Translations under genes and position numbers: made by a program
Notes under the pieces: model-generated
Databases searched by the model: none
What the model was told of the DNA's origin: nothing
Seen by the model: only the letters and a program-made list of their open reading frames with translations
NCBI GenBank assembly: GCA_964001285.1
Contig: CAXFAF010000006.1
Coordinates: 8,205 to 72,204, forward strand
Direction of reading: 5' to 3'
Origin: an uncultured bacterium
Lineage (GTDB): Bacteria > Pseudomonadota > Alphaproteobacteria > MED-G09
DNA length: 64,000 bases
In this document: piece after piece, positions 1 to 64,000 of the stretch
How the letters are laid out: each line of letters starts with the position of its first letter
Numbering within the stretch: position 1 is the stretch's first letter

Positions 1-1181
1 TTGCTACCGGAGGTTATGGCAGGGCATATTTTTCTGCTACTTCTGCTCATACATGTACTGGTGATGGATCAGCGATGGTATTAAGGGCAGGATTACCTTT
101 ACAAGATATGGAGTTTGTCCAATTCCATCCAACAGGTATTTATGGCGCTGGCTGTTTAATTACAGAAGGCTGCAGGGGCGAAGGTGGTTATTTAGTCAAT
201 TCAGAAGGTGAACGTTTTATGGAACGATATGCCCCCAAAACAAAAGATTTAGCTTCACGTGATGTTGTTTCAAGAGCTATGACAATTGAAATTAGAGAAG
301 GAAGAGGGGTAGGAGATGAAAATGATCATATTTATCTTCATTTAGATCATATTGGTTCAGATATTTTAGCGGAAAGACTTCCGGGGATATCTGAATCAGC
401 TAAAATATTTGCAGGTGTAGATGTAACAAGAGAACCTATTCCCGTTTTACCGACAGTGCATTATAACATGGGAGGGATACCAACTAATTACATGGGTGAA
501 GTTTTAAACCCTACAGAAGAAGATGAAGATAATATTGTTTCGGGACTAATGGCTATAGGTGAAGCAGCCTGTGCATCTGTACATGGAGCAAATAGATTAG
601 GATCGAATTCTTTAATCGATCTTGTTGTTTTTGGAAGAGCTTCTGCTTTGAGATGTTCTGAAACTGTATCTCCTGGTAAAATAGCAGAAACATTACCGAA
701 AGATGCTGGATTAAATTCTATAGAAAGGTTGGATAAATTCAGAAATGCTAAAGGAACAACACCAACCTCAGTTTTGAGACTAAATATGCAAAGAACGATG
801 CAAAATAATTGTGCCGTTTTTAGAACTCAAGAAATTTTGGAAGAAGGGCGAGATCTAATATCTAAAGTTTTTAATGATCTTGATGATATTGGAATAAAAG
901 ACCGATCATTGATTTGGAATACCGATCTAATTGAGGCTTTAGAGTTTGACAACATGATAGGGCAAGCAATGGTTACTATGGCTGGAGCTGAACAAAGAAA
1001 GGAAAGCAGAGGAAGTCATGCTAGAGAAGATTTTCCGGATAGGGATGACAATAATTGGATGAAACATACTTTAGCTTGGTTATCTGAATCAGGTGAAATA
1101 AAAATAGGGTATAGAAGCGTTCATGAAAGAACTTTAACAAATGATGTCGCATATATTCCACCAAAAGAGAGGGTTTATTAA
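1..1181 (+). CDS. sdhA: Succinate dehydrogenase flavoprotein subunit SdhA (5'-partial; continues upstream of window)
   Basis: The frame is open from the window edge (codon phase starting at nt 3 reads [22 protein letters not shown], the FAD-binding region). Downstream motifs HPTG, RLGSNSL and a C-terminal domain typical of SdhA/FrdA. The stop overlaps the sdhB ATG. Confidence 0.93.
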
Positions 1182-1958
1182 ATGGCTGAATTAGTTCTAC
1201 CTAAAGATTCAAGAGTAAAAAAGGGTAAAAATTATCCCTTACAATCTGAATCGAAAAATAAAAAATCATTTAAAATCTATAGATGGGATCCTGAAAAAGA
1301 TGAAAATCCAAGATATGATTCTTATGAAATTGATTTAGACAAATGTGGCCCCATGGTTTTAGATGCCCTTATTAAGATAAAGGATGAAGTGGATTCTAGT
1401 CTTACATTTAGAAGGTCATGTCGAGAAGGCATTTGTGGTTCATGCGCGATGAACATTGATGGCATTAATACTCTTGCTTGTACAATGGCAATTGAAGATA
1501 CTAAATCAACAGCTGGAATTAATCCATTACCACATCAACCTGTCGTTAAAGATTTAGTACCGGATTTAACAAATTTTTATAATCAACACAAAAAAATTGA
1601 ACCTTGGTTACAAACAAAAGAAAAATCTTCAGAAAAAGAATTTTCTCAATCTAAAGAAGATAGAGAAAAAATTGATGGGTTGTATGAGTGTATCATGTGT
1701 GCGTGTTGTTCAACTTCGTGCCCCAGCTATTGGTGGAGTTCTGATAAATATCTTGGACCAGCATCATTACTTCAAGCTTATAGATGGATAAGTGATAGTC
1801 GAGATGAAGAAAAAGAAAAAAGATTAGATCAGCTTGATGATGAGTTTAAAGTGTATAGTTGTAGAACAATTATGAATTGCTCAAAGGCATGTCCAAAGGG
1901 TTTATCGCCTGCAAAAGCAATTGCAGGAATAAAAAAAGAATTGGCCAGTAGAAAATAA
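1182..1958 (+). CDS. sdhB: Succinate dehydrogenase iron-sulfur subunit
   Basis: Three Fe-S cysteine clusters: [11 protein letters not shown] (2Fe-2S), [12 protein letters not shown] (4Fe-4S) and [12 protein letters not shown] (3Fe-4S). Lies directly after sdhA with a TAA/ATG junction. Confidence 0.95.
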
Positions 1959-1985
1959 TTATATTAACTGTCTTTAGAGGAAACT

Positions 1986-3071
1986 ATGAAGACTGTTTTA
2001 TCATTATATAAAGAATATCTCGATAAAGAATTAATTCGTTTTGATGAAAAACAAAATTCTATTTTAATAAAATTAAGTAAGATAATTCCTTTTAACTACG
2101 GAATATTATCAAATTTAAGGAACTTGTTTTTAGGTAAAGAAATTACCCATAAAGGTATTTATTTGTGGGGTAAGGCGGGGTCAGGAAAAACAATGATTAT
2201 GGATTTATGTTTTTTTGCTTCTAATCAAAAGAAAAAAAGAAGAATTCATTTTCAAGAATTTATGATTGATATTCATAATAGGCTTCATGAAAAGCGTAAA
2301 AACAATGATTTAAAAGACCCTTTATCTCTTGTAGCAAAAGAGATTTCTGAGGAAATTGATTTTTTATGTTTTGATGAGTTTCAAGTCAATGATATTGCTG
2401 ATGCAGCAATATTAGCAAAATTATATAATTTATTATTTGAAAATGGGACATTTATTTTTTCTACCTCGAATATCGTTCCAAATGAACTATACAAGGATGG
2501 ATTACAAAGAGAAAGATTCATTCCATTTGTTAAACTGATTGAAGACAAATGTTTAAATTTACATTTATCTACTGAGGAAGATTACAGGAAAAATAAGCTA
2601 CAAAATGTTAATACATATTTTTCTCAACTTAATTTAGCTACAGAAAAAGAAATAAATAAAATTTTTAAAAAATTAACGGGTAATGCAGAATTAAAAACAA
2701 GGAAAATTATAGTCAAAGGAAGAGAAATTTCAGTCGAGAATCATGCAATGGGGTGTGCAAAATTTAATTTTGATGAATTATGTTCAGTACCTCTAGGCCC
2801 AGAAGATTTTTTAACTATTGCTAGAGAATTTGATATTATTTTTATAAATAATATACCTAAGATTTCATCAGATAAAAGAAATGAAGTTAAGAGATTTATT
2901 TCATTAATTGATGCATTATATGATAATCATAAGATGACAATTATTTCAGCTGATGGAGAGCCAGAAGATTTATATTCCGGAAAAGAATTAGACATTGAAT
3001 TTAAAAGGTGTATCTCAAGGTTGCATGAAATGAGGTCTAAAGATTATGTAGATTCTTCAAGAATCGATTGA
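1986..3071 (+). CDS. zapE: AFG1-like ATPase (ZapE family)
   Basis: Walker A motif GKAGSGKT and Walker B motif LCFDEF. An AFG1/ZapE gene between sdhB and mdh is a conserved alphaproteobacterial arrangement. Confidence 0.85.
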   Translation: MKTVLSLYKEYLDKELIRFDEKQNSILIKLSKIIPFNYGILSNLRNLFLGKEITHKGIYLWGKAGSGKTMIMDLCFFASNQKKKRRIHFQEFMIDIHNRLHEKRKNNDLKDPLSLVAKEISEEIDFLCFDEFQVNDIADAAILAKLYNLLFENGTFIFSTSNIVPNELYKDGLQRERFIPFVKLIEDKCLNLHLSTEEDYRKNKLQNVNTYFSQLNLATEKEINKIFKKLTGNAELKTRKIIVKGREISVENHAMGCAKFNFDELCSVPLGPEDFLTIAREFDIIFINNIPKISSDKRNEVKRFISLIDALYDNHKMTIISADGEPEDLYSGKELDIEFKRCISRLHEMRSKDYVDSSRID

Positions 3072-3104
3072 TATTTTTAAAAAAGGATAGTTAATACATT
3101 ATAG

Positions 3105-4112
<1,008 letters not shown>

Positions 4113-4134
4113 ATTACTTCAAATAGGGCAATAA

Positions 4135-5292
4135 ATGAATATTCATGAATATCAAGCTAAAGAGCTATTAAAAAATTTTGGTGTTCCCGTCGCTAAAGGA
4201 GAGGTTCTTTATTCAAAAGAAAATGTCATTGAGGCAGCAAAGAAAGTTTCAGATAGTTTATGGGTGGTTAAAGCACAAATTCATGCAGGAGGAAGAGGTA
4301 AGGGCGGTGGAGTCAAGATAACAAAGTCTCTTGAAGAGGTTGAAGTTTTAGTTAATGAAATAATGGGGATGCAACTTATCACTCATCAAACTGGTCCTGA
4401 AGGAAAAAAAGTCAGAAGGGTATATATTGAGGAAGGTTCAAATATTGCTGAAGAGCTGTATCTATCTATTTTAGTAGATAGAAAAACATCCCAAGTTAGT
4501 TTTATTGTTTCAACAGAAGGAGGAGTAAATATTGAAGAAGTAGCCGAAGAAACTCCCGATAAGATTACTACTGTTGCAATAGATCCTGATGATGGCGTTA
4601 CTGAAGAGGATATAAATACTCTTTGCACCTCTCTTTGTTTATCAGATAATTTGAAAGAGCAAGGCTCTAATCTTTTCAGAAATTTGTATGAAGCATTTAC
4701 CAAAAGCGATATGAGCCTTTTAGAAATAAATCCATTAGTTTTAACAAAAGAAAACCAACTATTATGTTTAGATGCAAAAGTAAATTTTGATGATAATGCT
4801 TTATTTAGACATACTGAATTTCAAAACCTTATAGATCCTTCTGAAGAAGACGAATCTGAATTGAAGGCTACAGAATTTGGTTTAAGTTATATTAAATTAG
4901 ATGGAAATATTGGATGTCTAGTCAATGGAGCTGGTCTAGCTATGGCCACTATGGATATCATAAAATTGTATGGAGCTGAGCCCGCCAATTTTTTAGATGT
5001 AGGTGGTTCTGCAACTAAAGAACTTGTTACAGAGGCTTTTAAAATAATTTTATCCGATGAAAATGTTGAGGGCATTCTTGTAAATATTTTTGGAGGTATA
5101 ATGAGGTGCGATGTTGTTGCTGAAGGAATAATAGGAGCAGCAAAAGAAGTAAACATATCTGTTCCCTTAGTTGTTAGACTTGAAGGAACTAATGTAGACT
5201 TAGGAAAGAAAATTATAGAAGATTCTGATATTTCTATAATAAGCGCGTCTGACCTTGATGATGCAGCTAAGAAAATAACAGAGGCAATATAG
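4135..5292 (+). CDS. sucC: Succinyl-CoA ligase (ADP-forming) beta subunit
   Basis: [12 protein letters not shown] start, ATP-grasp domain and a C-terminal CoA-ligase domain ([18 protein letters not shown]). Confidence 0.95.
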
Positions 5293-5301
5293 GTAAGGAT
5301 T

Positions 5302-6177
5302 ATGTCGGTTCTAATAGATAAAAATACTAAATTAATTTGCCAAGGTATAACTGGTGCCCAAGGTACTTTTCATACCCAGCAAGCAATTGAGTATGGCACT
5401 CTGGTTGTTGGTGGAGTAAAGCCTGGAGCTGGAGGAACAAGTCATCTAGATTTGCCTGTTTTCGATAATGTTAGTGATGCTATTAAAGAAACTGGCGCTA
5501 ATGCATCAGTTATATATGTACCTCCACCTTTTGCAGGTTCAGCAATTTTAGAGGCTGTTGAAGCCGAAATTGATCTAGTTGTATGTATTACTGAAGGTAT
5601 TCCAGTGGTAGATATGGTAAAAGTGAAGAAGGCCTTGTCTAAATCCGAATCTCGATTAATAGGGCCAAATTGTCCGGGTATTATTACTCCTGGTCAATGT
5701 AAAATTGGTATTATGCCGGGCCATATTCATAAGAAAGGTTCTGTAGGTATAGTTTCTCGTTCAGGGACTTTAACCTATGAAGCTGTTGGTCAAACTACAG
5801 CTTGTGGACTTGGTCAATCGACTTGCATTGGAATAGGTGGCGATCCAGTAAACGGAACAAACTTTATTGACTGTTTAGATTTGTTCCTTAAAGACGACAC
5901 CACTGAATCAATTATTATGATTGGTGAGATCGGCGGTACAGCGGAAGAAGAGGCTGCAGAATTTATTAAGAAATGTAAAATAAAAAAACCGATTGTTGGC
6001 TTTATTGCTGGTTTAACTGCTCCTCCAGGTAGAAGAATGGGTCATGCAGGTGCTATTATTTCTGGAGGAAAGGGTGGAGCTAATGATAAGATAGAAGCGT
6101 TGAAAGACGCAGGAGTTGTAATATCAAAATCTCCTGCAGGATTAGGGGAAACTTTATTAGAGGTTTTAGGAAGATAA
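5302..6177 (+). CDS. sucD: Succinyl-CoA ligase alpha subunit
   Basis: CoA-binding N-terminus ([14 protein letters not shown]), catalytic-His region ([10 protein letters not shown]) and an MGHAGAI motif. Confidence 0.95.
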
Positions 6178-7581
6178 ATGTCAGATAATTATGATGTTGC
6201 AGTAATAGGATCAGGCCCTGGCGGGTATGTATGTGCTATTCGTGCAGCACAATTGGGATTAAGTGTTGTTTGTATTGATAAGAGAGGAAGTCATGGTGGA
6301 ACTTGCCTAAATGTTGGATGCATTCCTTCAAAAGCATTACTGCATGCTTCAGAATTATTCATTGAAAAAAATAAGTTTTCATCGATGGGAATAGAAACAG
6401 ATAATGTTTCATTAAATTTAGAGACCATGATGAAATATAAAGATGATGGAGTTCAAGGAAATGTTAAAGGTATAGATTTCCTATTTAAAAAAAACAAAAT
6501 AGAAAATTTTTATGGTGAAGCAAAAATAATATCTCCAAATAAATTAGCTATAAAATCTAATGATGGGGAAGATAAAGAAATTGAATGTAAAAATATTGTT
6601 ATTGCTACAGGATCAGTTTCTTCATCTTTACCAGGTATTGAAATTAGTGGAGAAAAAATTATCTCTTCCACAGAAGCACTTTCCTTAAATGCTGTGCCGA
6701 ATAAACTAGTTGTTGTTGGCGGGGGGTATATTGGACTAGAACTTGGCTCTGTTTGGAGTCGACTAGGATCAGATGTTTCAGTGATAGAATATTTAGATAG
6801 AATAACTCCTGGGATGGATTCAGAAATTTCTGCAAATCTTGAAAAGATCTTAACTAAACAGGGTTTAAAGTTTTCTTTAAATTCTGAAGTAACCACAATT
6901 GATGAGAATAATTCAGGTGCAGTAGTTACTATTAAGAACAGAGAAAATAGTGATGAACAAAATATTGAAGCGGATATAGTCCTAGTTTCTACGGGACGTA
7001 AACCTTATATAGAAAATCTGTTTGGGGATGGTGTTAATTTAGACCTTACAGAGACAGGTTTTATTAAAACCGATACTCATTTAAGAACTAGTTTAGATGG
7101 AGTATGGGCTATAGGAGATGTTGTAGAAGGCCCAATGCTTGCTCATAAAGCTGAAGAAGAAGGAATAGCTGTGGCTGAGTTGATAGCTGGAAAACCAGGG
7201 CATGTAAATTACGACATTATTCCTAGTGTCATTTATACTAGCCCTGAAGTAGCTTCAGTTGGAATGACTGAAGAACAACTAAAAGAGAATTCAATTAAAT
7301 ATTCTGTTGGAAAGTTTCCTTTTCTAGCTAATGGTAGAGCAAAAGTTAATAATACTACTGAAGGATTTGTCAAAATATTATCGTCTTCTGAAACCGATCA
7401 AATACTGGGAGTGCACATTATTGGTGATCAGGCAGGAAATATGATTGGTGAAGCCTCTGTTGCTATGGAATTTGAGGCTACCTCAGAGGATTTAGCAAGA
7501 ATTTGTCATGCTCACCCAACTCTTTCTGAGGCTATAAAAGAAGCCGCTTTATCTGTTGATGGTAGAGCTCTTCATATGTAA
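6178..7581 (+). CDS. lpdA: Dihydrolipoyl dehydrogenase (E3)
   Basis: FAD motif GSGPGGY, redox-active disulfide GGTCLNVGCIPSK, NAD motif VVGGGYIGLELG and a C-terminal dimerisation HAHPTLSEA. Its ATG abuts the sucD stop. Confidence 0.95.
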   Translation: MSDNYDVAVIGSGPGGYVCAIRAAQLGLSVVCIDKRGSHGGTCLNVGCIPSKALLHASELFIEKNKFSSMGIETDNVSLNLETMMKYKDDGVQGNVKGIDFLFKKNKIENFYGEAKIISPNKLAIKSNDGEDKEIECKNIVIATGSVSSSLPGIEISGEKIISSTEALSLNAVPNKLVVVGGGYIGLELGSVWSRLGSDVSVIEYLDRITPGMDSEISANLEKILTKQGLKFSLNSEVTTIDENNSGAVVTIKNRENSDEQNIEADIVLVSTGRKPYIENLFGDGVNLDLTETGFIKTDTHLRTSLDGVWAIGDVVEGPMLAHKAEEEGIAVAELIAGKPGHVNYDIIPSVIYTSPEVASVGMTEEQLKENSIKYSVGKFPFLANGRAKVNNTTEGFVKILSSSETDQILGVHIIGDQAGNMIGEASVAMEFEATSEDLARICHAHPTLSEAIKEAALSVDGRALHM

Positions 7582-7584
7582 TTT

Positions 7585-8889
7585 CTAATTTAGTATTTTA
7601 TCGTATTCTCTTTTCAAGAAATCATCATCTAATTTTGTGTATATTTGCGTAGTATCTATAGAGCTATGGCCAAGTAGTTTCTGAATTTTTCTAATGTTAA
7701 TACCATTCTGAAGAAGGTGGGATGCAAAACTATGTCTTAGGGAGTGAGGTGTAGCCTCTGAAGGAAGAGGGCCAGGATAAATTTCAATAAGTTTTTTCAT
7801 GCTTCTTTGAATGTCTCTTGTAGTTAAACTATCTTTTTTATTTGAAGAGATTTTTAAAAAGAGAGGATCATTATTATTTATATCTATTGTTTCTAAAGAT
7901 TTAAGATTTGATATGTACAAATTTATTTTTTGTTTAACTATTGGAAGAATAGGAATATATCTTTCTTTATTCCCTTTTCCAATTATTTTAATTTGATCTT
8001 CAAAAGGAAGATCTGAGAATGTAAATTGCAAAACTTCTGAAACTCTTAATCCAGTAGAATAGATAAAATATAGAACTGCTATATCTCTGCGATGCTGCCA
8101 AGAAGACCATTCTCTTAAGTTTGTGTTCTTGACATCTGGATCTATATATTTAAGGAAATCAATTAACTCCTCCTCCTTAAAGGTTTTGTTTGAAATTCTT
8201 GATTCATATTTACTTGTTATAATCTTTGTGAATGAATGATTTTTCCACTTATTTTTTTCGCTAAGATATTTGAAATAATTTCTTAACACTGACTGACAAC
8301 GAGCAAGACTTCTATTGCTTTTCTCTTTTTCTTTATATTTATTAACACAACCATTTTTGCTTAAAATTTCAATCTTCTTAGAAATATCTCCAAAATTGTT
8401 ATAAATTTCTTTACCTGAAATAATTTCACCCTTAAAAAAATTATCAAGATTATTAATTAAATCTATATTTTCTCTTTTTTTGAAGAAGTCTTTGTGGCCA
8501 GTAAGTAAGTTTGATGGTTTAGTTGTTTCAAAATAATAATAACCGTTTAACATTTCATCTTTTAGATTTTCGAAATTATTTGTTCTTCCAAGATAAAAAC
8601 TTTGATAAGAAAGGAAATCAATATCCTTAAAATGCTTAAGACTATTTAATGAAGGAGATTTTGCTAAGTAAATTTTACAAAATTTTAGGAAATGTGAAAT
8701 TGTTCTTGCATATTCATTTATAGTAAGCTGACTTCTATCCTTTGAAATTAAACTTCTAATATAATCCTTTGAAATTTTTTCAAGGTCTTTTTTTGCATAT
8801 GTAAAATTTGATGTTTTTGGAAAATGAAGTTTTTTAACCGCTTCTTGCATACTATAAGATTTTTTGGCCACTGTTTTCCCAATCATCAA
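7585..8889 (-). CDS. Tyrosine recombinase, XerC/XerD-like, with an extended N-terminus and an internal insertion
   Basis: The C-terminal catalytic domain carries the full R..K..HxxR..H..Y set ([40 protein letters not shown]). The N-terminal core-binding-like segment reads [15 protein letters not shown]. At 434 aa it is far longer than a typical Xer (~300 aa). An alternative start at 8850 would remove the 38-nt overlap with tal. Confidence 0.8.
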
Positions 8890-9508
8890 GAAAAGCTTTT
8901 AAGCCTTTATCTGTTAATGGGTGAATTGCTAATTCAGATACTACTTGAGGTGGAAGAGTCGCTATATCTGCGCCATATAAAGCTGCTTTTTTAACATGAT
9001 CAATATTACGAATTGATGCGGCAAGTATCTCTGTTTTAAAATTAGGATAATTGTCATAGATAATTTTAATATCTCTAATTAAATCCATTCCATCTTCGCC
9101 AATATCATCTAGTCTTCCAATAAATGGCGAAATAAATGATGCACCTGCCTTTGCAGCAAGAACAGCCTGTTGGGATGAAAAACATAAAGTAACATTAACC
9201 ATAATATTCTTATCTGATAGTGCTTTGCAAGCTTCTAAGCCATCCCATGTTAAGGGTACTTTGATTGCAACATTACGCGCTAATTTACTTAAGACTAGAC
9301 CTTCTTCAATCATGCCATCTGCGTTTGTTGATGTTACTTCTGCGCTTACAGGACCATCCGTTAATGAACAAATTTCTTTTATTACCTCTTTAAAATCCCT
9401 TCCCGATTTTGCTATTATAGACGGATTTGTTGTTACCCCATCAACCATACCTGATTTTGAAAATTCTTTTATTGCATTTATGTCAGCACTATCTATAAAA
9501 AATTTCAT
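8852..9508 (-). CDS. tal: Transaldolase / fructose-6-phosphate aldolase family (short type 3B)
   Basis: 218 aa, with [15 protein letters not shown]...GVTTNPSI and a catalytic-lysine region matching short Tal/FSA enzymes. Confidence 0.88.
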
Positions 9509-9587
9509 TTCCTAACCTATATATTTTCTTTCCATATTTTCTTATTAATACAATATAATCTTATGAAATAATACTAATGATTTTAAA

Positions 9588-11555
9588 ATGAAAAAAGTTT
9601 CAGTACTTCTCCCAACAAACACAAATCAAACATATGATTACTTAGTGCCAAAAGAAAAAGAAATAGATATAGGGTCCTTTGTTTCAGTGTCTTTTAGAAA
9701 TAAACAAATGAACGGCATTGTTTGGTTTGACAGTGGAGACAAGGTTGATAAAGCAAAACTTAAAAATATTTTAGAAGTATATTCTGGCATTAAATTAAAG
9801 AAAAATTATATTAAATTCTTAGATTTTTATCAGAAATATAATCTTATCCCTCTTGGTAAAATATTACGATTAATTCTACCTAAAGATAAAATTTTAGAAT
9901 CAGTAGAAACTTCAAAAAAGGAAAAAGCCAAAAATAATTTATCAAGTAAAACAATTCTTTCTTTAACCAAAGCGCAAAAAGACGCATCAAAAAAATTAAT
10001 TAATTCTGTTTCTGAAGAAAGTTTTGAAAGATTCTTAATAGATGGTGTGACGGGTTCTGGGAAAACTGAGATTTATTTTGAGGCTATCAATCAAGTCCTT
10101 ATACAAGGCAATCAAAGTCTTATATTACTTCCCGAAATAGCTCTTGTGGATTCTTTAGAAGAAAGAATTTTAGAAAGATTTGGATTTGAACCTGCGGTTT
10201 GGCACTCAGAAACAAAGATTTCTAAAAAAAGGAAGATTTGGAGTGATGTGTATACTGGAAAAACGAAATTAGTTATTGGCGCCAGATCGTCCCTCTTTTT
10301 ACCTTTTAAAAATCTAAATTTAATAGTTATTGATGAAGAACATGATTCTACTTTTAAACAGCAAGAACAAGTTATTTATAATGCTAGGGATATGGCGATA
10401 GCGAGAGCTTCTCATGAAAAATCAACTATTGTTATGGTTTCAGCAACGCCTTCATTAGAATCTTTATTTAATGTACGAGAAAAGAAATATAATCATTTAA
10501 AATTACCTGACAGAATTGGTTCTGCAGGTTTACCAATTATAAATGTTGTTGATATGCGAAAGGAAAATATAGAAAAGGACTCATGGATTTCTGCAACATT
10601 AAAATCAGCAATTACTGAAACATTAAATAATAATGAGCAAGTCCTTTTGTTTTTAAATAGAAGAGGGTATGCACCATTAACAATTTGTAAGAGTTGTGGG
10701 CATAAAATTGAATGTAAAAAATGTGATGCCTATTTAGTCCATCATAAATCACGAAATAAAATTATATGTCATCAATGTGGATTTACCGATAAATTTATGA
10801 AGTCTTGCCCTTCATGTAATATTGAAGATTCTTTTTTACAATATGGTCCAGGGATAGAAAGGATAACGGAAGAGGTTGTAAAATTATTTCCCAAAAAAAG
10901 TGTTTCATCCATTTCTTCTGATAATGCTAAAAATGTTATTGATATTCTAGATTCATTAGAAAAAGGCAGTACAGATATTGTTATTGGAACCCAAATAATA
11001 TCAAAGGGGTATCATTTACCAAATTTAACTCTTGTTGGTGTTATTGATGCAGATTTAGGACTTGCTAGTAGTGACTTGAGGGCTTCTGAACATACTTTTC
11101 AATTATTGCAACAAGTTTCCGGGAGATCTGGAAGAGAAGAAAAACAAGGAAGAGCTTTGATACAAACTTATTATCCAGATCATCCGGTTATTAAATCATT
11201 AACAAATTCAAATAGAGAAGAATTCGTTAATGCTGAACTTTCTTCCAGAAAAAGATTAGAATTACCCCCATATGGAAGATTAGCAAATATTACACTTTCC
11301 GATACAAAAGAAGAAAGGCTCATTAATTTTTGTAAGAAACTTTCAACACTTATTCCTAAATCAAAAAGATTAATTGTTTTTGGTCCTGCGCCTGCGCCGA
11401 TAACAAAAATTAGAAACAGATATCGTTACAAATTTCTTTTAAAGACCGATAAAAATGTGAACATACAAGAATTTATTAAACAATGGTTATCAAAAGCAAA
11501 AAAACCAAACACCACTCGTATTTTGATAGATGTTGATCCATATAATTTTTTATAA
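9588..11555 (+). CDS. priA: Primosomal protein N' (replication restart helicase PriA)
   Basis: Walker A GVTGSGKTEIY, a DEEHD box, a Cys-rich zinc-binding module (CKSCGH...CKKCD...CHQCG...CPSC) and C-terminal helicase motifs. Confidence 0.93.
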   Translation: MKKVSVLLPTNTNQTYDYLVPKEKEIDIGSFVSVSFRNKQMNGIVWFDSGDKVDKAKLKNILEVYSGIKLKKNYIKFLDFYQKYNLIPLGKILRLILPKDKILESVETSKKEKAKNNLSSKTILSLTKAQKDASKKLINSVSEESFERFLIDGVTGSGKTEIYFEAINQVLIQGNQSLILLPEIALVDSLEERILERFGFEPAVWHSETKISKKRKIWSDVYTGKTKLVIGARSSLFLPFKNLNLIVIDEEHDSTFKQQEQVIYNARDMAIARASHEKSTIVMVSATPSLESLFNVREKKYNHLKLPDRIGSAGLPIINVVDMRKENIEKDSWISATLKSAITETLNNNEQVLLFLNRRGYAPLTICKSCGHKIECKKCDAYLVHHKSRNKIICHQCGFTDKFMKSCPSCNIEDSFLQYGPGIERITEEVVKLFPKKSVSSISSDNAKNVIDILDSLEKGSTDIVIGTQIISKGYHLPNLTLVGVIDADLGLASSDLRASEHTFQLLQQVSGRSGREEKQGRALIQTYYPDHPVIKSLTNSNREEFVNAELSSRKRLELPPYGRLANITLSDTKEERLINFCKKLSTLIPKSKRLIVFGPAPAPITKIRNRYRYKFLLKTDKNVNIQEFIKQWLSKAKKPNTTRILIDVDPYNFL

Positions 11556-11691
11556 AGAATCTGCTTTCAGATATTGCATGCAAGGTACGCTTATGTTACG
11601 AGAAATATATAATTTTTTTTAAAATTGTCTTGGAGTTTTGTAATAATAATCTCTTTTTAAATCAATTACTTAGATATTTGGAATTTCATTC

Positions 11692-12261
11692 ATGAGTCAA
11701 TCAAATCAAGATCATACAACAGGAATATCAGGAAGGTATGCTTTTGCATTATTTGAATTAATTCAGGAAGAAAACGGCTCTAAAGAATTAGACAAAATAA
11801 ACAATGAACTTTCTGTTATTGGAGATGCAATTTCTCAAAGTGAAGATATGTTAAAAATTATAAGAAGCCCTATATATAATGCTGAAGAGCAATTCTCAGC
11901 AATGAAAGCGGTCTTAGAAATTTTAAATATTTCAGATGTATTATCAAATTTTATTGGAGTGCTTTGTTACAATAGAAGATTATTCGTACTACCGGATGTC
12001 ATTATTTCCTTTAAGGAATATTTAAACCAATTAAAGGGTAAAATGACTGCAAAAGTTGTTTCAAGTTCAGAGTTGACTAAAGATCAAATAAAGAAAATTG
12101 AAAATACATTATCAGACAGTTTTTCAAAAAAAATTGATATAGATATAGAAATAGATGAGAAGATTTTAGGCGGACTTGTTGTTAAAATAGGAAGTAAAAT
12201 GATAGACACATCTTTACTTACTCGTCTAAAATTAATGCAATCAAATATGAATGAGGTTTAG
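11692..12261 (+). CDS. atpH: F1 ATP synthase delta (OSCP) subunit
   Basis: 189 aa with an N-terminal [10 protein letters not shown] signature. It is the first gene of the atpHAGDC cluster and follows a 136-bp spacer. Confidence 0.9.
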
Positions 12262-12263
12262 CT

Positions 12264-13796
12264 ATGGAAATTCAACCAGCAGAAATATCCACGATATTGA
12301 AAAAAAAGATAAAGGACTTTGGAAAAGATGCTGAAGTCTCTGAGATTGGGCAGGTTCTATCTGTTGGTGATGGAATTGCGAGGGTTTATGGATTAGATAA
12401 TATTGAAGCTGGTGAAATGGTTGATTTTCCTGGTGAGATAAAGGGTATGGCTTTGAATCTAGAAGAAGATAATGTTGGTGTTGTTATTTTTGGGGATGAT
12501 ACCGACATAAAAGAAGGTGATATTGTCAAAAGAACAGGAGCAATTGTAGAAGTTCCTACAGGAAAAGAGTTGCTTGGAAGAGTAGTCGATGCGTTAGGAA
12601 ACCCTATTGATGGAAAAGGACCAATTAAATCCTCTGAAAGTAAGAGAGTGGATGTTAAGGCACCAGGGATTATTCCTAGACAATCAGTTAACGAACCTAT
12701 GCAAACAGGTTTAAAGGCAATAGATTCACTAATTCCTATTGGTAGAGGGCAAAGGGAACTTATTATTGGTGACAGACAAACTGGTAAAACTGCAATTGCA
12801 ATTGATACTATTCTTAATCAAAAAGAAGTAAATAAATCCGATAATGAAAAGGAAAAATTATACTGTATTTATGTTGCAGTTGGACAAAAAAGATCATCAG
12901 TTGCGCAATTAGTAAAAACTTTAGAAGAAAATGGAGCAATGGAATATTCTATAGTAGTTGCAGCTACCGCATCCGAGCCGGCTCCACTCCAATACTTAGC
13001 CCCTTTCACAGGCTGTACTATGGGAGAATATTTTAGAGATAACTCTATGCATGCTCTAGTTGTTTATGATGATCTATCTAAACAAGCAGTTGCCTACAGG
13101 CAAATGTCTCTTTTATTGAGAAGACCTCCAGGTCGCGAAGCTTATCCTGGAGATGTTTTTTATTTGCATTCAAGACTCTTAGAAAGAGCTGCAAAACTTA
13201 ACGAGGAAAATGGTGGCGGTTCATTAACAGCACTTCCTATTATAGAAACACAAGCTAATGATTTATCTGCCTATATCCCAACAAATGTTATTTCAATTAC
13301 AGATGGGCAGATTTTCCTAGAAACAGATTTATTTTTTCAAGGGGTTCGACCAGCTGTAAATGTTGGTCTTTCGGTTTCAAGGGTTGGCTCTTCAGCTCAG
13401 ATAAAAGCTATGAAACAAGTGGCTGGTTCAATTAAAGGTGAACTTGCACAATATCGCGAAATGGCAGCATTTGCTCAATTTGGTTCAGATCTTGACGCTT
13501 CTACTCAAAAACTTTTAGCCAGAGGTGAAAGGTTAACTGAACTTTTAAAACAAAAACAGTTTTCACCAATTTCAACAAACGAACAAGTTGTTCTTTTGTA
13601 TGCAGGAGTTAATGGATATATGGATAATATCGAAGTTAATGAAATTGGAAAATATGAAGAAGATCTTTTAGATTTTGTAAGAGAAAATTATTCTCAAATA
13701 CTTGAAAATATAACATCTACAAAAACCCTTGATGAGGATACTGAAGGAGTTCTAAAAGGGGCGGTAGAAGAGTTTACAACAAATTTTAATGGATAA
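12264..13796 (+). CDS. atpA: F1 ATP synthase alpha subunit
   Basis: P-loop [15 protein letters not shown] and full-length alpha-subunit homology. Confidence 0.97.
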
Positions 13797-13811
13797 AACT
13801 GAGAGAATATT

Positions 13812-14693
13812 TTGGCAAGCTTAAAAGAATTAAGAAATAGAATATCAAGCGTTACTTCTACTCAGAAGATAACAAGAGCTATGCAAATGGTTGCAGCATC
13901 AAAATTAAGAAAAGCTCAAGAAAATGCAGAAGTAGCAAGACCGTATTCAGATAAATTATCTGACATTCTTAAAAACTTATCAAAATCCTTTTCAGGACAG
14001 GATAATGCCCCGGAACTTTTAGTTGGAAATGGAAACGATCAGAAATATTTATTTATTATTGCAACTTCCGAAAGAGGATTATGTGGAGGTTTTAATGCAT
14101 CAATAGTTAAAAAGGCCAAGGAGAATATTTTACAATTAAAATCCGAAGGAAAAGAAGTAAAATTGATAATTATAGGGAAAAAGGGCAGGGAGTTGCTTTA
14201 TAGAGAATTTAAGGATGATATTCTTGAAATTTATGATTTTTCAGAAGTTAAAGATATTGGATTCTATGAGGCTGAAAAGATTTCAATTAAGGTATTAGAG
14301 CTTTTTTCCGAAAAAGCATTTGATATATGTAAATTATATTTTGCACGATTTGAATCTGTTTTAAGTCAGGTTCCAATTTCTCAGAAGTTAATACCTTTTG
14401 ATATTGAGGATGACGAATCTGATGATGAAGAAGTAAATATTTGTTATGAGTACGAACCTGATGAGGAAGATATTTTAAAAGAATTACTTCCAAAGAACTT
14501 ATCGGTACAAATATTAAGGGCATTACTCGAAAATGTTGCAAGTGAATTTGGAGCAAGACTTACTGCTATGGATAATGCCACTAGAAATGCTTCAGAGATG
14601 ATAGATGATTTGACTATTACTTATAATAGATCTCGTCAGGCATCTATAACATCAGAATTGATAGAAATTATTTCAGGTGCTGAAGCGCTTTAG
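13812..14693 (+). CDS. atpG: F1 ATP synthase gamma subunit
   Basis: The N-terminus MASLKELRNRISSVTSTQKITRAMQMVAASKLRKAQ is canonical gamma. Confidence 0.95.
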   Translation: MASLKELRNRISSVTSTQKITRAMQMVAASKLRKAQENAEVARPYSDKLSDILKNLSKSFSGQDNAPELLVGNGNDQKYLFIIATSERGLCGGFNASIVKKAKENILQLKSEGKEVKLIIIGKKGRELLYREFKDDILEIYDFSEVKDIGFYEAEKISIKVLELFSEKAFDICKLYFARFESVLSQVPISQKLIPFDIEDDESDDEEVNICYEYEPDEEDILKELLPKNLSVQILRALLENVASEFGARLTAMDNATRNASEMIDDLTITYNRSRQASITSELIEIISGAEAL

Positions 14694-14710
14694 TTTTTTT
14701 AAGAGGATAA

Positions 14711-16135
<1,425 letters not shown>

Positions 16136-16137
16136 GG

Positions 16138-16527
16138 ATGACTTCTAAATTAAATTTTGAATTTGTATCACCAATGTCCTCAGTATTTTCTGGAGAGGTC
16201 GATAGTATTTTATTGCCAGCTAAAGAAGGTGATGCAGAAATTTTACCGGAACATGCCCCATTTATGACTGCTCTAAGAGTTGGTATTGTTGAAATAAAAA
16301 TCGATAATTCAGAAAATATGAGTTTTTTAATTGATGGAGGTTTTGCGGATGTTGCCTTTAATCAAGTTACATTGTTAGCCGAAAGATCCTTTAATTTAAA
16401 AGATTCATCTAAAGAAGAATTTGAAGAGGCAATTAATGATGTTAATAAACAACTGGAAGATACCGAAAATAATTCTGAGAAAGAATCTTTATTATTAAAA
16501 AAACAAATCCTCGAATCTAATAGTTAG
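16138..16527 (+). CDS. atpC: F1 ATP synthase epsilon subunit
   Basis: 129 aa, last gene of the F1 operon, with an epsilon N-terminal beta-sandwich signature. Confidence 0.88.
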   Translation: MTSKLNFEFVSPMSSVFSGEVDSILLPAKEGDAEILPEHAPFMTALRVGIVEIKIDNSENMSFLIDGGFADVAFNQVTLLAERSFNLKDSSKEEFEEAINDVNKQLEDTENNSEKESLLLKKQILESNS

Positions 16528-17020
16528 TTAACTTTTCTTTAATTGGTGAGAATTCTTTAACCAATTGTAAATATAAATTCTTCTTAAAGTCTACAACTAG
16601 ATTTGGCATTTCTTCTATGTCTCTCCAAGCCCACTCATCAAATTCTGCAACATATTTATTTAAATTGAAGTCACTATCTTTTCCTTTAAAAAGCATAAGA
16701 AACCATTTTTGTTTTTGTCCTTTATATTTTCCACCTAAGGCTTTTCCAATTAATTCATCAGGCAAATCATATTGAAGCCAATCATCAAGGCACATTATTA
16801 TTTTAGCGTTCTTACTTCCAGTTTCTTCCTCTAATTCTCTAAATGCTGCTTCTTCAGCAGTTTCACCTTGATCAATTCCTCCCTGAGGCATTTGCCAGAG
16901 ATTTTTTTCGTTTGGCCTTACTCCAATACCAATCTTTCTTTTTCCAGTCCAAATTTTTCCATCTTCTTTAGCAAGAATAATTCCAACAGCCTGTCTTAAA
17001 TCCAAGATTTTATCTTTCAT
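16517..17020 (-). CDS. rppH: NUDIX hydrolase, RNA pyrophosphohydrolase-like
   Basis: Nudix box GGIDQGETAEEAAFRELEEETG. About 165 aa, as in alphaproteobacterial RppH. Converges on atpC with an 11-nt overlap. Confidence 0.82.
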   Translation of the reverse strand: MKDKILDLRQAVGIILAKEDGKIWTGKRKIGIGVRPNEKNLWQMPQGGIDQGETAEEAAFRELEEETGSKNAKIIMCLDDWLQYDLPDELIGKALGGKYKGQKQKWFLMLFKGKDSDFNLNKYVAEFDEWAWRDIEEMPNLVVDFKKNLYLQLVKEFSPIKEKLTNY

Positions 17021-17034
17021 TTTGTACTCATTAA

Positions 17035-18354
17035 TTATGATATTTGTATTTGGAGCAATAAGTTTTCAAGTATTTTAATGGCTAAATTTAATTGAGTATC
17101 CTTTTCTTCATTTTCAGGAATATATGCCGATGAGCCTGATTCAGAATCTTCTTTCCCACTATTTTTTATAAATTTATTAAGTTGAGTCTCACCAACTTTA
17201 TATTTTTCAGGATCATTATTTTCATCTGATTTTTGTTCAATTATAAAATCTGGAATTATACCCTCTGCCTGAATTGAACGGCCAGAAGGAGTATAATATT
17301 CTGCTGTTGTTAATTTAATTGCACCAAGGTTCTTAGAATTTGGAAAAAAAATATTATTTTTATTTAAGGGATATAAAGTCTGCACTGATCCTTTGCCAAA
17401 AGTTCTTGTACCTATAATAATGGCTCTATTATTATCTTGTAATGCGCCGGCAACAATTTCAGAGGCTGACGCGGAACCTCCATTTACTATAATTATCAAA
17501 GGTTTGCCATTTGTTATATCGCCTGGTTTAGCATTAAAGGATCTTATCTTTTCTTTAAACCTAGGTCTCTTTGTTGAGACAATTTCACCTTCTTCTAAGA
17601 ACATATTAGTAACTTCAATAGCTTGTTTTAGAAGGCCTCCAGGGTTCCTTCTCAAGTCAAGTATGTAGCCTTTTATATTTTTTTCATTACTATTTTCAAT
17701 AACATATAATTCTTTAAAAAGTTTTTCAGAGGTTTTTTCATTAAAGGTAGAGATTCTTATATAACCGATAGATTTATTGTGGCCCTCAATTTGCATTCTT
17801 ACCCCTGGAATTTGAATAATGTCCCTTATAATTTTAAGATCAAATGCACTATCATTTTTTTCTCTTACTACCGTTATAGTAATTTCTGTCTTAGGTTCTC
17901 CTCGCATTAGATCTACAGCATCACTTAAGCTTTTACCAAGTATTGGTTCGCTGTTGATATGCGTAATGTAATCTCCTTCAACCATACCGGCTTTTAGAGC
18001 GGGACTATCATCTATGGGACTTATGACTTTTATTATCCCATTTTCCATTGTTACCTCTATTCCTAAACCACCGAATTGTCCGCTAGTATTGTTTTGTAAA
18101 TTTTCAAATTCTTTAGGAGGTAGATAAACTGAATGTGGGTCTAAGGATTGAAGTATACCATTAATGGCAGATTCCATAAGTTCATTTTGATTAGTTAAAT
18201 CTATATATTCTTTATCAACTAAAGTTATAACTTTTTCTAATAAATCAAGATTTTCATCTTCAAGAGTTTTGCTTAATGCAAAATTTTCAAAGTTAAATAG
18301 TAATAATAAAAATAAACTACTACTGAGACCTATATTTTTTTTCCGGATTATCAT
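17035..18354 (-). CDS. ctpA: Carboxyl-terminal processing protease (S41 family, PDZ domain)
   Basis: Signal/TM N-terminus, PDZ (GGLGIEV) and a catalytic Ser region IIIVNGGSASASEIVAGALQD. Confidence 0.9.
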   Translation of the reverse strand: MIIRKKNIGLSSSLFLLLLFNFENFALSKTLEDENLDLLEKVITLVDKEYIDLTNQNELMESAINGILQSLDPHSVYLPPKEFENLQNNTSGQFGGLGIEVTMENGIIKVISPIDDSPALKAGMVEGDYITHINSEPILGKSLSDAVDLMRGEPKTEITITVVREKNDSAFDLKIIRDIIQIPGVRMQIEGHNKSIGYIRISTFNEKTSEKLFKELYVIENSNEKNIKGYILDLRRNPGGLLKQAIEVTNMFLEEGEIVSTKRPRFKEKIRSFNAKPGDITNGKPLIIIVNGGSASASEIVAGALQDNNRAIIIGTRTFGKGSVQTLYPLNKNNIFFPNSKNLGAIKLTTAEYYTPSGRSIQAEGIIPDFIIEQKSDENNDPEKYKVGETQLNKFIKNSGKEDSESGSSAYIPENEEKDTQLNLAIKILENLLLQIQIS

Positions 18355-18824
18355 TTGTGGTATGGGTGCTTATTAATAATAGTTATAGACCTATATATTT
18401 GTTCTAATAACATTATCTTAAACATCTTATGTGGCCATGTTAAGTCTCCAAATGATATAATTTTATCAAAATCTTTATGATACTCTTCCTTTAAACCATT
18501 CGAGCCTCCAATGAAGAAATTTATGTTTTTATTAATAAGGCTTTGCTCGTAAAATAAATTTGAAAATTTAATGGAATCTATTTTTTTTCCTTTTCTATCT
18601 AGTAGAATGTTTAGAGATTCATTTGTTCTTTGATTGAGTAATTTTATAGATTCTTCTTCTTTGATTTCTCTAATATTTTTTTTATTAGAATTCTTTATTT
18701 CTTTAAAAATTATATCTTTAAGCCCAATGGTTTTTTTGATATTTTTTATTCTCGAGGTATAATCTTGATAAATGCCGTTTAAATTATTCTTGGTATTACC
18801 TATATAAATAATTTTGATTACCAT
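18351..18824 (-). CDS. rlmH: 23S rRNA (pseudouridine1915-N3)-methyltransferase RlmH (SPOUT)
   Basis: 157 aa; size and motifs (GGSNGL...) fit RlmH. Conserved rsfS-rlmH neighbourhood. Confidence 0.85.
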   Translation of the reverse strand: MVIKIIYIGNTKNNLNGIYQDYTSRIKNIKKTIGLKDIIFKEIKNSNKKNIREIKEEESIKLLNQRTNESLNILLDRKGKKIDSIKFSNLFYEQSLINKNINFFIGGSNGLKEEYHKDFDKIISFGDLTWPHKMFKIMLLEQIYRSITIINKHPYHK

Positions 18825-18829
18825 TGAGC

Positions 18830-19162
18830 TTAGCCACTAATATTTATTGATGGTTGCCAGAGTTTTTCAAGGTTATAAAACTCTCTAACTTCTTTCCTAA
18901 AGATATGAATAATTACATCGCCACTATCTATTAATACCCAATCACTTTTATTAATTCCTTCTGCTTTTATTTCTTGAATTCCTTCCTTTTTCAGTTCGCT
19001 TATTAGGTGTTCAGACATCGATCCAACATGTCTATTGGATGTTCCAGTAGCAATTACCAAAAAGTCTGCAATATCCGATTTACCCTTCAGATCGATGGAT
19101 ACAATATCAAGAGCCTTATTGTCTTCGAGTTTTGATAAAATGTATTTTAGATTTTTATCCAT
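18830..19162 (-). CDS. rsfS: Ribosomal silencing factor RsfS (iojap)
   Basis: 110 aa, with DIADFLVIATGTSNRHV, the iojap/RsfS signature. Confidence 0.88.
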   Translation of the reverse strand: MDKNLKYILSKLEDNKALDIVSIDLKGKSDIADFLVIATGTSNRHVGSMSEHLISELKKEGIQEIKAEGINKSDWVLIDSGDVIIHIFRKEVREFYNLEKLWQPSINISG

Positions 19163-19751
19163 CTTTCAATTCTCTAATTTGGGTAGATGATATATCGCTC
19201 ATGGGACCGGGAATGAATGTAATAGCAGGAGGTATTGCGTTTATAAAAGTCAATTGATCACCTTCTTCAATTTTCTTAGCTTTTTCTTTAATAATATCTA
19301 ATTTCTTAGAACCAATTTTAAAGGAAGGTCTTGGATAAATTGCTACAGGAATCAGATTAAGAAATGTTTCCCATTCCTTCCATTGTGAAATTTCTGCGGC
19401 ACAATCAGAGCCCATAATCCATACAAATTTTGTTTCAGGGTATATATTTTTAACCTTGGAAACGGTTTCAACAGAATATTTAATATTATTTTTCTTTTCA
19501 AAATCACTGACAAAGAAATACTCTGATTTAGCTTGTTTTTGTGCGCTTGCAAATCTTTCTTCAAATTTCATCAAGTCTTTTGAATCTTTTAAAGGGTTTT
19601 GTGATGACACCAACCATATAATTTTATCAAGATTTAATTCTTTTAAAGCATTATTTGAGACTTGAAAATGCCACTCATGCGCTGGGTTAAAAGAGCCACC
19701 AAATAAACCAATCTTAGAGCCAGGAGTTATGGGTAAAGTATTATTTTTCAC
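19155..19751 (-). CDS. nadD: Nicotinate-nucleotide adenylyltransferase
   Basis: GLFGGSFNPAHEWH, the (H/T)xGH nucleotidyltransferase motif. Confidence 0.9.
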   Translation of the reverse strand: MKNNTLPITPGSKIGLFGGSFNPAHEWHFQVSNNALKELNLDKIIWLVSSQNPLKDSKDLMKFEERFASAQKQAKSEYFFVSDFEKKNNIKYSVETVSKVKNIYPETKFVWIMGSDCAAEISQWKEWETFLNLIPVAIYPRPSFKIGSKKLDIIKEKAKKIEEGDQLTFINAIPPAITFIPGPMSDISSTQIRELKDG

Positions 19752-19765
19752 TGAAATATCTTCAT

Positions 19766-21030
19766 TTAGGGTCTTGTTTGTCCATTGCCACGAACAACAT
19801 ACTTGAAACTAGTTAATTGCTCTACTCCTACTGGACCTCTTGCATGAAACCTTCCTGTTGCTATTCCTATTTCTGCACCCATACCAAATTCTCCTCCATC
19901 AGCAAACTGTGTTGAAGCATTATGCATTACAATTGCACTATCAATTTCACGCATAAATTTTTCAGCAGTTTCTTTATCTTCAGTAATGATTGAATCAGTA
20001 TGATTAGTGGAATATTTATTGATATGAGATATAGCTCCTTCAACGCCATCTACAATTTTTACGCTAATAATTGAGTCAAGATATTCAGTCGACCAATCAT
20101 CTTCTTTGGTAGGAATTAAATTATTAACTAGACTAAGAGATTCTTTGCATCCTCTGACTTCACAGCCTGTTTTCCGTAATGCTTCAGTTAGTTGGATAAC
20201 TATGTTTTTGTCAGCTTTTTTATCTATTAAAAGTGTTTCTGCCGCTCCACATATTCCCGGTCTTCTCATCTTAGCATTGACCACAATTTCCTCTGCTTTT
20301 TTAAAGTCTGCTTGTTCATCAACATATAAATGACATATACCTTCAAGATGACCAAAAACAGGAATTTTTGCTTCATTCTGAACCCTTTCTACAAGACTTT
20401 TTCCGCCCCTTGGCACTATTACATCAATGTTGCCATCCAACCCTTCCAAAAGATATCCAACAGCATCTCGATCAATTGTAGGAATAATCTGTATTGCAGT
20501 TTTAGGGAGTTTTGACATTTCTAATCCTTTTGATAAACAATCATGAATTGCTAGTGAAGAATAGAAACTTTCTGAACCGCCCCTTAAAATTACTGCATTA
20601 CCAGCCTTAAGGCATAAAGCTCCAGCATCTGCAGTTACATTGGGTCTGCTTTCATAAATTACACCAATAACACCAAGAGGCGTCCTCACTCTGGATATAT
20701 CAAGTCCATTAGGCCTTTGCCATCTGGCCATTTCCTCTCCCACTGGATCAGCTAATTCTACAATTGATTTAAGTCCATCACTTATTGCAGAAATTCTTTT
20801 TTGATCTAATAAAAGTCTATCCAAAAAGGCATCGGATATGCCTTTATTTTTTGCATTTTCCATGTCTTTGGAATTAGCTTCTAAGATCTTGTCAGAATCT
20901 TTTTCAATCAAATTTGCCATATTCAAAAGTGATTCATTTTTAATCTCTTTCGAGGCCATTGAAAGAATTTGTGATGCGCTTTTTGCGTTTTTGCCAATTT
21001 TTATTATTTCTGTTTTAATATCTTTACTCA

Positions 21031-21031
<1 letters not shown>
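19766..21031 (-). CDS. proA: Gamma-glutamyl phosphate reductase
   Basis: 421 aa aldehyde-dehydrogenase-fold protein with ProA-specific regions ([19 protein letters not shown] and a catalytic Cys region). Confidence 0.93.
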
Positions 21032-23490
<2,459 letters not shown>

Positions 23491-23493
23491 TTT

Positions 23494-24015
23494 TTACTCC
23501 TTTGAACCCTTAGCAGTGCTTTTAGCTTTTGATTTGCTCTTTGTAGCAGTTTTTTTTGTTTTGTCTTCTACTTTTTTTGATTTAGCAGCAGTTTTTTTTG
23601 TTTCGGTTTTTTTCTTTGCAGTTTTAGTTTTACCTTTTGTTGTTGAAGACTTTTTAGTTTCTTCATCCTCTTTACTTTTCTTTGTTGAAGATGCTTTTTT
23701 CTCAGCAGAATTTATTTTAAGTATTTTTAGGTTTGTTATTAACTGTTTATGACCTTTTTTGCGTCTATAATTATGCCTTCTTTTTTTCTTAAAAACAGTA
23801 ATCTTAGAAGATCTTGTTTGCTCAATTATTTCTGCATCTACACTGGCACCCTTAATTAAAGGATTACCGACTAAAGGTTTACCTTTATCTGAAATAATTA
23901 AAACTTCATTCAGTTTAATTTTTTTTCCGGCATCTTCAGATAACTTTTCAACAGAAATGATATCATCTTTTGAGACCTTATATTGTTTTCCACCAGTTTT
24001 TATAACAGCGTACAT
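23494..24015 (-). CDS. rplU: 50S ribosomal protein L21 with a ~70-aa Lys/Thr/Ser-rich C-terminal tail
   Basis: MYAVIKTGGKQYKV is the L21 N-terminus. After about 103 aa the protein continues as low-complexity KK/T/S-rich sequence to 173 aa. Confidence 0.92.
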   Translation of the reverse strand: MYAVIKTGGKQYKVSKDDIISVEKLSEDAGKKIKLNEVLIISDKGKPLVGNPLIKGASVDAEIIEQTRSSKITVFKKKRRHNYRRKKGHKQLITNLKILKINSAEKKASSTKKSKEDEETKKSSTTKGKTKTAKKKTETKKTAAKSKKVEDKTKKTATKSKSKAKSTAKGSKE

Positions 24016-24107
24016 TTTAAACCCACTTTATTTCAATATTTTCTGTGTGGCGCGACTATAACCCTGATGAAATATGTGTCAAGTTTTATGATTCCAAAAA
24101 CATTACT

Positions 24108-25361
24108 TTATGTAGTATTTTTTGGGTTTTTTAAAAAAACTAAGGGTAAGAGACAAATTACTGATGTAATTAAATATATATTATTGACTGTAATATTTAA
24201 AACTCCATCAAAAATTCCAACCATTGTTTCTCCTCCAATTCTTGATATATGTCTAGCACTCATAAAAATAGCAAATAGAGAAGCTGCTGAGGCCGAAATT
24301 GATAATCTCATACATAATGAGAGCACTGCAGTCATTCCAAAAGAACTCAAGAATGAAAAAGCAAGTAATATACTTATTCCAAGAAATTCACTTTTTAGAA
24401 TGTTGGTATAAATTCCTATTATTAAGCACAATATCGCTAAACCAATTTGTGAAAATCTAATTATTGCTTGTGGATTAATTTTATCTGATAAATAGCCGCC
24501 AATCAAAGCAGCAATAACACCACCATATAAAGCTGCTGATCTAAGTTTGGTTAGATCATAAGATTCCCATTCAGCATAATTTATGTATAAAAAAGAAATG
24601 GAAGAAAAATGAATTCCTGAGGCAAGATTAGAAGTTAAGCAAAATAAAAGTAACAGGAAAATAAATTTATTTGAGATACTACTAACAATAGTGGATAAAA
24701 TTCCTGAAAATTTTAAATTTATAGTTTCATTTCCATCATAATGATAAGAGCCTAATGAAAAAAATTTATCAGATTGTTTTTCTTTGATAAAAAATAAAAG
24801 AATTCCTATTAAAGCAATTGCTATACCTAGATAAAACATTGCTTCGCCCAATCCATAGTTATTTATAATAATGGATGAAAATATTGCTGATATACTAACC
24901 CCTAAGGTTCTGAAGGCCCACATCAATCCATTAACAAAACCTCTCTCGTTTTCATTTAAAATGTCAATAGCCATTCCATCGGTTGCAACATCAAGTATTG
25001 AGGTTGCTAGGATTGTAGAAAATAGTGTTATACCAAGAATTAAAGGATCGATATTTTGACTGGTTAAGAATGCTGCAAAAATTAAAGTCTCACTCATCAT
25101 TAGAGTAGAAATGATTATCCATGGCCTTCTTTTGCCCATCAAGGAATTAGAAAAATAATCAACAAATGGACCTATTAAAAATTTTAAAGACCAAGGAATT
25201 GAGGCTATTGCAGTTATTATAGCAATATCTTTTATAGTAAACCCATTTCCAGCTAACCAATCCAATAAAGCAAAATATATAAGGCCTTGTGGAACGCCCT
25301 GAAGAAAGTATAGTAAACACAAAGAGGTTCGTTTGTATTTTTGACTATTTATAAAAAACAA
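24108..25361 (-). CDS. MFS transporter (AmpG / BT1 folate-biopterin-like architecture)
   Basis: 12-14 predicted TM segments. Conserved N-terminal pattern LYFLQGVPQGL...IPWSLKFLIGPFVDY...GKRRPW resembles AmpG/BT1-type MFS permeases. Family assignment is tentative. Confidence 0.7.
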   Translation of the reverse strand: MFFINSQKYKRTSLCLLYFLQGVPQGLIYFALLDWLAGNGFTIKDIAIITAIASIPWSLKFLIGPFVDYFSNSLMGKRRPWIIISTLMMSETLIFAAFLTSQNIDPLILGITLFSTILATSILDVATDGMAIDILNENERGFVNGLMWAFRTLGVSISAIFSSIIINNYGLGEAMFYLGIAIALIGILLFFIKEKQSDKFFSLGSYHYDGNETINLKFSGILSTIVSSISNKFIFLLLLFCLTSNLASGIHFSSISFLYINYAEWESYDLTKLRSAALYGGVIAALIGGYLSDKINPQAIIRFSQIGLAILCLIIGIYTNILKSEFLGISILLAFSFLSSFGMTAVLSLCMRLSISASAASLFAIFMSARHISRIGGETMVGIFDGVLNITVNNIYLITSVICLLPLVFLKNPKNTT

Positions 25362-25378
25362 GATTTACACCTATAATT

Positions 25379-26101
25379 TTAATTTTCTTGTTCTTCTTGA
25401 TTTTTTACTTTCTGAGTTATTTCTCTTTCAATTCCTAAAGCAAAATCTGAAACATAAGGATTAGTTAACCTTTCTTGACCAAAGGTTGATAAAGGTCCAT
25501 GCCCAGGAATAAATGTCATTTCATCTCCTAATGGCCATAATTCATTAACTATCGAATTTACTAATTGTTCATGATTACCTCTGGGCAAATCTGATCTTCC
25601 TATGGAACCTTGAAAGATAACATCTCCAACTACTGCTAATTGGGCTTTTTCATGAAAGAAGATAATGTGGCCAGGTGTATGCCCAGGACAATGTCTAACA
25701 CCTAATGTTTGATTGCCTATTGTTACTTCATCACCATTTTTTAGATATCTTGTTGTTTCAAAAGATTGGGCCCCCTTTAAACCAAATCTTTCTCCCTGCT
25801 CAGACAGGCTTTCCATTAGAAAAAGGTCTTCTTCATGAGGACCTTCTATAGGAACATTTAACATTTTAGAAAGTTCATTTGCCCCACCTGCATGGTCAAG
25901 ATGAGCATGAGTGATCAAAATTTTTTCAACTGTTATATTATTGTCTTGAACCATCTTAAGAATGTTATCTAAATCTCCACCAGGATCAAAAATAGCTCCT
26001 AATGATGTTTCAACGCACCATACAATTGAACAGTTTTGTTGAAAAGGAGTAACAGGAACAACAACTGCTCTAATTGGTTTTGATTGATTGTTTTCTTCCA
26101 T
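25379..26101 (-). CDS. MBL-fold hydrolase, glyoxalase II / YcbL(GloC)-like
   Basis: THAHLDHAGG (HxHxDH), CPGHTPGH, and downstream GDVIFQGSIGRSDLPRG ... IPGHGP match small hydroxyacylglutathione-hydrolase-like MBL proteins. Confidence 0.8.
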   Translation of the reverse strand: MEENNQSKPIRAVVVPVTPFQQNCSIVWCVETSLGAIFDPGGDLDNILKMVQDNNITVEKILITHAHLDHAGGANELSKMLNVPIEGPHEEDLFLMESLSEQGERFGLKGAQSFETTRYLKNGDEVTIGNQTLGVRHCPGHTPGHIIFFHEKAQLAVVGDVIFQGSIGRSDLPRGNHEQLVNSIVNELWPLGDEMTFIPGHGPLSTFGQERLTNPYVSDFALGIEREITQKVKNQEEQEN

Positions 26102-26104
26102 AAA

Positions 26105-26812
26105 TTAAGAGAAAATTTCCCTAAAAAAATTATCCATTGCCTCAAAAGATCTATCATTAGCGTCTTTGTTAAATGCCATACCGTCTTCAGGTGAGTCAGC
26201 TAATGGATTAGTAAATGCATGGCTTGTACCCCCATAAGCATGAATTTGCCAATCTGCTTTTGCTTTTGTGAGTTCATTAGCTAGCCCATTTACTGCATCG
26301 TGCGGAACCATAGGGTCATCATTGCCATGTAAAACTAAAACTTTAGATGTAATAGTGTTTCCATCCGTATTTCCAGGAGGCGTAAATAAACCATGGAAAG
26401 AAACAACTCCTCCAATATTAGAGCCTGTTCTTGCTAGGTCAAGAACGCATAAACCTCCAAAACAAAATCCTATAGCCCCAGACTTGGACTCATCTATTCC
26501 AACTTTTTCAATAGCTGTTTTATGTGCTAGATTTATTCTTCTTTGAAGAAGCTCTCTATCATCTAGGACTACTTGCATGAGTCCCATATTTTCTTCAGGA
26601 CTTGATCCAACTTTACCTTCTCCATACATATCTACAGCGAAACCAGAATATCCTAATTCATTCATCATCTGAGCTTTTTCTAGAGTAAAATCATCTCTTC
26701 CGGCATATGAGGGTACTACTAGAACCAGCGGGCTGCTATCAGGATTATCTGTTGGGAAAAGAACTCCCTCTAGTCGAACATCATTGTCAAAGTAATCTAC
26801 TTTTTCACTCAT
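26105..26812 (-). CDS. Dienelactone hydrolase family protein
   Basis: Alpha/beta hydrolase with a Cys nucleophile elbow GFCFGG, a His near the C-terminus and a conserved Asp. 235 aa. Confidence 0.8.
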   Translation of the reverse strand: MSEKVDYFDNDVRLEGVLFPTDNPDSSPLVLVVPSYAGRDDFTLEKAQMMNELGYSGFAVDMYGEGKVGSSPEENMGLMQVVLDDRELLQRRINLAHKTAIEKVGIDESKSGAIGFCFGGLCVLDLARTGSNIGGVVSFHGLFTPPGNTDGNTITSKVLVLHGNDDPMVPHDAVNGLANELTKAKADWQIHAYGGTSHAFTNPLADSPEDGMAFNKDANDRSFEAMDNFFREIFS

Positions 26813-26833
26813 AATTTATCTCCTAATTTGTTA

Positions 26834-27607
26834 CTATTCTGGCATAGCGCCTGAGGTGACAGACATTGCATTATCAACTCTTAATTGTGCGCCATTCATA
26901 AATTTTGATTCATCTGAGGCAAGATATAATGCCGCATAAGCGATATCCATTGGTTCACCAGTTTTACTTGCAGGTGCATCCTGATTAGGTGGATTGTCCC
27001 CAAATTTTGCATCCATTTTTTCAGGAACACTTGCAACCATTGGTGTGGCGATTCCTGAAGGATGAATTGAGTTACATCTCACACCATTCTTTTTTAAACC
27101 GCAATGAACTGCAACAGCTCTAGTGTAAGCCTCAATTGCGCCTTTAGCCGCACAATAGGCGGCAACATAAGATTCACCTTGAACAGAAGCTATTGAACAC
27201 ATATTGACAATTGATCCACCACCTGTTTCTGCCATAACTGGGATTGAATATTTGCATCCAAAGAAAGTGCTATCCATATGAACAGCCATAGTAAACCTAT
27301 ATTCTTCTGTTGTCTGATTTTCTGGATCGCCGACTTCAACTATTCCAGCATTATTAACAAGAACATCCAGTCTACCATGAAGTTTAACGGTTTCGGAAAT
27401 TACCTCTTTCCATCTTTCTTCATCGGTCACATCTTGTTGCATAAAAGTAGCACCAATTTCTTCAGCTAATTTTTTTCCTTCATCTTCGGCAACATCAGTT
27501 AAAACAACTTTAGCACCTTCACTAGCAAATAATTTAGCATCTGCTGCACCCAAACCCATAGCTGCACCAGTGATAATTGCTACTTTGTTTTCAAGTCTTC
27601 CTGCCAT
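26834..27607 (-). CDS. Short-chain dehydrogenase/reductase (candidate cis-dihydrodiol dehydrogenase)
   Basis: Coenzyme site TGAAMGLGAADA, catalytic YCAAKGA (YxxxK) and NNAG. Lies immediately downstream of a Rieske oxygenase. Confidence 0.85.
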   Translation of the reverse strand: MAGRLENKVAIITGAAMGLGAADAKLFASEGAKVVLTDVAEDEGKKLAEEIGATFMQQDVTDEERWKEVISETVKLHGRLDVLVNNAGIVEVGDPENQTTEEYRFTMAVHMDSTFFGCKYSIPVMAETGGGSIVNMCSIASVQGESYVAAYCAAKGAIEAYTRAVAVHCGLKKNGVRCNSIHPSGIATPMVASVPEKMDAKFGDNPPNQDAPASKTGEPMDIAYAALYLASDESKFMNGAQLRVDNAMSVTSGAMPE

Positions 27608-27625
27608 ACTAATCCTCCTATTTTA

Positions 27626-29014
27626 TTAAGTATTATTTTCGTTTAAATATTTATCTACCATTAGATGTAAATGTCTTGTTCTCGATTCTTGATAATTGCC
27701 TAAAGTTTGAGCACCCTTTGGACTAGCTTTAAAGCCCTTTGTTTGTGATAAAAGATTGTTTGTGTCTTGATCATATACAGCCCCTAAAAAACCAGTTCCT
27801 TCACATAAAGTATAACTATCATTTATATCCAAGTATTGAGGTTCCGGTGGTAGGGGATGATCTTCACCAGGAATTTTTGGTCGTAAAAATAAGAGATCAA
27901 ATATTGCATGATCTACTCCATCTGGTCTAAATCTATATACCATCGGTAATTGAAGCCCTGGAAAAAAGAAAGCATTAGGAAAAACAAAATATTCTATTGA
28001 ATCAATAGTTTCTGTAACGCTTAAGTGAGAAAAGTCAGATTTATATTTTTCACTCATTTCTTCTTGAACAATTCTTGCATAAACTTCTCTTGCAGTGCTT
28101 CCTTCGGGAACTTTTATTTCACCCGAATCATCATCGAGTCTTCTACCAAGAAGAATATCTAATATTCCTTGTTGGTCAGGTCGGTTATCAGTCACATGAG
28201 GGCTTGTATAGCCTATAGTATGAACAAAACGGGTGATATGATCACCAAAAATGTCATAATCTGCATTAGCATCACCTGCAGTCATAACGCCTTCAGAATG
28301 GGTTTCTAAAACATGATAAGCTTCTAGAAATGCTTCTGCAGAAGCCTTCCAGTTAGCTGGAAGCCTTTTAACTACATGTGTTTCTATATATCTATCTTCA
28401 AGATTCCAATTCTTAAAATGTTCAGGTAACACACCAAGATAATCATTTAAAGGTTTTGCATTTTGGTCAAAATTTACGAAAACAAAACCACCCCAAATAT
28501 CACATTTTAGCTCTGGCAAACTATATTCCTCTTTATTAACATGAGGAAAATCCCAATCGCACGGAAGAAATTCTAGTTTTCCAGAGAGTGACCATGTCCA
28601 GCCATGAAATGGGCATCTAAGTTCTTTGCATATTCCTGAAGTTCCTGAAGGTTTTAATTGCGTTCCCCTATGTAAACATGAATTATAATATGCCTTTATC
28701 TCATCTTTCTCAGATCTAACAATTATTGCTGAAAGATCACCTACATCATAAACATAATAGTCTCCAATTTCTGGAATATGATCAACATGGCAAGCCCACT
28801 GCCATACTCTTGACCACATATGGTCATTTTCTTTTTTTGCGAATTCTTCAGAGATATATCTTTCAAATGGTATGTCTGCATCGCTTATAAATTCATAAGA
28901 CTCTTCCAAAATAGGTGCTGGAGCCCCTGTGCAATCTCTACTTACCAATTCTTTGGTAGATGGATGATCAGGACATCTTGCTTCACCTGGTTTTAGATTT
29001 TTAAGTTCGCTCAT
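27626..29014 (-). CDS. Rieske [2Fe-2S] non-heme-iron oxygenase, alpha subunit (paralog 1)
   Basis: Rieske CLHRGTQL...CPFHGW and mononuclear-iron motif EAYHVLETH (Hx4H). 462 aa. First gene of a minus-strand operon. Confidence 0.88.
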   Translation of the reverse strand: MSELKNLKPGEARCPDHPSTKELVSRDCTGAPAPILEESYEFISDADIPFERYISEEFAKKENDHMWSRVWQWACHVDHIPEIGDYYVYDVGDLSAIIVRSEKDEIKAYYNSCLHRGTQLKPSGTSGICKELRCPFHGWTWSLSGKLEFLPCDWDFPHVNKEEYSLPELKCDIWGGFVFVNFDQNAKPLNDYLGVLPEHFKNWNLEDRYIETHVVKRLPANWKASAEAFLEAYHVLETHSEGVMTAGDANADYDIFGDHITRFVHTIGYTSPHVTDNRPDQQGILDILLGRRLDDDSGEIKVPEGSTAREVYARIVQEEMSEKYKSDFSHLSVTETIDSIEYFVFPNAFFFPGLQLPMVYRFRPDGVDHAIFDLLFLRPKIPGEDHPLPPEPQYLDINDSYTLCEGTGFLGAVYDQDTNNLLSQTKGFKASPKGAQTLGNYQESRTRHLHLMVDKYLNENNT

Positions 29015-29193
29015 GGCTTAAAACCCCCAAATTTATAATGACGATATAACAATAATCTCATATACGAAATACTAAATTTATAAAAATATCAATTTCTTAA
29101 TAAATTATTGACTTTTAGGGGTATTTTTAAAAAATATAATAATATTCTTCAAATTTTGATGTTTATATGTAGACTAGGTCCTATGTTTAGTGG

Positions 29194-29198
29194 GGAGG
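29194..29198 (+). promoter_or_regulatory. Shine-Dalgarno (GGAGG) for the TonB-dependent receptor
   Basis: GGAGG lies 5-6 nt upstream of the ATG at 29204, and a signal peptide begins at that ATG. Confidence 0.6.
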
Positions 29199-29203
29199 TT
29201 TTT

Positions 29204-31402
29204 ATGAAAAAACTAACTATATTTTTTGTTGCTTGTATTTTAGCTATTACAGGCAGTGTTATGGCTGATGAGGGTGAGAACCTACAAAGTTCAGCTAGCA
29301 ATTCTTCAAGTTCTGCAACTAGTCAATCCAATGCTGGTTTGGAAGAGATAGTAGTTACTGCTCGTAAGAGGGAAGAAAGTCTTTTAGATATTCCTGAATC
29401 AGTAGTAGCAATATCAGGATTAAGTATTGATCGTCAAAATATTAAAGGTCTTGATAAAATTGGGTTAGCCATTCCAAACCTTAATCTCGCTATGCGTACA
29501 GATGGATATCCAAATGCTTCCATTAGGGGTATTGGTGCTTTTGGTTTAACACAAGGTGTAGGTTTTTATATTGATGATGTTCAATTATTTAGTGATGCTT
29601 CATCAAGATTTGGAGACTTAGAAAGAATAGAGGTTATAAAGGGTCCACAAGGAACCTTATATGGAGGTAGTAATATTGGTGGAGCCATTAAGTATGTTAG
29701 TAAACGTCCAGATTCAAACGAAACCTCTGGAAGATTAAAACTTCTTGGTGGTGAGCAAGGCGTAATAGATGTTGAAGCTTCTGTTAATATGCCCATTGGT
29801 GATAATGGTTGGGCAATTAGAGTATTTGGGTTTACTAGAGAAGATGATGGATTTATGTATAATCCTAATTCTGATAATGTTGACAATCAAGACCCTGATG
29901 TAGGCGCTTATGACGAAAGTGGAGGGCGTTTATCAATTGCTGGTCAACTTTCGGATAATCTATCACTCTACGCTTCACTTCGCTACAATGAGTATAACGG
30001 CCCAGTAAATAATTGGGCGAGGGAATTAGGTAGTGCACCTAATTTCACTTATCCAAAGACTTTAGATGCGGGTTTAAACCCAACTCATGAAAGAGAAACT
30101 TTTGGAGCACATTTAGAGTTAGTTTTTGAAAGAGAAGGTTATGATGTTACTTCTGTAACCTCCTATACAGATACTGAAAGCACTCGGATTACAGATGTTG
30201 ATTTAACTCAATTCTGGTTTATGAACACATATAGACCCGAAGAATTTGAAATTATAACTCAGGAGATACGATTTACATCAACAACAGAAAGTAATTTTCA
30301 ATGGATAGCAGGTGTTTATGCTTCAAAATATACAAATAATATGGATTCATATTTACACTTCGGTCCGGGGATTATTCTACCTGATAGTGATTTTATTCTA
30401 CCATTTGAATTACGTGACGAAGAAAATACCCATTTAGCAGCTTTTGCTAATATTTCGTATGAAGAAGGTGATTGGAAGTTAGATTTAGGTTTAAGAATAG
30501 ATAGTTGGGAAGAGGATGAAGATAACCTCGATATAGAAACAAATGGAGCACTTCATGCTGGTGTAATTAATGATACTGAAGTTTTACCTCGTATTTCTGT
30601 GACAAGAAATCTGGAGAATGACTCCATGGCTTATTTAACAATATCCAAGGGCTTTGAGCCAGGAGGATTAAATGGATCTACTCCAATTTTAGGTCCTGAT
30701 GGTTCACCAACTCTTTTAGAATTTCAACCTGAAGAAGCCCTTCAATATGAAATTGGCTGGAAAGGGAGTTTTGCAGAAGGTAGAGGTACAGCATCTGTAG
30801 CCGCCTTCTTTATTGATTATAAGAAAAGAGCTTATCAAGTCTTAACCCCTAATCCAAATGGACCAGGTTTGATAGAGGGCATAACGAATGTAGGTAACTC
30901 TGAACAACATGGTGTTGAGTTTGAATTAGCTTATCAATTTAACGAAAGCCATTCGATAAGTCTTGCTGGAGGTATGATTGATGCTGAGTGGGATAATAAT
31001 ACAGTAGCCAATGATACTGATTTAAGCGGTCTGACGCCAGCGAATGTAATCGAGAATAGTTTTTCAATTAACTATAGTTACGATAAACTTCTTGCTAATG
31101 ATATGAATCTCATTGCAGATATTCAATTAAGTCATCAAGGAGAAGGTAAGAGTATGCCGCCTTGGGATTCTATAAATAATCCAGATTACACCGTAATAAA
31201 CATTCAGGCAGGAATAATAAGGGGTCCTTGGGAGTTTATGTTGAATTTGGATAATGCTACTGATGAAGAGTATTATACAGATTTAGAAAATTTCCCTAAT
31301 TTTGGATTTGGCAGCCCTGATATCGAAACGCATCCTACAATTGTTATTGGTACTTATGGTCATCCAAGAATATTATCTGCTAGTTTGACATATAATTTTT
31401 AA
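29204..31402 (+). CDS. TonB-dependent outer-membrane receptor
   Basis: Signal peptide MKKLTIFFVACILAITGSVMA, plug region EEIVVTARKRE..., a long beta-barrel and a C-terminal aromatic residue (...LTYNF). Start chosen at the ATG at 29204 with GGAGG 6 nt upstream; the ORF-track start at 29108 is rejected. Confidence 0.88.
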   Translation: MKKLTIFFVACILAITGSVMADEGENLQSSASNSSSSATSQSNAGLEEIVVTARKREESLLDIPESVVAISGLSIDRQNIKGLDKIGLAIPNLNLAMRTDGYPNASIRGIGAFGLTQGVGFYIDDVQLFSDASSRFGDLERIEVIKGPQGTLYGGSNIGGAIKYVSKRPDSNETSGRLKLLGGEQGVIDVEASVNMPIGDNGWAIRVFGFTREDDGFMYNPNSDNVDNQDPDVGAYDESGGRLSIAGQLSDNLSLYASLRYNEYNGPVNNWARELGSAPNFTYPKTLDAGLNPTHERETFGAHLELVFEREGYDVTSVTSYTDTESTRITDVDLTQFWFMNTYRPEEFEIITQEIRFTSTTESNFQWIAGVYASKYTNNMDSYLHFGPGIILPDSDFILPFELRDEENTHLAAFANISYEEGDWKLDLGLRIDSWEEDEDNLDIETNGALHAGVINDTEVLPRISVTRNLENDSMAYLTISKGFEPGGLNGSTPILGPDGSPTLLEFQPEEALQYEIGWKGSFAEGRGTASVAAFFIDYKKRAYQVLTPNPNGPGLIEGITNVGNSEQHGVEFELAYQFNESHSISLAGGMIDAEWDNNTVANDTDLSGLTPANVIENSFSINYSYDKLLANDMNLIADIQLSHQGEGKSMPPWDSINNPDYTVINIQAGIIRGPWEFMLNLDNATDEEYYTDLENFPNFGFGSPDIETHPTIVIGTYGHPRILSASLTYNF

Positions 31403-31423
31403 TAGCAAAAAATATTAAATAAA

Positions 31424-31450
31424 AAAGGCTCTTTAAAAGAGCCTTTTTTT
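31424..31450. terminator. Bidirectional rho-independent terminator
   Basis: AAAAAA-GGCTCTT-TAAA-AAGAGCC-TTTTTTT: a perfect 7-bp GC-containing stem flanked by an A-run and a T-run, placed between the convergent TBDR (+) and MBL (-) genes. Confidence 0.75.
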
Positions 31451-32327
31451 ATGAGCTATCCGGGTGTTTGACTTCATAAATAAAGTGATCGTCTTTTCTT
31501 TTTACATATCCTGCAGATGGTGTAGCGAAATGTGTGCCAAAAACCAAAATATTTTCATCTGCATATTCTTCAAGTTTTTTTCTTCTCGTTTTTTTAGCAA
31601 GTTCTTTATCCCAATCAGCACTTGATTCCCAATCCAATCTCTCCATTTGACAGGGATGATGTAAAAAATCACCAGTTATTGCTGCCTTTATACCTTGTGC
31701 CTCAATACAAACGCTTACATGACCAGGGGTATGGCCAATTGTAGGTTCAAGGTGAATTCCTTCGCAAATTTTTTCATCCATATCTACGAACTTGACTAAC
31801 CCGGAGTCAATGATTGGTATTATTGAGTCATTTATAAATTCTGCATACCTATGATCGTTTAATTGTTTTTCTGTATGTTCCCATTCTTTCTTGCCGAAGA
31901 GATAATCAGCTTTTTTAAAAGTTGGTTCCCATTTATCATCTACAAGTACTGTATTCCACCCAACATGATCGGTGTGCATATGCGTACATAAAACAGTATC
32001 TATCTTATCAACAGAGTACCCTGATGTTTCTAAGTCTTCTAAAAATCTTGTTTGTAACATATTCCATTGGGGAATATGTCTTTCCTTATCATTTCCAAGA
32101 CATGTATCAACAATTATGCATTTTTCATTTGTTTCAATTATCAGGGCATGAATGCTTACAATTGTATTTCCTTCACTATCAGAAAAGTAAGGTTGTAGCC
32201 ATGGCATTTTCAGGATTTCTTCAGGTACCGCATCAGGAACAACAAACATTGGCCCAGCTCTTTCACCTTCAATAATTCTTGTTATTTTTATATCGCCAAT
32301 ATTCCAACTACTGATTTTATTATTCAT
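31449..32327 (-). CDS. MBL-fold metallo-hydrolase (lactonase-like)
   Basis: CTHMHTDHVGW (HxHxDH), GHTPGH, TGD and GTHF supply the full metallo-beta-lactamase ligand set. 292 aa. Confidence 0.8.
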   Translation of the reverse strand: MNNKISSWNIGDIKITRIIEGERAGPMFVVPDAVPEEILKMPWLQPYFSDSEGNTIVSIHALIIETNEKCIIVDTCLGNDKERHIPQWNMLQTRFLEDLETSGYSVDKIDTVLCTHMHTDHVGWNTVLVDDKWEPTFKKADYLFGKKEWEHTEKQLNDHRYAEFINDSIIPIIDSGLVKFVDMDEKICEGIHLEPTIGHTPGHVSVCIEAQGIKAAITGDFLHHPCQMERLDWESSADWDKELAKKTRRKKLEEYADENILVFGTHFATPSAGYVKRKDDHFIYEVKHPDSS

Positions 32328-32329
32328 TA

Positions 32330-32629
32330 TTATCCTGGATAATCAATTTGGTTGGCTTCATAAAATTTTGCATCAGTTTCTGGTGGATCACTTGCAAGTG
32401 CTCCAATGAAAGTTGCCACATGATCTGTTTTTAAATGATCCTTAAGTGATTGCAAATCTTCCCATAATTCAGTTATCCTTATATTAGCTTTGTTATGAAG
32501 CTCAACACTAAAGGCATAATCCACGCAGCCATTCTCTTCTCTGGTTTTGATCTCTAATTGTTGTACAGCTTCCTTTACTGTTTCAAAATTATTATCGTTT
32601 GTTTTCATTATTGCATTTACTACAATCAT
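32330..32629 (-). CDS. ABM (antibiotic biosynthesis monooxygenase / Dabb) domain protein
   Basis: 99 aa ferredoxin-like ABM fold, pattern ...VKEAVQQLEIKTREENGCVDYAF...ELWEDLQSLKDH. Confidence 0.7.
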   Translation of the reverse strand: MIVVNAIMKTNDNNFETVKEAVQQLEIKTREENGCVDYAFSVELHNKANIRITELWEDLQSLKDHLKTDHVATFIGALASDPPETDAKFYEANQIDYPG

Positions 32630-32773
32630 TTAGACCTCCTAATTTTTTAATTTTATTATCCCAAAATCATTATTTATTAATACATTTAAAACTTACAACA
32701 CATTTGTTTATTTTTTTTATTTTGTACTATTACTTTTTTTAGATAATATCTAATCATTAATTGGGGGAAATTA

Positions 32774-34144
32774 GTGCCACAACGCTTTGATCATATAGAT
32801 TTTTCTGACCAAATAACGGCGGATCCTAAGCATAATGCTAAGTTATCTAGTGATAGATATACTTGTCCTGATTTTATGCAATTAGAATGGGAAAAGATTT
32901 GGACTCAGTGTTGGTTATTTGCAGGTTTGGAATCTGATATTCAAGATGTGGGTGAATTTTTTGTTTATGATATAGGAAGAGAGTCAATAATAGTTACTCG
33001 AAATGAGAACAACAAAATTTCTGCATTTTATAATAGTTGCCAACATAGAGGTAACAAGATTTTAACTCAAGAATCTGGTTGGGTTAAACAAGTATCTTGT
33101 CCCTACCATGGTTGGACCTATGGTTTAGATGGAGAGCTTAAGAAAGTTCCCGATGCAGAATTATTCGAAGATAATGTTTTATGCGAAGAAAATTCCTTGA
33201 AATCTGTTTGTGTAGAGACTTGGGCGGGTATGATTTTTATAAATATGAGTGAGAATCCAGCCTCTCTTAGAATTTTCTTAGGAAAAATCATGGATCAACT
33301 TGGTCCATATCATTTTGAGAATATGCAACTAGTAAAACATCAGAGTGTAACATTGGATACGAATTGGAAAACAGTAAGGGATAATTTTTTAGAACAATAT
33401 CATGTTGATTTCATTCACCCCCAGCATGCTAGTTTCGTTGATTGTTGTGATGCACAAAATTATCTATGGCCTTTCGGTCATACTCACACATGTGTTGAAA
33501 GTCCCGTAATGAATCCTCGATATCCCATGCCAGAAGAGCCACCTGAATACATGATTCAATATCTCAAAGGTTTGGAGCTTAATCCAGATGATTATCATGG
33601 TAAGGTTCCAGAAATTAGAAAGGTTATTCAAAAACAAAAAAGAGTAATTGGCAAAAAACTTGGTTTTGATTATTCGGAACTTTCCGATGAGCAGGTTTCC
33701 GATGTTTTTCAATATGATATTTTTCCAAATTTATTTATGACAATTCATGCTGAGAGGGTTTGGCTTTATGGCCCTAGACCCCACCTTTCGGATCCAAATA
33801 AATGCACTTTTACAAAATTTAGCTTAATGCTGCCGGAAGATAAAATTCGAGATGAAAAAAAGGGTTTAGAGCTCCTTCCTGGTTCTTATGATTATGAGTA
33901 TTCTGAAACAAGAGTAGAGCATGAAGTTTTTACAAGACAAGATGTAATAGAAGGACGAAATTCTATGACTGTTACTATAGACCAAGACATTCATTATCTT
34001 AATGATATGCAGGCAGGTATGCATTCCCGTGGTTTTGACAAAGCTATTTTAAGTGATGATGAAGAAAGATTACAGCATTTCCATAACTGGGTTGATAATT
34101 GGTTAAGTGACAATTCATCTTGGTCTAAAATAAGTCAATCATAA
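32774..34144 (+). CDS. Rieske non-heme-iron oxygenase alpha subunit (paralog 2)
   Basis: GTG start with GGGGGAAA upstream. Rieske CQHRGNKI...CPYHGW and Fe site EQYHVDFIHPQH. 456 aa. Confidence 0.85.
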   Translation: MPQRFDHIDFSDQITADPKHNAKLSSDRYTCPDFMQLEWEKIWTQCWLFAGLESDIQDVGEFFVYDIGRESIIVTRNENNKISAFYNSCQHRGNKILTQESGWVKQVSCPYHGWTYGLDGELKKVPDAELFEDNVLCEENSLKSVCVETWAGMIFINMSENPASLRIFLGKIMDQLGPYHFENMQLVKHQSVTLDTNWKTVRDNFLEQYHVDFIHPQHASFVDCCDAQNYLWPFGHTHTCVESPVMNPRYPMPEEPPEYMIQYLKGLELNPDDYHGKVPEIRKVIQKQKRVIGKKLGFDYSELSDEQVSDVFQYDIFPNLFMTIHAERVWLYGPRPHLSDPNKCTFTKFSLMLPEDKIRDEKKGLELLPGSYDYEYSETRVEHEVFTRQDVIEGRNSMTVTIDQDIHYLNDMQAGMHSRGFDKAILSDDEERLQHFHNWVDNWLSDNSSWSKISQS

Positions 34145-34161
34145 TAAGAGCCTAGCAAATT

Positions 34162-35559
34162 ATGAGTGATACGAAATTACCAAAAAAAACTTTGTTCTTC
34201 TATGGTCTTTCAGAGATGCCATTATCGATTGCTTCTCTTCCTTTGTTGGCTTTTATACCAAATTATTATGTATCAGATTTAGGGCTTGATTTTGCTGTTG
34301 TCGCATTAGTTATGCTTTTGGCTAGATCATTTGATGCCGTTACTGATCCCTTGATTGGGTATTTAAGTGATAGGACTGATACGCGATGGGGAAGAAGACG
34401 GATATGGATGTTTTTATCAATCCCTATTTTAATGATAGCGGCTTATAAAATATTTTTTCCTCAAAATCTTTGGGAATTTGTTCCTTTTAGTCTCGATTTT
34501 CTTTCTTTGAATTTAGGAGCAGGGGGTCACTATCTTTTGTTTTGGTTTTTAGTGCTTTGGTTTGGATGGAGTATGCTTTTTATTCCTTATTATTCTTGGG
34601 CTGCAGAATTATCTTCAGATTATAATGAAAGATCGACTATTGTTGGCTGGCGCATGTTTATTGGGACATTTGGTAATGCCATATCCAAATTTTTACCGGC
34701 TATTGCTTTGTTATTTTTTGCTTATGGGGGAGCCGAGGAGACTATTATAATTATTGGAGCTGTTTTTCTTTTGGTTATTCCAATTTGTATAAGTTTATCA
34801 ATTTTCAATGTCCCTGAGAGAATGGATTATCAGACCAAGCAGGGGTCTATTAAAGAAGGTCTAAAGGCTATGTGGAAGAACAAAGCCTTTAGGCAGTTAA
34901 TTTTTGCATACTTTTTTAATTATATAGGGGTAACTCTTTCAACTTTAACAGTTATGTTTTTTATTAGGGGTGTTACAGGAGAAGAAGAGCAAGGTATTCT
35001 TTATTTCATTTTTTACTATGTTGCTAATCTTATTGGAATTCCCTTTTGGCTTTGGCTTTCAAAAAAAATAGGAAAACATAATGCCTGGAAGATAGGCTTA
35101 GGTGTCTTCACAGTAATGCAGCCATGTTATTTTTTCCTGGGTCAGGGAGATTATTATTGGATGTTTCCAATTACTACAATTGCTGGTTTAGCAGGATCAA
35201 CATTTCATCTTATACCGCATGCCATGAAGGCAGATGTTATAGATTATGATACTTATCTTACTGGTGAAGATAGAGCAGCACAGTTTTTTGCCGCATGGTC
35301 ATTTATAACGAAAATGGCTATTGCTATTGCCCCATTTTTTGCCTTCACATATTTAGATTTAATAGGCTTTAACTCTACGCCCGGAGCAATAAATAGTCCG
35401 GAGCAAATACTGGGGTTAAAAATATTATTTTGTTTTGCCCTTCCGCTATTTCTAATAATCGCTATTTTGTGTGTTCGTGATTATCCTATTACACAAGCAA
35501 AACAAGAAGAGATTCGAAAAGAGATAGAAACTCAAAAAAAACAATTACAAGGAGTATAA
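34162..35559 (+). CDS. GPH-family (glycoside-pentoside-hexuronide:cation symporter, MelB-like) MFS transporter
   Basis: The N-terminal signature FYGLSEMPLSIASLP...DAVTDPLIGYLSDRTDTRWGRRR is diagnostic of GPH/MelB-type symporters. 12 TM. Confidence 0.85.
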   Translation: MSDTKLPKKTLFFYGLSEMPLSIASLPLLAFIPNYYVSDLGLDFAVVALVMLLARSFDAVTDPLIGYLSDRTDTRWGRRRIWMFLSIPILMIAAYKIFFPQNLWEFVPFSLDFLSLNLGAGGHYLLFWFLVLWFGWSMLFIPYYSWAAELSSDYNERSTIVGWRMFIGTFGNAISKFLPAIALLFFAYGGAEETIIIIGAVFLLVIPICISLSIFNVPERMDYQTKQGSIKEGLKAMWKNKAFRQLIFAYFFNYIGVTLSTLTVMFFIRGVTGEEEQGILYFIFYYVANLIGIPFWLWLSKKIGKHNAWKIGLGVFTVMQPCYFFLGQGDYYWMFPITTIAGLAGSTFHLIPHAMKADVIDYDTYLTGEDRAAQFFAAWSFITKMAIAIAPFFAFTYLDLIGFNSTPGAINSPEQILGLKILFCFALPLFLIIAILCVRDYPITQAKQEEIRKEIETQKKQLQGV

Positions 35560-35560
35560 A

Positions 35561-36082
35561 ATGAGCGACGCTTTAGAAAGAGTTATTGCAAAATCTGAAA
35601 TTTATGATCTTTCATGCAAATATATGAGAGGTCTAGATAGATTAGATATAGAATTGTTGAAATCTGTTTTTCATGATGGTGCTTGGTGCGATTATGGTTT
35701 TACAAAAAGTGATGCTCCAACATTTGCTCAATTCTGTATGGATGCACTCAAAGAACATCATGCTAATCATCATATGATTGGTAATGTTTTGATAGAATTC
35801 AGCGACAATAAAGATGAAGCTTTTGGTGAAGTCTATTTTCAGGCTTATCACAAAGTTGATGAAGACGGTCAAATGAATGATGTTTTTATTTCTGGACGAT
35901 ATCTTGATCGTTATGAAAAAAGAGATGGTATTTGGAAGATGGTATACAGATCTGAAATTGTAGATTGGTCACGAACTGAACCAACCCATGAACCATATTT
36001 TGATTCAGCTCCAGATTGTTTTCGAGGTGGTCGTCAAGATGATAGAGTTTATGATACTAAAGATAGATATAATCCAAATTAA
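35561..36082 (+). CDS. SnoaL_4 / NTF2-like domain protein (paralog A)
   Basis: 173 aa, with IYDLSCKYMRGLDRLDIELLKSVFHDGA (NTF2-like SnoaL_4 pattern). Paralogous to 44901..45434; C-terminal regions align (SGRYLDRYEKRDGIWK vs SGRYIDRFERRNGEWK). Confidence 0.75.
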   Translation: MSDALERVIAKSEIYDLSCKYMRGLDRLDIELLKSVFHDGAWCDYGFTKSDAPTFAQFCMDALKEHHANHHMIGNVLIEFSDNKDEAFGEVYFQAYHKVDEDGQMNDVFISGRYLDRYEKRDGIWKMVYRSEIVDWSRTEPTHEPYFDSAPDCFRGGRQDDRVYDTKDRYNPN

Positions 36083-37423
36083 TTAATTTTTAACTACCCT
36101 TACATTTTTTCTTCTCGATTTTGAAGAAGGTTGTAGTGCGAGACTCAACTGATCATCGTTAATTTCATATGGGATGTCATTTACTAAAAGATCTTTATAA
36201 AATTTACCATCTTTCATAACTGATACAATGCGATCGTGATCTTGGAGTACTGTTATATCTTCTAATGGGTTACCATCTATAACAACTAAATCAGCAAGTT
36301 TTCCTTCTTCCAGGGTTCCTAAGGAACCATCTGGGTGCATAGCTAACCCACCTAATCTTGTAGCTGAATGAATAGCTTCTGCATTAGTAAATCCAAAATG
36401 AGTTACATAATATTCTAGATCCTTTGCATATGTTCCATGAGGTGTGATGTTGAGACCATAATCACCTCCAACAAGAATACGAATACCAGCAGCCTGCATT
36501 TTTTTATAAGAAATAATCGTTTCTTCAAGTTCTTTCTTATAAGCTATCACTTCCCTGCTGTTTTCATCAAAACCCATATCTTTATAATTTTCTAGGAAGG
36601 TAATTTCCCAAGCTATTGCAGGACCAACAAATACTTTATCTTTATTCTTAACAAGAAGATCAAGTGCCTCATCATCGATATAATTTGCGTGACCAATGAA
36701 GTCTATACCAGCTTTGACAGCCTGTTTAACAGCTTCGGACGATCTTGCGTGACAAGCAACTCTCATTTTTTTTCTATGTGCCTCATCAACAATTACTTCT
36801 ACCTCTTCATCTGTGAAGCCTAAATCACCGGGCCTTCCTTGAAGTGATATAATTTCTCCATCTATCATAACCTTCACTATTTCTGCCCCATTTTTCCATA
36901 ACTGTCTTACCGCTGCTCTTAATTCCCATGGTCCATTCCTTATCATGCCCAAACCTTCTGGAACGATTTGTACATTGTCTGGATAAAAATCAGAATTTCC
37001 TCCTGTAGCAGAAATATCTTTACTTCCAGCTAGAAGACGAGGTCCTGGAATTTCTCCTCTTTCAATAGCTTCTTTTAAAAAGACATCAATTTTATGAACA
37101 GAACCAAAACTAATTGCTGACGTGAAACCAGATCCCAACATCAATCTCGCGTTGGAAATAGTTTTAATCATGGACTCTTCAACAGGAGCTTTGTCTAATT
37201 CCAATGGTCCACTGTTCGAATAAGAAATATGAGCATGTGCTTCAACCATACCAGGCATCACAAATAAACCATTACCATCGATGGTTTGAATATTGTCAGG
37301 AATATCTTCTAAGTTCTTTGAAGGTCCAGCATAGCGAATTAAGTTATTTTCAATCCAAATTGAAGAATCTTCTATAAGTTTATCGCCAGTCCCATCAAAC
37401 AATCTTATGTTTGTTATTAACAT
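36083..37423 (-). CDS. Metal-dependent amidohydrolase family protein
   Basis: 446 aa, with an N-terminal HxH metal site (PGMVEAHAHISY) and the TIM-barrel amidohydrolase layout. Confidence 0.8.
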   Translation of the reverse strand: MLITNIRLFDGTGDKLIEDSSIWIENNLIRYAGPSKNLEDIPDNIQTIDGNGLFVMPGMVEAHAHISYSNSGPLELDKAPVEESMIKTISNARLMLGSGFTSAISFGSVHKIDVFLKEAIERGEIPGPRLLAGSKDISATGGNSDFYPDNVQIVPEGLGMIRNGPWELRAAVRQLWKNGAEIVKVMIDGEIISLQGRPGDLGFTDEEVEVIVDEAHRKKMRVACHARSSEAVKQAVKAGIDFIGHANYIDDEALDLLVKNKDKVFVGPAIAWEITFLENYKDMGFDENSREVIAYKKELEETIISYKKMQAAGIRILVGGDYGLNITPHGTYAKDLEYYVTHFGFTNAEAIHSATRLGGLAMHPDGSLGTLEEGKLADLVVIDGNPLEDITVLQDHDRIVSVMKDGKFYKDLLVNDIPYEINDDQLSLALQPSSKSRRKNVRVVKN

Positions 37424-37434
37424 CTTAATTCCTT

Positions 37435-38415
37435 TTAGTTTTCCAATCTAAGAAGTTTTTTTGCATTATTTGTTAAATCTGGAGCAAAATCTTCTAATTT
37501 TTTTGGCGTATCCCAACCCCCAAAATTGGTACCATAAACTAATCTATCTTCTCCAATTAAGTCAAATAACATTTTTTGAGACTTTTCTCCATGTACATGT
37601 GCGTCGAACCACAAACGCTTGAGTTCATTGACAAATCCATTCTTTTTAACACCCTCAGGAGCCCAATCACGGAATTCAGACATTTCAGAAAAACGCTCTA
37701 TCAAATATGGCATTGCACCTCCACCATGTGATATACAAATATCCAAATCAGGATGACGATCCATAACACCTCCAATAATAAGTGTAGCTACAGCAAGTGT
37801 TTCTTCATATGCATAACCTAACATAATACTCATATCGTATCGTCCCATTCGCCAATCATCAGGACCTTCTGCACCACCAGTAGAGGCAGGGTGTAAGAAT
37901 AAAGGGATATTAAGATCAATTACAGTTTTGTAGAAATCATCTAATCTTGGATCATCAAGTCCAAAAGGATAATCTGTACCTGTTGATACGGCCACAAGCC
38001 CAAGATCCTTAACTGCTCGTTCAAGTTCTTTACATGCTAAATCAACATCTTGCATTGGTAAAGTAGCGGATCCTAATAACCTATCAGGATATTCATTAAT
38101 TGATTCTACCATTGCATCATTATGAATTTTACAAAACTCATTAGCAACATCTCCTTCAATCCTGTGGAACATAGTTAATGGATTGGGAGATAGTAACTGT
38201 AAATCAATTCCTAATTTATCCATGGCTTCGATACGAAGGTTATTTTCCATAAAAATAGTTCCTTCATATTGCATTGGCTTCATTTTATATTCACCAATAC
38301 GAAAATAAGGGATCCCATTTTCATCTAGACCTGTTTCAGGGCCATATTTTCCAGCTTTACCAAAAGCTTTACCCAGAACAATATGGGCGTGAGTATCAAT
38401 TACATTTATTGTCAT
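37435..38415 (-). CDS. Amidohydrolase_2 family protein (ACMSD / LigI / LigW-like decarboxylase-hydrolase)
   Basis: N-terminal IDTHAH, internal FLHP, ISHGGG and Asp positions typical of the ACMSD superfamily. 326 aa. Confidence 0.8.
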   Translation of the reverse strand: MTINVIDTHAHIVLGKAFGKAGKYGPETGLDENGIPYFRIGEYKMKPMQYEGTIFMENNLRIEAMDKLGIDLQLLSPNPLTMFHRIEGDVANEFCKIHNDAMVESINEYPDRLLGSATLPMQDVDLACKELERAVKDLGLVAVSTGTDYPFGLDDPRLDDFYKTVIDLNIPLFLHPASTGGAEGPDDWRMGRYDMSIMLGYAYEETLAVATLIIGGVMDRHPDLDICISHGGGAMPYLIERFSEMSEFRDWAPEGVKKNGFVNELKRLWFDAHVHGEKSQKMLFDLIGEDRLVYGTNFGGWDTPKKLEDFAPDLTNNAKKLLRLEN

Positions 38416-38420
38416 TTTTT

Positions 38421-38771
38421 TTAATCATCCGCAAATAATACTGTTCTCGGATTGCCTTCTTCATCATATACGGATTTATGCTTATCAATTAAATACATTT
38501 GATTTTCAGTTTCTCGTATACCAACAGAATTTAAAGCTTCCACCATTTCTAAATAGGTGTGGTGACTGAAATGGGCTATGAGAGAATCTTCATCTTTCCA
38601 AAGTTCATAAACTTGAATCCTATTTGGAACGCAAGGATCTGCTGCAAAACAATAACTAATGCAACCTTCTTCCTCCGTTCGTGTTGCCAGTTGAATATCG
38701 GCAGTTAATTCAATAGCCTTATCTCTGCCAGCTTCATTTTCAAAATCTAGGGTTGCTGAAATAATAATCAT
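38421..38771 (-). CDS. ABM / Dabb-like monooxygenase domain protein
   Basis: 116 aa ferredoxin-like fold, with ...RTEEEGCISYCFAAD...YELWKDEDSLIAHF. Confidence 0.7.
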   Translation of the reverse strand: MIIISATLDFENEAGRDKAIELTADIQLATRTEEEGCISYCFAADPCVPNRIQVYELWKDEDSLIAHFSHHTYLEMVEALNSVGIRETENQMYLIDKHKSVYDEEGNPRTVLFADD

Positions 38772-38780
38772 GTTTTTCTC

Positions 38781-40118
38781 CTATTCAAAGTAGCTTTCAA
38801 TCATTTCGTGAAATCTTCTTATTCGTTTTTCTTGTCCTGCAAAATATGCCCTGTCAAATCCTCTAGACCTGAGACCATGTTGTTGAAGAATAAATACTGC
38901 TGAATCTTGATCTATAGTTTGGCCAAGACTTTTTTCTCCGAGATCAAAGACTTCATGTTCAGCATATTCTCCTCTTTCTGAAATTCCTACAGTTGTTCTA
39001 ATTGGAGAAGTTTCATGTTCAGGGTTACTTGCATACCACCAATTGTCGAAGACACATTTCTCTGGGTCCGTTGGATGAGGTTTTGCTCTTAAAAAATGGA
39101 ATCCATCTGCCCACAATGAAACTGCAAAATTGGGAAAGAGGGTATAGTGAAAGGCGTCTGTTAATTGTTCATCTCTCAAATTTTTATAATGGGTATATCC
39201 TTTTTTTGGACCTATTTCTCTTTTAGCGATTTGTATGGCTACCCTTGTCTCTTGCCCTTTACCAGAGAAATCATCAGGATTAATTTCCCATTCCTTCATA
39301 ACTGAATTTAGAGGATCTTCTATTTGTCCATCTTCTTGCATAGATCCATACCCGGCTCGCATGATCATTCTGTTATGACCCTCTTCTGATAGGTCAAATT
39401 GTGTATTTTTATAGCTAGTATCAACGCCACTTGGCATTCTTCTTTTTGTTACAGCTCGCTCAGGGGCATGTACTGTTGGGAGATGATAAGATTCATTAAA
39501 ATTATCAAGAATTATTTTCCAATTACAAGGTACATTTACGGTTTGCGCAACATATCTTTTCCATTTATGAATTTCATAAGCTTCCCAATCTTTCCATACT
39601 GGACCTAACCATTCTTTTAATGAAGGCGCTTTTTCATGCATGTTAATCCAAATAAAACCTGCAAATGTTTCTGTTTTAACTTCTTTTAATTTAAGTTTTC
39701 CGCATGGATTTCCTTCAGGAAAATCTTCAGAGTCTTGTGCTTCAATAAGTTCGCCGTCTATTCTCCACTGCCAACCATGATAAGGACATTTGAAAGTTTC
39801 TGTTGATCCAAGATCGTTAAATGTCAATCTTGCTCCTCTGTGTTGGCAAACATTATAAAAAGTTTTTATTTTATTATTATCTTGGCGTATCATTAGGAAG
39901 CTTTCTCTTCCAAATTCTTCCATTTGGTAATCACCAGGTTCAGGAATTTGATCCTCTCTTCCTAAAAGTAACCAAACCTTTGGCCACATATGGGCCCATT
40001 CTTTTTCCATAAATTCTTTAGAATAATAGCGTGTTCCATCGACATCCAATCCTTTAAGATCAGGATTATCCCAAGAAGGACTTTCTTTTTTATACCAATC
40101 TAAATCAATTACATTCAT
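38781..40118 (-). CDS. Rieske non-heme-iron oxygenase alpha subunit (paralog 3)
   Basis: Rieske CQHRGARL...CPYHGW and Fe site DNFNESYHLPTVH. 445 aa. Confidence 0.88.
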   Translation of the reverse strand: MNVIDLDWYKKESPSWDNPDLKGLDVDGTRYYSKEFMEKEWAHMWPKVWLLLGREDQIPEPGDYQMEEFGRESFLMIRQDNNKIKTFYNVCQHRGARLTFNDLGSTETFKCPYHGWQWRIDGELIEAQDSEDFPEGNPCGKLKLKEVKTETFAGFIWINMHEKAPSLKEWLGPVWKDWEAYEIHKWKRYVAQTVNVPCNWKIILDNFNESYHLPTVHAPERAVTKRRMPSGVDTSYKNTQFDLSEEGHNRMIMRAGYGSMQEDGQIEDPLNSVMKEWEINPDDFSGKGQETRVAIQIAKREIGPKKGYTHYKNLRDEQLTDAFHYTLFPNFAVSLWADGFHFLRAKPHPTDPEKCVFDNWWYASNPEHETSPIRTTVGISERGEYAEHEVFDLGEKSLGQTIDQDSAVFILQQHGLRSRGFDRAYFAGQEKRIRRFHEMIESYFE

Positions 40119-40159
40119 CTACACACCTAAATTTTTTATAATCTTTCTTTCTATTAAAT

Positions 40160-40960
40160 TTAAAAAGTAGTATTTCCAATTCCGCCATCTATAACAAGAC
40201 TTTGTCCTATAACATAAGAAGCTTGTTGACTACAAAACATTGCAACAAAAGAACCTAAATCATCAGAAGATCCAAATTTTTTTGCTGGAATCTTCCAATT
40301 TTCAACAAAATTAGCAATTTCTTCATCATAAGATGTTCCATTTTCTTCTGCTAATTTATTATATCTTTCCTTAATGCTCGCAGTATGATGCATTCCGGGC
40401 AATATATTGTTTATCACAACATTATGTTTTGCAACTTTTTTTGAGACTGCTACTGAATAATTTACTAATGCCGCCCTTGGAGGGCCTGATAAAATTCTTA
40501 CTTCAGTTGGTGTTTTAGCTGCACCAGTACCGATATTAACTATACGTCCCCATTTTCTTTCTACCATACCAGGAATTATTGCTTTCATAAATTCTACAGG
40601 ACTAAGAAGTGCAACATCTAAAGTCTGCTTCCATTCATCAGTACTAACCTTTTCGTAGCTGTAAGTAAAAGGTGGAGGGGTGCATGTTCCAACTAAAATA
40701 TCAGGATTAGGACAAGCAGATATAATTTTTTCTCTTCCTTCATCTGTACTGTGATCAGCAACTATAGGCTCTACTTTTACATTAGTAGCTTTTTTAATTT
40801 CTTCACAGGTTTGTAATAATCTATCTTCTCCACGAGCAGAAATAAATAGATCAACACCTTCTTTAGCGAGAGCAAAAGCACTGCCTTTTCCCATTCCTGC
40901 GCTACCGCCATTGATAATTGCTTTTCTACCTTTAATACCTAAATCCATAATTTCCCCCAT
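40160..40960 (-). CDS. Short-chain dehydrogenase/reductase family protein
   Basis: Gly-rich coenzyme loop NGGSAGMGKGSA and Rossmann topology. First gene of the minus-strand operon 40960 to 36083. The catalytic tetrad spacing is atypical. Confidence 0.75.
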   Translation of the reverse strand: MGEIMDLGIKGRKAIINGGSAGMGKGSAFALAKEGVDLFISARGEDRLLQTCEEIKKATNVKVEPIVADHSTDEGREKIISACPNPDILVGTCTPPPFTYSYEKVSTDEWKQTLDVALLSPVEFMKAIIPGMVERKWGRIVNIGTGAAKTPTEVRILSGPPRAALVNYSVAVSKKVAKHNVVINNILPGMHHTASIKERYNKLAEENGTSYDEEIANFVENWKIPAKKFGSSDDLGSFVAMFCSQQASYVIGQSLVIDGGIGNTTF

Positions 40961-40969
40961 ATATTAGTA

Positions 40970-40998
40970 TTGAAACACTATAGTTTGAAAAATTTCAA
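40970..40998. promoter_or_regulatory. Candidate operator: TTGAAA half-sites (direct repeat plus 14-bp palindrome TTGAAA-aa-TTTCAA)
   Basis: TTGAAAcactatagtTTGAAAaaTTTCAA sits in the 117-bp divergent spacer between the SDR-Rieske operon (-) and the KstD-like/NmrA/P450 operon (+). Confidence 0.3.
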
Positions 40999-41077
40999 TA
41001 TTTTTAAAGTTACAACTACCTTTTTTGTCTAGATAAATTAAAAATCTTTTATTAGAGTCCAACTACATTGAGGTAAA

Positions 41078-42712
41078 ATGCAAAAACAATACGATGTTAT
41101 AATACTTGGCGCAGGTGCAAGCGGTATGGCTGCCGCTTTGGCAGTTCATGAAAATGGTTCATCGGTAGGGCTTTTTGAGAAACAGAATCTTGTTGGAGGT
41201 ACAACAGGAGTTTCTGGAGGAATTATTTGGGCCCCTATGAATAGTTATATGAAAGAAAAGGGTATAGCCGATGATAGACAAAAGGCTATAGACTACTTCA
41301 TGTCTTTATCTAACAATGATATAGACCCAAATCTACTTGAATCTTTTATAGATAACTGTTCAACAGCAATAGATTTTATAGAAGAAAAAACCGACGCAAG
41401 TTTTTATATATTAGATGGTTATCCTGATTATTATCTTGATAGACCTGGTGCTTTAGAAGGCGGAGGAAGAGCCTTAGATAATAATCTATTTGATTTTAGT
41501 AAACTTGGAAATTGGGCTGAGAAAGTTAGAGGTAACGGAAAACCAATTCCTATGACTCTTGGGGAAACACCTCTAGGTGGAGGAACAGGTATAGTAGAGG
41601 ATTCTATCATGGGAGAAAGAATTTCAAATGACTCACGAGGAATGGGTCAAGCATTAGTTGGGGCTCTTCTCAAAGGTTGTCTCGACAGAGGCATTGAACC
41701 CCAGCTTGGGATAAATACAAAAAAATTAATTAAAGAAGGAAATAGAATCATTGGTATTGAGATTGATAATAATGGTGAGGCTTTTGAAATCTACGCAAAT
41801 AGAGGTGTCATTATTGCTACTGGAGGCTTCGAATGGAACGAGAATTTAGTAAATAATTTCTTAAGAGGTCCCCTAAATGCTCCTGCGTCACCTCCAGGTA
41901 ATGATGGTGATGGATTAAAATTAACTCAAGAAGTAGGCGCTTCTTTAGGCAATATGACAAGCGCCTGGTGGTCGCCTGTTCTATCAATACCAGGTGATCA
42001 ATGGCCAGAAGGGGGACAAAGGTCAGCTCCAATTTTAATTGAAAGAACTTTACCTCATACAATTATGGTGAATCGATCAGGTAATAGATTTTGTAATGAA
42101 GCAACTAATTATTCTGCAATGGCCGGTGCTTTTCATTTTTTTGACCCCAATGAATATGGGTATCCAAATTTACCAGCATGGTTGATTTTTGATTCAAATT
42201 ATAGAGAAAAATATCCTTTTTCTAATATTATGCCAGGATCTAATGATCCCGAATGGTTTATTAGTTCTGAAAATATAAAGGAATTATCTGAGAAACTTGA
42301 AATAGATTCCAAATCTTTGAAAAATACAATCAAAGTTTTTAACAGTTATGTTGATAACGGTGAAGATCTTGAGTTTGGAAGAGGTAAAAGTGATTACGAT
42401 TCTTTTTATGGAGATAGAACCCAATCAGGTGTCTACACGACCTTAGGAAAAATAGATAAACCGCCCTTTTATGCGGTTAAATTAGATATTGGGGCTTTGG
42501 GAACTAATGGTGGAGCAAGAACTGATAAATTTGGTCGAGTAATTTCTGCCTCAGGAGAAATTATTGACGGTTTGTACACTGTGGGGAATGCTATGGCAGG
42601 TAGTACGGGTTCGGTTTATGCGGGAGCAGGTGGCACCTTGGGTCCAGCATTGACTTATGGTTATCTTGCTGGTTGTCATGCTGCAGGAAATAATTTTGCT
42701 GAAAAGGAGTAA
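41078..42712 (+). CDS. FAD-dependent oxidoreductase, 3-ketosteroid-delta1-dehydrogenase (KstD)-like / fumarate-reductase flavoprotein family
   Basis: N-terminal FAD motif DVIILGAGASGMAAAL, and C-terminal ...GLYTVGNAMAGSTGSVYAGAGGTLGPALTYGYLAG typical of KstD-like enzymes. 544 aa. Confidence 0.82.
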   Translation: MQKQYDVIILGAGASGMAAALAVHENGSSVGLFEKQNLVGGTTGVSGGIIWAPMNSYMKEKGIADDRQKAIDYFMSLSNNDIDPNLLESFIDNCSTAIDFIEEKTDASFYILDGYPDYYLDRPGALEGGGRALDNNLFDFSKLGNWAEKVRGNGKPIPMTLGETPLGGGTGIVEDSIMGERISNDSRGMGQALVGALLKGCLDRGIEPQLGINTKKLIKEGNRIIGIEIDNNGEAFEIYANRGVIIATGGFEWNENLVNNFLRGPLNAPASPPGNDGDGLKLTQEVGASLGNMTSAWWSPVLSIPGDQWPEGGQRSAPILIERTLPHTIMVNRSGNRFCNEATNYSAMAGAFHFFDPNEYGYPNLPAWLIFDSNYREKYPFSNIMPGSNDPEWFISSENIKELSEKLEIDSKSLKNTIKVFNSYVDNGEDLEFGRGKSDYDSFYGDRTQSGVYTTLGKIDKPPFYAVKLDIGALGTNGGARTDKFGRVISASGEIIDGLYTVGNAMAGSTGSVYAGAGGTLGPALTYGYLAGCHAAGNNFAEKE

Positions 42713-42714
42713 TT

Positions 42715-43623
42715 ATGGAAAAAGTTTTGGTTTATGGTGCAAGTGGCGATCAAGGAGTTCCTCTTGTTAATGCGTTAATTAAAAAGGGCTATAAAATTAG
42801 AGCTGCATCAAGATATCCAGAAAAATACAAAAGTGAAATTCAGGGAGATGTAGAGAGTGTAAAGGCTGATCTATTTGATGTTAATACACTTAAAGAAGCT
42901 TGTAGAGATGTTGATTGTATAGCTATGAATTTACCTTTTGTTTTTGATAGAGCGATTGCGAAACAATGGGGAGAAAATATAAATAATGCTGGAAAAGAAA
43001 TGGGTGTTAAGAAAATAGTTTTTAATACAAGTTGTTATGTTGCCCCTAATGATAATGGATTAGAAGCCCATGATGGAAGAAGAGAAATAGAGAAATCTAT
43101 GGAAGAAAGTGGTATGGATTTTGCTGTAATTAGATCGGTGGTTTTTATGGATAATCTATCAAGATTTTGGGCGAAACCTTCGATAGTTAATAGTAATATT
43201 TTTGCTTATCCTTGCAGCGAAACCCTTAAAATTTCTTGGATTTGTCTTGAAGATGTCGCAGCCTTTATGGTCGCAGCCTTATCAAAGAAAGATGTTAAAG
43301 CTGATAAAATTACTGTTGGCGGACCTGAAATATTATTGGGTTCTGAAGTTGCTGAGAAATTTACGAAAGCACTTGGTAGAGAAATAAATTTTCAGAGTTT
43401 AGAACCAAATAGTTTTGCAAGACAAATGAGCAAGTTAGTCACTGGGTCTGAAGAATATGAAAAACCATCCATCTATGGTGGGATGGCAGCTTTTTATAGA
43501 TGGTATAATGAACAAGACCCTTCACCCTTAGCAATTGAAATGGATGAGTTGTATGATAAATTTTCTATAACTCCAACTTATTTTGAGGACTGGATTAAAA
43601 AGCATGATTGGGATAATATCTAA
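42715..43623 (+). CDS. NmrA-like NAD(P)-binding protein (atypical SDR)
   Basis: N-terminal Rossmann VLVYGASGDQGVPLVNALIKKGYKIRAASR. 302 aa, with a 3-nt gap to the upstream gene. Confidence 0.78.
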   Translation: MEKVLVYGASGDQGVPLVNALIKKGYKIRAASRYPEKYKSEIQGDVESVKADLFDVNTLKEACRDVDCIAMNLPFVFDRAIAKQWGENINNAGKEMGVKKIVFNTSCYVAPNDNGLEAHDGRREIEKSMEESGMDFAVIRSVVFMDNLSRFWAKPSIVNSNIFAYPCSETLKISWICLEDVAAFMVAALSKKDVKADKITVGGPEILLGSEVAEKFTKALGREINFQSLEPNSFARQMSKLVTGSEEYEKPSIYGGMAAFYRWYNEQDPSPLAIEMDELYDKFSITPTYFEDWIKKHDWDNI

Positions 43624-43646
43624 TAAGAGGTTTTTAAAATTATGTA

Positions 43647-44891
43647 ATGTCTGACAGTAATATTGAAAAATACAGTTTTTTAGATCCGCTTATTAATAGC
43701 GACCCTTTTGAGTTTTACGAAATGCTTCATAAAGAGCAACCTGTATATAAAATTCCTGAGGTCGGAATTTATATGCTTACAAAATATGATGATATTAGGA
43801 TGGCTCTTAAAGATTTTGAAACATTTTCAAACGATGTCAGTGTAGCGACCCGAGGTGAATTTTCATCGTTACATCAAAATATTCTTACTGATGGTGGAGG
43901 CTGGGAGCATGTTCAGACTCTTCAAAGAACTGATCCTCCTGTTCATAGAAGGTATAGAAAACTTGTCGATAGGGTATTTACTAAGAAAAGAGTAGATGAA
44001 TTATTACCTCATCTCGACGAAGTTGTTAACGAGCTAATTGATAATTTTATTGAAAGTGGAACTTGTGACTTCAATGATGAGTTTGCTATGCGTATGCCTG
44101 GTATCATAATAGCCGAGCAACTTGGTTTATCGAGAGACAATGTTGCTACTTTTAAAAAATGGGCTGACTCAATGTTAGGTGCAAGTAGGGCGCCCATCGC
44201 GACTGAAGAGGAAGTAACTGCAAATGCAAAGATTGAGCTTGAAGCCCAACTTTTTTTGGCTGATGTATTTGAAGATAGAAGAAAAAATCCAAAAGAAGAT
44301 TTGATGTCGGCAATGGTTCACGCTCACGGTGATGATGAAGAGCCTTTATCTATGCATGAACTTCAAAATTTAATGCATCAATTAATTACTGGTGGATATG
44401 AAACAACTCAAAGCGCTATTAATCACGGAATGTGGGCTCTTATAAGATTTCCAGATATTGTAGAAAAACTCTATGAGGATGACTCACTTCTAAAACCTTT
44501 TATTGAGGAGGTTTTAAGATGGGAAAGTCCAGTTCAATTCCTTTTAAGAAGGACGCAAAAAGATGTAGAAGTATCAGGGACAACAATACCTAAGGACTCA
44601 ATGGTCATGATGGGATATGGACCGGCTAATAGAGACGAAAGCAAATTTTCATGCCCTCATCAGTTTCAATTAGATAGAGAAGGTGTTGGTGCGCATGTAG
44701 CTTTTGGTTCAGGCGCGCATCATTGTCCAGGTGCTCTATTAGGCAGACAAGAAATGATTCGTTCTTTCAAATTTCTTATAAAAAGAATGAAAAATATAAA
44801 ACTAGCTAAACCCCTTCAAGAGCCTGTTCACAATTTCAGTTTGTTTTTTATGCCTATGAAGGAATTTTTTATAACTTTTGATAAGCGTTAA
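43647..44891 (+). CDS. Cytochrome P450
   Basis: Heme-thiolate loop FGSGAHHCPGALLG, I-helix ITGGYETT, an ExxR motif and PERF-like regions. 414 aa. Confidence 0.92.
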   Translation: MSDSNIEKYSFLDPLINSDPFEFYEMLHKEQPVYKIPEVGIYMLTKYDDIRMALKDFETFSNDVSVATRGEFSSLHQNILTDGGGWEHVQTLQRTDPPVHRRYRKLVDRVFTKKRVDELLPHLDEVVNELIDNFIESGTCDFNDEFAMRMPGIIIAEQLGLSRDNVATFKKWADSMLGASRAPIATEEEVTANAKIELEAQLFLADVFEDRRKNPKEDLMSAMVHAHGDDEEPLSMHELQNLMHQLITGGYETTQSAINHGMWALIRFPDIVEKLYEDDSLLKPFIEEVLRWESPVQFLLRRTQKDVEVSGTTIPKDSMVMMGYGPANRDESKFSCPHQFQLDREGVGAHVAFGSGAHHCPGALLGRQEMIRSFKFLIKRMKNIKLAKPLQEPVHNFSLFFMPMKEFFITFDKR

Positions 44892-44900
44892 CTAATTTTC

Positions 44901-45434
44901 CTATCTTTGGTATGCGGGATCTTGACGACTTCTACTTGCAGAAGGTCCCGGTGCTTCTAGTTGGCCTTTTTCATTAGCAGGTTCAAATCTGATCCAATCA
45001 TGAACACCCTGTCGTTTAGCTATTTTCCATTCACCATTTCTTCTTTCGAAGCGATCAATATATCTTCCACTAACGAAAACATCCTCATCAATGCTTGTGT
45101 CATGCTCAGCTAAAAAACCCATATCAGATTCTTTACCTTTGGCGATTCTATGATATGCGGTCCAATAAGCTTCAGACCATGCAATATCACCATCTACTTC
45201 AATAAGAAGATTTCCAACAAGATGTTGGGTAAATTCCATTTCAGCTAATATGTCGAAGGCAAAGTTACAGAAATCTGATGATGGACCCTCATATTCTCCA
45301 TGATGATGAATTGAGTCTTCATGGAATACGGATTCTAAAAGTTCCCGATCCATTCTGTCTATTGCTCTGCAGTATCTATATACCACATCTGCTATTTCAA
45401 TCTTATCTGCAGCTATTTCCAATTTTTTATTCAT
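44901..45434 (-). CDS. SnoaL_4 / NTF2-like domain protein (paralog B); positioned like an oxygenase beta subunit
   Basis: 177 aa, with IADVVYRYCRAIDRMDRELLESVFHEDS. Begins 16 nt downstream of Rieske alpha paralog 4 on the same strand. Confidence 0.75.
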   Translation of the reverse strand: MNKKLEIAADKIEIADVVYRYCRAIDRMDRELLESVFHEDSIHHHGEYEGPSSDFCNFAFDILAEMEFTQHLVGNLLIEVDGDIAWSEAYWTAYHRIAKGKESDMGFLAEHDTSIDEDVFVSGRYIDRFERRNGEWKIAKRQGVHDWIRFEPANEKGQLEAPGPSASRSRQDPAYQR

Positions 45435-45450
45435 TATATACCTTCAAAAC

Positions 45451-46797
45451 TTATTCATTTTCTTCGTTAAAAAGGTATCGATCAATATTTTCATGAAAAA
45501 ATCTTATTCTATTTTCTTGAGCCGGCATATAATCGCCTATGTAACCTCTTGAGCTCAAACCTTTTTGTTGACTGGTCCATATTGCAACATCTTCAGAAAT
45601 TCCATCTCCTACATCTACTTCAGAGTGATGCCCCTTTAGATGAGGAATTTTTGTATTTATAGCTGTTTTCTTTTTCAGCATATGTGAATAATATTCATCA
45701 ACTCCTTTTGGAAATAAAGTTAGATACCAATAGTCAAAATAACATTTTGTTGGATCAGTAGGGTGGGGTGTTCCTCTAAGCCATTGCATTCCATCTGGTT
45801 TTACACTGAATGACATATTTGGAAAAATTGTATAATGGTGATGATCTGTTAATTGGGTATCTGTAAACTTACTAAAGTCATAACCTTTTTCTTTATCAAG
45901 TTTCCTTTTTTGCTTTTGCAAATCGTTTCTTATTTCAAGAAGCCTACCTTTATAATCATTTGCATCCATATCCCAATACTCAATTGCCGGAGAAATAGCC
46001 TCTAAAACTTTTTTTTCATCATCATAAACACTTTTACTAGGAATAAATCCAGGCATAAGCATTCTTGCATGCATACTTTCATACATATCGAATTGACAAG
46101 AGTAATATTTTTCATCTGAGAAATATTTTAAGGCAGGATGAACATAAGGAGTATGATATGATTCATTGAAATTATCCTGTACACATTTCCAGTTCCAATC
46201 ACCTTCAACAGTAACCCAATGTGTTCTTATCATTTCCGATATGGGATAGTTTTCTAGTTGATCCATTACTGGATGTAAATATTCTTTTAAAGTTTTTGCG
46301 TTAGGGTCTAGATTAAAAAAAATAAATCCTTCCCAAATCTCTGATTTAATTTCAATTAAATTTCTTTTACCGCAAGGAGAGCCTTGAGGAAAATCCTCTT
46401 CATCAGGAACCCATTCAAGGTTTCCGTCCAGGCCAAATTTCCAGGCGTGATAAGCGCATGAAAAACTATCTAAGTTGCCTTCATCAACCTGAACTAATTT
46501 ATTTCCTCTATGTTGGCATACATTATAGAAGCATCTAATTTTAGAATCTTCACCTTTTGCACATAAAATTGACTCACGACCAAAATCATATGTAAAGAAG
46601 TCACCAGGATTTTCGAGTTGCTGTTCTAAACCAGCAACTTGCCAAACTTTTGTAAAAAGTTTTTCCCACTCTAAATCCATAAATTCTTTCGATGTATACC
46701 TTTCTCCGAGAATAGGTTTATTGCCTAACTTTGGTTCAGGTGCTTTGACTGTATCACCACCAAAGAAAGAATCAGATTTTGATAAAATTTTATCCAT
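45451..46797 (-). CDS. Rieske non-heme-iron oxygenase alpha subunit (paralog 4)
   Basis: Rieske CQHRGNKL...CAYHAW (variant second box) and Fe site DNFNESYHTPYVH. 448 aa. Confidence 0.86.
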   Translation of the reverse strand: MDKILSKSDSFFGGDTVKAPEPKLGNKPILGERYTSKEFMDLEWEKLFTKVWQVAGLEQQLENPGDFFTYDFGRESILCAKGEDSKIRCFYNVCQHRGNKLVQVDEGNLDSFSCAYHAWKFGLDGNLEWVPDEEDFPQGSPCGKRNLIEIKSEIWEGFIFFNLDPNAKTLKEYLHPVMDQLENYPISEMIRTHWVTVEGDWNWKCVQDNFNESYHTPYVHPALKYFSDEKYYSCQFDMYESMHARMLMPGFIPSKSVYDDEKKVLEAISPAIEYWDMDANDYKGRLLEIRNDLQKQKRKLDKEKGYDFSKFTDTQLTDHHHYTIFPNMSFSVKPDGMQWLRGTPHPTDPTKCYFDYWYLTLFPKGVDEYYSHMLKKKTAINTKIPHLKGHHSEVDVGDGISEDVAIWTSQQKGLSSRGYIGDYMPAQENRIRFFHENIDRYLFNEENE

Positions 46798-46834
46798 AAC
46801 TGCTTATCCCCGTATACACATCTATTAGACTACT

Positions 46835-46857
46835 AAATTAATTAAATTAAATTAAAT
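46835..46857. repeat. Short imperfect (AAATT)n microsatellite in a promoter spacer
   Basis: taaattaattaaattaaattaaat lies upstream of the Rieske paralog-4 operon start. Confidence 0.4.
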
Positions 46858-46867
46858 ATAATTTCAA

Positions 46868-47764
46868 TTATTTTGTGTTGGTTAGAGCAATAGGGTTTTC
46901 AGACATTGAATTTAAATATGCTATAAGATTGGCTCTATCCTTATCTTTTCTAAGTCCAACAAATGCCATAGAGTTACCCGGCGCAAATTTCTTTGGACTT
47001 TTTAACCATAAATTCATTTCGTCTATTGACCAATTACCCCCTAAAGTTTTAAGGGCCTCTGAATATTTAAATCCTGAAATTTCAGCCTTACTTTTTCCCA
47101 AAATACTCCATAGATTAGGCCCTATTCTATTGCTTCCGCCTGCATTGAAACCATGGCAAGCCGAACATTTTGAGGAAACTTTTTTTCCTGCATCAATTGA
47201 TGCAATTGCAAGTAATTCTTCAAATGATAATTTGGGCTTTTCTTTTACGGGTTGTTTTACTTCCGTTTCAATATTAGCTTCAGCTATTTCAGTAATTCCT
47301 TGAGCGCCATATGAAGATCTTATCGTCTTTAAAAGATTAAGTTTCTTTTCGATGATTATCACTTTTTTATCAATATTATCTCTATTCAATATCCTATGAG
47401 ATTTCCCAGTTAGTAAAAAATTTAAATCATTTTCTACTGCAATAATCTTATTATCTAATTCATTGACACTAACAACGCTTTTAAAATGTTTTACAAATCT
47501 TTCCTGTTTTTTTATTTTTTTCTTAAGCTCTTCTCTTCTAAGAACAGTGTGATTAAGGTTTTTTTGATTATTTGGTTGAGATTCTATTGAAAAATAACTT
47601 TCATCAATAAAATCTACATTCGCCAGTAATTCTTCTGAAGATGGAGGGTCAATTGATTCAACAAAGAACAATTTATTTCCCGTTCTTATAATTCCAGAAA
47701 CGATTAATAATGTGAAAAGTACAGCAAAGAATCCTTTTATTATTGTATTTGCATTTAAATTCAT
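46868..47764 (-). CDS. cycM: Membrane-anchored class I cytochrome c (CycM-like)
   Basis: N-terminal TM helix, about 150 aa of charged linker, then a mitochondrial-type cytochrome c domain with heme site CSACH and GPNLWSILG...YS.AL...W..DEM..WL..PKKF.PG.SMAF.GL...DR.NLIAYL (Met ligand). Confidence 0.88.
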   Translation of the reverse strand: MNLNANTIIKGFFAVLFTLLIVSGIIRTGNKLFFVESIDPPSSEELLANVDFIDESYFSIESQPNNQKNLNHTVLRREELKKKIKKQERFVKHFKSVVSVNELDNKIIAVENDLNFLLTGKSHRILNRDNIDKKVIIIEKKLNLLKTIRSSYGAQGITEIAEANIETEVKQPVKEKPKLSFEELLAIASIDAGKKVSSKCSACHGFNAGGSNRIGPNLWSILGKSKAEISGFKYSEALKTLGGNWSIDEMNLWLKSPKKFAPGNSMAFVGLRKDKDRANLIAYLNSMSENPIALTNTK

Positions 47765-47862
47765 TTCTTGTGTTCTATATCAATATTCGTTTTATTTGTA
47801 GATAAATAAATTAGACAAATTTAATAAAGTACTTAATAAGTTTAAATCAAAAGAATAGCAAT

Positions 47863-48585
47863 ATGAAAAATTTAATAATTATACCCTCACGATTAGAATC
47901 AACAAGGTTACCTGCAAAACCTTTGGCTGATATTAATGGTGACCCTATGATTGTTCATGTTTATAAAAGGGCGGTGGAAGCAAATATTGCTGATGTTATT
48001 GTTGCTACAGGCAATATAGAAATAAAAAAGGTAATTGAAAATGCTGGTGGTGAAGCAATTTTAACGAAACAAAACCACCCCTCTGGTTCTGATAGAGTAT
48101 TTGAAGCTATGAATATTTATGATCCCAATAATAGTTATCACAATATTGTTAATTTACAGGGCGATCTTCCAAATATTGATAAAAAGGCACTCTCTAAAAT
48201 TATTAATCTTTTGACAAATAATGAGGCCGACATATCAACTTTAGGGGCTAAAATAATTTCTGAGGTAGATTTTGGTAACCCTAATATTGTTAAGGCATAT
48301 GTTAAAGATATAAGTACAAGCAACCAAGTTGAAGATTTTAATAGAAAATTTGATGAAGATAAAAATAAATATTTATATCATCACATAGGAATATATGGTT
48401 ATAAAAGAGAATCTCTTAAAAGATTTGTTGAATTGAAACAAACAAAAGAAGAATTAAAAAGAAAACTAGAACAAATGCGTGCACTTGAAAATGGAATGAC
48501 TATTGTAATGGATCTAATTAGTAAATTACCAATCAGTGTTGATACTGAAGAGGATCTTAAATTAGCTAGAGAGGTTATTAAGTAA
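47863..48585 (+). CDS. kdsB: 3-deoxy-manno-octulosonate cytidylyltransferase (CMP-KDO synthetase)
   Basis: MKNLIIIPSRLESTRLPAKPLADINGDPMIVHV is the canonical KdsB N-terminus. Confidence 0.92.
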   Translation: MKNLIIIPSRLESTRLPAKPLADINGDPMIVHVYKRAVEANIADVIVATGNIEIKKVIENAGGEAILTKQNHPSGSDRVFEAMNIYDPNNSYHNIVNLQGDLPNIDKKALSKIINLLTNNEADISTLGAKIISEVDFGNPNIVKAYVKDISTSNQVEDFNRKFDEDKNKYLYHHIGIYGYKRESLKRFVELKQTKEELKRKLEQMRALENGMTIVMDLISKLPISVDTEEDLKLAREVIK

Positions 48586-48587
48586 TA

Positions 48588-49415
48588 ATGGAAATCAAAA
48601 TTGCATATCAAGGCGAACCCGGGGCAAATTCTCACATTGCATGTAAAATGTATGATGAAAATTCTCAACCAGTGGCACTCAAGACCTTTGATCAAGTTTT
48701 CTATTCATTAAAAAATGATGAGGTTGATTTAGCTATGATCCCAATAGAGAATTCTATTGCTGGTAGAGTTTCTGATATTCATAGGTTAATGCCTACTTCT
48801 GATGTCCATATAATCGGAGAGAGTTTCTTAAAAGTTCAGCATTGTCTTATGTCATTAAAAGATTCTTCGATTAAAGATATTAAGAGTGTCAAAAGTCATG
48901 AGATGGCATTAAGTCAATGTAGGAAATCAATAATCGAATTAGGTTTAGAGCCAATTGTCAGTGCTGATACAGCTGGTTCTGCAAGAGAAATATCTGAATT
49001 GAAAGATAATTCCATTGCCGCAATTGCTTCACCTTTAGCCGCAGAAATATATGATCTAAAAATTTTAAAAAAAGATATGGAAGATGAAGGACATAATACC
49101 ACGAGATTCTTAATATTAAGCAAAGATAAATCTATACCTGATGATACTATTGGTAACTATATTACCACTCTAGTTTTTAAAGTTAAAAATGTTCCATCAG
49201 CTTTATATAAGGCTTTAGGTGGTTTTGCGACTAACGGAGTTAATATGCTTAAACTTGAAAGTTATCAAATAGATGGTAGTTTTCAATCAACTCAATTTTA
49301 TACCGACTTAGAGGGGCATGCGAACTCAGATTCTATTAAAAATGCCCTAGATGAATTGAAGTACTATTCTGAAGAAATTAAAATATTAGGCGTTTATCCC
49401 TCATCGAGAAACTAA
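48588..49415 (+). CDS. pheA: Prephenate dehydratase
   Basis: PDT domain (IAYQGEPGANSHIA, TRF motif in GHNTTRFLIL) followed by a C-terminal ACT domain. Confidence 0.9.
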   Translation: MEIKIAYQGEPGANSHIACKMYDENSQPVALKTFDQVFYSLKNDEVDLAMIPIENSIAGRVSDIHRLMPTSDVHIIGESFLKVQHCLMSLKDSSIKDIKSVKSHEMALSQCRKSIIELGLEPIVSADTAGSAREISELKDNSIAAIASPLAAEIYDLKILKKDMEDEGHNTTRFLILSKDKSIPDDTIGNYITTLVFKVKNVPSALYKALGGFATNGVNMLKLESYQIDGSFQSTQFYTDLEGHANSDSIKNALDELKYYSEEIKILGVYPSSRN

Positions 49416-49560
49416 TAAAACCCGAACCATAAAATCATATATGTGTAATATGTGTGAACTGAGATTAATAATAAATATACATTATTTGTTTTAATTGTGA
49501 TTAAATATTTTTGAAATTTTGACTCAAAAAATTTAATTTTTAGTATTGGAGGGAATAATT

Positions 49561-50766
49561 ATGGATAGTGGAAATACTGCCTGGATTTTGACATCAACTG
49601 CATTGGTATTGTTTATGACATTACCGGGTCTTGCTTTATTTTATGGTGGTTTAGTGCGTTCAAAAAATGTTTTATCTGTTTTAATGCAATGTATTTCGAT
49701 AGCTTGCTTAGCATCAGTTTTATGGCTTGCGGTTGGTTACAGTTTAGCATTTGGAGATGGTAATCAGTGGATAGGTGATACTTCTAAGGTATTTCTTTCA
49801 GGTGTAGGAAGGGATGTTTTATCTGGCGATATTCCAGAAACAGTATTCTTTGCTTTTCAAATGACATTTGCAGTAATAACGCCTGCACTTATTGTTGGCG
49901 CTTATGTAGAAAGAATTAAGTTTTCCGCAGTTCTACTCTTCAGCGCCCTTTGGTTACTTATTGTTTATGCGCCAGTCACACATTGGATATGGTCTGGAAA
50001 TGGTTGGTTATTCCAAGCAGGGCTTTTAGATTTTGCAGGAGGACTTGTTGTTCACTTAACTGCAGGATCTTCTGCTTTAGTATTAGCAGCGATGTTAGGT
50101 CCTCGTTCTAATTTTCCATTACAAGTAGATCCGCCGCATAATCCTGCAATGGTTATGATTGGGGCATCTATGTTATGGGTTGGATGGTTTGGATTTAATG
50201 CAGGCAGCGCATTAGCTGCTGATGGAAATGCCGGCATGGCAATGGTGGTTACACATATTTCTGCTGCAACTGCGTCTTTAGTTTGGATGCTAATGGATTG
50301 GTCAAAATTTGGAAAACCAACATTGATAGGGCTTGTAACAGGAACAATTGCTGGACTAGCTTCTATAACACCAGCTTCAGGATCAGTAGGGCCAATTGGA
50401 GCCTTAATTATTGGAGCGTCAGCAGGCTTTATATGCTATCTCTTTGTTAATATTGTAAAAAATACTCTAAAAATTGATGATTCCCTTGATGTTTTTGCAG
50501 TTCATGGTGTAGGTGGTGTGTTAGGTATAATCTTGGTGGCGTTTTTAGTTGATTCTAATATTGGTGGCGCCGGATATGCCGAAGGTATGAATGCTGCGTC
50601 TCAATTAGCTATTCAAGTCAAAGGAGCGTTAGCTGTTCTTGCACTTTCCGTAGTAGCTACAGTTATTATAACTTATATTGTTAAATTTACTGTTGGTCTT
50701 AGAGTTGATGAAACTTCTGAAATTGAAGGACTTGATATTTCATCTCACGGAGAAACAAACGGATAG
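49561..50766 (+). CDS. amtB: Ammonium transporter (Amt family)
   Basis: Amt signature regions (DFAGGLVVHL..., twin-His region) and 11 TM segments. Start moved to the ATG at 49561 (GGAGGG 7 nt upstream) in place of the TTG at 49546. No adjacent glnK. Confidence 0.9.
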   Translation: MDSGNTAWILTSTALVLFMTLPGLALFYGGLVRSKNVLSVLMQCISIACLASVLWLAVGYSLAFGDGNQWIGDTSKVFLSGVGRDVLSGDIPETVFFAFQMTFAVITPALIVGAYVERIKFSAVLLFSALWLLIVYAPVTHWIWSGNGWLFQAGLLDFAGGLVVHLTAGSSALVLAAMLGPRSNFPLQVDPPHNPAMVMIGASMLWVGWFGFNAGSALAADGNAGMAMVVTHISAATASLVWMLMDWSKFGKPTLIGLVTGTIAGLASITPASGSVGPIGALIIGASAGFICYLFVNIVKNTLKIDDSLDVFAVHGVGGVLGIILVAFLVDSNIGGAGYAEGMNAASQLAIQVKGALAVLALSVVATVIITYIVKFTVGLRVDETSEIEGLDISSHGETNG

Positions 50767-50774
50767 AGAAGCTT

Positions 50775-51800
50775 TTATTCTAATTGATTAATCCAGTCTC
50801 TTATAATTGGAATTGCCTCATCGTGTCTAAGGCTTCTACTTAGCTCGGGCATCATAACTCCGGGGTCAGTTGATAACATCCTATATAAAAGTATTGATTC
50901 ATCAGCATTACCTGGATCAATAATATATTTGAGTCCCCCGCTACCTCTTCCAGCTGCAACAGGTGTTTTGAATATGCCAAGTGTCACTGAATCTTTTTCT
51001 AACAAATCAAGATAAAAACCTGAGTTACTTGCTGAACCACCTCTTCTATGACAATGGGCGCAGTTTGCATCTAAATAAGATCTAGCCCTATTACCAATAA
51101 TGTGATCGTTGTTATCCCATATTGCTGGGTTAGGTTTAATTTTTTTAGGTACATCAGAAAGGTATCCTTGATTTTTCCAGTAATTAATTTGGTTTTCTTC
51201 TCCAGAAGAATAGATGAAATTTATATTCATATTACGACCCTTGGGTCCAATTGGCATTATATTTTTATTGATTTCATGACAGGTTTTACATTGATTAACA
51301 TTTGGCGCTCTGTATCTTACTTTCCTTTCCTCTCCTTTTTTGTTAATCCAGCTCAAATTAAATGTTTGTCCTGTATATTTTAAATATGCATCAGTTTGAT
51401 CTTTATTCCATATATAACTTAGTGGAATCCATCCATTTTCATTTTTAATCAAAAGTCTGGTTTCTAATAAATAAAAACCATCTTCTAAACTTCTTTCATC
51501 AACAGGGTATGCAAATGTTTTGATTATTGTTGCCCCAGCGGGGAAATAAAATATATCTTGATAAGAATATTTTGCTGGTTGTTCATCAGGAAAGTGAACA
51601 AAACGAAACTTATAGGAATAATCGGAAAATAATGGGTTAGATATTTTATATGGGATTGTATTATTTGAAGGTATTTGATTCTTTATATCAGTAAAAAAAT
51701 TATATTCTGAGAGGTATTTATAAGGTTCGGCTGATAAATAAGAAAAACCGCATAAAGTAATAATAAGAAATAAGAAAAGGTTTTTTAGTTTTCTGGCCAT
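50775..51800 (-). CDS. Secreted di-heme c-type cytochrome, conserved protein of unknown function
   Basis: Signal peptide MARKLKNLFLFLIITLCGFSYLSA. Two CxxCH sites (CKTCH near aa 171, CAHCH near aa 247). Its start overlaps the upstream beta-helix gene by 16 nt. Confidence 0.75.
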   Translation of the reverse strand: MARKLKNLFLFLIITLCGFSYLSAEPYKYLSEYNFFTDIKNQIPSNNTIPYKISNPLFSDYSYKFRFVHFPDEQPAKYSYQDIFYFPAGATIIKTFAYPVDERSLEDGFYLLETRLLIKNENGWIPLSYIWNKDQTDAYLKYTGQTFNLSWINKKGEERKVRYRAPNVNQCKTCHEINKNIMPIGPKGRNMNINFIYSSGEENQINYWKNQGYLSDVPKKIKPNPAIWDNNDHIIGNRARSYLDANCAHCHRRGGSASNSGFYLDLLEKDSVTLGIFKTPVAAGRGSGGLKYIIDPGNADESILLYRMLSTDPGVMMPELSRSLRHDEAIPIIRDWINQLE

Positions 51801-53026
51801 GAAGTTATGAATTTGACTTTAGTTAAAGAAATTTCTTCACCAATATAATCATTATAGTTTTTCTTGGTTTTATGAAGCCAGGGCAATATTGCATAGGTCA
51901 TTAAATTTAGGTTAATCATATCTGTTGAACCATCTTTTGTTTTGTTTGGCCCTAATACAAGTCTTTTTTGCTTCTTTAAGCCTAGCCACTCAAAGATATT
52001 TGTTACCCCGTCCCAGATAATTTCAGGAGCTTTACCTTCAGTTAATAATGCTATTGGTTCAGCTCTCTCATTGTCGACATCGAATCCATTATTATTTAAA
52101 GAGTTATCTTTTATGAAAATTTTATTTGGAAGTGGATTGTAGTTATCATCTTCATATTCCTCTAGGTAACTGACAACTAATATGCCTGCTGTTGCGTTTC
52201 CTGAAATGATATTTTCTTCAATTTTAACATTTTCATTTGCCATAATCATTATTCCTGTTCCATTGGGTGTTTTACCAACAATGTTGCCTTCTGGAGCAAA
52301 ATTTGGAGTATCATTATTTATAACTTTATTGTTCTTTACTAAAATATCATGCCCTCCTTGCTGAGGTAGATTTGGCAAATCAAAGACGAGTATACCACCA
52401 GTATTATGATGTGCAGTATTGCCAATTACTTCAGCAAAGTAACTATTTTCGATTTCAATTCCTGCAACATTAAATTTTGCTTCGCTGTTAATTACTTTTA
52501 TTCTTTCAGATTGGCCAACATAAATACCTGCATCAGATGCGCCAATAGCAATACAACTATCTATTAGGACATCTTTACTTTCTACAGGGTATAAACCATA
52601 TGCCCCATTGGTTGATTTGGGGCCTCCTGTCCATTCTGCTCTTACTCTTAAAAACCTTATGCCTTCGGCCTTTTTAACTACAATGGCATCCCCAATTGTA
52701 TCCTCAACAGCAAAATCTCTAAGTGTAACACCACTGCTAGTAACCAATAATCCCTCAGCGCCTGATTTTTGATTTTTAAAAGATAAAATGGTTTTATTAA
52801 TTCCATCGCCCGACAAAGTTACATTATCAACATCAAGTGAAAGTCCATCTTCAAGATCATAAACTCCTTCATTAAGATGTATTTCATCAAATGGTTTAGC
52901 CAAGATTAAAGCTTCTTGTATCTGATCATAAGCAGAAGGTCCTGGGCTAATAAATATTTTTGCTTTTACTGTTTCACCGTAAAAAAACACTAGAAATGTA
53001 AAGGCTATAATTTTTCTTAATTTCAT
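51785..53026 (-). CDS. Secreted right-handed parallel beta-helix repeat protein (NosD/CASH-like fold), unknown function
   Basis: Signal peptide MKLRKIIAFTFLVFFYGETVKA and repeated G/N-rich turns (NNGFDVDN, GNTAHHNTGGILV, NNKVINN) typical of PbH1 repeats. 4-nt overlap with nudC upstream. Confidence 0.7.
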   Translation of the reverse strand: MKLRKIIAFTFLVFFYGETVKAKIFISPGPSAYDQIQEALILAKPFDEIHLNEGVYDLEDGLSLDVDNVTLSGDGINKTILSFKNQKSGAEGLLVTSSGVTLRDFAVEDTIGDAIVVKKAEGIRFLRVRAEWTGGPKSTNGAYGLYPVESKDVLIDSCIAIGASDAGIYVGQSERIKVINSEAKFNVAGIEIENSYFAEVIGNTAHHNTGGILVFDLPNLPQQGGHDILVKNNKVINNDTPNFAPEGNIVGKTPNGTGIMIMANENVKIEENIISGNATAGILVVSYLEEYEDDNYNPLPNKIFIKDNSLNNNGFDVDNERAEPIALLTEGKAPEIIWDGVTNIFEWLGLKKQKRLVLGPNKTKDGSTDMINLNLMTYAILPWLHKTKKNYNDYIGEEISLTKVKFITSWPEN

Positions 53027-53979
53027 TTTTTGTTCTCTACAAAAGCTTTAATTAAATGATGAGCAATAGCCATTGGTGGCGGAACAAAGAAACCGTTTTT
53101 ATTATTACCGTTAATTGTCTCTTTAAGTTCATCTTTTGTAAACCAACGACCTTCATCAATCTCAACTTCATCTAATTTAAAATTTTCCGATGTTGATTCA
53201 GCAATATAGCCTATCATAAGTGAATTTGGAAATGCCCAAGGCTGACTTGAGTGATATTCCGCTTTTACTATTTCTATTCCGGCCTCTTCCTTTAATTCTC
53301 TTGCAACTGCTTCTTCAATAGATTCGCCAGGTTCTATAAATCCTGCTAAAGCCGAATACATGCCAGGTGGAAATCTTTTTTGCCTACCTAGGAAAGCAGT
53401 ATCCTTATATGTTGCTAGCATAATAACGACAGGATCTGTTCTTGGGAAATGTTCTGAATTACATTTATGGCAAATTCTTTTATAACCGGCTTCAACCATA
53501 ACACTTTCTTCTCCACATCTTGAACAAAATTGATGACTGTTATTCCATTCAAAAATGGCTTTCGCCTGGCCAATCATAGCTAGTTCGCCAGGATCAATAG
53601 ATTGAGGTGCGAGTACCATCAAATCTTCAAAATTTCCAAGTTCATTTAATCCCAAAACATCTTCTGGATTAGATAGTCTAGATAAATCTACAGCGAAGAA
53701 CGACATATCTCCTATCAGGCCTAAAAAAATTAAATTGTCTTGATCAGTTAATTGATTTTTAAAGAAATCTAAAGGAAACCAAGCAGGACTTAATTGATCG
53801 GCATCCGCATGTCCTGAAATGAGATTTCTTACTGTTGATACAAAAGCTTTCCCCCGCCAAAAAAGAGCTATCATCGTTTTGTCACTTTTTAACGTTTTTT
53901 TAACCCATTCTGGATCTGATCGTAAATCAGAAACTCTATCAACTGGATTGTTGGAGAATATATTAGGATAAACTTTCAT
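53023..53979 (-). CDS. nudC: NADH pyrophosphatase NudC (NUDIX with zinc ribbon)
   Basis: Zinc ribbon CSRCGEES...CHKCN and Nudix box GFIEPGESIEEAVARELKEEAGI. 318 aa. Confidence 0.85.
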   Translation of the reverse strand: MKVYPNIFSNNPVDRVSDLRSDPEWVKKTLKSDKTMIALFWRGKAFVSTVRNLISGHADADQLSPAWFPLDFFKNQLTDQDNLIFLGLIGDMSFFAVDLSRLSNPEDVLGLNELGNFEDLMVLAPQSIDPGELAMIGQAKAIFEWNNSHQFCSRCGEESVMVEAGYKRICHKCNSEHFPRTDPVVIMLATYKDTAFLGRQKRFPPGMYSALAGFIEPGESIEEAVARELKEEAGIEIVKAEYHSSQPWAFPNSLMIGYIAESTSENFKLDEVEIDEGRWFTKDELKETINGNNKNGFFVPPPMAIAHHLIKAFVENKK

Positions 53980-54105
53980 AACTTAATAAATTATATAATA
54001 TGGTACTAATAAATATTAGTCTAATAAACAGTTTCAGTGAATTTACTTTAGCTGTTGATTAAAGACTCATTATATATTTAATATTTGATTTCTTAAGAGG
54101 AAATT

Positions 54106-55824
54106 TTGGAGCATCCACAAGAAAATAATTTAGAAGGTGAAGAATCTTCACAAACCATTGATGATGAAAATCAAGATAGTTTTTTAGAAAGAAGTGACAA
54201 TAAGAGCGCTCTGAAAAATTATAGAGTATTAGCAAGAAAATATCGGCCTCAAAGCTTCTCTGATTTATTGGGTCAAGAAACCATGGTGCAAATATTAAGG
54301 AATGCATTTACCTCTGGTAGATTAGCGCATGCTTATATGCTTACTGGTGTTCGTGGAATTGGGAAAACCACTACTGCAAGACTCCTTGCTCGTGCTTTAA
54401 ATTACAGTTCTGAAGATATTGATGAACCAACTCTAGATATTTCTACTTATGGACACCATTGTGAAGATATAATGGAGTCACGGCATATTGATGTTTTAGA
54501 AATGGATGCAGCATCTAGAACCGGTATTGCTGATATTAGAGAAATAATTGACTCAGTTAGTTATTCTACCTCATCGGCCAGGTTTAAGATTTATATTATT
54601 GATGAGGTTCATATGCTTTCAAAGTCTGCCTTTAATGGATTATTGAAGACTCTTGAAGAGCCTCCACCGCATGTAAAATTTATTTTTGCGACCACAGAGG
54701 TCCATAAGGTACCTCTTACTATATTATCTCGATGTCAAAAATTTGATCTAAGACAGCTAGATGAAGTAAACATGCTAAAATTATTAAAAAGTGTTTGTCA
54801 AAAAGAAAAAGCTGATATTTCTGATAATATTTTATCAGTTATAGGAAGGGCGGCTGCAGGTTCTGCAAGGGATGGTCTGTCAATATTAGATCAAGCTATT
54901 ACACTTGCTCAAAGCGAAAAGAATTTGGATGAAAATTCTATAAGGGATATGCTAGGGCTTTCAGATCATGCTCGAATAATTGAATTATTTAAATCAATTT
55001 CAATGGGCAACATCGAAAGTGCCTTAAAAGAAATTAAAGATCAGATAGAACTCGGAGCTGAACCTATAAACATTATCTCTAGTTTAGGGGATATTGTTCA
55101 TGAATTAACTTTACTAAAGGTATCAAAGGCGAAAAATGATAACCTATTTCTTGGACCTGAGAATTTTTCAAAGTTAACAGAATTATTAGAAGATCTGGAT
55201 GTAAGAAAATTATCAAGATTTTGGCAAATGATCTTAAAAGCAGATACAGAAATTAAAAATTCATTTAATGCTTTTTCAGCTCTTGAGATGGTTGTAATTA
55301 GAATGGCTTATGTTTCAGAATTGCCAACACCTGCTGAGATTATTGATTCAATAGAAGAAACAGAGGAAAATAAAAAAAAAAAATTAAAAAGTAAAATTAC
55401 ATCTAATCCAAAGAATATTGATAAAAATACAAAGAATAATAGCTTTGATAATATTGGGTCCTTTGAGGATATTATAGAGTTAGCGGGGAAGCATAAATTC
55501 TTGATTTTAAAAAAATTCTTACAGGAAGATGTTCGGCTAGTAAGTTTTGAAAATGGCCATATAGATATTAATGTTCCTGAAGGCAGTGAAGAAATTATAA
55601 AAGAATTAATAGTTAAACTCTATGATTGGACAGATCAAAGGTGGATAATTAATGTTTCTTCAAAAAAAGGCGAAGACACAATTTTAGAGAAACAAAATAA
55701 TATTCAAAATAATATTGTTGATGAAGTTAGTAATAAGGAAGAAATAAAAAAAGTTATGGAAGCTTTTCCAGATTCTAAAATTACATCAATTAGTAAGGTC
55801 GATAATAGAAATGAGTCAAAGTGA
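54106..55824 (+). CDS. dnaX: DNA polymerase III subunits gamma/tau
   Basis: YRPQSFSDLLGQE, Walker A GVRGIGKTTTARLLA, a clamp-loader zinc region, then C-terminal tau domains. Start assigned to the TTG at 54106 with AAGAGG upstream; the start is uncertain. Confidence 0.9.
   Translation: MEHPQENNLEGEESSQTIDDENQDSFLERSDNKSALKNYRVLARKYRPQSFSDLLGQETMVQILRNAFTSGRLAHAYMLTGVRGIGKTTTARLLARALNYSSEDIDEPTLDISTYGHHCEDIMESRHIDVLEMDAASRTGIADIREIIDSVSYSTSSARFKIYIIDEVHMLSKSAFNGLLKTLEEPPPHVKFIFATTEVHKVPLTILSRCQKFDLRQLDEVNMLKLLKSVCQKEKADISDNILSVIGRAAAGSARDGLSILDQAITLAQSEKNLDENSIRDMLGLSDHARIIELFKSISMGNIESALKEIKDQIELGAEPINIISSLGDIVHELTLLKVSKAKNDNLFLGPENFSKLTELLEDLDVRKLSRFWQMILKADTEIKNSFNAFSALEMVVIRMAYVSELPTPAEIIDSIEETEENKKKKLKSKITSNPKNIDKNTKNNSFDNIGSFEDIIELAGKHKFLILKKFLQEDVRLVSFENGHIDINVPEGSEEIIKELIVKLYDWTDQRWIINVSSKKGEDTILEKQNNIQNNIVDEVSNKEEIKKVMEAFPDSKITSISKVDNRNESK
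55367..55394 (+). other. Homopolymeric A12 slippery tract inside dnaX with stops in both alternative frames (candidate gamma-producing slippage site)
   Basis: aaaa-t-AAAAAAAAAAAA-ttaaaaagtaa. The 0 frame reads NKKKKLKSK. The -1 frame gives IKK then TAA at 55392, and the +1 frame gives N then TAA at 55385. It sits about aa 422 of 572, after clamp-loader domain III. Confidence 0.5.
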
Positions 55825-56404
55825 AATAGATAATTTAATTGAATTATTGGCTAGGATGCCAGGTATTGGGCCTCGTTCTGCAAGAAGACTAGCTTTGAGT
55901 ATGTTAAAAAAGCCAGACTCTTTAATGCGACCTTTAGCTAAATCTCTCATTGATACGGCCAATTCAATTATTCAATGCTCAATATGCGGCAACCTTGATA
56001 CAGTGACTCCTTGTAATATTTGTGAAGATAAAAAAAGAGATACTTCTATTATAGTGGTTATCGAAGAAGTTGCGGATTTATGGGCTTTGGAAAGAGCATC
56101 TGTTCATAAAGGCCTTTATCATGTATTGGGAGGCACTTTATCAGCAATTGATGGGATAAGTCCTGAAAATATAGGTATTGCTAGTTTGGTAGAAAGAGCG
56201 AAAAAGTCAGATACTAAGGAGGTAATTCTTGCAATGAATGCCACTATAGATGGACAAACAACTGCGTATTATATTACCGACCAATTATCCGATATAGAAA
56301 TAAAGGTATCACGCCTTGCTAGAGGTGTTCCTGTTGGGGGCGAACTCGATTATATGGATGATGGCACTCTTTTGGAGGCTATAGAATCTAGACAACCATT
56401 CTAG
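55811..56404 (+). CDS. recR: Recombination protein RecR
   Basis: Helix-hairpin-helix N-terminus, C4 zinc finger CSICGNLDTVTPCNIC and a Toprim domain. Overlaps the dnaX 3' end by 14 nt. Confidence 0.93.
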   Translation: MSQSEIDNLIELLARMPGIGPRSARRLALSMLKKPDSLMRPLAKSLIDTANSIIQCSICGNLDTVTPCNICEDKKRDTSIIVVIEEVADLWALERASVHKGLYHVLGGTLSAIDGISPENIGIASLVERAKKSDTKEVILAMNATIDGQTTAYYITDQLSDIEIKVSRLARGVPVGGELDYMDDGTLLEAIESRQPF

Positions 56405-56450
56405 TAAATATTCTTATTGCGATCTTTTTTAAGGCAGTTTATCAAATACT

Positions 56451-57011
56451 ATGGCTATAAAAGAAATAATAAAAGTTCCTAATCCGATTTTAAAAAAGGT
56501 TTCTCAACCTGTAGAAGAGGTAAATGATGAAATCAGGTCAATTTTGGATGACATGTTGGAAACTATGTATGATGCACCGGGAATTGGTCTGGCAGCGATT
56601 CAGATTGGAATTCCACTCAGAATGCTTGTAATAGATATTTCAACCATGGATAAAGAAATTGAAAGTGAAAAAGATCCACAATTTTTTATTAATCCAGAAA
56701 TTTTGAAGCCTTCTGAAAAATTAGGTTCTTTTGAAGAAGGATGTTTGTCTGTTCCAGGTATATGGGAAGAGATAGAAAGGCCAGATCAATGTATTGTTAA
56801 ATTCCTTAATAGAGATGGTAAAAAAGAAGAAAAAAAGTGTAAGGGATTATTGGCTACAGTTATTCAACATGAGATGGACCACCTTGAAGGAATAGTTTTT
56901 GTGGACCACCTTTCCAGATTAAAAAGAGATTTATCAATAAAGAAATCAATAAAATTTCAAAAAAATCCTACTAAAGAAGATCGCTTATCTCGTTACAATG
57001 AACAAAAATGA
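56451..57011 (+). CDS. def: Peptide deformylase
   Basis: Motifs GIGLAAIQIG, EGCLSVPG and QHEMDHLEG. Confidence 0.95.
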   Translation: MAIKEIIKVPNPILKKVSQPVEEVNDEIRSILDDMLETMYDAPGIGLAAIQIGIPLRMLVIDISTMDKEIESEKDPQFFINPEILKPSEKLGSFEEGCLSVPGIWEEIERPDQCIVKFLNRDGKKEEKKCKGLLATVIQHEMDHLEGIVFVDHLSRLKRDLSIKKSIKFQKNPTKEDRLSRYNEQK

Positions 57012-57939
57012 TTCAGTAAATTCAATAAAAATTGCCTTTATGGGAACACCTGATTTTTCTGTACCTATATTGAAAAGTCTTATAAACGATAATTTTAATA
57101 TTTCTTGTGTTTTTACCCAATCTGGAAAGCCTGCGGGTAGAGGCATGAAAAGAAAAAATTCTCCAATTTATAATTTTTCTCTAGAAAATAATTTAACAAT
57201 AAGAACTCCTTTAAAGTTGGATGAAGAAGAAGTTAAGTATCTTTCTGCATTGGAGTTAGATGTTATGATTGTTGTAGCATATGGATTAATTTTACCTGAA
57301 TCTGTTTTGGAATTGCCCAAATTTGGATGTATTAATATACATGCCTCATTGTTACCCCAATGGCGAGGCGCAGCCCCAATTCAAAGAGCAATAATGGCAG
57401 GTGACAAAAGAACAGGCGTATCATATATGCTTATGGAAAAGGGGTTAGATACTGGTCCAGTGTTAGCTTCCCTAGAAACAGACATAGGAGAAAATGATAG
57501 TTACCTGGATCTACATAATAATTTATCAAAAATAGCGGCAAAATCTATCAAGGATATAATCTTAAATCATGTAAATGGAGGACTCATTGCTCAGAAGCAA
57601 GACAATTCTTTGGCAAGTTATGCAGAAAAGATTACTAAGAATGATTCAAGAATTAATTGGGAGTTAAATGCTTTTGATATCAAAAACTTAGTTAATGCAA
57701 TGAGACCATCACCTGGGGCATGGACAAAAACAATTGAAGGTAAGAGATTGAAAATTATAAGCGCTAGTGTTGAAAATTTAAATGGAGAAGCCGGAGTTTT
57801 ATTGGATAATTTAATTATTGGTTGTGGTGAGAAATCTTTAAAGGTTAATGAAGTTCAGCCTGAAGGAAAAAAAGTTATGTCTTCAAAAGATTATTTACTT
57901 GGTAAGAATTTTTTAATTGGCGAAAGAATTTTTGAATAA
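56998..57939 (+). CDS. fmt: Methionyl-tRNA formyltransferase
   Basis: Formyltransferase N-domain (IAFMGTPDFSVPIL, HASLLPQWRGAAPI) and a C-terminal Fmt domain. Overlaps def. Confidence 0.93.
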   Translation: MNKNDSVNSIKIAFMGTPDFSVPILKSLINDNFNISCVFTQSGKPAGRGMKRKNSPIYNFSLENNLTIRTPLKLDEEEVKYLSALELDVMIVVAYGLILPESVLELPKFGCINIHASLLPQWRGAAPIQRAIMAGDKRTGVSYMLMEKGLDTGPVLASLETDIGENDSYLDLHNNLSKIAAKSIKDIILNHVNGGLIAQKQDNSLASYAEKITKNDSRINWELNAFDIKNLVNAMRPSPGAWTKTIEGKRLKIISASVENLNGEAGVLLDNLIIGCGEKSLKVNEVQPEGKKVMSSKDYLLGKNFLIGERIFE

Positions 57940-58676
57940 TGCAAAGGTGGAAATTAACTATTGAATATAAGGGCTGCATTTTTAATGGATGGCAAAGTCA
58001 AAAAGACTTAACTGGAGTTCAAGATTATATTCAAAAAGCAATTTATGATTTTTCAAAAGAAAAAATAAAGATTTATGGTGCTGGAAGAACTGATTCTGGT
58101 GTGCATGCTTTAGGACAAGTTGCTCATTTTGATCTAAAGAAGAAAACTAATTCAAATGAGATAAGAGAAGCTTTAAATAATTATTTAAGGTCAAACCCTA
58201 TTGCCATTATAAAGGTTGAAAAAGAAAGTAAGGATTTCCATGCTCGTTTTTCTGCAAAATTAAGACATTATGAGTATAGAATTATAAATCGAAGACAGCC
58301 ATTAACTCTAGATAAGGACCTATTTTGGAGAATTGGAAGACCTTTAGATGTTAGTCGAATGAAACAAGCTACTAAGTATCTTGTTGGCACTCATGATTTT
58401 ACAACATTTAGATCAGTTAATTGCCAATCTAAATCACCTGTAAAATCTTTAGATAAAATAAAAATTTCAAATAAGGATGACAGAATTTATTTTTCATTTG
58501 AGGCTAAGTCCTTTCTTCACAACCAGGTTCGCTCAATTGTAGGATCTTTTAAATTAGTGGGAGAAGGAAAATGGAAAGCCAAAAAGATAAAGGAAATACT
58601 TGATACAAGGAATAGAAAGGAATGCGGTCCAATTGCTCCACCAGAAGGATTATATTTCAAAGCTGTTGATTATTAA
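57939..58676 (+). CDS. truA: tRNA pseudouridine(38-40) synthase
   Basis: Catalytic Asp region GAGRTDSGVHA. Start shares a base with the fmt stop (TAATG). Confidence 0.92.
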   Translation: MQRWKLTIEYKGCIFNGWQSQKDLTGVQDYIQKAIYDFSKEKIKIYGAGRTDSGVHALGQVAHFDLKKKTNSNEIREALNNYLRSNPIAIIKVEKESKDFHARFSAKLRHYEYRIINRRQPLTLDKDLFWRIGRPLDVSRMKQATKYLVGTHDFTTFRSVNCQSKSPVKSLDKIKISNKDDRIYFSFEAKSFLHNQVRSIVGSFKLVGEGKWKAKKIKEILDTRNRKECGPIAPPEGLYFKAVDY

Positions 58677-59818
58677 GAAAAATAATCATTCAAAACATCA
58701 AGATAAATATCTTTTAATTTTTCTATATCTGCATTATTTGAATATTCATTAATTTTATGCATTGAAGCACCAACCAGACCAAATTCAACCACTCTTCCGT
58801 AATTTTTTATAAATCTAGCATCAGAGGTACCGCCTGTTGTTGAGAGAGTGGGAGTTATTTTGCAATGCTTTTCTATAATTTTTGAAAGATTGTTAACAAA
58901 TTCGCCAGGTTCAGTAATAAATGAATCACCAGAGTGTTCGAAATTAATTGAATATTCATAATCATGTTTTTTTAGTCGACTCTCAATTTCGCTTTCAATT
59001 TTTTCCTTAGTAAAATTATCATTATATCGGATATTTAATTTCGCTGTGATTTCCGGAGGAATAACATTTGAAGCAGAATTACCGGCATCTATCGATGTGA
59101 TTTCTAGATTTGAAGCATCAAAATATTCATTACCTTCATCCAAAGGTTCTTTGATTAGTTCATTTAAGATTAAAATTAATTTTGGAATAGGGTTATCAGC
59201 TAATTGTGGGTAAGCGACATGTCCTTCATTTCCTTTAAGTGTAAGTGTAATATTTGTACTACCCCTCCGACCAATTTTAATCATTTCTCCAAGTTTATTT
59301 GGATTTGTTGGCTCACCAACGATACAATCATCAAAGGTATGGTTATTTTTTTCCATCCATTCTAATAACTTTTGAGTGCCATTAACTGCTTTTCCTTCCT
59401 CATCACCAGTAATTATTAAAGATATTGACCCATTAAATTGTTTTCCATTTTTATCTAAAAAAATACTGATAGCTGAAATAAAGGATCCTATTGATCCTTT
59501 CATGTCTACAGCACCCCTACCGACTATTTTATTTCCATCATTTATTCCATCAAAAGGTGGGCTTTCCCATAAGGTTTCATCACCTTCAGGAACAACATCC
59601 GTATGACCAGCAAAAGATAATGTCGGGGATTTGTCACCTATTTTTGCCCATAGGTTTTTGATCGAATCGGAATCATTTTCAGAAAATTCTACAATCTCAC
59701 AATTAAATCCGATTTTCTGAAGTTTTTCTGACAGTAATTCAATCGCCCCATCATTTTGAGGAGTTACAGAACGACATTTAATAAGCTCTGTTGTTAATTC
59801 TAAAGGATCATAGATCAT
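58673..59818 (-). CDS. dapE: Succinyl-diaminopimelate desuccinylase (M20)
   Basis: GHTDVVP metal site and M20 dimerisation domain. 381 aa, adjacent to dapD. Confidence 0.88.
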   Translation of the reverse strand: MIYDPLELTTELIKCRSVTPQNDGAIELLSEKLQKIGFNCEIVEFSENDSDSIKNLWAKIGDKSPTLSFAGHTDVVPEGDETLWESPPFDGINDGNKIVGRGAVDMKGSIGSFISAISIFLDKNGKQFNGSISLIITGDEEGKAVNGTQKLLEWMEKNNHTFDDCIVGEPTNPNKLGEMIKIGRRGSTNITLTLKGNEGHVAYPQLADNPIPKLILILNELIKEPLDEGNEYFDASNLEITSIDAGNSASNVIPPEITAKLNIRYNDNFTKEKIESEIESRLKKHDYEYSINFEHSGDSFITEPGEFVNNLSKIIEKHCKITPTLSTTGGTSDARFIKNYGRVVEFGLVGASMHKINEYSNNADIEKLKDIYLDVLNDYFS

Positions 59819-59819
59819 A

Positions 59820-60647
59820 CTAATCCCTTAATAATTCATTTATTGATGTTTTTGATCGCGTTTTTTCATCAACTGTTTTTACTATTACCGCGCAAGATAA
59901 ATTTGCATCTGAAGAAACATTTTTCGATGGCATGCTACCTGGAACCACTACAGAATATTCAGGGACTTCGCCATAAAGAGTTTTTCCAGTTTCTCTATTA
60001 TAAATTGGCGTTGATGCAGTTAGAAAAATTCCCATAGATATAACAGAGCCCTGACGAACAATTACCCCTTCTGCTACTTCAGATCTTGCGCCAATGAAAC
60101 AATTATCTTCAATTATAACTGGGCTTGCTTGTAATGGTTCAAGAACTCCACCTATTCCTGCACCACCAGAAATATGACAATTTTTACCTATTTGTGCGCA
60201 AGAACCAATAGTAGCCCAGGTGTCTACCATTGTTGATTGATCTACATAAGCACCGATATTAATAAAACTGGGCATTAAAACACAACCTTTACCTACAAAA
60301 GAACCATATCTAACAATTGAGCCTGGTACAGCTCTAAATCCAGCATTTTTGAAATTATCTTCACCCCATGAGTTGAATTTTGAGTCTATTTTATCCCACC
60401 ACTTGGAATTATTTGGACCACCGTCAATTAATTTCATGTCATTAATACGAAAATATAAAAGAATAGCCTTTTTTGCGAACTCATTTACGGCCCAATTACC
60501 TTTTTCTGAATTAGCTATTCTTAATGAACCATTATCAAGATTTTCTATAATATTGTTTATTGCATTTATAATATCTAAATTAGAATCTGGATTAATATTC
60601 TCAATATTAGCAAAAGCATCTTCAATTATTTTAATTTCATTACCCAT
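59820..60647 (-). CDS. dapD: 2,3,4,5-tetrahydropyridine-2,6-dicarboxylate N-succinyltransferase
   Basis: Left-handed beta-helix hexapeptide repeats in the C-terminal half. 275 aa, typical DapD size, in a dapD-dapE pair. Confidence 0.88.
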
Positions 60648-60665
60648 TTAGCTTCCTTATATCTA

Positions 60666-61361
60666 TTAAGGAGTTTCTTTATAATATTTATTGAAGAACA
60701 TTACTAGGTCATCAGTTACATAATCTGCATAATCATTATTTTTCCATAATAATTCAAATTCTTTGATATCAAATTTATCATTTCTTAAAGGCAGGTCCCT
60801 TTGGATTAAGACTGATATTATTCCAAGTTCTTTTGCGGGCTGAAGATTCCTGGCTATATCCTCAAACATTATAGATTTATTAACATCAATTCCCATTTTA
60901 TTAATAAAAGTTGTATAGGCTTCCATATTCGGTTTAGGTATAAAATTGCTATCTTTAATGTCATAAATATCGTCAAAGATTGCATTCATTTCTAGTTTCC
61001 TTAAAACATTCTGGGCATGTTTTTTTGAACCATTTGTGAAGATAAATTTTTTTCCAGGTAGATTGGAAATAATTTTATTTAATTTTTTATCAGGTTTTAA
61101 AATATCTAAATCTATATCATGCACAAATTCTAAAAATTCATCACTATCTATATTATTTTTTTTCATAAGGCCCGATAGGGTGGTTCCATATTCTAAAAAA
61201 TATTTTTTTTGAATATTAAAAGCTTCTTCATTGTTGATTTTAAATTTATCAGTAATAAATTTTGTCATTCTTTCATCAATTTGACTGAAGATTTCTTCTT
61301 CTGGGGAATAAAGAGTATTATCGAGATCGAATATCCAATTCTTTATATTTGATAATTCCAT
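60666..61361 (-). CDS. HAD-superfamily hydrolase (pyrimidine 5'-nucleotidase-like)
   Basis: Motif I IFDLDNTLY (DxDxT) and downstream HAD motifs. 231 aa. Confidence 0.8.
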   Translation of the reverse strand: MELSNIKNWIFDLDNTLYSPEEEIFSQIDERMTKFITDKFKINNEEAFNIQKKYFLEYGTTLSGLMKKNNIDSDEFLEFVHDIDLDILKPDKKLNKIISNLPGKKFIFTNGSKKHAQNVLRKLEMNAIFDDIYDIKDSNFIPKPNMEAYTTFINKMGIDVNKSIMFEDIARNLQPAKELGIISVLIQRDLPLRNDKFDIKEFELLWKNNDYADYVTDDLVMFFNKYYKETP

Positions 61362-61374
61362 TGTAAAGAAATAA

Positions 61375-62271
61375 CTATCTAATTAATGTTCCAGCCCCAT
61401 GTTGAGTAAATAATTCTAACAAAATTGCATGCTTTACTCTTCCATCGACAATAACAGATGCACTCACACCTTTTTCTAAAGCATTTATACAAGTGTTTAC
61501 TTTTGGGATCATTCCGCCTGAAATTATACCTTTTTCTATCATGGCTAACGCCTCTTCCTTACTAATTTCCTCTATGATGTCATCATCATCATCTAGGACC
61601 CCTTGAACATCGGTAAGAATAAGTAATCTTTTAGCATTTAATGAAAAAGCTATAGCTCCTGCAACAGTATCGGCATTAATATTGAAGGTTTTTCCATCTT
61701 CACTTATTCCTAATGGCGCAATGACAGGAATAAAATCATTATTGATTGATATTTCTATAATTTCTGTATTAATTTTTTTTGGTATACCAACAAAACCTAG
61801 ATCTACAATTTTTTCAATATTTGATTCATCTTTAATCTTACCATCATGTTTTTTTGCTATTATCATCGAAGCATCTTTTCCAGATATTCCTATGGCTTTA
61901 CACCCTGATTGATTTATTTCTGATGCGATTTCTTTATTTATTCCTCCACAAAGCACCATCTCAACAACATCAAGAGTTTTTTCATCAGTTATTCGCATTC
62001 CAGATTCAAATTTTGTTTCTATACCCAATTGTTCTAGCATATTACCTATTTGAGGACCTCCGCCGTGAACAATAACTGGCTTTAAACCACTTTGCTTAAG
62101 CAGGGCAACATCTTCACAAAATGACTTTATAGATTTTGAATCTTTCATTGCGTTGCCGCCATACTTTATTACAACTATCGAGTCAGCGTATTTTTGCATA
62201 TAGGGTAAAGCCTGGGTAAGCATATCCGCATTATTTAACCAATTTTTTGCTTCTGATTCACTTTTTGTCAT
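61375..62271 (-). CDS. argB: Acetylglutamate kinase
   Basis: VIKYGGNAM and GGGPQIG amino-acid kinase motifs. 298 aa. Confidence 0.93.
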   Translation of the reverse strand: MTKSESEAKNWLNNADMLTQALPYMQKYADSIVVIKYGGNAMKDSKSIKSFCEDVALLKQSGLKPVIVHGGGPQIGNMLEQLGIETKFESGMRITDEKTLDVVEMVLCGGINKEIASEINQSGCKAIGISGKDASMIIAKKHDGKIKDESNIEKIVDLGFVGIPKKINTEIIEISINNDFIPVIAPLGISEDGKTFNINADTVAGAIAFSLNAKRLLILTDVQGVLDDDDDIIEEISKEEALAMIEKGIISGGMIPKVNTCINALEKGVSASVIVDGRVKHAILLELFTQHGAGTLIR

Positions 62272-62283
62272 TATTCAATCTTC

Positions 62284-62928
62284 TTAATTTAATAAATTTG
62301 CAATTTCTTCTCTGATCTCATCAACTCCAGATTTATTCTTCGATGATGTGATCAATATTTTAGGAAAGATTGCTTTTCTTTTTTCTACTTCTTTTAATAC
62401 TAATTTTGCATGATTTTCAACTTCTAAGATTTTATCAGCTTTTGTTAAAACTATTTGGTATGAGACAGCAAAATTATCTAATACATCCATTACTTCGTTA
62501 TCAATAGGCATAATTTTACGCCTGGAATCTATTAATAAAAAAACTCTTCTTAAATTATTTCTGCTTTTAAGGTAAAGATCAGAAAGATTTGTCCATTTAT
62601 CTATTTCTTTTTTTGAAGCTTTTGCGTATCCGTAGCCAGGCATGTCAACAATATTAATAAGTGATTTAGAATTATTAGATATTGAAAAAAAATTTAACTC
62701 TCTGGTTCTACCTGGATTCTTTGATGTATAAGCTAATTTATTTTTATTGGTAATAGAATTGAGTAAACTTGATTTACCCACATTTGATCTACCAAAAAAG
62801 GCAACTTCTGGTAATGATTCCTCCGGAAGGTTTTCTAATTGAGTTACCCCGAGGGTAAAAATAATATTTTGATTAAATAGCCATTTACCAGGAGATTTAA
62901 TATTTCCAGTTTTTTTTTCCATAACCAT
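62284..62928 (-). CDS. engB: Ribosome biogenesis GTP-binding protein EngB/YsxC (YihA)
   Basis: G1 motif GRSNVGKSSLLN and a DMPGYG switch. Conserved yidC-engB-argB neighbourhood. Confidence 0.92.
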   Translation of the reverse strand: MVMEKKTGNIKSPGKWLFNQNIIFTLGVTQLENLPEESLPEVAFFGRSNVGKSSLLNSITNKNKLAYTSKNPGRTRELNFFSISNNSKSLINIVDMPGYGYAKASKKEIDKWTNLSDLYLKSRNNLRRVFLLIDSRRKIMPIDNEVMDVLDNFAVSYQIVLTKADKILEVENHAKLVLKEVEKRKAIFPKILITSSKNKSGVDEIREEIANLLN

Positions 62929-62936
62929 ATTACTAA

Positions 62937-64000
62937 TTATTCTTTATTTTCTTCAGATCTTGCAAAAAGAGCAATTTCTGTTCCTTGTTTCTTCATTATA
63001 TATATTTGCTGAAGAATTGATAGAATACCGTTCCAGGCCCAATAAATTACAAGGCCAACTGGAAAATTAGCCGCTATAAATACCATTAATATAGGCATCC
63101 ATGTGAATAATGTTTTTTGTATTGGATCAGGAGGGGCAGGATTTAATTTTGTTTGTAGAAAGAATGTTAAACCAAATAAAATATGAAAAACGCCTATCAT
63201 TAGTATTTGGGGCAATTCCCAATTTATAAGCCCAAAACCGTTAAATATAGATATAGGATCTGGGGCAGATAAGTCTTTTATCCATCCAAAAAAAGGAGCA
63301 TGTCTCATTTCTAAAGCAACTAGCAATACATTATACAATGCAAAAAATACCGGTATTTGAATTAAAACAGGCAAACATCCTGATAATGGTTTCAGCTCCT
63401 CTTTTTTATAAAGAGCTTGCATTTCTAGCGCCATTTTTTGTCTGTCTTCACCGTATGTTTCTCTCAATTTAGTGATTTCGGGTTGAACTTTTCTCATTTT
63501 TGCCATTTGAACATAAGATCTATTTACTATTGGGAAAAAGACAATTTTTATTAAGATTGTAAGCAGTAATATTGCTACACCAAAATTTCCTGAAAAAGAA
63601 AAGAGAAGATCTAAAATATAAAAAAGTGGTTTAGCAAGAAAATAAAACCACCCCCAATCTATTATTAAATCTAATCTTGTTAATATGTCTTGGTCAGAAT
63701 AATTTTGAATAATGTTTACTTCTTTAGCTCCAATAAATGCTAAATTTTTTGAAATCACACTTTCCCCAGGTGCGGCAGCTGTAAGATCACCAATAAAACC
63801 AATCCTGTAATAGAGGTCGTTGTTTTCTTGTGATGTTTTGAAAATTGCTCTTTTGTCATCACCATCAAGAGATGTAATAGCGGTTGCCCAATATTTATCT
63901 CTAATACCAACCCATCCATTATTAAACTCTGACCTAAAATCTTTTTCTTCTATATCATCATAATCAACTTCCTCTAATTTTTCATCAAACCAGCCTGTGG
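62937..64000 (-). CDS. yidC: Membrane protein insertase YidC (5'-partial; continues beyond window end)
   Basis: Conserved C-terminal TM core and a basic tail (...MKKQGTEIALFARSE). The reading frame stays open on the minus strand from 63759 to the window edge with no stop; the annotated GTG at 63756 is internal. Confidence 0.88.
   Translation of the reverse strand, partial: TGWFDEKLEEVDYDDIEEKDFRSEFNNGWVGIRDKYWATAITSLDGDDKRAIFKTSQENNDLYYRIGFIGDLTAAAPGESVISKNLAFIGAKEVNIIQNYSDQDILTRLDLIIDWGWFYFLAKPLFYILDLLFSFSGNFGVAILLLTILIKIVFFPIVNRSYVQMAKMRKVQPEITKLRETYGEDRQKMALEMQALYKKEELKPLSGCLPVLIQIPVFFALYNVLLVALEMRHAPFFGWIKDLSAPDPISIFNGFGLINWELPQILMIGVFHILFGLTFFLQTKLNPAPPDPIQKTLFTWMPILMVFIAANFPVGLVIYWAWNGILSILQQIYIMKKQGTEIALFARSEENKE

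What the first reader, a model, noticed from the sequence alone, without database searches (positions are those of the whole stretch)
41078..44891. KstD-like flavoprotein - NmrA-like reductase - cytochrome P450 operon next to KshA-like Rieske oxygenases
Three genes are co-oriented with 3-nt and 24-nt gaps. The first is a 544-aa FAD enzyme with the 3-ketosteroid-delta1-dehydrogenase-type C-terminus. The second is an NmrA-family NAD(P) protein. The third is a complete P450 (FGSGAHHCPGALLG). KstD plus an alpha-only Rieske (KshA-type) plus a P450 is the classical logic of steroid or sterol nucleus opening in actinobacteria and proteobacteria. The same chemistry applies to cyclic terpenoids. In an oligotrophic marine alphaproteobacterium this would be an unusual capability, if it is real.
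Basis: partly seen in the sequence, partly recalled or inferred. Interest (0 to 1): 0.6.

Follow-up and report, generated by a model that had tools for sequence, protein, structure and literature searches.

The report
Cyclic-ketone desaturase operon, not steroid pathway

Summary
The three genes are real, intact and tightly packed, at 41078-42712, 42715-43623 and 43647-44891. The first is a KstD/AcmB-clade flavoprotein. It is 38% identical to AcmB, and all four catalytic residues are present and invariant. It reaches only about half of any curated cut-off, and its top model is the monocyclic-ketone enzyme ChcC1. The second has an NmrA fold closest to reductases of polycyclic ketones and quinones. 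The third is a complete class-I P450, 34% identical to a reconstructed CYP125 ancestor, so it belongs to no assignable CYP family.

The "KshA-like" label is wrong. All four Rieske oxygenases are Ring_hydroxyl_A (PF00848) type, and three have an NTF2-like SnoaL_4 partner here or in relatives. No hsa or ksh genes, no extradiol dioxygenase, no beta-oxidation genes and no redox-partner genes lie in the island, and the rest of the window is housekeeping.

The flavoprotein-NmrA pair is conserved in 9 of 9 OCS116-group genomes and 29 of 70 other species, including Novosphingobium, Caulobacteraceae and Luminiphilus. The usual neighbours there are SDRs, PF00848 Rieske proteins and SnoaL-like proteins.

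Best reading: an uncharacterised module that desaturates and reduces cyclic ketones, for terpenoid-like or alicyclic dissolved organic matter. The substrate is unknown. Interest is moderate.

The parts
41078..42712 (+). KstD/AcmB-family FAD-dependent dehydrogenase (544 aa), predicted to desaturate a cyclic ketone at the alpha,beta position
   Evidence: PF00890, E 1e-62. NCBIfam: ChcC1 420 bits, KstD models 403-412 bits, all below their cut-offs. 38% identical to AcmB (7p18) over 483 aa. Y118, Y345, Y514 and G518 align with AcmB Y118, Y363, Y536 and G540 and are invariant in 15 homologs. A GAGG ribosome-binding site lies 7 nt upstream.
42715..43623 (+). NmrA-like atypical SDR (302 aa), predicted NAD(P)H-dependent reductase; the conserved partner of the flavoprotein
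   Evidence: PF05368, E 7e-28. GASGDQG dinucleotide-binding motif. AlphaFold model pLDDT 91. Nearest solved folds are SAV0421, KstA11, SwaQ2, SimC7, QOR2 and triphenylmethane reductase. An ortholog sits directly downstream of the flavoprotein in 9/9 OCS116-group and 29/70 other species loci.
43647..44891 (+). Class-I cytochrome P450 (414 aa), belonging to no assignable CYP family
   Evidence: PF00067. Heme-binding, I-helix and ExxR motifs are present. Best PDB hit is CYP125MRCA, 190 bits, 34% identity. This slot holds a 46%-identical paralog in the MED-G09 subclade. Homologs of 63-70% identity occur in marine Gammaproteobacteria, one of them next to another FAD_binding_2 + SDR + MFS_2 set.
40160..40960 (-). 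Classical SDR (266 aa), divergently transcribed from the triad across a 117-bp spacer
   Evidence: adh_short, E 1e-25. Kept next to the flavoprotein gene at 76-95% identity throughout the OCS116 group, but not elsewhere.
44901..45434 (-). SnoaL_4 / NTF2-like protein (177 aa), downstream partner of Rieske oxygenase 4
   Evidence: PF13577, E 4e-21. Only weak PDB hits: Rv3472, LinA and a Rieske-oxygenase beta subunit. Y21, D26 and H71 are present in the printed sequence. 16 nt after the Rieske gene.
45451..46797 (-). Rieske oxygenase 4 (448 aa), Ring_hydroxyl_A type
   Evidence: PF00355 + PF00848. CntA 106 bits, KshA 30 bits. CxH...CxxH motif present.
36083..40118 (-). Operon: Rieske oxygenase 3 (38781-40118), ABM monooxygenase-like (38421-38771), Amidohydro_2 (37435-38415), Amidohydro_1 (36083-37423)
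   Evidence: Pfam. The block is syntenic across OCS116 genomes.
32774..36082 (+). Operon: Rieske oxygenase 2 (32774-34144), GPH/MFS_2 symporter (34162-35559), SnoaL_4a (35561-36082)
   Evidence: Pfam, NCBIfam GPH family. SnoaL_4a Y21, D26 and H71 align with the D25/H73 dyad of LinA, and with the Tyr, Asp and His of BaiE that are catalytic as I recall them.
24108..32327 (.). Left part of the island: MFS (24108-25361 -), MBL hydrolase (25379-26101 -), dienelactone hydrolase (26105-26812 -), SDR (26834-27607 -), Rieske oxygenase 1 (27626-29014 -), TonB-dependent receptor (29108-31402 +), lactonase-like MBL (31449-32327 -)
   Evidence: Pfam, NCBIfam. Orthologs of SDR_26834 (54-61% identity) lie in the same loci as the flavoprotein-NmrA pair in Novosphingobium, Caulobacteraceae and related MAGs, and Rieske 1 orthologs (about 50%) do so in Novosphingobium. 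This links the left part of the island to the triad.

Best explanation
The triad is the core of an uncharacterised catabolic module that oxidises an alicyclic ring. That ring is probably part of a terpenoid-like or other polycyclic or cyclic compound taken up from seawater. Proposed order, all inferred: (1) the P450, and the Rieske oxygenases of the island, hydroxylate unactivated carbons; (2) a classical SDR (40160-40960 and/or 26834-27607) oxidises a ring secondary alcohol to a ketone; (3) the KstD-family flavoprotein removes two hydrogens next to that ketone to give an enone or dienone, the same 1,2-desaturation chemistry as KstD, AcmB and ChcC1; (4) the NmrA-like enzyme uses NAD(P)H to reduce a carbonyl, quinone or conjugated double bond of the product; (5) the SnoaL_4 proteins act as eliminases/isomerases or as beta-like partners of the Rieske subunits, and the lactonase-like and amidohydrolase enzymes open oxidised rings. 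Uptake would go through the TonB-dependent receptor and the MFS transporters. What is shown: gene integrity, family membership, the catalytic residues, the NmrA fold and the conserved gene linkage. What is inferred: the substrate, the order of steps and the role of each accessory enzyme. The module is not the 9,10-seco steroid pathway.
For: The flavoprotein lies in the KstD/AcmB/ChcC1 clade with all four catalytic residues, which are invariant across 15 homologs of 53-82% identity. The family includes enzymes for steroids and for a monocyclic ketone, so the chemistry can be predicted but the substrate cannot. The flavoprotein-NmrA pair is kept in 9/9 OCS116-group and 29/70 other species-representative loci, across Sphingomonadales, Caulobacteraceae and the gammaproteobacterium Luminiphilus. 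The neighbours of the pair in 14 non-OCS116 loci are dominated by SDRs (19), NmrA (12), PF00848 Rieske (5), SnoaL_4 (5) and SnoaL_2 (5). SDR_26834, Rieske 1, Rieske 4 and SnoaL_4 orthologs cluster with the pair in Novosphingobium, so the island behaves as one unit. The nearest folds to the NmrA model are reductases of polycyclic ketones and quinones. A 68%-identical P450 in a marine gammaproteobacterium sits next to another FAD_binding_2 + SDR + MFS_2 + SnoaL + MBL + Amidohydro_2 set. SDR_26834 resembles cyclic and secondary alcohol dehydrogenases, including ChcB1 (208 bits) and a 7-alpha-hydroxysteroid dehydrogenase (159 bits). In a Novosphingobium MAG the pair sits with a CoA ligase, an SCP-x-type thiolase plus DUF35 protein, two acyl-CoA dehydrogenases, P450s, a limonene-epoxide-hydrolase-like protein and an RPE65 carotenoid oxygenase, which is a terpenoid-acid-like context. 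OCS116 has been proposed as a user of recalcitrant dissolved organic matter (PMC7575717).
Against: No substrate evidence exists, and every family-level score is far below the curated cut-offs. The island has no ferredoxin or reductase for the P450 and the four Rieske oxygenases, no ring-cleavage dioxygenase and no beta-oxidation genes, so at most an upper pathway is encoded here. The P450 is not part of the conserved core outside the OCS116/MED-G09 group: it is swapped for a 46% paralog in one subclade and is absent or convergent elsewhere. The amidohydrolases and the CntA/GbcA-like Rieske N-terminal domains could point to nitrogen-containing substrates instead. Gene linkage in a streamlined genome can partly reflect packing rather than shared function.
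Confidence: 0.5

Rival explanations
1. Classical sterol/steroid catabolism. The P450 would act like CYP125 on the side chain, the flavoprotein would be a true 3-ketosteroid delta-1-dehydrogenase, and a Rieske oxygenase would carry out the 9-alpha-hydroxylation that opens ring B.
For: The best solved relatives are AcmB and KstD1, and the catalytic residues are kept. The best solved P450 relative is a reconstructed CYP125 ancestor, and CYP124 is also on the list. NTF2-fold proteins do act on steroids: Hsh2 and BaiE (PMC12175502) and 8,14-Bsr. JGI auto-annotation calls some homologs '3-oxosteroid 1-dehydrogenase'. The Novosphingobium context includes DUF35, an SCP-x-type thiolase, a pair of acyl-CoA dehydrogenases and a CoA ligase, as in steroid side-chain degradation.
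Against: The Rieske proteins are not KshA: they are PF00848 type, with 30 bits to KshA against 106 to CntA. The P450 is only 34% identical to the CYP125 ancestor. The KstD equivalog models score 403-412 bits against cut-offs of about 789, no better than ChcC1. No Hsa, KshB, Ipd or FadD3-type gene lies in the island, and the rest of the 64-kb window is housekeeping. No KshA_C or extradiol family reached the 25 most frequent Pfam families among the neighbours of 14 sampled homologous loci. [quoted passage not shown]
Confidence: 0.12
2. Chc-like aromatisation of a monocyclic alicyclic acid. The P450 hydroxylates a cyclohexane-carboxylate-type ring, an SDR makes the ketone, the flavoprotein desaturates it like ChcC1, and the aromatic product is then attacked by the PF00848 Rieske oxygenases.
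For: The top NCBIfam hit of the flavoprotein is ChcC1, 4-oxocyclohexanecarboxylate 2-dehydrogenase, aligned end to end at 420 bits. SDR_26834 hits ChcB1 (208 bits) and ChcB2 (152 bits). A P450 is present. PF00848 Rieske oxygenases are typically aromatic-ring hydroxylases. That the Chc pathway uses a P450 hydroxylase is my own recollection of the Sinomonas cyclohexanicum chc cluster work; that paper was not found in the library.
Against: All scores are at about 40-50% of the equivalog cut-offs. Only one KstD-family gene is present, whereas aromatisation needs a second desaturase (ChcC2). The NmrA partner has no counterpart in that pathway. The island has no protocatechuate or catechol ring-cleavage genes.
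Confidence: 0.15
3. Oxidative processing of nitrogen-containing or quinone/polyketide-like compounds. The Rieske enzymes would act as N- or O-demethylases or C-N cleaving monooxygenases like CntA, GbcA and Stc2. The amidohydrolases would open lactams or amides. NmrA and the ABM proteins would handle quinones, and the flavoprotein would desaturate a heterocyclic or quinoid ketone.
For: The best Rieske hits are CntA, GbcA and a stachydrine-demethylase-type enzyme. Read by eye from the sequences, the NFNESYH motif carries Glu where naphthalene dioxygenase has the bridging Asp, as I recall is also the case in CntA. Two amidohydrolases and two MBL hydrolases are present. The nearest NmrA folds include QOR2 and anthracycline or angucycline reductases. 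ABM and SnoaL families are present.
Against: Rieske similarity to CntA and GbcA is confined to the N-terminal half, at about 107-153 bits against a cut-off of 670. The KstD-family active site is built for C-C desaturation next to a ring ketone. In sphingomonads the pair sits with CoA-dependent lipid or terpenoid-type genes.
Confidence: 0.13
4. Tailoring of a self-made secondary metabolite (biosynthesis rather than catabolism), or adjacency without a shared pathway.
For: P450, SnoaL, ABM and SimC7-like reductase families are typical tailoring enzymes for aromatic polyketides.
Against: The window contains no PKS, NRPS or terpene synthase. Uptake components (a TonB-dependent receptor and MFS symporters) are embedded in the island. 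In relatives the triad lies directly behind two TonB-dependent receptors. The linkage is conserved across orders.
Confidence: 0.06

Closest known systems
AcmB (cholest-4-en-3-one delta-1-dehydrogenase, Sterolibacterium denitrificans, PDB 7p18) and KstD1 (Rhodococcus erythropolis, PDB 4c3x)
   Same: Same FAD_binding_2 fold. It is the best solved relative (318 bits, 38% identity over 483 aa). The catalytic Tyr, Tyr, Tyr and Gly are conserved, so the predicted chemistry is the same: desaturation next to a ring ketone.
   Different: It scores only about half of the KstD equivalog cut-offs. It is paired with an NmrA-like gene rather than sitting in a ksh/hsa context. The region around residues 146-185 does not align with AcmB. 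The substrate is unknown.
ChcC1/ChcB1 of the cyclohexanecarboxylate aromatisation pathway (NCBIfam NF053676 and NF053702)
   Same: ChcC1 is the highest-scoring curated model for the flavoprotein, aligned end to end (420 bits). An SDR of the island hits ChcB1 (208 bits). The gene set P450 + SDR + KstD-family desaturase is the same.
   Different: All scores are far below the cut-offs of 1000 and 400. There is no second desaturase. The NmrA, Rieske and SnoaL_4 genes have no counterpart there.
KshA (3-ketosteroid 9-alpha-hydroxylase oxygenase)
   Same: Both are Rieske [2Fe-2S] non-heme iron oxygenases.
   Different: The catalytic domain here is Ring_hydroxyl_A (PF00848). The score to KshA is 30 bits, against 106 to CntA and 97 to a biphenyl dioxygenase alpha subunit. 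These proteins are 445-462 aa, and three of the four are accompanied by an NTF2-like gene, here or in relatives.
CYP125 / CYP124 / CYP150 / CYP107 / CYP109-type class-I P450s
   Same: Same P450 class and motifs. The top PDB hits (175-190 bits) are enzymes that act on sterol side chains, branched lipids, macrolides and terpenoids.
   Different: Only 34% identity to the best hit, below the 40% convention for a CYP family. No adjacent ferredoxin or reductase.
SimC7, KstA11, SwaQ2, QOR2 and triphenylmethane reductase (NmrA-like atypical SDRs)
   Same: Closest folds: TM-score 0.71-0.80, probability 1.0. All bind NAD(P)(H) and act on polycyclic ketones, quinones or conjugated systems.
   Different: Only 15-22% sequence identity. 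None is known to partner a KstD-family enzyme.

Membership tests
3-ketosteroid delta-1-dehydrogenase (KstD/AcmB) | FAD_binding_2 fold with an N-terminal GxGxxG FAD-binding motif | tested here: met
   PF00890 over residues 6-521, E 1e-62. ILGAGASG lies at the N-terminus.
3-ketosteroid delta-1-dehydrogenase (KstD/AcmB) | Catalytic residues (AcmB Y118, Y363, Y536, G540; KstD1 Y119, Y318, Y487, G491) | tested here: met
   Query Y118, Y345, Y514 and G518 align with them and are invariant in 15 homologs. The residue roles are taken from my knowledge of the published structures.
3-ketosteroid delta-1-dehydrogenase (KstD/AcmB) | Reaches the curated equivalog score | tested here: not met
   PRK12844 412 bits against 789; PRK07843 403 against 788; PRK12845 333 against 793.
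3-ketosteroid delta-1-dehydrogenase (KstD/AcmB) | Activity on 3-ketosteroids | not testable with these tools
   Needs an enzyme assay.
[quoted passage not shown] | KshA/KshB, HsaA-D and ring C/D genes (IpdAB, FadD3, EchA20) in the genome, usually clustered | tested here: not met
   None in the island, and the rest of the 64-kb window is housekeeping. No KshA_C or extradiol family reached the 25 most frequent Pfam families among the neighbours of 14 homologous loci. The rest of the genome could not be searched.
KshA-type Rieske oxygenase | Rieske domain plus a KshA-type C-terminal catalytic domain, about 380-400 aa, with closest similarity to KshA | tested here: not met
   All four proteins are Rieske + PF00848 and 445-462 aa. 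KshA (4qdf) gives 30 bits, against 106 for CntA.
CYP125 (steroid C26-monooxygenase) family | At least 40% identity to a family member (CYP nomenclature rule) | tested here: not met
   34% over 369 aligned residues to CYP125MRCA, the best PDB hit.
Cytochrome P450 superfamily | Cys-ligand loop, I-helix (A/G)Gx(D/E)T(T/S) and ExxR motifs | tested here: met
   FGSGAHHCPG at residue 353, GGYETT at 249, EVLR at 288.
NmrA-like atypical SDR | Pfam NmrA above the gathering score, a GxxGxxG motif and a Rossmann fold with a C-terminal substrate domain | tested here: met
   98.5 bits against a cut-off of 27. Model pLDDT 91, with NmrA-family top fold hits.
Chc aromatisation pathway (ChcA/B/C1/C2) | ChcC1 and ChcB1 at equivalog level, plus a second desaturase ChcC2 | tested here: not met
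   ChcC1 420 bits against 1000. ChcB1 208 against 400. There is only one KstD-family gene in the island; the only other FAD_binding_2 ORF in the window is the SdhA/FrdA-type fragment at 75-1181.

The most novel reading that the evidence does not exclude
The KstD-family flavoprotein and its NmrA-like partner, together with paralogous PF00848 Rieske / SnoaL_4 gene pairs, would form a previously unrecognised and widespread route by which aquatic oligotrophs attack alicyclic dissolved organic matter. The carriers include OCS116, marine Gammaproteobacteria, and freshwater and marine Sphingomonadales and Caulobacteraceae. Candidate substrates are carotenoid-derived ionone or loliolide-type rings, sterol or terpenoid fragments, and carboxyl-rich alicyclic molecules. 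The route would be distinct from both the 9,10-seco steroid pathway and the Chc pathway.
Probability: 0.25. Interest if true: 0.65.

Novelty: new variant of a known kind. Interest (0 to 1): 0.4.

Why it matters
OCS116 is an abundant but uncultured surface-ocean lineage that has been proposed to use semi-labile or recalcitrant dissolved organic matter (PMC7575717). The genes are common in ocean metagenomes. The 90%-identity clusters hold 53, 527 and 516 member sequences, and a 75%-identical ortholog is indexed in 174 blocks of the contig collection. Public records annotate them only as 'FAD-binding dehydrogenase', 'hypothetical protein' and 'cytochrome'. Finding the substrate of the conserved flavoprotein-NmrA pair would assign a function to a gene set shared by several major freshwater and marine groups. 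It would also say which alicyclic carbon pool these oligotrophs consume. A cultured carrier of the orthologous cluster, Novosphingobium fuchskuhlense FNE08-7 (L062), makes this experimentally tractable. The practical lesson is that 'KstD + Rieske + P450' must not be read as steroid degradation without checking the Rieske subtype.

Tried and rejected
1. Rfam scan of the whole window: no RNA family, so no riboswitch clue to a ligand. No tRNA genes.
2. Promoter and terminator scan of 40000-47000: counts equal those of shuffled sequence, so it is uninformative.
3. Literature searches: OCS116 + P450; marine steroid catabolism; carboxyl-rich alicyclic + ketosteroid + Rieske; SnoaL + Rieske + marine; 4-oxocyclohexanecarboxylate. 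None describes this module, and the Chc pathway paper is not in the library.
4. Deciding whether the SnoaL_4 proteins are eliminases or Rieske beta subunits. The PDB hits are weak for both: LinA 27 bits and BaiE 19 bits, against a putative beta subunit (3eby) at 17 bits. The conserved His also occurs in that putative beta subunit, so the question stays open.
5. I first took the 54-61% SDR ortholog next to the pair in sphingomonads to be the divergent neighbour SDR_40160. Re-checking showed it is the ortholog of SDR_26834.
6. A Rieske gene of about 400 aa beside the pair in Novosphingobium (L026) was tested as a possible KshA. It is PF00848 type, so this was rejected.
7. Horizontally acquired island: rejected as unsupported. 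The GC content of the island (0.31-0.37) overlaps that of the flanks (0.28-0.36), and the same chromosomal neighbours (amt, pheA-like and kdsB-like genes) flank it in relatives.
8. Genome-wide search for steroid genes in OCS116 genomes was not possible.

Full report
**Observation.** Pfam confirms FAD_binding_2, NmrA and p450. The P450 has the Cys-ligand loop FGSGAHHCPG, the I-helix motif GGYETT and the ExxR motif EVLR. A GAGG ribosome-binding site precedes the first gene. The exact flavoprotein sequence occurs on at least 14 marine metagenome contigs, and the six inspected show identical synteny. Public records call the three proteins only 'FAD-binding dehydrogenase', 'hypothetical protein' and 'cytochrome' of 'Rhodobiaceae bacterium' MAGs.

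**Host.** A scan of species-representative genomes places the window in the OCS116 / 'Rhodobiaceae bacterium' / MED-G09 group of marine Alphaproteobacteria. The flavoprotein is 95% identical to that of MAG XB_MAG275 and 74-80% identical to those of the OCS116 single-cell genomes. The window has 28-37% GC. Outside 24.1-46.8 kb it encodes housekeeping functions: TCA-cycle enzymes, ATP synthase, obg, proB and dnaX, among others.

**The flavoprotein.**
- Its best solved relative is AcmB (7p18, 318 bits, 38% identity over 483 aligned residues), followed by KstD1 (4c3x, 182 bits). Fumarate and urocanate reductases score 100 bits or less.
- Query Y118, Y345, Y514 and G518 align with AcmB Y118, Y363, Y536 and G540. 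All four are invariant in an alignment of 15 homologs with 53-82% identity to the query.
- Among curated NCBIfam models the top hit is ChcC1, 4-oxocyclohexanecarboxylate 2-dehydrogenase (420 bits, cut-off 1000). Three KstD models follow at 333-412 bits, with cut-offs near 790.
- The protein therefore belongs to the KstD clade, and the prediction of alpha,beta-desaturation next to a ring ketone is well founded. It is an ortholog of no characterised enzyme. Because the clade demonstrably includes a non-steroid enzyme, the fold does not identify the substrate.

**The NmrA-like protein.** It has the GASGDQG dinucleotide-binding motif. An AlphaFold model built from 19 homologs is confident (pLDDT 91, pTM 0.90). 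Its nearest solved folds are SAV0421, KstA11, SwaQ2 (solved with doxorubicin), SimC7, QOR2 and triphenylmethane reductase, at TM-scores of 0.71-0.80. These are NAD(P)(H) enzymes that act on polycyclic ketones, quinones or conjugated systems. A reductase role is thus plausible but inferred.

**The P450.** The best solved hit is a reconstructed CYP125 ancestor (190 bits, 34% identity). It is followed closely by 6gmf, CYP150A6, EryF (CYP107A1), PikC, vitamin D3 hydroxylase and CYP124. It is not an alkane hydroxylase, and it scores only 38 bits on the CYP152 fatty-acid peroxygenase model. Identity is below the 40% convention, so it can be assigned to no named CYP family. Homologs of 63-70% identity occur in marine Gammaproteobacteria. 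One of these lies beside a 497-aa FAD_binding_2 protein, an SDR, an MFS_2 transporter, a SnoaL protein, an MBL hydrolase and an Amidohydro_2 protein. That is the same set of families as in this window.

**The Rieske oxygenases.**
- The window has four Rieske genes (27626-29014, 32774-34144, 38781-40118 and 45451-46797). They are 27-39% identical to one another, and all carry the CxH...CxxH motif.
- All four carry the Ring_hydroxyl_A catalytic domain, PF00848.
- The gene next to the triad scores 106 bits to carnitine monooxygenase CntA and 97 to a biphenyl dioxygenase alpha subunit, but only 30 bits to KshA. NCBIfam gives GbcA and HcaE as the best, weak, hits.
- Rieske 4 is followed after 16 nt by a SnoaL_4 (NTF2-like) gene, and Rieske 2 has one two genes downstream. 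In relatives the Rieske 3 ortholog also has one directly downstream.
- These small proteins keep Y21, D26 and H71. In SnoaL_4a these align with the D25/H73 dyad of LinA and, as I recall the BaiE catalytic residues, with its Y30, D35 and H83. They also give weak hits to Rieske-oxygenase beta subunits. Whether they are eliminases or beta-like subunits stays open.

**What is missing.** The island contains no ferredoxin or reductase, no extradiol or intradiol dioxygenase, no HsaA-D, KshB or Ipd-type gene and no CoA-dependent side-chain gene, and the rest of the window is housekeeping. The remaining island genes are:
- two MFS transporters;
- a TonB-dependent receptor;
- two MBL hydrolases, one of them lactonase-like;
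- a dienelactone hydrolase;
- two amidohydrolases;
- ABM proteins;
- two SDRs.

**Comparative genomics.**
- I compared the island proteins with 93 related loci. In the OCS116 group the NmrA ortholog follows the flavoprotein in 9 of 9 loci with room for it, and a P450 follows in 9 of 10.
- In the MED-G09 subclade the P450 slot holds a 46%-identical paralog, and there the triad lies directly behind two TonB-dependent receptors.
- Among 70 other species, the gene directly downstream of the flavoprotein is an NmrA ortholog (48-54% identity) in 29. These are Novosphingobium, other Sphingomonadaceae and some Parasphingorhabdus, Caulobacteraceae and Luminiphilus. It is a Rieske 4-like gene in 12, a convergent P450 in 11 and an SDR in 12.
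- Orthologs of SDR_26834 (54-61% identity) lie in the same loci as the pair in Novosphingobium, Caulobacteraceae and related MAGs. In Novosphingobium, orthologs of Rieske 1 and Rieske 4 (about 50%) and of SnoaL_4a (50-58%) do too. The 23-kb island therefore behaves as one functional unit.
- A Pfam census of 144 neighbouring ORFs from 14 non-OCS116 loci gives adh_short 19, NmrA 12, Rieske + Ring_hydroxyl_A 5, SnoaL_4 5 and SnoaL_2 5. TonB-dependent receptors, acyl-CoA dehydrogenases, ADH_N_2 and alpha/beta hydrolases each appear 3 times. No KshA_C or extradiol family is among the top 25.
- The Rieske gene beside the pair in Novosphingobium is again PF00848 type.
- In one Novosphingobium MAG the pair is embedded among a CoA ligase, an SCP-x-type thiolase plus DUF35 protein, two acyl-CoA dehydrogenases, two P450s, a limonene-epoxide-hydrolase-like protein, enone-reductase-like ADH_N_2 and an RPE65 carotenoid oxygenase. 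In SAR86 a 62% homolog sits with an SDR, an aldo-keto reductase, a TonB-dependent receptor and a sulfatase.

**Interpretation.** The evidence supports a conserved module whose invariant core is the KstD-family desaturase plus the NmrA-like reductase. This core is served by SDRs, with changeable P450s and Rieske/NTF2 oxygenase pairs attached. The likely logic is:
1. hydroxylation by the P450 or a Rieske oxygenase;
2. oxidation of the alcohol to a ketone by an SDR;
3. alpha,beta-desaturation by the flavoprotein;
4. NAD(P)H-dependent reduction or rearrangement by the NmrA-like enzyme;
5. elimination and hydrolytic ring opening by accessory enzymes.

This matches the A-ring activation logic of steroid degraders and the Chc logic for cyclohexanecarboxylate, but it is a member of neither system. 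I put about 0.5 on 'alicyclic or terpenoid-like ring oxidation module, substrate unknown'. I put about 0.12 on genuine steroid catabolism, 0.15 on Chc-like aromatisation of monocyclic acids, 0.13 on nitrogen-containing or quinoid substrates and 0.06 on biosynthesis or coincidental adjacency. Carotenoid-derived rings are an attractive candidate, given the RPE65 neighbour in Novosphingobium and the several lactonase-like enzymes. This is speculation, not a result.

**Novelty and verdict.** Every protein belongs to a known superfamily, and the predicted chemistry is ordinary. What is not described, as far as the searched literature shows, is the conserved KstD-family/NmrA pairing and its association with PF00848 Rieske / SnoaL_4 pairs in abundant aquatic oligotrophs. 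I rate it a new variant of a known kind with moderate interest (0.4). The steroid interpretation is only partly supported, and the 'KshA-like' label is wrong.

Noticed in passing
window 27626-29014, 32774-34144, 38781-40118, 45451-46797; SnoaL_4 genes at 35561-36082 and 44901-45434: Four paralogous PF00848 Rieske oxygenases (27-39% identical to one another) lie within 20 kb. Three have an NTF2-like SnoaL_4 gene downstream, here or in relatives. The same Rieske-SnoaL_4-SnoaL_4-SnoaL_4-Rieske arrays occur in Novosphingobium (L048, L052, L056, L062, L066). This may be an undescribed two-component arrangement, with the SnoaL_4 protein acting either as a beta-like subunit or as an eliminase.
   Followed up: partly
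window 50775-53026 (- strand); L007 13824-16078: A NosD/beta-helix protein (413 aa) and a 341-aa protein with a CAHCH motif form a conserved pair. In MED-G09-type relatives their orthologs (61-68% identity) lie directly after the P450 on the same strand, followed by a GFA-domain gene. In this window they are 6-8 kb away and inverted. Either a local inversion occurred or they are optional extra members of the operon.
   Followed up: partly
window 43647-44891; contig with P0276: The P450 has 63-70% identical homologs in marine Gammaproteobacteria, a higher identity than that between the flavoproteins of the same lineages (59-62%). One of these homologs sits beside a shorter (497 aa) FAD_binding_2 protein, an SDR and an MFS_2 transporter. 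This suggests lateral exchange of a P450/flavoprotein cassette between marine oligotrophs.
   Followed up: partly
L009 (SAR86 MAG, GCA_029268615.1) 10001-18654: The SAR86 homolog of the flavoprotein (62% identity) is followed by an SDR. It is clustered with an aldo-keto reductase, a TonB-dependent receptor, an NMO-family protein and a sulfatase, which hints at sulfated substrates in that lineage.
   Followed up: no
window 24108-46797: The island encodes five oxygenases that need external electrons (one P450 and four Rieske proteins), but no ferredoxin or reductase gene. The redox partners must be encoded elsewhere and shared.
   Followed up: partly
window 46868-47764 (- strand): A 298-aa protein has an N-terminal hydrophobic segment, a long charged low-complexity linker and a C-terminal cytochrome c domain (CSACH). 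It is conserved next to the island throughout the OCS116 group (63-89% identity in most loci, 41% in L021).
   Followed up: no
window 7585-8889 (- strand): A 434-aa tyrosine recombinase (Phage_integrase domain) lies between the sucCD/lpdA genes and the transaldolase gene. It is unusually long for XerC/D, and no tRNA or repeat was examined nearby.
   Followed up: no
window 1-64000: No tRNA gene (ARAGORN) and no Rfam family at gathering score were found in the whole 64-kb window.
   Followed up: yes

What the first reader, a model, noticed from the sequence alone, without database searches (positions are those of the whole stretch)
44901..46797. Rieske alpha gene followed 16 nt later by a SnoaL_4/NTF2-like gene: a possible cryptic oxygenase beta subunit (second copy at 35561-36082)
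Ring-hydroxylating oxygenase beta subunits have an NTF2-like fold and are encoded immediately downstream of alpha. Here a 177-aa NTF2-like protein (SnoaL_4 pattern IADVVYRYCRAIDRMDRELLESVFHEDS) sits exactly in that position after paralog 4. A clear paralog (173 aa) ends the Rieske(paralog 2)-GPH-NTF2 operon. Both share a C-terminal block (SGRY[IL]DR[FY]E[KR]R[DN]G.WK). They may be divergent beta subunits, or small-molecule-binding partners or isomerases (SnoaL-type) of the oxygenases.
Basis: inference. Interest (0 to 1): 0.55.

Follow-up and report, generated by a model that had tools for sequence, protein, structure and literature searches.

The report
Dehydratase-like partner of Rieske oxygenases
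The small gene that follows the Rieske oxygenase gene is real, but it is not a hidden oxygenase beta subunit: it looks like a free-standing LinA/BaiE-type (dehydratase-like) enzyme that often, but not always, travels with beta-less Rieske oxygenases in breakdown pathways.

Summary
A 448-aa Rieske alpha gene (45451-46797, minus strand) is followed after 16 nt by a 177-aa SnoaL_4 gene (44901-45434). A 37%-identical paralog (35561-36082) ends a Rieske-GPH transporter-SnoaL_4 operon.

The cryptic beta subunit reading is not supported.
- Both proteins score far above threshold for SnoaL_4 and below threshold for Ring_hydroxyl_B.
- A family profile matches LinA (hhalign 97%) and BaiE (93%) but not naphthalene dioxygenase beta (0.17%).
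- The AlphaFold model (pLDDT 94) is closest to LinA, BaiE and scytalone-dehydratase-like structures. Beta subunits rank 46th or lower.
- The catalytic Asp-His dyad and the BaiE tyrosines are conserved, whether or not an alpha gene is nearby.
- In 60 of 80 species no alpha lies within 6 kb, and covalent two- and three-domain fusions exist.
- The alpha family has no canonical beta and most resembles the beta-less oxygenases CntA and Stc2.

Rieske genes are still the commonest neighbour (15 of 79), in variable positions.

Best reading: a self-sufficient acid/base enzyme, probably an eliminase or dehydratase, that processes oxygenated ring intermediates in an alicyclic/aromatic catabolic island of an OCS116-type marine alphaproteobacterium. 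It is a new member of a known kind, of modest interest.

The parts
45451..46797 (-). Rieske oxygenase alpha subunit, paralog 4 (448 aa)
   Evidence: PF00355 and PF00848. Rieske Cys/His and Fe His/His/Asp positions are invariant. The AF2 model has pLDDT 90.4 and is closest to the beta-less CntA, Stc2 and 3n0q.
45435..45450 (-). 16-nt intergenic spacer with GAAGG ribosome-binding-like motif 6 nt before the ATG
   Evidence: Read directly from the sequence. No promoter or terminator signal above shuffled background.
44901..45434 (-). SnoaL_4 / NTF2-fold protein, copy 1 (177 aa). Predicted LinA/BaiE-type acid/base enzyme with Y21, D26, H71, Y125 and a conserved C-terminal tail (D172, Y175)
32774..34144 (+). 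Rieske oxygenase alpha subunit, paralog 2 (456 aa), first gene of the alpha-GPH-SnoaL_4 operon
   Evidence: PF00355 and PF00848. The same gene order is found at an 81%-identical alpha in L112.
34162..35559 (+). GPH/MFS_2 cation symporter between alpha 2 and SnoaL_4 copy 2
   Evidence: PF13347 at 7.9e-80. TIGR00792 at 3.1e-54, below its cutoff.
35561..36082 (+). SnoaL_4 / NTF2-fold protein, copy 2 (173 aa). Starts 1 nt after the transporter stop and keeps Y, D, H, Y at the catalytic positions
   Evidence: SnoaL_4 80.8 bits. 37% identical to copy 1. Residue check.
38781..40118 (-). Rieske alpha paralog 3 (445 aa), 40% identical to paralog 4, with no adjacent SnoaL_4 gene. It is followed by an ABM-like ORF (38421-38771), Amidohydro_2 and Amidohydro_1
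   Evidence: Relatives at 75-77% identity (L107, L111) do have a SnoaL_4 gene 4 nt downstream.
27626..29014 (-). Rieske alpha paralog 1 (462 aa), followed by SDR, dienelactone hydrolase, MBL hydrolase and MFS genes. No SnoaL_4 neighbour
41078..44891 (+). Neighbouring catabolic genes convergent on SnoaL_4 copy 1: a KstD/ChcC1-like FAD desaturase (41078-42712), an NmrA-like reductase (42715-43623) and a cytochrome P450 (43647-44891)
   Evidence: Pfam. NCBIfam best hits are 4-oxocyclohexanecarboxylate 2-dehydrogenase and 3-ketosteroid-delta-1-dehydrogenase, both below cutoff.

Best explanation
The 177-aa and 173-aa proteins are free-standing, cytosolic SnoaL_4 enzymes of the LinA / BaiE / scytalone-dehydratase type. 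They are not oxygenase subunits.

Each most likely forms a homotrimer of cone-shaped alpha+beta barrels. Inside the barrel, an Asp-His dyad (D26-H71) acts as the base, and one or two tyrosines (Y21, Y125) polarise a carbonyl or protonate the leaving group.

The most likely reaction is a 1,2- or vinylogous elimination on an oxygenated six-membered ring. This would be a dehydration, or loss of another leaving group. The substrate would be an intermediate that the co-encoded beta-less Rieske oxygenase has hydroxylated. The island's short-chain dehydrogenases and KstD-like flavin desaturase would first convert that intermediate into a ketone or enone. This parallels the BaiA - BaiCD - BaiE logic of bile-acid dehydroxylation.

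Shown here: the fold, the family assignment, conservation of the catalytic residues, the facultative but enriched linkage to Rieske genes, and the absence of any canonical beta in this alpha family.

Inferred: the trimeric state, the elimination chemistry, the order of steps and the substrate.
For: Family and sequence:
- SnoaL_4 scores 75.8 and 80.8 bits against a cutoff of 24.
- A family profile searched against PDB sequences finds Rv3472 (4e-13), 3b8l, LinA (1.6e-8), a putative scytalone dehydratase and BaiE (2.6e-5). These rank ahead of any full-length beta subunit.
- hhalign gives LinA 97% (E 7.7e-11) and BaiE 93% (E 3.4e-7).

Structure:
- The AF2 model has pLDDT 94.3.

Catalytic residues:
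- D26 and H71 align with LinA D25 and H73. Y21, D26, H71 and Y125 align with BaiE Y30, D35, H83 and Y126.
- The roles of these residues are taken from PMC3507683 and PMC11110704.
- H71, E88, W136, R141 and D172 are invariant or nearly so in 80 species. They are equally conserved in the 60 loci without an alpha and the 14 with an adjacent alpha.

Independence from alpha:
- Two- and three-domain tandem fusions of this same subfamily exist, and each repeat keeps the motifs.
- A VOC-SnoaL_4 fusion follows an alpha gene in L122.

Precedent and context:
- Aerobic NTF2-type ring dehydratases are known, namely Hsh2 and SteC.
- The island encodes a KstD/ChcC1-like desaturase, SDRs and a P450.
Against: - No activity, substrate or oligomeric state was measured.
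- The closest solved relative, Rv3472, has no known function.
- The NTF2 fold supports many chemistries (isomerase, epoxide hydrolase/cyclase, aldolase, decarboxylase, lyase). A conserved Asp and His do not prove elimination.
- Several other invariant charged residues (R27, D29, E88, R124, D127, R132) have no counterpart in the LinA or BaiE mechanisms and are unexplained.
- The two peptide patterns used to fetch the 80 species loci force conservation of Y21-D29 and R124-R132. For those positions only the less biased alignment A1 counts.
- Within the closest lineage the alpha-then-SnoaL_4 order with a short spacer is strictly kept. A physical complex is therefore not excluded.
Confidence: 0.6

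Rival explanations
1. Cryptic beta subunit. The SnoaL_4 protein forms the beta3 stem of an alpha3beta3 Rieske oxygenase and has a mainly structural role.
For: - The gene sits 16 nt downstream of alpha with an RBS-like motif.
- This order is kept in all close relatives: L008-L013, L015-L018, L021, L050, L095 and L096.
- Beta subunits share the NTF2 fold.
- There are weak C-terminal matches to Ring_hydroxyl_B, AndAd and HcaF and to 3eby.
- No canonical beta is encoded near any of these alphas.
Against: - PF00866 is below threshold, and hhalign to NDO beta gives probability 0.17%.
- 60 of 80 species have no alpha within 6 kb.
- A 71%-identical homolog sits next to a fatty-acid desaturase, and a 54%-identical one next to an OYE-type flavoprotein.
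- The position relative to alpha varies: downstream, upstream, divergent, behind a transporter, or fused to a VOC domain.
- Two neighbours are KshA-type Rieske genes. From general knowledge, that type works without a beta.
- Alphas 1 and 3 in the window, and alpha-4-like genes in other genomes, lack the neighbour entirely.
- The alpha model is closest to the beta-less CntA and Stc2.
- Catalytic-type residues are conserved independently of alpha.
Confidence: 0.07
2. The same fold and pocket but a different chemistry. This could be an isomerase (ketosteroid-isomerase-like double-bond shift) or an epoxide-opening hydrolase/cyclase acting on a reactive product of the Rieske oxygenase. MupZ does this after the Rieske oxygenase MupW in mupirocin biosynthesis.
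For: - A Rieske oxygenase plus a small second enzyme acting in sequence is an established pairing: MupW/MupZ and TmlW/TmlZ.
- The extra invariant Arg/Asp/Glu residues (R27, D29, E88, R124, D127, R132) are not needed by a LinA-type mechanism. They recall the Asp-Arg-Asp arrangement of limonene epoxide hydrolase (own knowledge, not tested).
Against: - Sequence and structure are clearly closer to LinA, BaiE and scytalone dehydratase than to KSI, LEH or MupZ-type proteins.
- The BaiE Tyr/Asp/His/Tyr set maps one-to-one.
- MupZ did not appear among the listed matches.
Confidence: 0.2
3. A non-catalytic ligand-binding NTF2 protein. It would be a carrier or chaperone that delivers a hydrophobic substrate to the oxygenase, or sequesters its product.
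For: - Many NTF2-like proteins are non-enzymatic binders.
- The second copy is translationally coupled to a transporter gene.
- The neighbours across species are very diverse.
Against: - The protein is intracellular, with no signal-peptide-like N terminus.
- It has about 20 invariant polar or aromatic residues, including the exact catalytic set of BaiE and LinA. notes that intracellular NTF2 proteins with conserved polar pocket residues tend to be enzymes.
Confidence: 0.1

Closest known systems
Ring-hydroxylating oxygenase beta subunits (Pfam PF00866; e.g. NahAd, BphA2, BenB, TPADO beta)
   Same: NTF2-like cone fold. About 170 aa. The gene lies directly downstream of a Rieske alpha gene in this window and its closest relatives.
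   Different: - Below the PF00866 threshold, with no profile similarity to NDO beta.
- Structurally more distant than the dehydratases.
- Linkage to alpha is facultative and variable in position.
- Keeps a catalytic-type Asp-His-Tyr pocket.
- Occurs as covalent two- or three-domain fusions and as stand-alone genes far from any alpha.
LinA (gamma-hexachlorocyclohexane dehydrochlorinase; PDB 3A76, 3S5C, 5KVB)
   Different: Only 17-24% identity. LinA lacks the Tyr21 equivalent (Lys20 there). It also lacks the RYCRAIDRxD and C-terminal RxRxDPxY signatures. The substrate here is unlikely to be an organochlorine.
BaiE, and the aerobic Hsh2 and SteC steroid-ring dehydratases
   Same: SnoaL_4/NTF2 enzymes that eliminate a ring hydroxyl next to a (vinylogous) ketone. 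BaiE Y30, D35, H83 and Y126 map onto Y21, D26, H71 and Y125. BaiE is trimeric. These enzymes work alongside an SDR and a flavin desaturase, and both of those types are encoded in this island.
   Different: About 17% identity to BaiE. There is no evidence that the substrate here is a steroid. Hsh2 and SteC sequences were not compared directly. BaiE residues D106 and R146 were not mapped.
Rv3472 of Mycobacterium tuberculosis (PDB 2CHC)
   Same: Closest solved sequence relative (profile E 4e-13, about 25% identity). It is a SnoaL_4 protein solved with three chains.
   Different: Its function is unknown, so it adds no mechanistic information. The Asn aligned with D26 in the solved chain is the engineered D26N mutation named in the 2CHC entry title (Rv3472(D26N)), so the native protein keeps the Asp.
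MupW/MupZ (and TmlW/TmlZ)
   Same: A Rieske non-haem oxygenase and a small second enzyme are encoded together, and the second processes the oxygenase's product.
   Different: That pair belongs to biosynthetic polyketide clusters and performs epoxide-opening cyclisation with Glu54/Tyr41 catalysis. No detectable sequence relationship was found here.

Membership tests
Ring-hydroxylating oxygenase beta subunit (PF00866) | Scores above the Pfam gathering threshold for Ring_hydroxyl_B | tested here: not met
   13.2 bits (copy 1) and 15.5 bits (copy 2) against a cutoff of 27. Only the C-terminal strands match. NCBIfam AndAd and HcaF hits score 17-20 bits against cutoffs of 145-230.
Ring-hydroxylating oxygenase beta subunit (PF00866) | Detectable homology to a canonical beta subunit and closest structural similarity to beta subunits | tested here: not met
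Ring-hydroxylating oxygenase beta subunit (PF00866) | Gene invariably paired with, and directly downstream of, an alpha gene across homologs | tested here: not met
   Of 80 species loci, 14 have an alpha within 400 nt and 60 have none within 6 kb. The immediate upstream neighbour is a Rieske gene in 15 of 79. The position varies.
Ring-hydroxylating oxygenase beta subunit (PF00866) | Partner alpha belongs to an alpha3beta3-type lineage | tested here: inconclusive
   The best PDB sequence hit is CntA, narrowly ahead of BphA1. The alpha model is closest to CntA, Stc2 and 3n0q, which are beta-less from general knowledge, but the margins are small. No PF00866 gene was seen next to alpha homologs.
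Ring-hydroxylating oxygenase beta subunit (PF00866) | Forms a stoichiometric alpha3beta3 complex | not testable with these tools
   The structure tool predicts single chains only and reports no interface scores.
SnoaL_4 (PF13577), NTF2-like clan | Scores above the gathering threshold and adopts the alpha+beta cone fold | tested here: met
LinA / BaiE / scytalone-dehydratase-type eliminases | Asp-His catalytic dyad at the equivalent helix-1 and strand-3 positions | tested here: met
   D26 and H71 align with LinA D25 and H73 and with BaiE D35 and H83. Both are at least 90% conserved in A1. H71 is 80 of 80 in species loci. Residue roles come from PMC3507683 and PMC11110704.
LinA / BaiE / scytalone-dehydratase-type eliminases | Tyrosine general acid(s) as in BaiE (Y30, Y126) | tested here: met
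   Y21 and Y125 align with BaiE Y30 and Y126. The BaiE numbering was verified against PDB chain 4L8P. Both residues are conserved in copy 2.
LinA / BaiE / scytalone-dehydratase-type eliminases | Homotrimeric assembly | tested here: inconclusive
   Not directly testable. Indirect support comes from many three-domain (about 520-550 aa) and two-domain fusions of this subfamily and from frequent tandem gene pairs.
LinA / BaiE / scytalone-dehydratase-type eliminases | Catalyses elimination of water or HX from a six-membered ring | not testable with these tools
   Requires enzyme assays. The substrate is unknown.
Rieske oxygenase plus small processing enzyme pair (MupW/MupZ type) | Co-encoded Rieske oxygenase and small second enzyme acting on consecutive steps | tested here: inconclusive
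   Co-encoding and enrichment are shown. Consecutive action was not tested, and no sequence similarity to MupZ was seen.

The most novel reading that the evidence does not exclude
The SnoaL_4 trimer docks with matching three-fold symmetry onto the beta-less alpha3 oxygenase. It would act as a catalytically active surrogate for beta3 and take an unstable hydroxylated product straight from the oxygenase. This would be a living intermediate in the evolution of inert beta subunits from trimeric dehydratase-like enzymes.
Probability: 0.07. Interest if true: 0.75.

Novelty: new member of a known kind. Interest (0 to 1): 0.3.

Why it matters
It corrects a tempting annotation. An NTF2-fold gene downstream of a Rieske alpha gene is not automatically a beta subunit.

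It defines a large, sharply conserved and uncharacterised SnoaL_4 subfamily. The profile search finds about 1,900 clusters at 50% identity with E <= 1e-30. The family signature is RYCRAIDRxD ... H ... GRYIDRFERRxGEWKIA ... DPxY, and its commonest genomic partner is a beta-less Rieske oxygenase.

If the elimination chemistry is right, hydroxylation followed by dehydration would be a recurring two-enzyme module for desaturating or aromatising ring compounds. It would occur in abundant marine alphaproteobacteria (OCS116/PS1) and in soil sphingomonads, Burkholderiaceae and actinomycetes.

The substrates are unknown, and the finding does not by itself open a long-standing question.

Tried and rejected
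- A genome-collection scan with the full 52-sequence alignment failed for lack of a conserved stretch. It worked with an 11-sequence subset.
- Literature searches for SnoaL + Rieske + NTF2 found nothing. SnoaL + Rieske gave only incidental co-mentions apart from MupW/MupZ.
- The NTF2-superfamily survey paper says nothing about SnoaL_4 or beta subunits.
- Hsh3 turned out not to be an NTF2 protein, although the same paper confirms that Hsh2 is.
- Promoter and terminator scans around the pair were no better than shuffled sequence.
- The AlphaFold-database fold library was not available.
- A fused alpha-linker-SnoaL_4 prediction was considered and dropped.
- LinA R129 as a third conserved catalytic residue was considered and dropped, because LinA type 2 carries R129L.
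- A clean split was considered, with alphas paired with SDRs making catechols and alphas paired with SnoaL_4 making phenols. It was dropped because alpha-3-like genes in other genomes are followed directly by SnoaL_4 (L107, L111).
Full report
**1. Observation**

The gene pair exists as described. On the minus strand a 448-aa ORF (45451-46797) is followed after 16 nt by a 177-aa ORF (44901-45434). The spacer reads gttttGAAGGtatata-ATG, so it holds a ribosome-binding-like motif 6 nt before the start.

Pfam assigns the large protein to Rieske plus Ring_hydroxyl_A. It assigns the small one to SnoaL_4 at 75.8 bits against a cutoff of 24.

The second copy (35561-36082, plus strand, 173 aa) scores 80.8 bits for SnoaL_4 and is 37% identical to the first (E 8e-35). 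It starts 1 nt after the stop of a GPH/MFS_2 symporter gene, which in turn follows a second Rieske alpha gene.

The window holds four Rieske alpha paralogs, 27-40% identical to each other, all with intact Rieske and mononuclear-iron ligands. Two of them have no SnoaL_4 neighbour.

The organism is an OCS116/PS1-type marine alphaproteobacterium. The best genome match is an OCS116 cluster single-cell genome at 93% identity, and GC content is about 33%.

**2. Is it a beta subunit?**

Every test that could be run says no.

- *HMM scores.* Ring_hydroxyl_B scores 13.2 and 15.5 bits against a cutoff of 27 and covers only the C-terminal strands.
- *Profile against PDB sequences.* A 52-sequence family profile finds Rv3472 (4e-13), 3b8l, LinA (1.6e-8), a putative scytalone dehydratase and BaiE. 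Beta subunits appear only as partial or weak matches: 3eby at 5.7e-6 over the C-terminal half, and TPADO beta at 0.005.
- *Profile-profile comparison.* hhalign gives 97% probability for LinA, 93% for BaiE and 0.17% for naphthalene dioxygenase beta. The BaiE and NDO-beta sequences were verified against PDB chains.

**3. Catalytic signature**

D26 and H71 align with the LinA dyad D25/H73 and with BaiE D35/H83. Y21 and Y125 align with BaiE Y30 and Y126. The roles of these residues are described in PMC3507683 and PMC11110704.

The family carries about 20 invariant or near-invariant polar and aromatic positions and a conserved C-terminal tail (R.R.DP.Y) beyond the barrel. LinA has a comparable tail that reaches the neighbouring protomer.

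Across 80 species loci, H71, E88, W136, R141 and D172 are invariant or nearly so. They are just as conserved in the 60 loci with no Rieske alpha within 6 kb as in the 14 with an adjacent alpha. These positions lie outside the peptide patterns used for retrieval.

One caveat applies. Positions 21-29 and 124-132 were part of those retrieval patterns, so only alignment A1 speaks for them.

**4. Linkage to Rieske genes from the SnoaL_4 side**

Close relatives (73-93% identity) keep alpha then SnoaL_4 even where the downstream genes differ: a P450 in one lineage, ABM-Amidohydro_2-Amidohydro_1 in another.

Other homologs are not linked. A 71%-identical homolog stands next to a fatty-acid desaturase. 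A 54%-identical one stands next to an OYE-type flavoprotein in a 4.6-Mb genome. A 51%-identical one is divergent from an alpha and sits among other SnoaL_4 genes.

In 80 species-representative loci, the immediate upstream neighbour is a Rieske protein in 15 of 79. Thirteen of those carry Ring_hydroxyl_A and two carry KshA_C. This is the top family, ahead of acyl-CoA dehydrogenases (6) and CoA ligases (4). Downstream neighbours are GFO/IDH/MocA oxidoreductases, MFS transporters, TonB receptors and P450s.

The linkage is therefore strongly enriched but facultative.

**5. Linkage from the alpha side**

In 80 metagenomic loci holding alpha homologs, the presence of a SnoaL_4-family gene depends on how close the alpha is to the window paralogs:

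| Alpha identity to a window paralog | Loci | SnoaL_4 gene within 4 kb | Position |
|---|---|---|---|
| >= 70% | 6 | 6 | 4 directly downstream |
| 40-70% | 13 | 6 | 2 downstream, 1 upstream on the same strand, 1 divergent, 2 further away |
| < 40% | 19 | 3 | none adjacent |

SnoaL_4 is the commonest downstream neighbour, at 7 of 69. Ring_hydroxyl_B does not appear in the listed families or among ten small downstream ORFs checked individually. Those ORFs are Rieske ferredoxins, a VOC protein, ABM, an SDR and a VOC-SnoaL_4 fusion.

Alpha-4-like genes at 55-59% identity occur in three arrangements: alone, followed by a Rieske ferredoxin, or with a divergent SnoaL_4 gene.

The alpha-4 model (pLDDT 90.4) is closest to CntA, Stc2 and 3n0q. 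From general knowledge these are beta-less alpha3 enzymes. They rank ahead of BphA1, NDO and TPADO, though by small margins (sequence search). This alpha family therefore works without a canonical beta and does not need the SnoaL_4 protein.

**6. Independent architecture**

An exhaustive profile search finds 1,930 clusters (50% identity) at E <= 1e-30 and 7,016 at E <= 1e-10.

Many of the top hits contain two or three tandem copies of this same domain in one chain. By my count, roughly 30 of the best 150 have three matched stretches and roughly 50 have two. Ranking by total score favours such proteins, so these counts are not a frequency estimate.

The sequences show that each repeat keeps the family motifs. 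Tandem gene pairs are also common.

Covalent three-domain proteins fit a trimeric, self-sufficient enzyme like LinA, BaiE and scytalone dehydratase. They do not fit a subunit whose role depends on an alpha.

**7. Context and proposed mechanism**

The pair lies at the edge of a catabolic island of about 23 kb (24.1-46.8 kb), flanked by housekeeping genes. The island contains:

- four Rieske alphas
- a P450
- a flavoprotein whose best NCBIfam matches are 4-oxocyclohexanecarboxylate 2-dehydrogenase and 3-ketosteroid delta-1-dehydrogenase, both below cutoff
- two SDRs, one resembling hydroxycyclohexanecarboxylate and 7-alpha-hydroxysteroid dehydrogenases
- an NmrA-like reductase
- two ABM-like proteins
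- Amidohydro_1 and Amidohydro_2
- a dienelactone hydrolase
- two MBL hydrolases
- a TonB receptor and two transporters

No ferredoxin or reductase gene was found in the island.

The combination of SDR, ring desaturase and SnoaL_4 mirrors the BaiA-BaiCD-BaiE logic. Aerobic bacteria also use NTF2-type ring dehydratases, namely Hsh2 and SteC.

I therefore infer the following order of steps:

1. The oxygenase (or the P450) installs a ring hydroxyl.
2. The dehydrogenase and desaturase create an activating ketone or enone.
3. The SnoaL_4 enzyme uses H71 (tuned by D26) as base, with Y21 and Y125 as acid, to eliminate water.

The substrate is unknown. An isomerase or epoxide-opening role remains a real alternative. 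MupZ plays such a role after the Rieske oxygenase MupW.

**8. Verdict**

This is a new, uncharacterised member of a known enzyme kind, with a recurrent but non-obligate association with beta-less Rieske oxygenases. A physical complex in the closest lineage cannot be excluded without multimer modelling or biochemistry, and I give it about 7%.

Noticed in passing
P0191-P0262; sequences of P0191, P0192, P0193, P0194, P0196 (three domains) and P0200, P0203, P0205 (two domains): Many database proteins are covalent two- or three-fold tandem repeats of exactly this SnoaL_4 subfamily domain (about 350 and about 520-550 aa). Each repeat keeps the RYxRxxDRxD / H / GxRYxDRFERRxGxW / DPxY motifs. They look like single-chain pseudo-dimers and pseudo-trimers.
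   Followed up: partly
L122 1985-3007: A single ORF fuses a Glyoxalase/VOC domain to a SnoaL_4 domain directly after an alpha-1-like Rieske gene. In L124 a stand-alone VOC gene holds the same position.
   Followed up: partly
window 24100-46800: A catabolic island of about 23 kb holds four Rieske alpha paralogs but no ferredoxin or reductase gene. The electron-transfer partners must be encoded elsewhere. In related contigs a small Rieske ferredoxin follows the alpha (L097, L099, L176).
   Followed up: partly
window 38421-38771 (-): A 116-aa ORF lies between alpha 3 and Amidohydro_2. It is probably an ABM-family protein. This is judged from position and size only, by comparison with the ORF in L104 that Pfam calls ABM. 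The window ORF itself was not scanned.
   Followed up: no
window 41078-42712 (+): A 544-aa FAD protein has its best NCBIfam matches to 4-oxocyclohexanecarboxylate 2-dehydrogenase (ChcC1) and 3-ketosteroid delta-1-dehydrogenase, all below the curated cutoffs. This suggests an alicyclic-ketone desaturase and hints that the island handles alicyclic rather than purely aromatic substrates.
   Followed up: partly
window 38781-40118 versus L107 1025-2905 and L111 884-2863: Alpha-3-like genes at 75-77% identity in other marine contigs are followed 4 nt later by a SnoaL_4 gene. The window's alpha 3 is followed by the ABM-like ORF instead. In PS1/MED-G09 relatives (L012, L013, L017, L018) the alpha-4-like plus SnoaL_4 pair sits directly upstream of ABM-Amidohydro_2-Amidohydro_1. 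The modules of this island are reshuffled between lineages.
   Followed up: partly
window 46868-47764 (-): A 298-aa protein with an N-terminal hydrophobic segment and a C-terminal cytochrome c domain lies 70 nt upstream of alpha 4 on the same strand. It is conserved in that position in relatives (L008-L011). Whether it is co-transcribed with, or functionally linked to, the oxygenase is unknown.
   Followed up: no
window 7585-8889 (-): A phage-integrase-family tyrosine recombinase gene (434 aa, TTG start) sits between the TCA-cycle genes (sdhAB, mdh, sucCD, lpd) and a transaldolase gene.
   Followed up: no
L014 (150-kb contig): A related contig has the same genes broken into many short ORFs, probably from frameshift-rich long-read assembly. 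There the ortholog of SnoaL_4 copy 2 follows an SDR gene rather than Rieske-GPH.
   Followed up: no

Follow-up and report, generated by a model that had tools for sequence, protein, structure and literature searches.

Why should the gene for a cytoplasmic NAD(+) diphosphatase overlap the first of two genes for exported proteins, and what do the two exported proteins do? The question is raised by three minus-strand genes of the window, i.e. the whole 64,000-nucleotide stretch of DNA that was analyzed, which are arranged as follows.

54069-54096, minus strand: best sigma-70-like promoter match, TTAAGA-16-TATAAT (10/12 matches), upstream of nudC
53023-53979, minus strand: nudC open reading frame, 318 aa
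51785-53026, minus strand: TIGR03805 beta-helix open reading frame, 413 aa, secreted right-handed parallel beta-helix protein
50775-51800, minus strand: TIGR03806 cytochrome open reading frame, 341 aa, secreted di-haem c-type cytochrome

The overlaps of 4 and 16 nt described for these genes in an earlier note on this DNA are borne out by the list of open reading frames and by the junctions themselves. nudC and the beta-helix gene share positions 53023-53026, where ATGA is common to stop and start, and the beta-helix and cytochrome genes share positions 51785-51800, the cytochrome ATG lying at 51800. Gene calls also agree with the flanks named there: amtB, which converges on the cytochrome gene with 8 bp between the stop codons, and dnaX, which diverges from nudC. 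No terminator-like hairpins were found inside the three genes and one transcript covering them is plausible. The site at 54069-54096 is a candidate promoter for all three, being a consensus match only in a region where promoter-like sites were not above shuffles.

The first gene is readily assigned. In a family-model search its product scored 208.6 bits against the NAD(+) diphosphatase model NF001299 (cut-off 158), with the Pfam domains NUDIX-like, Zn_ribbon_NUD and NUDIX. The motifs of the family can be read directly: the Nudix box GFIEPGESIEEAVARELKEEAGI, a Cys4 zinc ribbon (C152/C155/C170/C173) and SQPWAFPNS, of the SQPWPFPxS type. Judged by its sequence, it is a cytoplasmic NAD(+)/NADH diphosphatase, a Nudix enzyme of NAD-cap decapping. 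It carries no signal peptide and hence belongs to a different compartment from the beta-helix protein and the cytochrome.

A functional coupling of nudC to the pair, for instance because the operon mRNA is controlled by way of its NAD cap or because NAD(H) turnover is tied to periplasmic redox state, could be read into the ATGA overlap in the window and into the contiguous order nudC, beta-helix gene, cytochrome gene. This order, overlapping or nearly abutting, is retained in five independent contigs (the window, L006, L090, L091 and L092) down to 60% cytochrome identity. The gene-neighbourhood census proposed in the earlier note, which took in 80 genomes of six phyla or more, makes such a coupling highly improbable. 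It found the pair itself widespread and the nudC linkage limited to one clade, a group of marine alphaproteobacteria. In the remaining 74 genome loci with the pair, nudC never adjoins it, the nearest case lying 8 kb off (L077). All nudC-bearing contigs that reach upstream of nudC carry dnaX, those long enough also have recR and def, and the whole order dnaX-recR-def ... amtB is common to the clade. MED-G09, the next relative, has a P450 gene before the pair where nudC would stand. In the other loci the tight co-directional neighbours are unrelated genes, including P450, aldo-keto reductase, DAHP synthase, EgtD and DapB among others (Pfam, 20 neighbours). The coupling therefore looks like inherited gene order, an interpretation with which the difference in compartment agrees. 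The linkage extends beyond this genome, to which the earlier note had thought it might be confined, but it does not recur independently outside the five contigs.

In all likelihood the placement of nudC is thus incidental to the pair and reflects no functional connection. nudC is the first gene of an apparent transcription unit and lies outside the periplasmic module. In this clade it is probably co-transcribed with the pair in a compact genome, and a clade-specific regulatory link is conceivable given the contiguity retained among divergent members. The earlier note had treated the coupling of a periplasmic redox pair to a cytoplasmic enzyme as a puzzle; with adjacency limited to one clade, the puzzle dissolves into ordinary gene packing, and the problem narrows to an autonomous module for which nudC needs no explaining.

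No third gene travels with the pair either. When all neighbours within about 7 kb were clustered for 80-81 loci, no recurrent third family appeared beside it; what else the clustering returned was an antisense artefact of GC-rich genomes or neighbours restricted to particular lineages. A link to the nearby P450, NmrA, FAD-oxidoreductase and Rieske genes, directly behind which the pair lies in MED-G09, was considered and dropped, as it was unseen outside that lineage. Two kinds of gene recur weakly, those for TonB-dependent receptors (5 loci) and those with a GFA domain (several relatives), and neither was taken as a partner. Recurrent polysaccharide-utilisation or nitrogen-cycle neighbours were absent from the neighbour survey.

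The earlier note had placed the pair itself in the 'HNE_0200' type, and this assignment was sound. Searches with the family models placed both proteins above curated cut-offs: 374.4 bits for the beta-helix protein with TIGR03805 (beta_helix_1; cut-off 141.5) and 369.8 bits for the cytochrome with TIGR03806 (chp_HNE_0200, 'SO2930 family diheme c-type cytochrome'; cut-off 313.3), cytochrome residues 28-340 covering profile positions 3-314 of 314. From these scores it is almost certain that the second and third genes are a member of the TIGR03805/TIGR03806 pair. Adjacency, co-direction, overlap, secretion and the two CxxCH motifs of the cytochrome are those of typical members, and only the clade-specific upstream nudC sets the locus apart. 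The further statement that the two are obligate neighbours in alphaproteobacteria holds as to the pairing, which is near-obligate, and not as to the host group. In 75 of the 78 loci testable for pairing, two of them fusions, the beta-helix gene immediately precedes the cytochrome gene in the same orientation. The hosts span many phyla and comprise Alphaproteobacteria, Gammaproteobacteria (SAR86, SAR92), Bacteroidota, Planctomycetota, Marinimicrobia, Binatia and others. Relatives of the cytochrome form 5986 clusters at 50% identity (E<=1e-3), and the pair has thousands of matches in marine metagenomes, Tara Oceans assemblies included. With about 6000 clusters it constitutes a large 'known unknown', and it is found even in very compact genomes, in which a gene that is kept is likely to be important. 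No functional study of TIGR03805/TIGR03806 or of the HNE_0200 and SO2930/SO2931 proteins was found in the literature, in which SO2931 figures only as a 'cytochrome c lipoprotein' entry in a transcriptome table.

Gene fusions bear on how the two products relate physically. Among 150 family representatives, 20 are one-chain fusions with the beta-helix N-terminal to the cytochrome. One natural fusion, P0244, a homologue 39-42% identical to the window proteins, was modelled with AF2 as one compact unit at high confidence (pLDDT 91.5, pTM 0.90), which argues for a fixed arrangement of both halves. The beta-helix protein and the cytochrome very probably form one physical complex, an arrangement that we infer for the unfused proteins.

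Both proteins have signal peptides, as the earlier note had stated; on inspection both are of the Sec type. The features of the beta-helix protein are the following.

52961-53026, minus strand: signal peptide, residues 1-22, MKLRKIIAFTFLVFFYGETVKA, next residue K, by inspection
52004-52921, minus strand: beta-helix core, residues 36-341
52580-52600, minus strand: YGLYPVE motif, residues 143-149, invariant in the family, aligned with the AlgE4 catalytic motif YGFDPHE

The signal peptide, likewise by inspection only, has a positive n-region, a hydrophobic core and a VKA cleavage motif and lacks a lipobox. The core matches the TIGR03804 repeat and Pfam Beta_helix (PbH1 repeats). Sequence searches against all PDB chains returned nothing meaningful, and in a profile search only a pectinesterase N-terminus and phage phi29 gp12 were matched. 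The right-handed beta-helix fold is common to this protein and to the A-module of AlgE-type mannuronan C5-epimerases (AlgE4, PDB 2pyg; alginate epimerase/lyase 8ja4). The catalytic residues of AlgE are Tyr149, Asp152, His154 and Asp178 (PMC7385640). An hhalign alignment with AlgE4, weak at a probability of 38%, pairs Y143 with Tyr149, Y146 with Asp152 and V148 with His154, so that Tyr149 is kept while the catalytic Asp and His are replaced by Tyr and Val; for Asp178 no counterpart could be aligned with confidence. Across 36 diverse sequences Y143, Y146, P147 and V148 do not vary, and Y143 and Y146 belong to an invariant polar row comprising D113, N140, Y143, Y146, D165, Y169, Q172, E191, E193, N194, N208 and more. 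Unlike AlgE, the protein has no Ca-binding R-modules and is partnered by a cytochrome. Its fold is closest to that of the AlgE-type epimerases, with the epimerase catalytic Asp and His apparently lost, and it looks like a catalytically rewired relative of uronate epimerases.

The beta-helix protein could nevertheless be the enzyme itself, an AlgE-related epimerase, lyase or hydrolase of polyuronates or acidic polysaccharides, with the cytochrome as an accessory (anchor, sensor or electron sink) and no catalytic haem. The substitution of invariant Tyr146 and Val148 for Asp152 and His154 makes this unlikely, as does the failure of polysaccharide-utilisation neighbours to recur. Polysaccharide-degradation genes are few in the streamlined planktonic genomes of SAR86 and the window alphaproteobacterium, both of which retain the pair. 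A non-redox reaction would moreover leave it unexplained why the beta-helix is almost always paired, or even fused, with a di-haem protein.

The other beta-helix protein to be compared is NosD of the NosDFY(L) system for nitrous-oxide-reductase maturation, which is also periplasmic, right-handed and built of PbH1 repeats and serves protein-protein docking. By analogy, a periplasmic metalloenzyme might receive copper or sulfur from the beta-helix protein, acting as a docking platform, and the cytochrome might be the client or a helper. The NosD model TIGR04247, however, gave 31.6 bits against a cut-off of 300 and covered profile positions 1-169 of 377 only, and identity is 14% to NosD and 26% to AlgE4. 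There are no conserved Cys, His or Met residues in the beta-helix family, no conserved metal ligands and no recognisable cofactor site. Clustering of the neighbours of 80 loci gave no recurrent family besides the pair, and the window flanks are nudC and amtB. A NosD-like role is accordingly very improbable.

The features of the cytochrome are the following.

51729-51800, minus strand: signal peptide, residues 1-24, MARKLKNLFLFLIITLCGFSYLSA, next residue E, by inspection
51276-51719, minus strand: P460/c'-beta-like beta-sheet domain, residues 28-175, ending in haem-1 CKTCH (51276-51290)
50781-51080, minus strand: PSCyt1-like c-type domain, residues 241-340, with haem-2 CAHCH at 51048-51062
50850-50852, minus strand: probable haem-2 axial Met317, within an MMPE motif

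On inspection the signal peptide is without a lipobox, and the N-termini of homologues are of like character. The two CxxCH sites located in the earlier note at about residues 171 and 247 are indeed CKTCH (171-175) and CAHCH (247-251), and the non-standard spacing noticed there corresponds to a beta-sheet domain of about 140 residues that precedes haem 1. In 225 sequences, C171, C174, H175, C247, C250, H251 and M317 are each at least 99% conserved. M317 (99%) is the sole conserved Met and no further His or Met reaches 95%, H249 standing at 92% (Ser being the alternative) and H326 at 80%. K64 and K94 are conserved at 94-95% and Y129 at 99%.

A sequence search of the cytochrome against all PDB chains gave nothing meaningful, and a profile search recovered, at each CxxCH, no more than the general motifs of class I cytochromes c. 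An initial AF2 model of the window cytochrome, built on 29 sequences, was good for the N-terminal domain only. Foldseek returned no significant match for the cytochrome model; the top structural matches, below significance, were cytochrome P460/c'-beta structures. In these proteins (PF16694; PDB 2je3, 6hiu, 7s5o, 8brk) the CxxCH comes directly after a beta-sheet domain of some 140 residues, as appears to be the case here, and a conserved sixth haem ligand is absent, as for haem 1. Their haem is five-coordinate and high-spin, and in P460 proper it is also cross-linked to a Lys. The PF16694 score of the window protein is below gathering (12.1 bits vs 27), with weak colinear matches in 24 of 61 relatives (best E 5.4e-5). 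The N-terminal domain resembles cytochrome P460/c'-beta and carries haem 1, without a conserved sixth ligand. In the C-terminal part, the segment from the second CxxCH to G..PG...S.L..R.....MP weakly matches PSCyt1 (PF07635, 'Planctomycete cytochrome C'), with which it has the logic of His/Met ligation in common. The window protein scores 16 bits against a gathering score of 22, and 54 of 61 members match weakly, mostly below threshold and once at 22.4 bits, over profile positions 1-56 of 59, from CxxCH to the MP motif. PSCyt1 is typically partnered with PSCyt2 (DUF1549) or DUF1553-type (PSD1) domains. No such partner is present here, where the domain is C-terminal and lies behind another haem domain. 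The two-part combination of a P460-like and a PSCyt1-like domain is new here.

Residue conservation suggests that haem 2 is probably ligated by His251 and Met317. Haem 1, for which His175 is the only conserved axial ligand, may be an open or unusually ligated and reactive haem that does more than carry electrons. Since the sequence around haem 1 is also similar to motifs of class I cytochromes c, this haem might do no more than carry electrons, bound by a ligand outside the His/Met pattern, e.g. Lys or Tyr.

The earlier note had distinguished the cytochrome from CcpA-type peroxidases, and it has no PF03150 (CCP_MauG) match even at E<=10; in relatives, matches are limited to 5 of 61, the best at E 0.1. 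The pair is neither NosD nor CcpA/MauG, the two kinds of well-characterised system that the note had named as examples to compare. CcpA/MauG proteins nonetheless follow the same functional logic, with two c-type haems of which, here, one is probably His/Met-ligated and one probably open. A peroxidase reading can be built on this likeness: electrons would enter at the His/Met haem and H2O2 would be removed at an open peroxidatic haem in the periplasm of aerobes, and the hosts do appear largely aerobic from their organism labels. Sequence and fold relation to CcpA/MauG are lacking, domain order and haem spacing differ, no PDB sequence match was found, and the beta-helix partner, which is obligatory here, would be superfluous. 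Such a function is quite unlikely. Equally doubtful is a role in detoxifying nitrogen oxides (hydroxylamine or nitric oxide) in the periplasm, in the manner of cytochrome P460/c'-beta, haem 2 removing or supplying electrons: the similarity to P460 is weak, nitrogen-cycle genes do not recur nearby and the beta-helix is left without an explained role.

The explanation that best accommodates the whole, incidental nudC included, is that the pair is a self-contained two-subunit periplasmic redox enzyme, to which we give a probability of about 0.55. The TIGR03805/TIGR03806 module is autonomous, and in many phyla its two parts are retained side by side or in one chain. The beta-helix subunit would offer its AlgE-like polysaccharide-enzyme fold as a substrate-binding or co-catalytic platform, the substrate sitting at the interface between beta-helix and haem 1, with the chemistry taking place at haem 1 of the P460-like domain. 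Haem 2 would relay electrons to or from a soluble or membrane-anchored cytochrome c pool and so trade them with the respiratory chain. The direction could be that of an oxidase-type dehydrogenase or of a cytochrome-c-dependent reductase/peroxidase. This redox mechanism is put at somewhat less than an even chance. Against it speaks the beta-helix family, where neither conserved Cys, His or Met residues nor a recognisable cofactor site give a reason for a redox partner.

Only tentatively can it be proposed that the pair represents an unrecognised class of periplasmic haem enzyme, in which an open haem of P460 type is connected to the respiratory chain via a His/Met haem and works at the interface with a repurposed AlgE-derived beta-helix. 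If so, a novel class of haem enzyme would be present in SAR86 and SAR92, abundant heterotrophs of the surface ocean, in the window clade and in many soil and freshwater bacteria. It could account for a reaction of environmental relevance without an assigned gene in these hosts, e.g. one that turns over hydroxylamine, NO or peroxide or that oxidizes an acidic sugar. A redox context is also seen in another domain arrangement, P0376, in which TIGR03806 is fused behind a PQQ sugar dehydrogenase and a cytochrome c.

Three genes follow one another in the same direction on the window's minus strand:

53023-53979, minus strand: nudC, 318 aa
51785-53026, minus strand: beta-helix gene, 413 aa
50775-51800, minus strand: cytochrome gene, 341 aa, with CKTCH at residues 171-175 (haem 1) and CAHCH at 247-251 (haem 2)

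The nudC and beta-helix genes share a 4-nt start/stop overlap (ATGA), and the beta-helix stop codon ends 16 nt past the cytochrome ATG. The three-gene arrangement described in the earlier note, with overlaps of 4 and 16 nt and two CxxCH motifs at 171 and 247, is thus borne out. As judged by inspection, the N-termini of the beta-helix protein and the cytochrome resemble signal peptides: a positive n-region is followed by a hydrophobic core and then by an AxA-like site. The cytochrome gene and amtB are convergent, their stop codons being 8 bp apart (window 50766-50775), and dnaX lies upstream of nudC in divergent orientation. The best promoter-like match on the minus strand is located upstream of nudC. 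Since promoter-like matches are not enriched relative to shuffles and no terminator-like hairpin was detected in the region, including between the convergent amtB and cytochrome genes, a single transcript across the three genes is plausible only. Several marine metagenome assemblies, Tara Oceans among them, carry a locus identical to that of the window.

All three products score above the curated cut-offs of NCBIfam profiles. The nudC product matches the NAD(+) diphosphatase model NF001299 (208.6 bits, cut-off 158) and has complete motifs (Nudix box, Cys4 zinc ribbon and SQPW.FP.S). The beta-helix protein matches TIGR03805 (374.4 bits, cut-off 141.5) and the cytochrome matches TIGR03806, chp_HNE_0200 or 'SO2930 family diheme c-type cytochrome' (369.8 bits, cut-off 313.3). 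These scores confirm the 'HNE_0200-type pair' named in the earlier note and add the locus to the known, uncharacterised TIGR03805/TIGR03806 pair. No functional study of any member was found in the literature. Pfam returned generic Beta_helix/NosD repeats and faint cytochrome c signals for the pair. NosD-like delivery by the beta-helix protein is a rival reading; the protein reaches only 31.6 bits against the NosD model TIGR04247, whose cut-off is 300.

The family is widespread. Relatives of the cytochrome amount to 5986 representatives of 50%-identity clusters at E<=1e-3 and 634 at 1e-30, and its metagenome matches number in the thousands. A genome scan gave 80 loci, the best of at least 600 pattern matches and so a sample that leans to typical members. 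The hosts were 30 Bacteroidota, about 30 Alphaproteobacteria (Caulobacterales, Kordiimonadales, Sphingomonadales, Hyphomonas, Parvibaculum, Rhizobiales), 12 Gammaproteobacteria (SAR86, SAR92 and others), 4 Planctomycetota, 2 Marinimicrobia, 1 Binatia and 3 labelled just 'Proteobacteria', 'Pseudomonadota' or 'metagenome'. Cultivable carriers among the hosts include Phenylobacterium kunshanense, Kordiimonas lacus, Sphingomonas cavernae, Aquirufa and Gimesia maris. The alphaproteobacterial scope given in the earlier note was too narrow. In 75 of the 78 testable loci among these best 80, the beta-helix gene immediately precedes the cytochrome gene in the same orientation; two of the 75 are fused. 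The exceptions are loci L039, L058 and L081. In L058 (57-9818, a Saprospiraceae MAG), an ORF of 3253 aa takes the place of the TIGR03805 gene, and its product did not match the window beta-helix protein at E<=1e-5.

One-chain fusions were found in 20 of the 150 best representatives, the beta-helix being N-terminal to the cytochrome in every case. The Gimesia maris protein P0476 is one natural fusion. Further architectures include tandem beta-helix/beta-helix, beta-helix/beta-helix/cytochrome and added C-terminal class I cytochrome c domains. Tandem TIGR03805 domains in one chain, with or without C-terminal TIGR03806, occur in the representatives P0448, P0405 and P0440 (about 870-900 aa) and P0393 (1318 aa); such proteins come mostly from Binatia and deltaproteobacteria-like MAGs. 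In P0376, a metagenomic protein of 940 aa, a complete TIGR03806 domain shares the chain with a PQQ-dependent glucose/sorbosone dehydrogenase (GSDH), PSCyt1 and a class I cytochrome c; here the catalytic partner of the di-haem module is not the beta-helix.

In the AF2 model of the window cytochrome, residues 30-165 (pLDDT about 90) form an all-beta domain that runs up to the first CxxCH. The P460/c'-beta family consists of beta-sheet cytochromes that carry CxxCH close to the C-terminal end and have a five-coordinate haem. Foldseek gave no significant match with the cytochrome model; in its non-significant list the P460/c'-beta family appears at ranks 2, 3, 9, 17, 27, 30 and 33, and Pfam Cytochrome_P460 gives weak, colinear matches in 24 of 61 diverse relatives. 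P460-type N-oxide chemistry by the pair is one rival reading. The haem-1 region also faintly resembles class I cytochrome c. From the second CxxCH to a conserved MP motif, 54 of the 61 relatives show a weak match across the whole PSCyt1 profile. Among 225 aligned relatives, both CxxCH motifs and Met317 are at least 99% conserved. Every other Met or His falls below 95%, with His249 at 92% (Ser being the alternative) and His326 at 80%. Tyr129 is 99% conserved, and Lys64, Lys94 and Lys278 94-95%. From this conservation pattern we infer that haem 2 would be ligated by His251 and Met317 and that haem 1 would have no canonical sixth ligand. Peroxidase logic of the cytochrome is a further rival reading.

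The arrangement of the two proteins was modelled on P0244, a natural fusion 39-42% identical to the window proteins, from an alignment that combined fused, beta-helix-only and cytochrome-only rows. The model reached a pLDDT of 91.5 and a pTM of 0.90, which argues for the two halves forming one compact unit. Asp, Glu, Asn, Tyr and Gln residues make up an invariant row in the beta-helix family, among them Y143, Y146, D165, Y169, E191 and E193; Cys, His and Met are nowhere conserved. An hhalign comparison of a 36-sequence family alignment with the AlgE4 sequence (identical to 2pyg) places the family's YGLYPVE on YGFDPHE of AlgE4, the alignment being weak (probability 38%). The catalytic residues of AlgE4 include Tyr149, Asp152 and His154 (PMC7385640). 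In this same 38%-probability alignment Tyr149 is kept, whereas Asp152 and His154 are replaced by the invariant Tyr146 and Val148. A polysaccharide enzyme accompanied by a passive cytochrome is another rival reading.

A two-subunit periplasmic redox enzyme is the best-supported reading of the pair. The beta-helix would serve as a platform for substrate binding or co-catalysis, haem 1 would be the reactive centre and haem 2 would link it electrically to the pool of cytochrome c. In P0376, TIGR03806 follows a PQQ dehydrogenase and a cytochrome c, and this fusion shows that the domain functions in electron-transfer chains. The window also encodes a 298-aa protein (46868-47764) that has a membrane anchor at its N-terminus and a class I cytochrome c domain at its C-terminus. 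Its gene is 3 kb from the pair and syntenic near the pair in L006, L059, L086, L087 and L091; the protein is a possible electron partner. For this widespread known unknown, the analysis offers a model at the level of domains, with predictions that can be tested.

True functional coupling of nudC to the pair, which the earlier note had raised without finding an obvious rationale, was weighed by a neighbourhood census. The gene adjoins the pair in five independent contigs only: the window, L006 (a MAG labelled Rhodobiaceae, cytochrome 72% identical), L090 (72%), L091 (66-69%) and L092 (60%). Where the contigs reach far enough, the gene order on both sides is shared, with dnaX, then recR and def upstream and amtB, pheA and kdsB downstream; L091 is too short for dnaX to be recognised, and L090 stops just past the cytochrome gene. 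In the next relative, MED-G09 L059 (61%), the pair is near the same amtB-pheA-kdsB block with no nudC beside it. The neighbourhoods of the other 74 pair-bearing genome loci lack nudC save one, where it is 8 kb off (L077). When all neighbours were clustered, no third family recurred across taxa. The 20 tight neighbours in the same direction are of mixed kinds (aldo-keto reductase, AurF-like protein, EgtD, DUF819, amine oxidase, ABC1 kinase, DAHP synthase, PEMT, HlyD, DapB, OYE, amidase, SDR, DEAD helicase and PNP among them). The linkage is not unique to this genome; among the loci scanned, it does not recur outside the clade. Because nudC adjoins the pair in one clade with common flanks and unrelated genes do so elsewhere, the linkage looks like inherited gene order in a compact genome rather than a recurring functional association.

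In L059, FAD-oxidoreductase, NmrA and P450 genes immediately precede the pair and share its strand, so that in the window a rearrangement keeps them apart. The window cluster (41078-46797) carries on the plus strand an FAD_binding_2 oxidoreductase (544 aa), an NmrA-like protein (302 aa) and a cytochrome P450 (414 aa), followed on the minus strand by SnoaL_4 (177 aa) and a Rieske ring-hydroxylating oxygenase (448 aa).

No GFA-domain gene (glutathione-dependent formaldehyde-activating enzyme family) comes after the window cytochrome gene. One is within 4 kb in three SAR86 loci, and in several alphaproteobacterial relatives one directly follows the cytochrome gene:

L059, 11022-11429: GFA-domain gene
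L088, 2321-2722: GFA-domain gene
L089, 1526-1942: GFA-domain gene
L092, 6031-6450: GFA-domain gene

In four gammaproteobacterial loci, two of them labelled SAR86, a gene of the AurF-like di-iron oxygenase family overlaps the beta-helix start (L030, 7674-8795; also L019, L036 and L042). Like nudC in the window's clade, it is a lineage-specific tight neighbour of the pair.

What the first reader, a model, noticed from the sequence alone, without database searches (positions are those of the whole stretch)
55367..55394. A12 homopolymer inside dnaX with immediate stop codons in both alternative frames: likely programmed slippage producing the gamma subunit
At codon ~422 of 572 (after clamp-loader domain III, exactly where gamma ends in E. 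coli and Thermus) dnaX contains AAAAAAAAAAAA preceded by aaaat. The -1 frame terminates after three codons (I-K-K-TAA at 55392). The +1 frame terminates after one codon (N-TAA at 55385). That arrangement is the hallmark of ribosomal -1 frameshifting (E. coli A AAA AAG) or transcriptional slippage on A-runs (Thermus thermophilus). It would yield a truncated gamma alongside full-length tau. A 12-A run in an essential gene is otherwise a liability, which argues for function.
Basis: partly seen in the sequence, partly recalled or inferred. Interest (0 to 1): 0.6.

Follow-up and report, generated by a model that had tools for sequence, protein, structure and literature searches.

The report
Conserved poly-A slippage tract in dnaX
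A run of twelve A's in the DNA-replication gene dnaX of a marine alphaproteobacterium is conserved in its relatives and looks built to make RNA polymerase or the ribosome slip, giving a short (gamma) and a long (tau) clamp-loader protein from one gene; this trick is known in other bacteria but is not described for this group in the papers I could search.

Summary
dnaX (54106..55824, 572 aa) contains A12 at 55372..55383 (codons 423-426, KKKK). One extra A gives ...KKKKIKK* (429 aa); one fewer gives ...KKKN* (426 aa).

The tract is the longest homopolymer in the 64-kb window. It lies 13 residues after clamp-loader domain III, in a predicted disordered linker before the tau-only C-terminal domain.

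- All sampled relatives (73-99% identity, 5 sublineages, including 9 contigs found with a tract-blind anchor) carry A10-A14 at the same codon. Both alternative frames close within 0-3 codons, although the flanks differ.
- A>=9 runs are otherwise depleted in this genome's ORFs.
- Five much more distant alphaproteobacterial-type dnaX genes (37-54% GC) carry A10-A11 at the equivalent site with both frames closed.

No E. coli-type stimulators (SD-like sequence, hairpin) are present. This fits the Thermus thermophilus transcriptional-slippage type, possibly helped by ribosome sliding on A11 or longer.

Some assembled contigs carry +1 or -1 tract alleles in which gamma is the templated product.

It is a new member of a known kind, in a class where only ClpXP proteolysis was known. 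There is no RNA or protein evidence.

The parts
54106..55824 (+). dnaX ORF (tau, 572 aa, TTG start)
   Evidence: ORF list. Pfam PF13177, PF22608, PF12169 and PF12362. Aligns to the E. coli clamp-loader core 2-367 at E=1e-71.
55372..55383 (+). A12 slippery tract, codons 423-426 (KKKK), in phase
   Evidence: It is the longest homopolymer in the window. T followed by A11 is the only invariant block in the linker alignment of five lineages.
55385..55387 (+). TAA stop reached when one A is missing (+1 frame); product ...KKKN*, 426 aa
   Evidence: An equivalent stop occurs 0-1 codons after the tract in all relatives.
55392..55394 (+). TAA stop reached when one A is added (-1 frame); product ...KKKKIKK*, 429 aa
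   Evidence: An equivalent stop gives a 429-aa product in all clade members.
55363..55443 (+). Disordered linker (aa 420-446) between the clamp-loader core and the C-terminal domain; the tract lies at its start
   Evidence: AlphaFold2 model: pLDDT below 50 for residues 420-446, with folded domains on both sides. The sequence is highly variable among relatives.
55456..55791 (+). Tau-only C-terminal domain (PF12362, aa 451-562), which the slipped products lack
   Evidence: Pfam hit at E=3e-26. Folded in the model. Remains an intact ORF in another frame in the tract-shifted sibling contigs.
55811..56404 (+). recR, overlapping the dnaX stop by 14 nt (context only, not part of the mechanism)
   Evidence: ORF list. 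RecR Pfam domains in syntenic loci.

Best explanation
The A12 tract is a selected, programmed slippage site. It lets one dnaX gene produce full-length tau (572 aa) and a gamma-like protein of 426-429 aa. The short form keeps clamp-loader domains I-III and lacks the C-terminal tau domain.

Most likely route, by analogy with Thermus thermophilus dnaX: RNA polymerase realigns the nascent RNA on the A/T homopolymer and produces mRNAs with extra or missing A's. Normal translation of every mRNA whose tract length is not 12 +/- 3n then stops within 1-3 codons, because both alternative frames carry a nearby TAA. At A11-A13, ribosome sliding or -1 shifting on the iterated AAA codons may add to the same outcome.

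Shown here: the tract, its position in a disordered linker just after domain III, the stops in both frames, conservation of all three across lineages, depletion of such runs elsewhere, and the absence of E. coli-type stimulators.

Inferred: that slippage actually happens in this organism, its efficiency, which machine slips, and that the short product works as gamma.
For: (1) Anatomy. A12 at codons 423-426. Adding an A gives 429 aa and removing one gives 426 aa. The site is 13 residues past the end of the crystallographic gamma core and 9 codons past the Pfam domain III end. It lies inside a segment with pLDDT below 50 (residues 420-446) between two folded parts.

(2) Conservation within the clade. 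Relatives at 92, 77, 74 and 73% identity have A13, A13, A13/A12 and A11 starting at the same codon and phase. The -1A product is 426/427 aa and the +1A product is 429 aa in all of them, while the flanks diverge. A tract-blind anchor scan found 9 metagenome contigs; all 9 have A10-A13 at the identical offset.

(3) Selection against such runs elsewhere. A>=9 in the window's ORFs: 2 observed against 7.0 expected (P=0.002), with A7 enriched. This is the sharp transition at 9 described by Baranov 2005. None of the 7 other KKK runs is all-AAA.

(4) Recurrence far outside the clade. All 5 distant representatives with KKK in the linker that were checked encode it as an uninterrupted A10-A11, on contigs of 37-54% GC. 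In 4 of the 5 it is the only A>=7 run in the gene (L026 also has an A7). Both frames are closed in every case. Per-gene probability of both frames being closed that soon is 0.016-0.094, with a product of 1.4e-8 over six lineages. The joint all-AAA probability is about 1e-6 if the sequences are independent.

(5) Mechanism type. There is no downstream structure (z from -0.3 to +1.3), no conserved upstream SD-like element and no Rfam hit. Stops in both non-zero frames are the published hallmark of the Thermus slippage case (PMC5009743 and PMC1088944).

(6) Assembled contigs with tract +1 or -1 exist in at least five sublineages (L007-L010, L012, L023 and L024; proteins P0273, P0311, P0322, P0326, P0343, P0352, P0364), and their downstream tau domain is intact. 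If these alleles are real, tau in those cells can only be made by slippage.
Against: No transcript or protein data were available, so neither mRNA heterogeneity nor a 47-kDa product has been seen.

Within this AT-rich genome the single-sequence statistics are weak: P(all-AAA) = 0.2-0.4 and P(both frames closed) about 0.1.

The five clade sublineages are related, so their agreement is not five independent trials.

Baranov 2005 notes that some AT-rich bacteria may suppress slippage on long A runs. This genome does show depletion at 9 and above.

The nearest outgroup (56% identity) lacks the tract at this codon and has only an A9 a few codons downstream, alongside several A8 runs. Most alphaproteobacterial DnaX proteins have no K-run here: 88 of 94 and 109 of 110. 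The trait is therefore sporadic.

The +1/-1 alleles could be homopolymer sequencing or assembly errors.

Transcription cannot be separated from translation as the slipping step by sequence analysis.
Confidence: 0.7

Rival explanations
1. Same outcome (gamma plus tau), but the slip is mainly translational. Ribosomes shift -1 on A_AAA_AAA, or slide on the A11-A13 stretch, and terminate at the nearby out-of-frame stops. The mRNA is homogeneous.
For: An in-phase A_AAA_AAA heptamer is present. Koutmou 2015 found robust ribosome sliding with premature out-of-frame termination at A11 and longer, but little at A9 or A10, in E. coli systems; the in-frame tracts in this clade are A11-A13. Sliding can leave the tract in either frame, which would also explain stops in both frames.
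Against: There is no upstream SD-like stimulator and no downstream hairpin, both of which drive the 50% efficiency in E. coli dnaX. A_AAA_AAA is reported to be much less shift-prone than A_AAA_AAG in E. coli (PMC5009743). Three of the distant relatives carry only A10, below the reported sliding threshold. A/T runs of 9 or more are established RNA polymerase slippage substrates.
Confidence: 0.2
2. No programmed function. The tract is a lysine-rich, low-complexity piece of a tolerant linker in an AT-biased genome, and any slipped products are harmless noise.
For: 33% GC, 80% AAA usage, and a 41% chance that KKKK is all-AAA. Out-of-frame stops are common in AT-rich DNA. The linker is otherwise unconstrained.
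Against: The tract is the only invariant block in a fast-evolving linker. A>=9 runs are depleted elsewhere in the ORFs. The same architecture recurs in dnaX genes from contigs of 42-54% GC, where A10-A11 is not expected by composition and is usually the only long A-run in the gene.
Confidence: 0.06
3. The tract is primarily a DNA-level contingency (phase-variable) locus. Replication slippage toggles cells between tau-templated and gamma-templated alleles, or the variation seen is simply assembly error at a homopolymer.
For: Contigs with A10, A12, A13 or A14 where siblings have A11, A13, A12 or A13, in both directions and in at least five sublineages. One is on a 37-kb contig with nominal 18x coverage.
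Against: Full-length tau is described as the essential DnaX form (abstract of bioRxiv 10.1101/2022.11.10.516041). It carries the C-terminal domain that the short product lacks. A true OFF state should therefore be lethal unless RNA- or protein-level slippage restores tau, which leads back to the main explanation. Most contigs are in frame (8 of 9 in the unbiased sample). Illumina and assembly errors at A11-A14 are a known artefact, and they could not be excluded here.
Confidence: 0.04

Closest known systems
Thermus thermophilus dnaX programmed transcriptional slippage (Larsen et al. 2000 PNAS 97:1683; summarised in PMC1088944 and PMC5009743)
   Same: A homopolymeric A run inside a single tau ORF. 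Stop codons lie close by in both non-zero frames. The short product is gamma and lacks the tau C-terminus. No ribosomal stimulators are required.
   Different: The tract is A11-A13 (A12 here) rather than A9. The site is at 74% of the ORF, only 13 residues after domain III. The host is a 33% GC marine alphaproteobacterium rather than a GC-rich thermophile. The C-terminal domain is the PF12362 type. Nothing has been shown experimentally here.
Two-ORF dnaX genes with A10 (Antonov et al. 2013, PMC3711429; Chlorobi, Bacteroidetes, Verrucomicrobia)
   Same: A poly-A tract of about 10 at the gamma/tau junction. The shifted sibling contigs (L007-L010, L012, L023, L024) have exactly this arrangement: gamma is templated and tau needs a slip.
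   Different: In the window and in most relatives tau is the templated product. The taxa differ: no Alphaproteobacteria appear in that paper's list.
E. coli dnaX -1 programmed ribosomal frameshifting (A_AAA_AAG with an SD-like element and a stem-loop)
   Same: The same gene and the same biological output, tau plus a truncated gamma ending a few codons after a lysine-codon slippery site.
   Different: No AAG-ending heptamer, no conserved SD-like element, no downstream hairpin and no Rfam match. Both frames are closed, not only the -1 frame.
Caulobacter crescentus DnaX processing by ClpXP (Vass and Chien 2013; bioRxiv 10.1101/2022.11.10.516041)
   Same: An alphaproteobacterial DnaX with the same domain plan. 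Gamma forms lack the C-terminus.
   Different: There gamma is made after translation by partial proteolysis. Here the gene carries a nucleic-acid-level slippery tract, which suggests a different route within the same class.
Poly(A)-tract frameshifts corrected by transcriptional slippage in Blochmannia and Buchnera, including Blochmannia dnaX (PMC3017870)
   Same: AT-rich genomes, with tract-length indels in dnaX tolerated because slippage restores the frame.
   Different: Those are interpreted as erosion in degenerating endosymbiont genomes, and they lie in the tau-only region downstream of the E. coli-type site. Here the tract is conserved, sits at the gamma/tau junction and occurs in free-living marine bacteria.

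Membership tests
Thermus-type dnaX transcriptional slippage | Uninterrupted A run of at least 9 on the sense strand inside dnaX | tested here: met
   A12 at 55372..55383. Relatives carry A10-A14.
Thermus-type dnaX transcriptional slippage | Tract lies after clamp-loader domains I-III and before the tau-specific C-terminal part | tested here: met
   Pfam domain III ends at aa 414 and PF12362 starts at 451. The E. coli core aligns up to query residue 410. Disordered linker at 420-446.
Thermus-type dnaX transcriptional slippage | Stop codons close by in both non-zero frames | tested here: met
   TAA at 55385 and at 55392. Conserved across lineages, with a product of per-gene probabilities of 1.4e-8.
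Thermus-type dnaX transcriptional slippage | Tau encoded by one uninterrupted ORF | tested here: met
   572-aa ORF. True for 8 of 9 contigs sampled without bias.
Thermus-type dnaX transcriptional slippage | mRNA population heterogeneous in the number of A's | not testable with these tools
   No transcriptome reads are available.
Thermus-type dnaX transcriptional slippage | Two protein products (tau and gamma) in comparable amounts | not testable with these tools
   No proteomic or expression data.
E. coli-type dnaX -1 ribosomal frameshift | In-frame X_XXY_YYZ heptamer (A_AAA_AAG in E. coli) | tested here: inconclusive
   A_AAA_AAA is present in phase, but the AAG-ending form is not. Any long A run satisfies the generic pattern.
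E. coli-type dnaX -1 ribosomal frameshift | SD-like stimulator about 10 nt upstream | tested here: not met
   The window has AGAGGA ending 5 nt upstream, but the relatives have agaaga, gatcaa or gataaa there, so it is not conserved.
E. coli-type dnaX -1 ribosomal frameshift | Stable stem-loop a few nt downstream | tested here: not met
   MFE -3.2 to -6.1 kcal/mol over 80 nt, z from -0.3 to +1.3 in five lineages. No Rfam family reaches its gathering score.
Two-ORF dnaX (Antonov 2013) | Zero-frame stop directly after the poly-A, with the tau C-terminus in another frame | tested here: not met
   Not met in the window. Met in sibling contigs L007-L010, L012, L023 and L024.
Caulobacter-type ClpXP processing of DnaX | C-terminal ClpX recognition motif plus a partial-degradation stop signal; gamma made after translation | not tested
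   No sequence model of these signals was available. Proteolysis cannot be excluded as an additional route.

The most novel reading that the evidence does not exclude
The tract works as a two-way rheostat. Slippage at the RNA or ribosome level is so efficient that DNA alleles differing by one A (tau-templated A12 versus gamma-templated A11 or A13) are all viable. They coexist in wild marine populations and set different tau:gamma ratios. The same poly-A solution has also arisen repeatedly and independently in Alphaproteobacteria, in place of or alongside the ClpXP route known from Caulobacter.
Probability: 0.2. Interest if true: 0.7.

Novelty: new member of a known kind. Interest (0 to 1): 0.5.

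Why it matters
Why bacteria keep two forms of DnaX is still an open question (bioRxiv 10.1101/2022.11.10.516041). The main argument that gamma matters is that unrelated lineages make it by different routes.

This finding adds abundant marine Alphaproteobacteria, plus several other alphaproteobacterial lineages spanning 37-54% GC, to the poly-A slippage route. It does so in a class where the only route described in the papers I could search is proteolysis. It therefore strengthens the case for convergent evolution.

It also offers natural +1/-1 tract alleles, which could be used to ask how the tau:gamma ratio is tuned.

In practice, dnaX genes that are 'split' at this tract in MAGs should not be annotated as pseudogenes.

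Tried and rejected
- Rfam gathering scan of the whole window: no hit of any kind, so no known dnaX frameshift element.
- Downstream hairpin: folded 80 nt after the tract in five lineages; none differs from shuffles.
- Upstream SD-like element: the window's AGAGGA is not conserved.
- Single-sequence statistics: all-AAA KKKK and nearby stops are individually unremarkable in this AT-rich genome. I rejected them as stand-alone evidence and relied on conservation and on the GC-richer relatives instead.
- Truncated database members P0278 (ends LSLIHI, which I read as the translation of the Nextera adapter sequence CTGTCTCTTATACACATC; from memory), P0277 and P0333: these look like contig-end or adapter artefacts, not tract alleles, and were not counted.
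- Nearest outgroup at 56% identity: no tract at the homologous codon, only an A9 about 9 codons downstream among several A8 runs. Treated as ambiguous.
- Taxonomy: could not be refined beyond the source labels 'Rhodobiaceae bacterium', 'Alphaproteobacteria bacterium' and 'Pseudomonadota bacterium' on MAGs.
- Sequencing error versus real alleles for the shifted contigs: could not be resolved without reads.
Full report
**1. The observation**

The window is 33.4% GC. The ORF 54106..55824 (+ strand, TTG start, 572 aa) is DnaX. Pfam finds the following:
- the delta-like AAA+ module PF13177 (aa 56-218);
- the lid PF22608;
- gamma/tau domain III, PF12169 (aa 275-414);
- the 'gamma and tau C-terminal' domain PF12362 (aa 451-562).

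At 55372..55383 there are twelve uninterrupted A's, preceded by aaaat. They are read in phase as AAA AAA AAA AAA, codons 423-426. With one extra A the product ends ...KKKKIKK* (429 aa, TAA at 55392). With one A fewer it ends ...KKKN* (426 aa, TAA at 55385).

**2. Position in the protein**

The solved E. coli clamp-loader core (DnaX residues 2-367, domains I-III) aligns to query residues 38-410 at E=1e-71.

An AlphaFold2 model built from a 20-sequence alignment has two confidently folded parts separated by a segment with pLDDT below 50, at residues 420-446.

The tract therefore lies at the start of a disordered linker, 13 residues after the structural end of domain III. A stop there removes exactly the C-terminal domain.

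**3. Is it more than chance in an AT-rich genome?**

Taken alone, not strongly:
- AAA is 80% of Lys codons, and a synonymous-codon shuffle makes the KKKK all-AAA 41% of the time.
- 10-15% of in-ORF A>=6 runs in the window have both alternative frames closed within 2-3 codons.

The genome nevertheless avoids such runs:
- A7 is enriched in ORFs (75 against 58.7 expected) and A8 is neutral.
- A>=9 is depleted 3.5-fold (2 against 7.0 expected, P=0.002). This is the sharp transition at nine that Baranov et al. 2005 read as selection against slippage-prone runs.
- None of the seven other KKK runs in the window is all-AAA.
- The only other >=9 run (T9 at 62910..62918 on the + strand, A9 in sense on the minus strand) sits at codons 4-6 of a small GTPase ORF.

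**4. Conservation in the clade**

Source labels place the organism in uncultured marine Alphaproteobacteria: 'Rhodobiaceae bacterium' for the window's own 90% cluster and 'Alphaproteobacteria bacterium' for others. Gene order (nudC-like, dnaX, recR, def, fmt, truA) is shared.

DNA from relatives shows the following:

| Locus | Protein identity | Tract |
|---|---|---|
| L001 | 92% | A13 |
| L002 | 77% | A13 |
| L003 | 74% | A13 |
| L004-L006 | 73% | A11 |

- The tract always starts at the same codon and phase.
- The -1A product is always 426/427 aa and the +1A product is always 429 aa.
- The length differences come from substitutions at the 3' edge of the run, and the downstream sequences that supply the stops differ.
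- In the alignment, T followed by A11 is the only invariant block of the linker.
- To avoid circularity I scanned metagenome contigs with a back-translation of the upstream peptide MAYVS[DE]LPTP[AE]EII only. All nine contigs found carry A10-A13 at the identical offset.

**5. Beyond the clade**

A search of 1.84 billion cluster representatives shows the clade is one 50% cluster. The nearest outgroup (56% identity, same synteny, 34% GC) lacks the tract at this codon. It has an A9 about 9 codons downstream with both frames closed, among several A8 runs; I treat that as ambiguous.

Among the more distant representatives, 6 of 94 have KKK in the first 70 residues after the LP[ST]P motif. I could fetch DNA for five, counting P0378, a 69% relative of one of them. 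All five encode the lysines as an uninterrupted run:

| Locus | Contig GC | Tract |
|---|---|---|
| L025 | 48% | A10 |
| L028 | 42% | A11 |
| L026 | 46% | A10 |
| L027 | 37% | A10 |
| L029 (labelled Rickettsiales) | 54% | A11 |

- In four of the five it is the only A>=7 run in the gene; L026 also has an A7.
- Both frames close within 1-6 codons.
- The fraction of positions in each gene at which both frames close that soon is 0.016-0.094. The product over six lineages is 1.4e-8.
- The joint probability that all tract lysines are AAA, given each gene's own usage, is about 1e-6 if the sequences are independent.
- Close relatives of L025, such as Dongia, Rhodospirillaceae and Pseudemcibacter, lack the run.

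The trait is therefore sporadic and probably arose several times.

**6. Mechanism**

Three published routes make gamma:
- E. coli -1 frameshifting at A_AAA_AAG, with an SD-like element and a hairpin;
- Thermus transcriptional slippage on A9, with stops in both non-zero frames;
- Caulobacter ClpXP proteolysis.

Here there is no downstream structure (z from -0.3 to +1.3 in five lineages), no conserved upstream SD-like element and no Rfam hit. The tract is far longer than a heptamer, and both frames are closed. That is the Thermus pattern.

RNA polymerase insertions concentrate in A/T homopolymers and rise exponentially with run length (Traverse and Ochman 2017). Ribosome sliding on iterated AAA becomes robust at A11 in E. 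coli systems (Koutmou 2015). It may therefore contribute for the A11-A13 tracts, and less so for the A10 relatives. Sequence alone cannot apportion the two.

**7. Tract-length alleles**

Database clusters contain gene calls of exactly 427 or 429 aa that end as predicted for +/-1 A: KKKK*, KKKN*, KKKKIN*, KKKKNN*, KKKKNKD*.

At the DNA level:
- L007-L010, from four samples, have A13 where siblings have A12.
- L023, a 37-kb contig with nominal 18x coverage, has A12 where siblings have A13.
- L024 has A14 where siblings have A13.
- L012 has A10 where siblings have A11.

In each of these, the C-terminal domain is intact in the other frame (called as a separate PF12362 ORF in L007-L010, L023 and L024; restoring one A gives the full reading in L012). 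This is the 'two-ORF dnaX' arrangement of Antonov et al. 2013, whose A10 examples are all Chlorobi, Bacteroidetes or Verrucomicrobia.

These may be real alleles, which would be viable only if slippage supplies tau. They may also be homopolymer assembly errors. I could not decide between the two.

**8. Verdict**

It remains unproven at the RNA and protein level.

It is a new member of a known kind, poly-A slippage in dnaX. It is notable for four things:
- it occurs in Alphaproteobacteria, where the searchable literature describes only proteolysis;
- its tract is long;
- it recurs across lineages of very different GC content;
- natural +/-1 alleles may exist.

Noticed in passing
window 62910-62918 (T9 on +, A9 in sense on -): This is the only other homopolymer of 9 or more in the window. 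It lies at codons 4-6 (M V M E K K T) of a 214-aa EngB/YihA-like GTPase ORF (62284..62928, - strand), so it may sit at or before the true start.
   Followed up: partly
window 1-64000: No Rfam family reaches its gathering score anywhere in the 64 kb. There is not even a tRNA.
   Followed up: no
window 55811-55824; L025, L026, L029: The dnaX stop overlaps the recR start by 14 nt, and there is no ybaB between dnaX and recR in this clade or in the 56% outgroup. The distant relatives keep the usual dnaX-ybaB-recR order.
   Followed up: no
L007-L010, L012, L023, L024 (sibling contigs): Assembled contigs carry the dnaX tract one A longer or shorter than in their siblings (A10, A12, A13, A14). dnaX is then called as two ORFs: a 427/429-aa gamma-like ORF plus a separate PF12362 ORF. 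Annotation pipelines would flag these as pseudogenes.
   Followed up: yes
L020-L022, nt 4295-4303 (outgroup dnaX codon 432-434): The 56%-identical outgroup has an A9 (GAA AAA AAA ACT) in the same linker. One extra A gives EKKNS* and one fewer gives EKKLLN*. The gene also holds several A8 runs, so the significance is unclear.
   Followed up: partly
proteins P0278, P0333, P0277 (cluster of P0064/P0026): These truncated DnaX calls end in foreign tails. P0278 ends ...DQLSLIHI, which I read as the translation of the Nextera adapter sequence CTGTCTCTTATACACATC (recalled from memory). The contigs appear to break just before the A tract, which hints that assemblers struggle at this site.
   Followed up: partly
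protein P0366 (447 aa, L002 lineage): This variant ends ...KKKKIIKNKKKKKKKNNLENNIYN, suggesting a second expanded A/K-rich stretch downstream of the main tract in that sublineage.
   Followed up: no
L025, L026, L027, L028, L029 (distant dnaX genes): A10-A11 tracts with both frames closed occur at the domain III / linker junction of five distant alphaproteobacterial-type dnaX genes, from contigs of 37-54% GC. This suggests repeated independent origins of the same device.
   Followed up: yes
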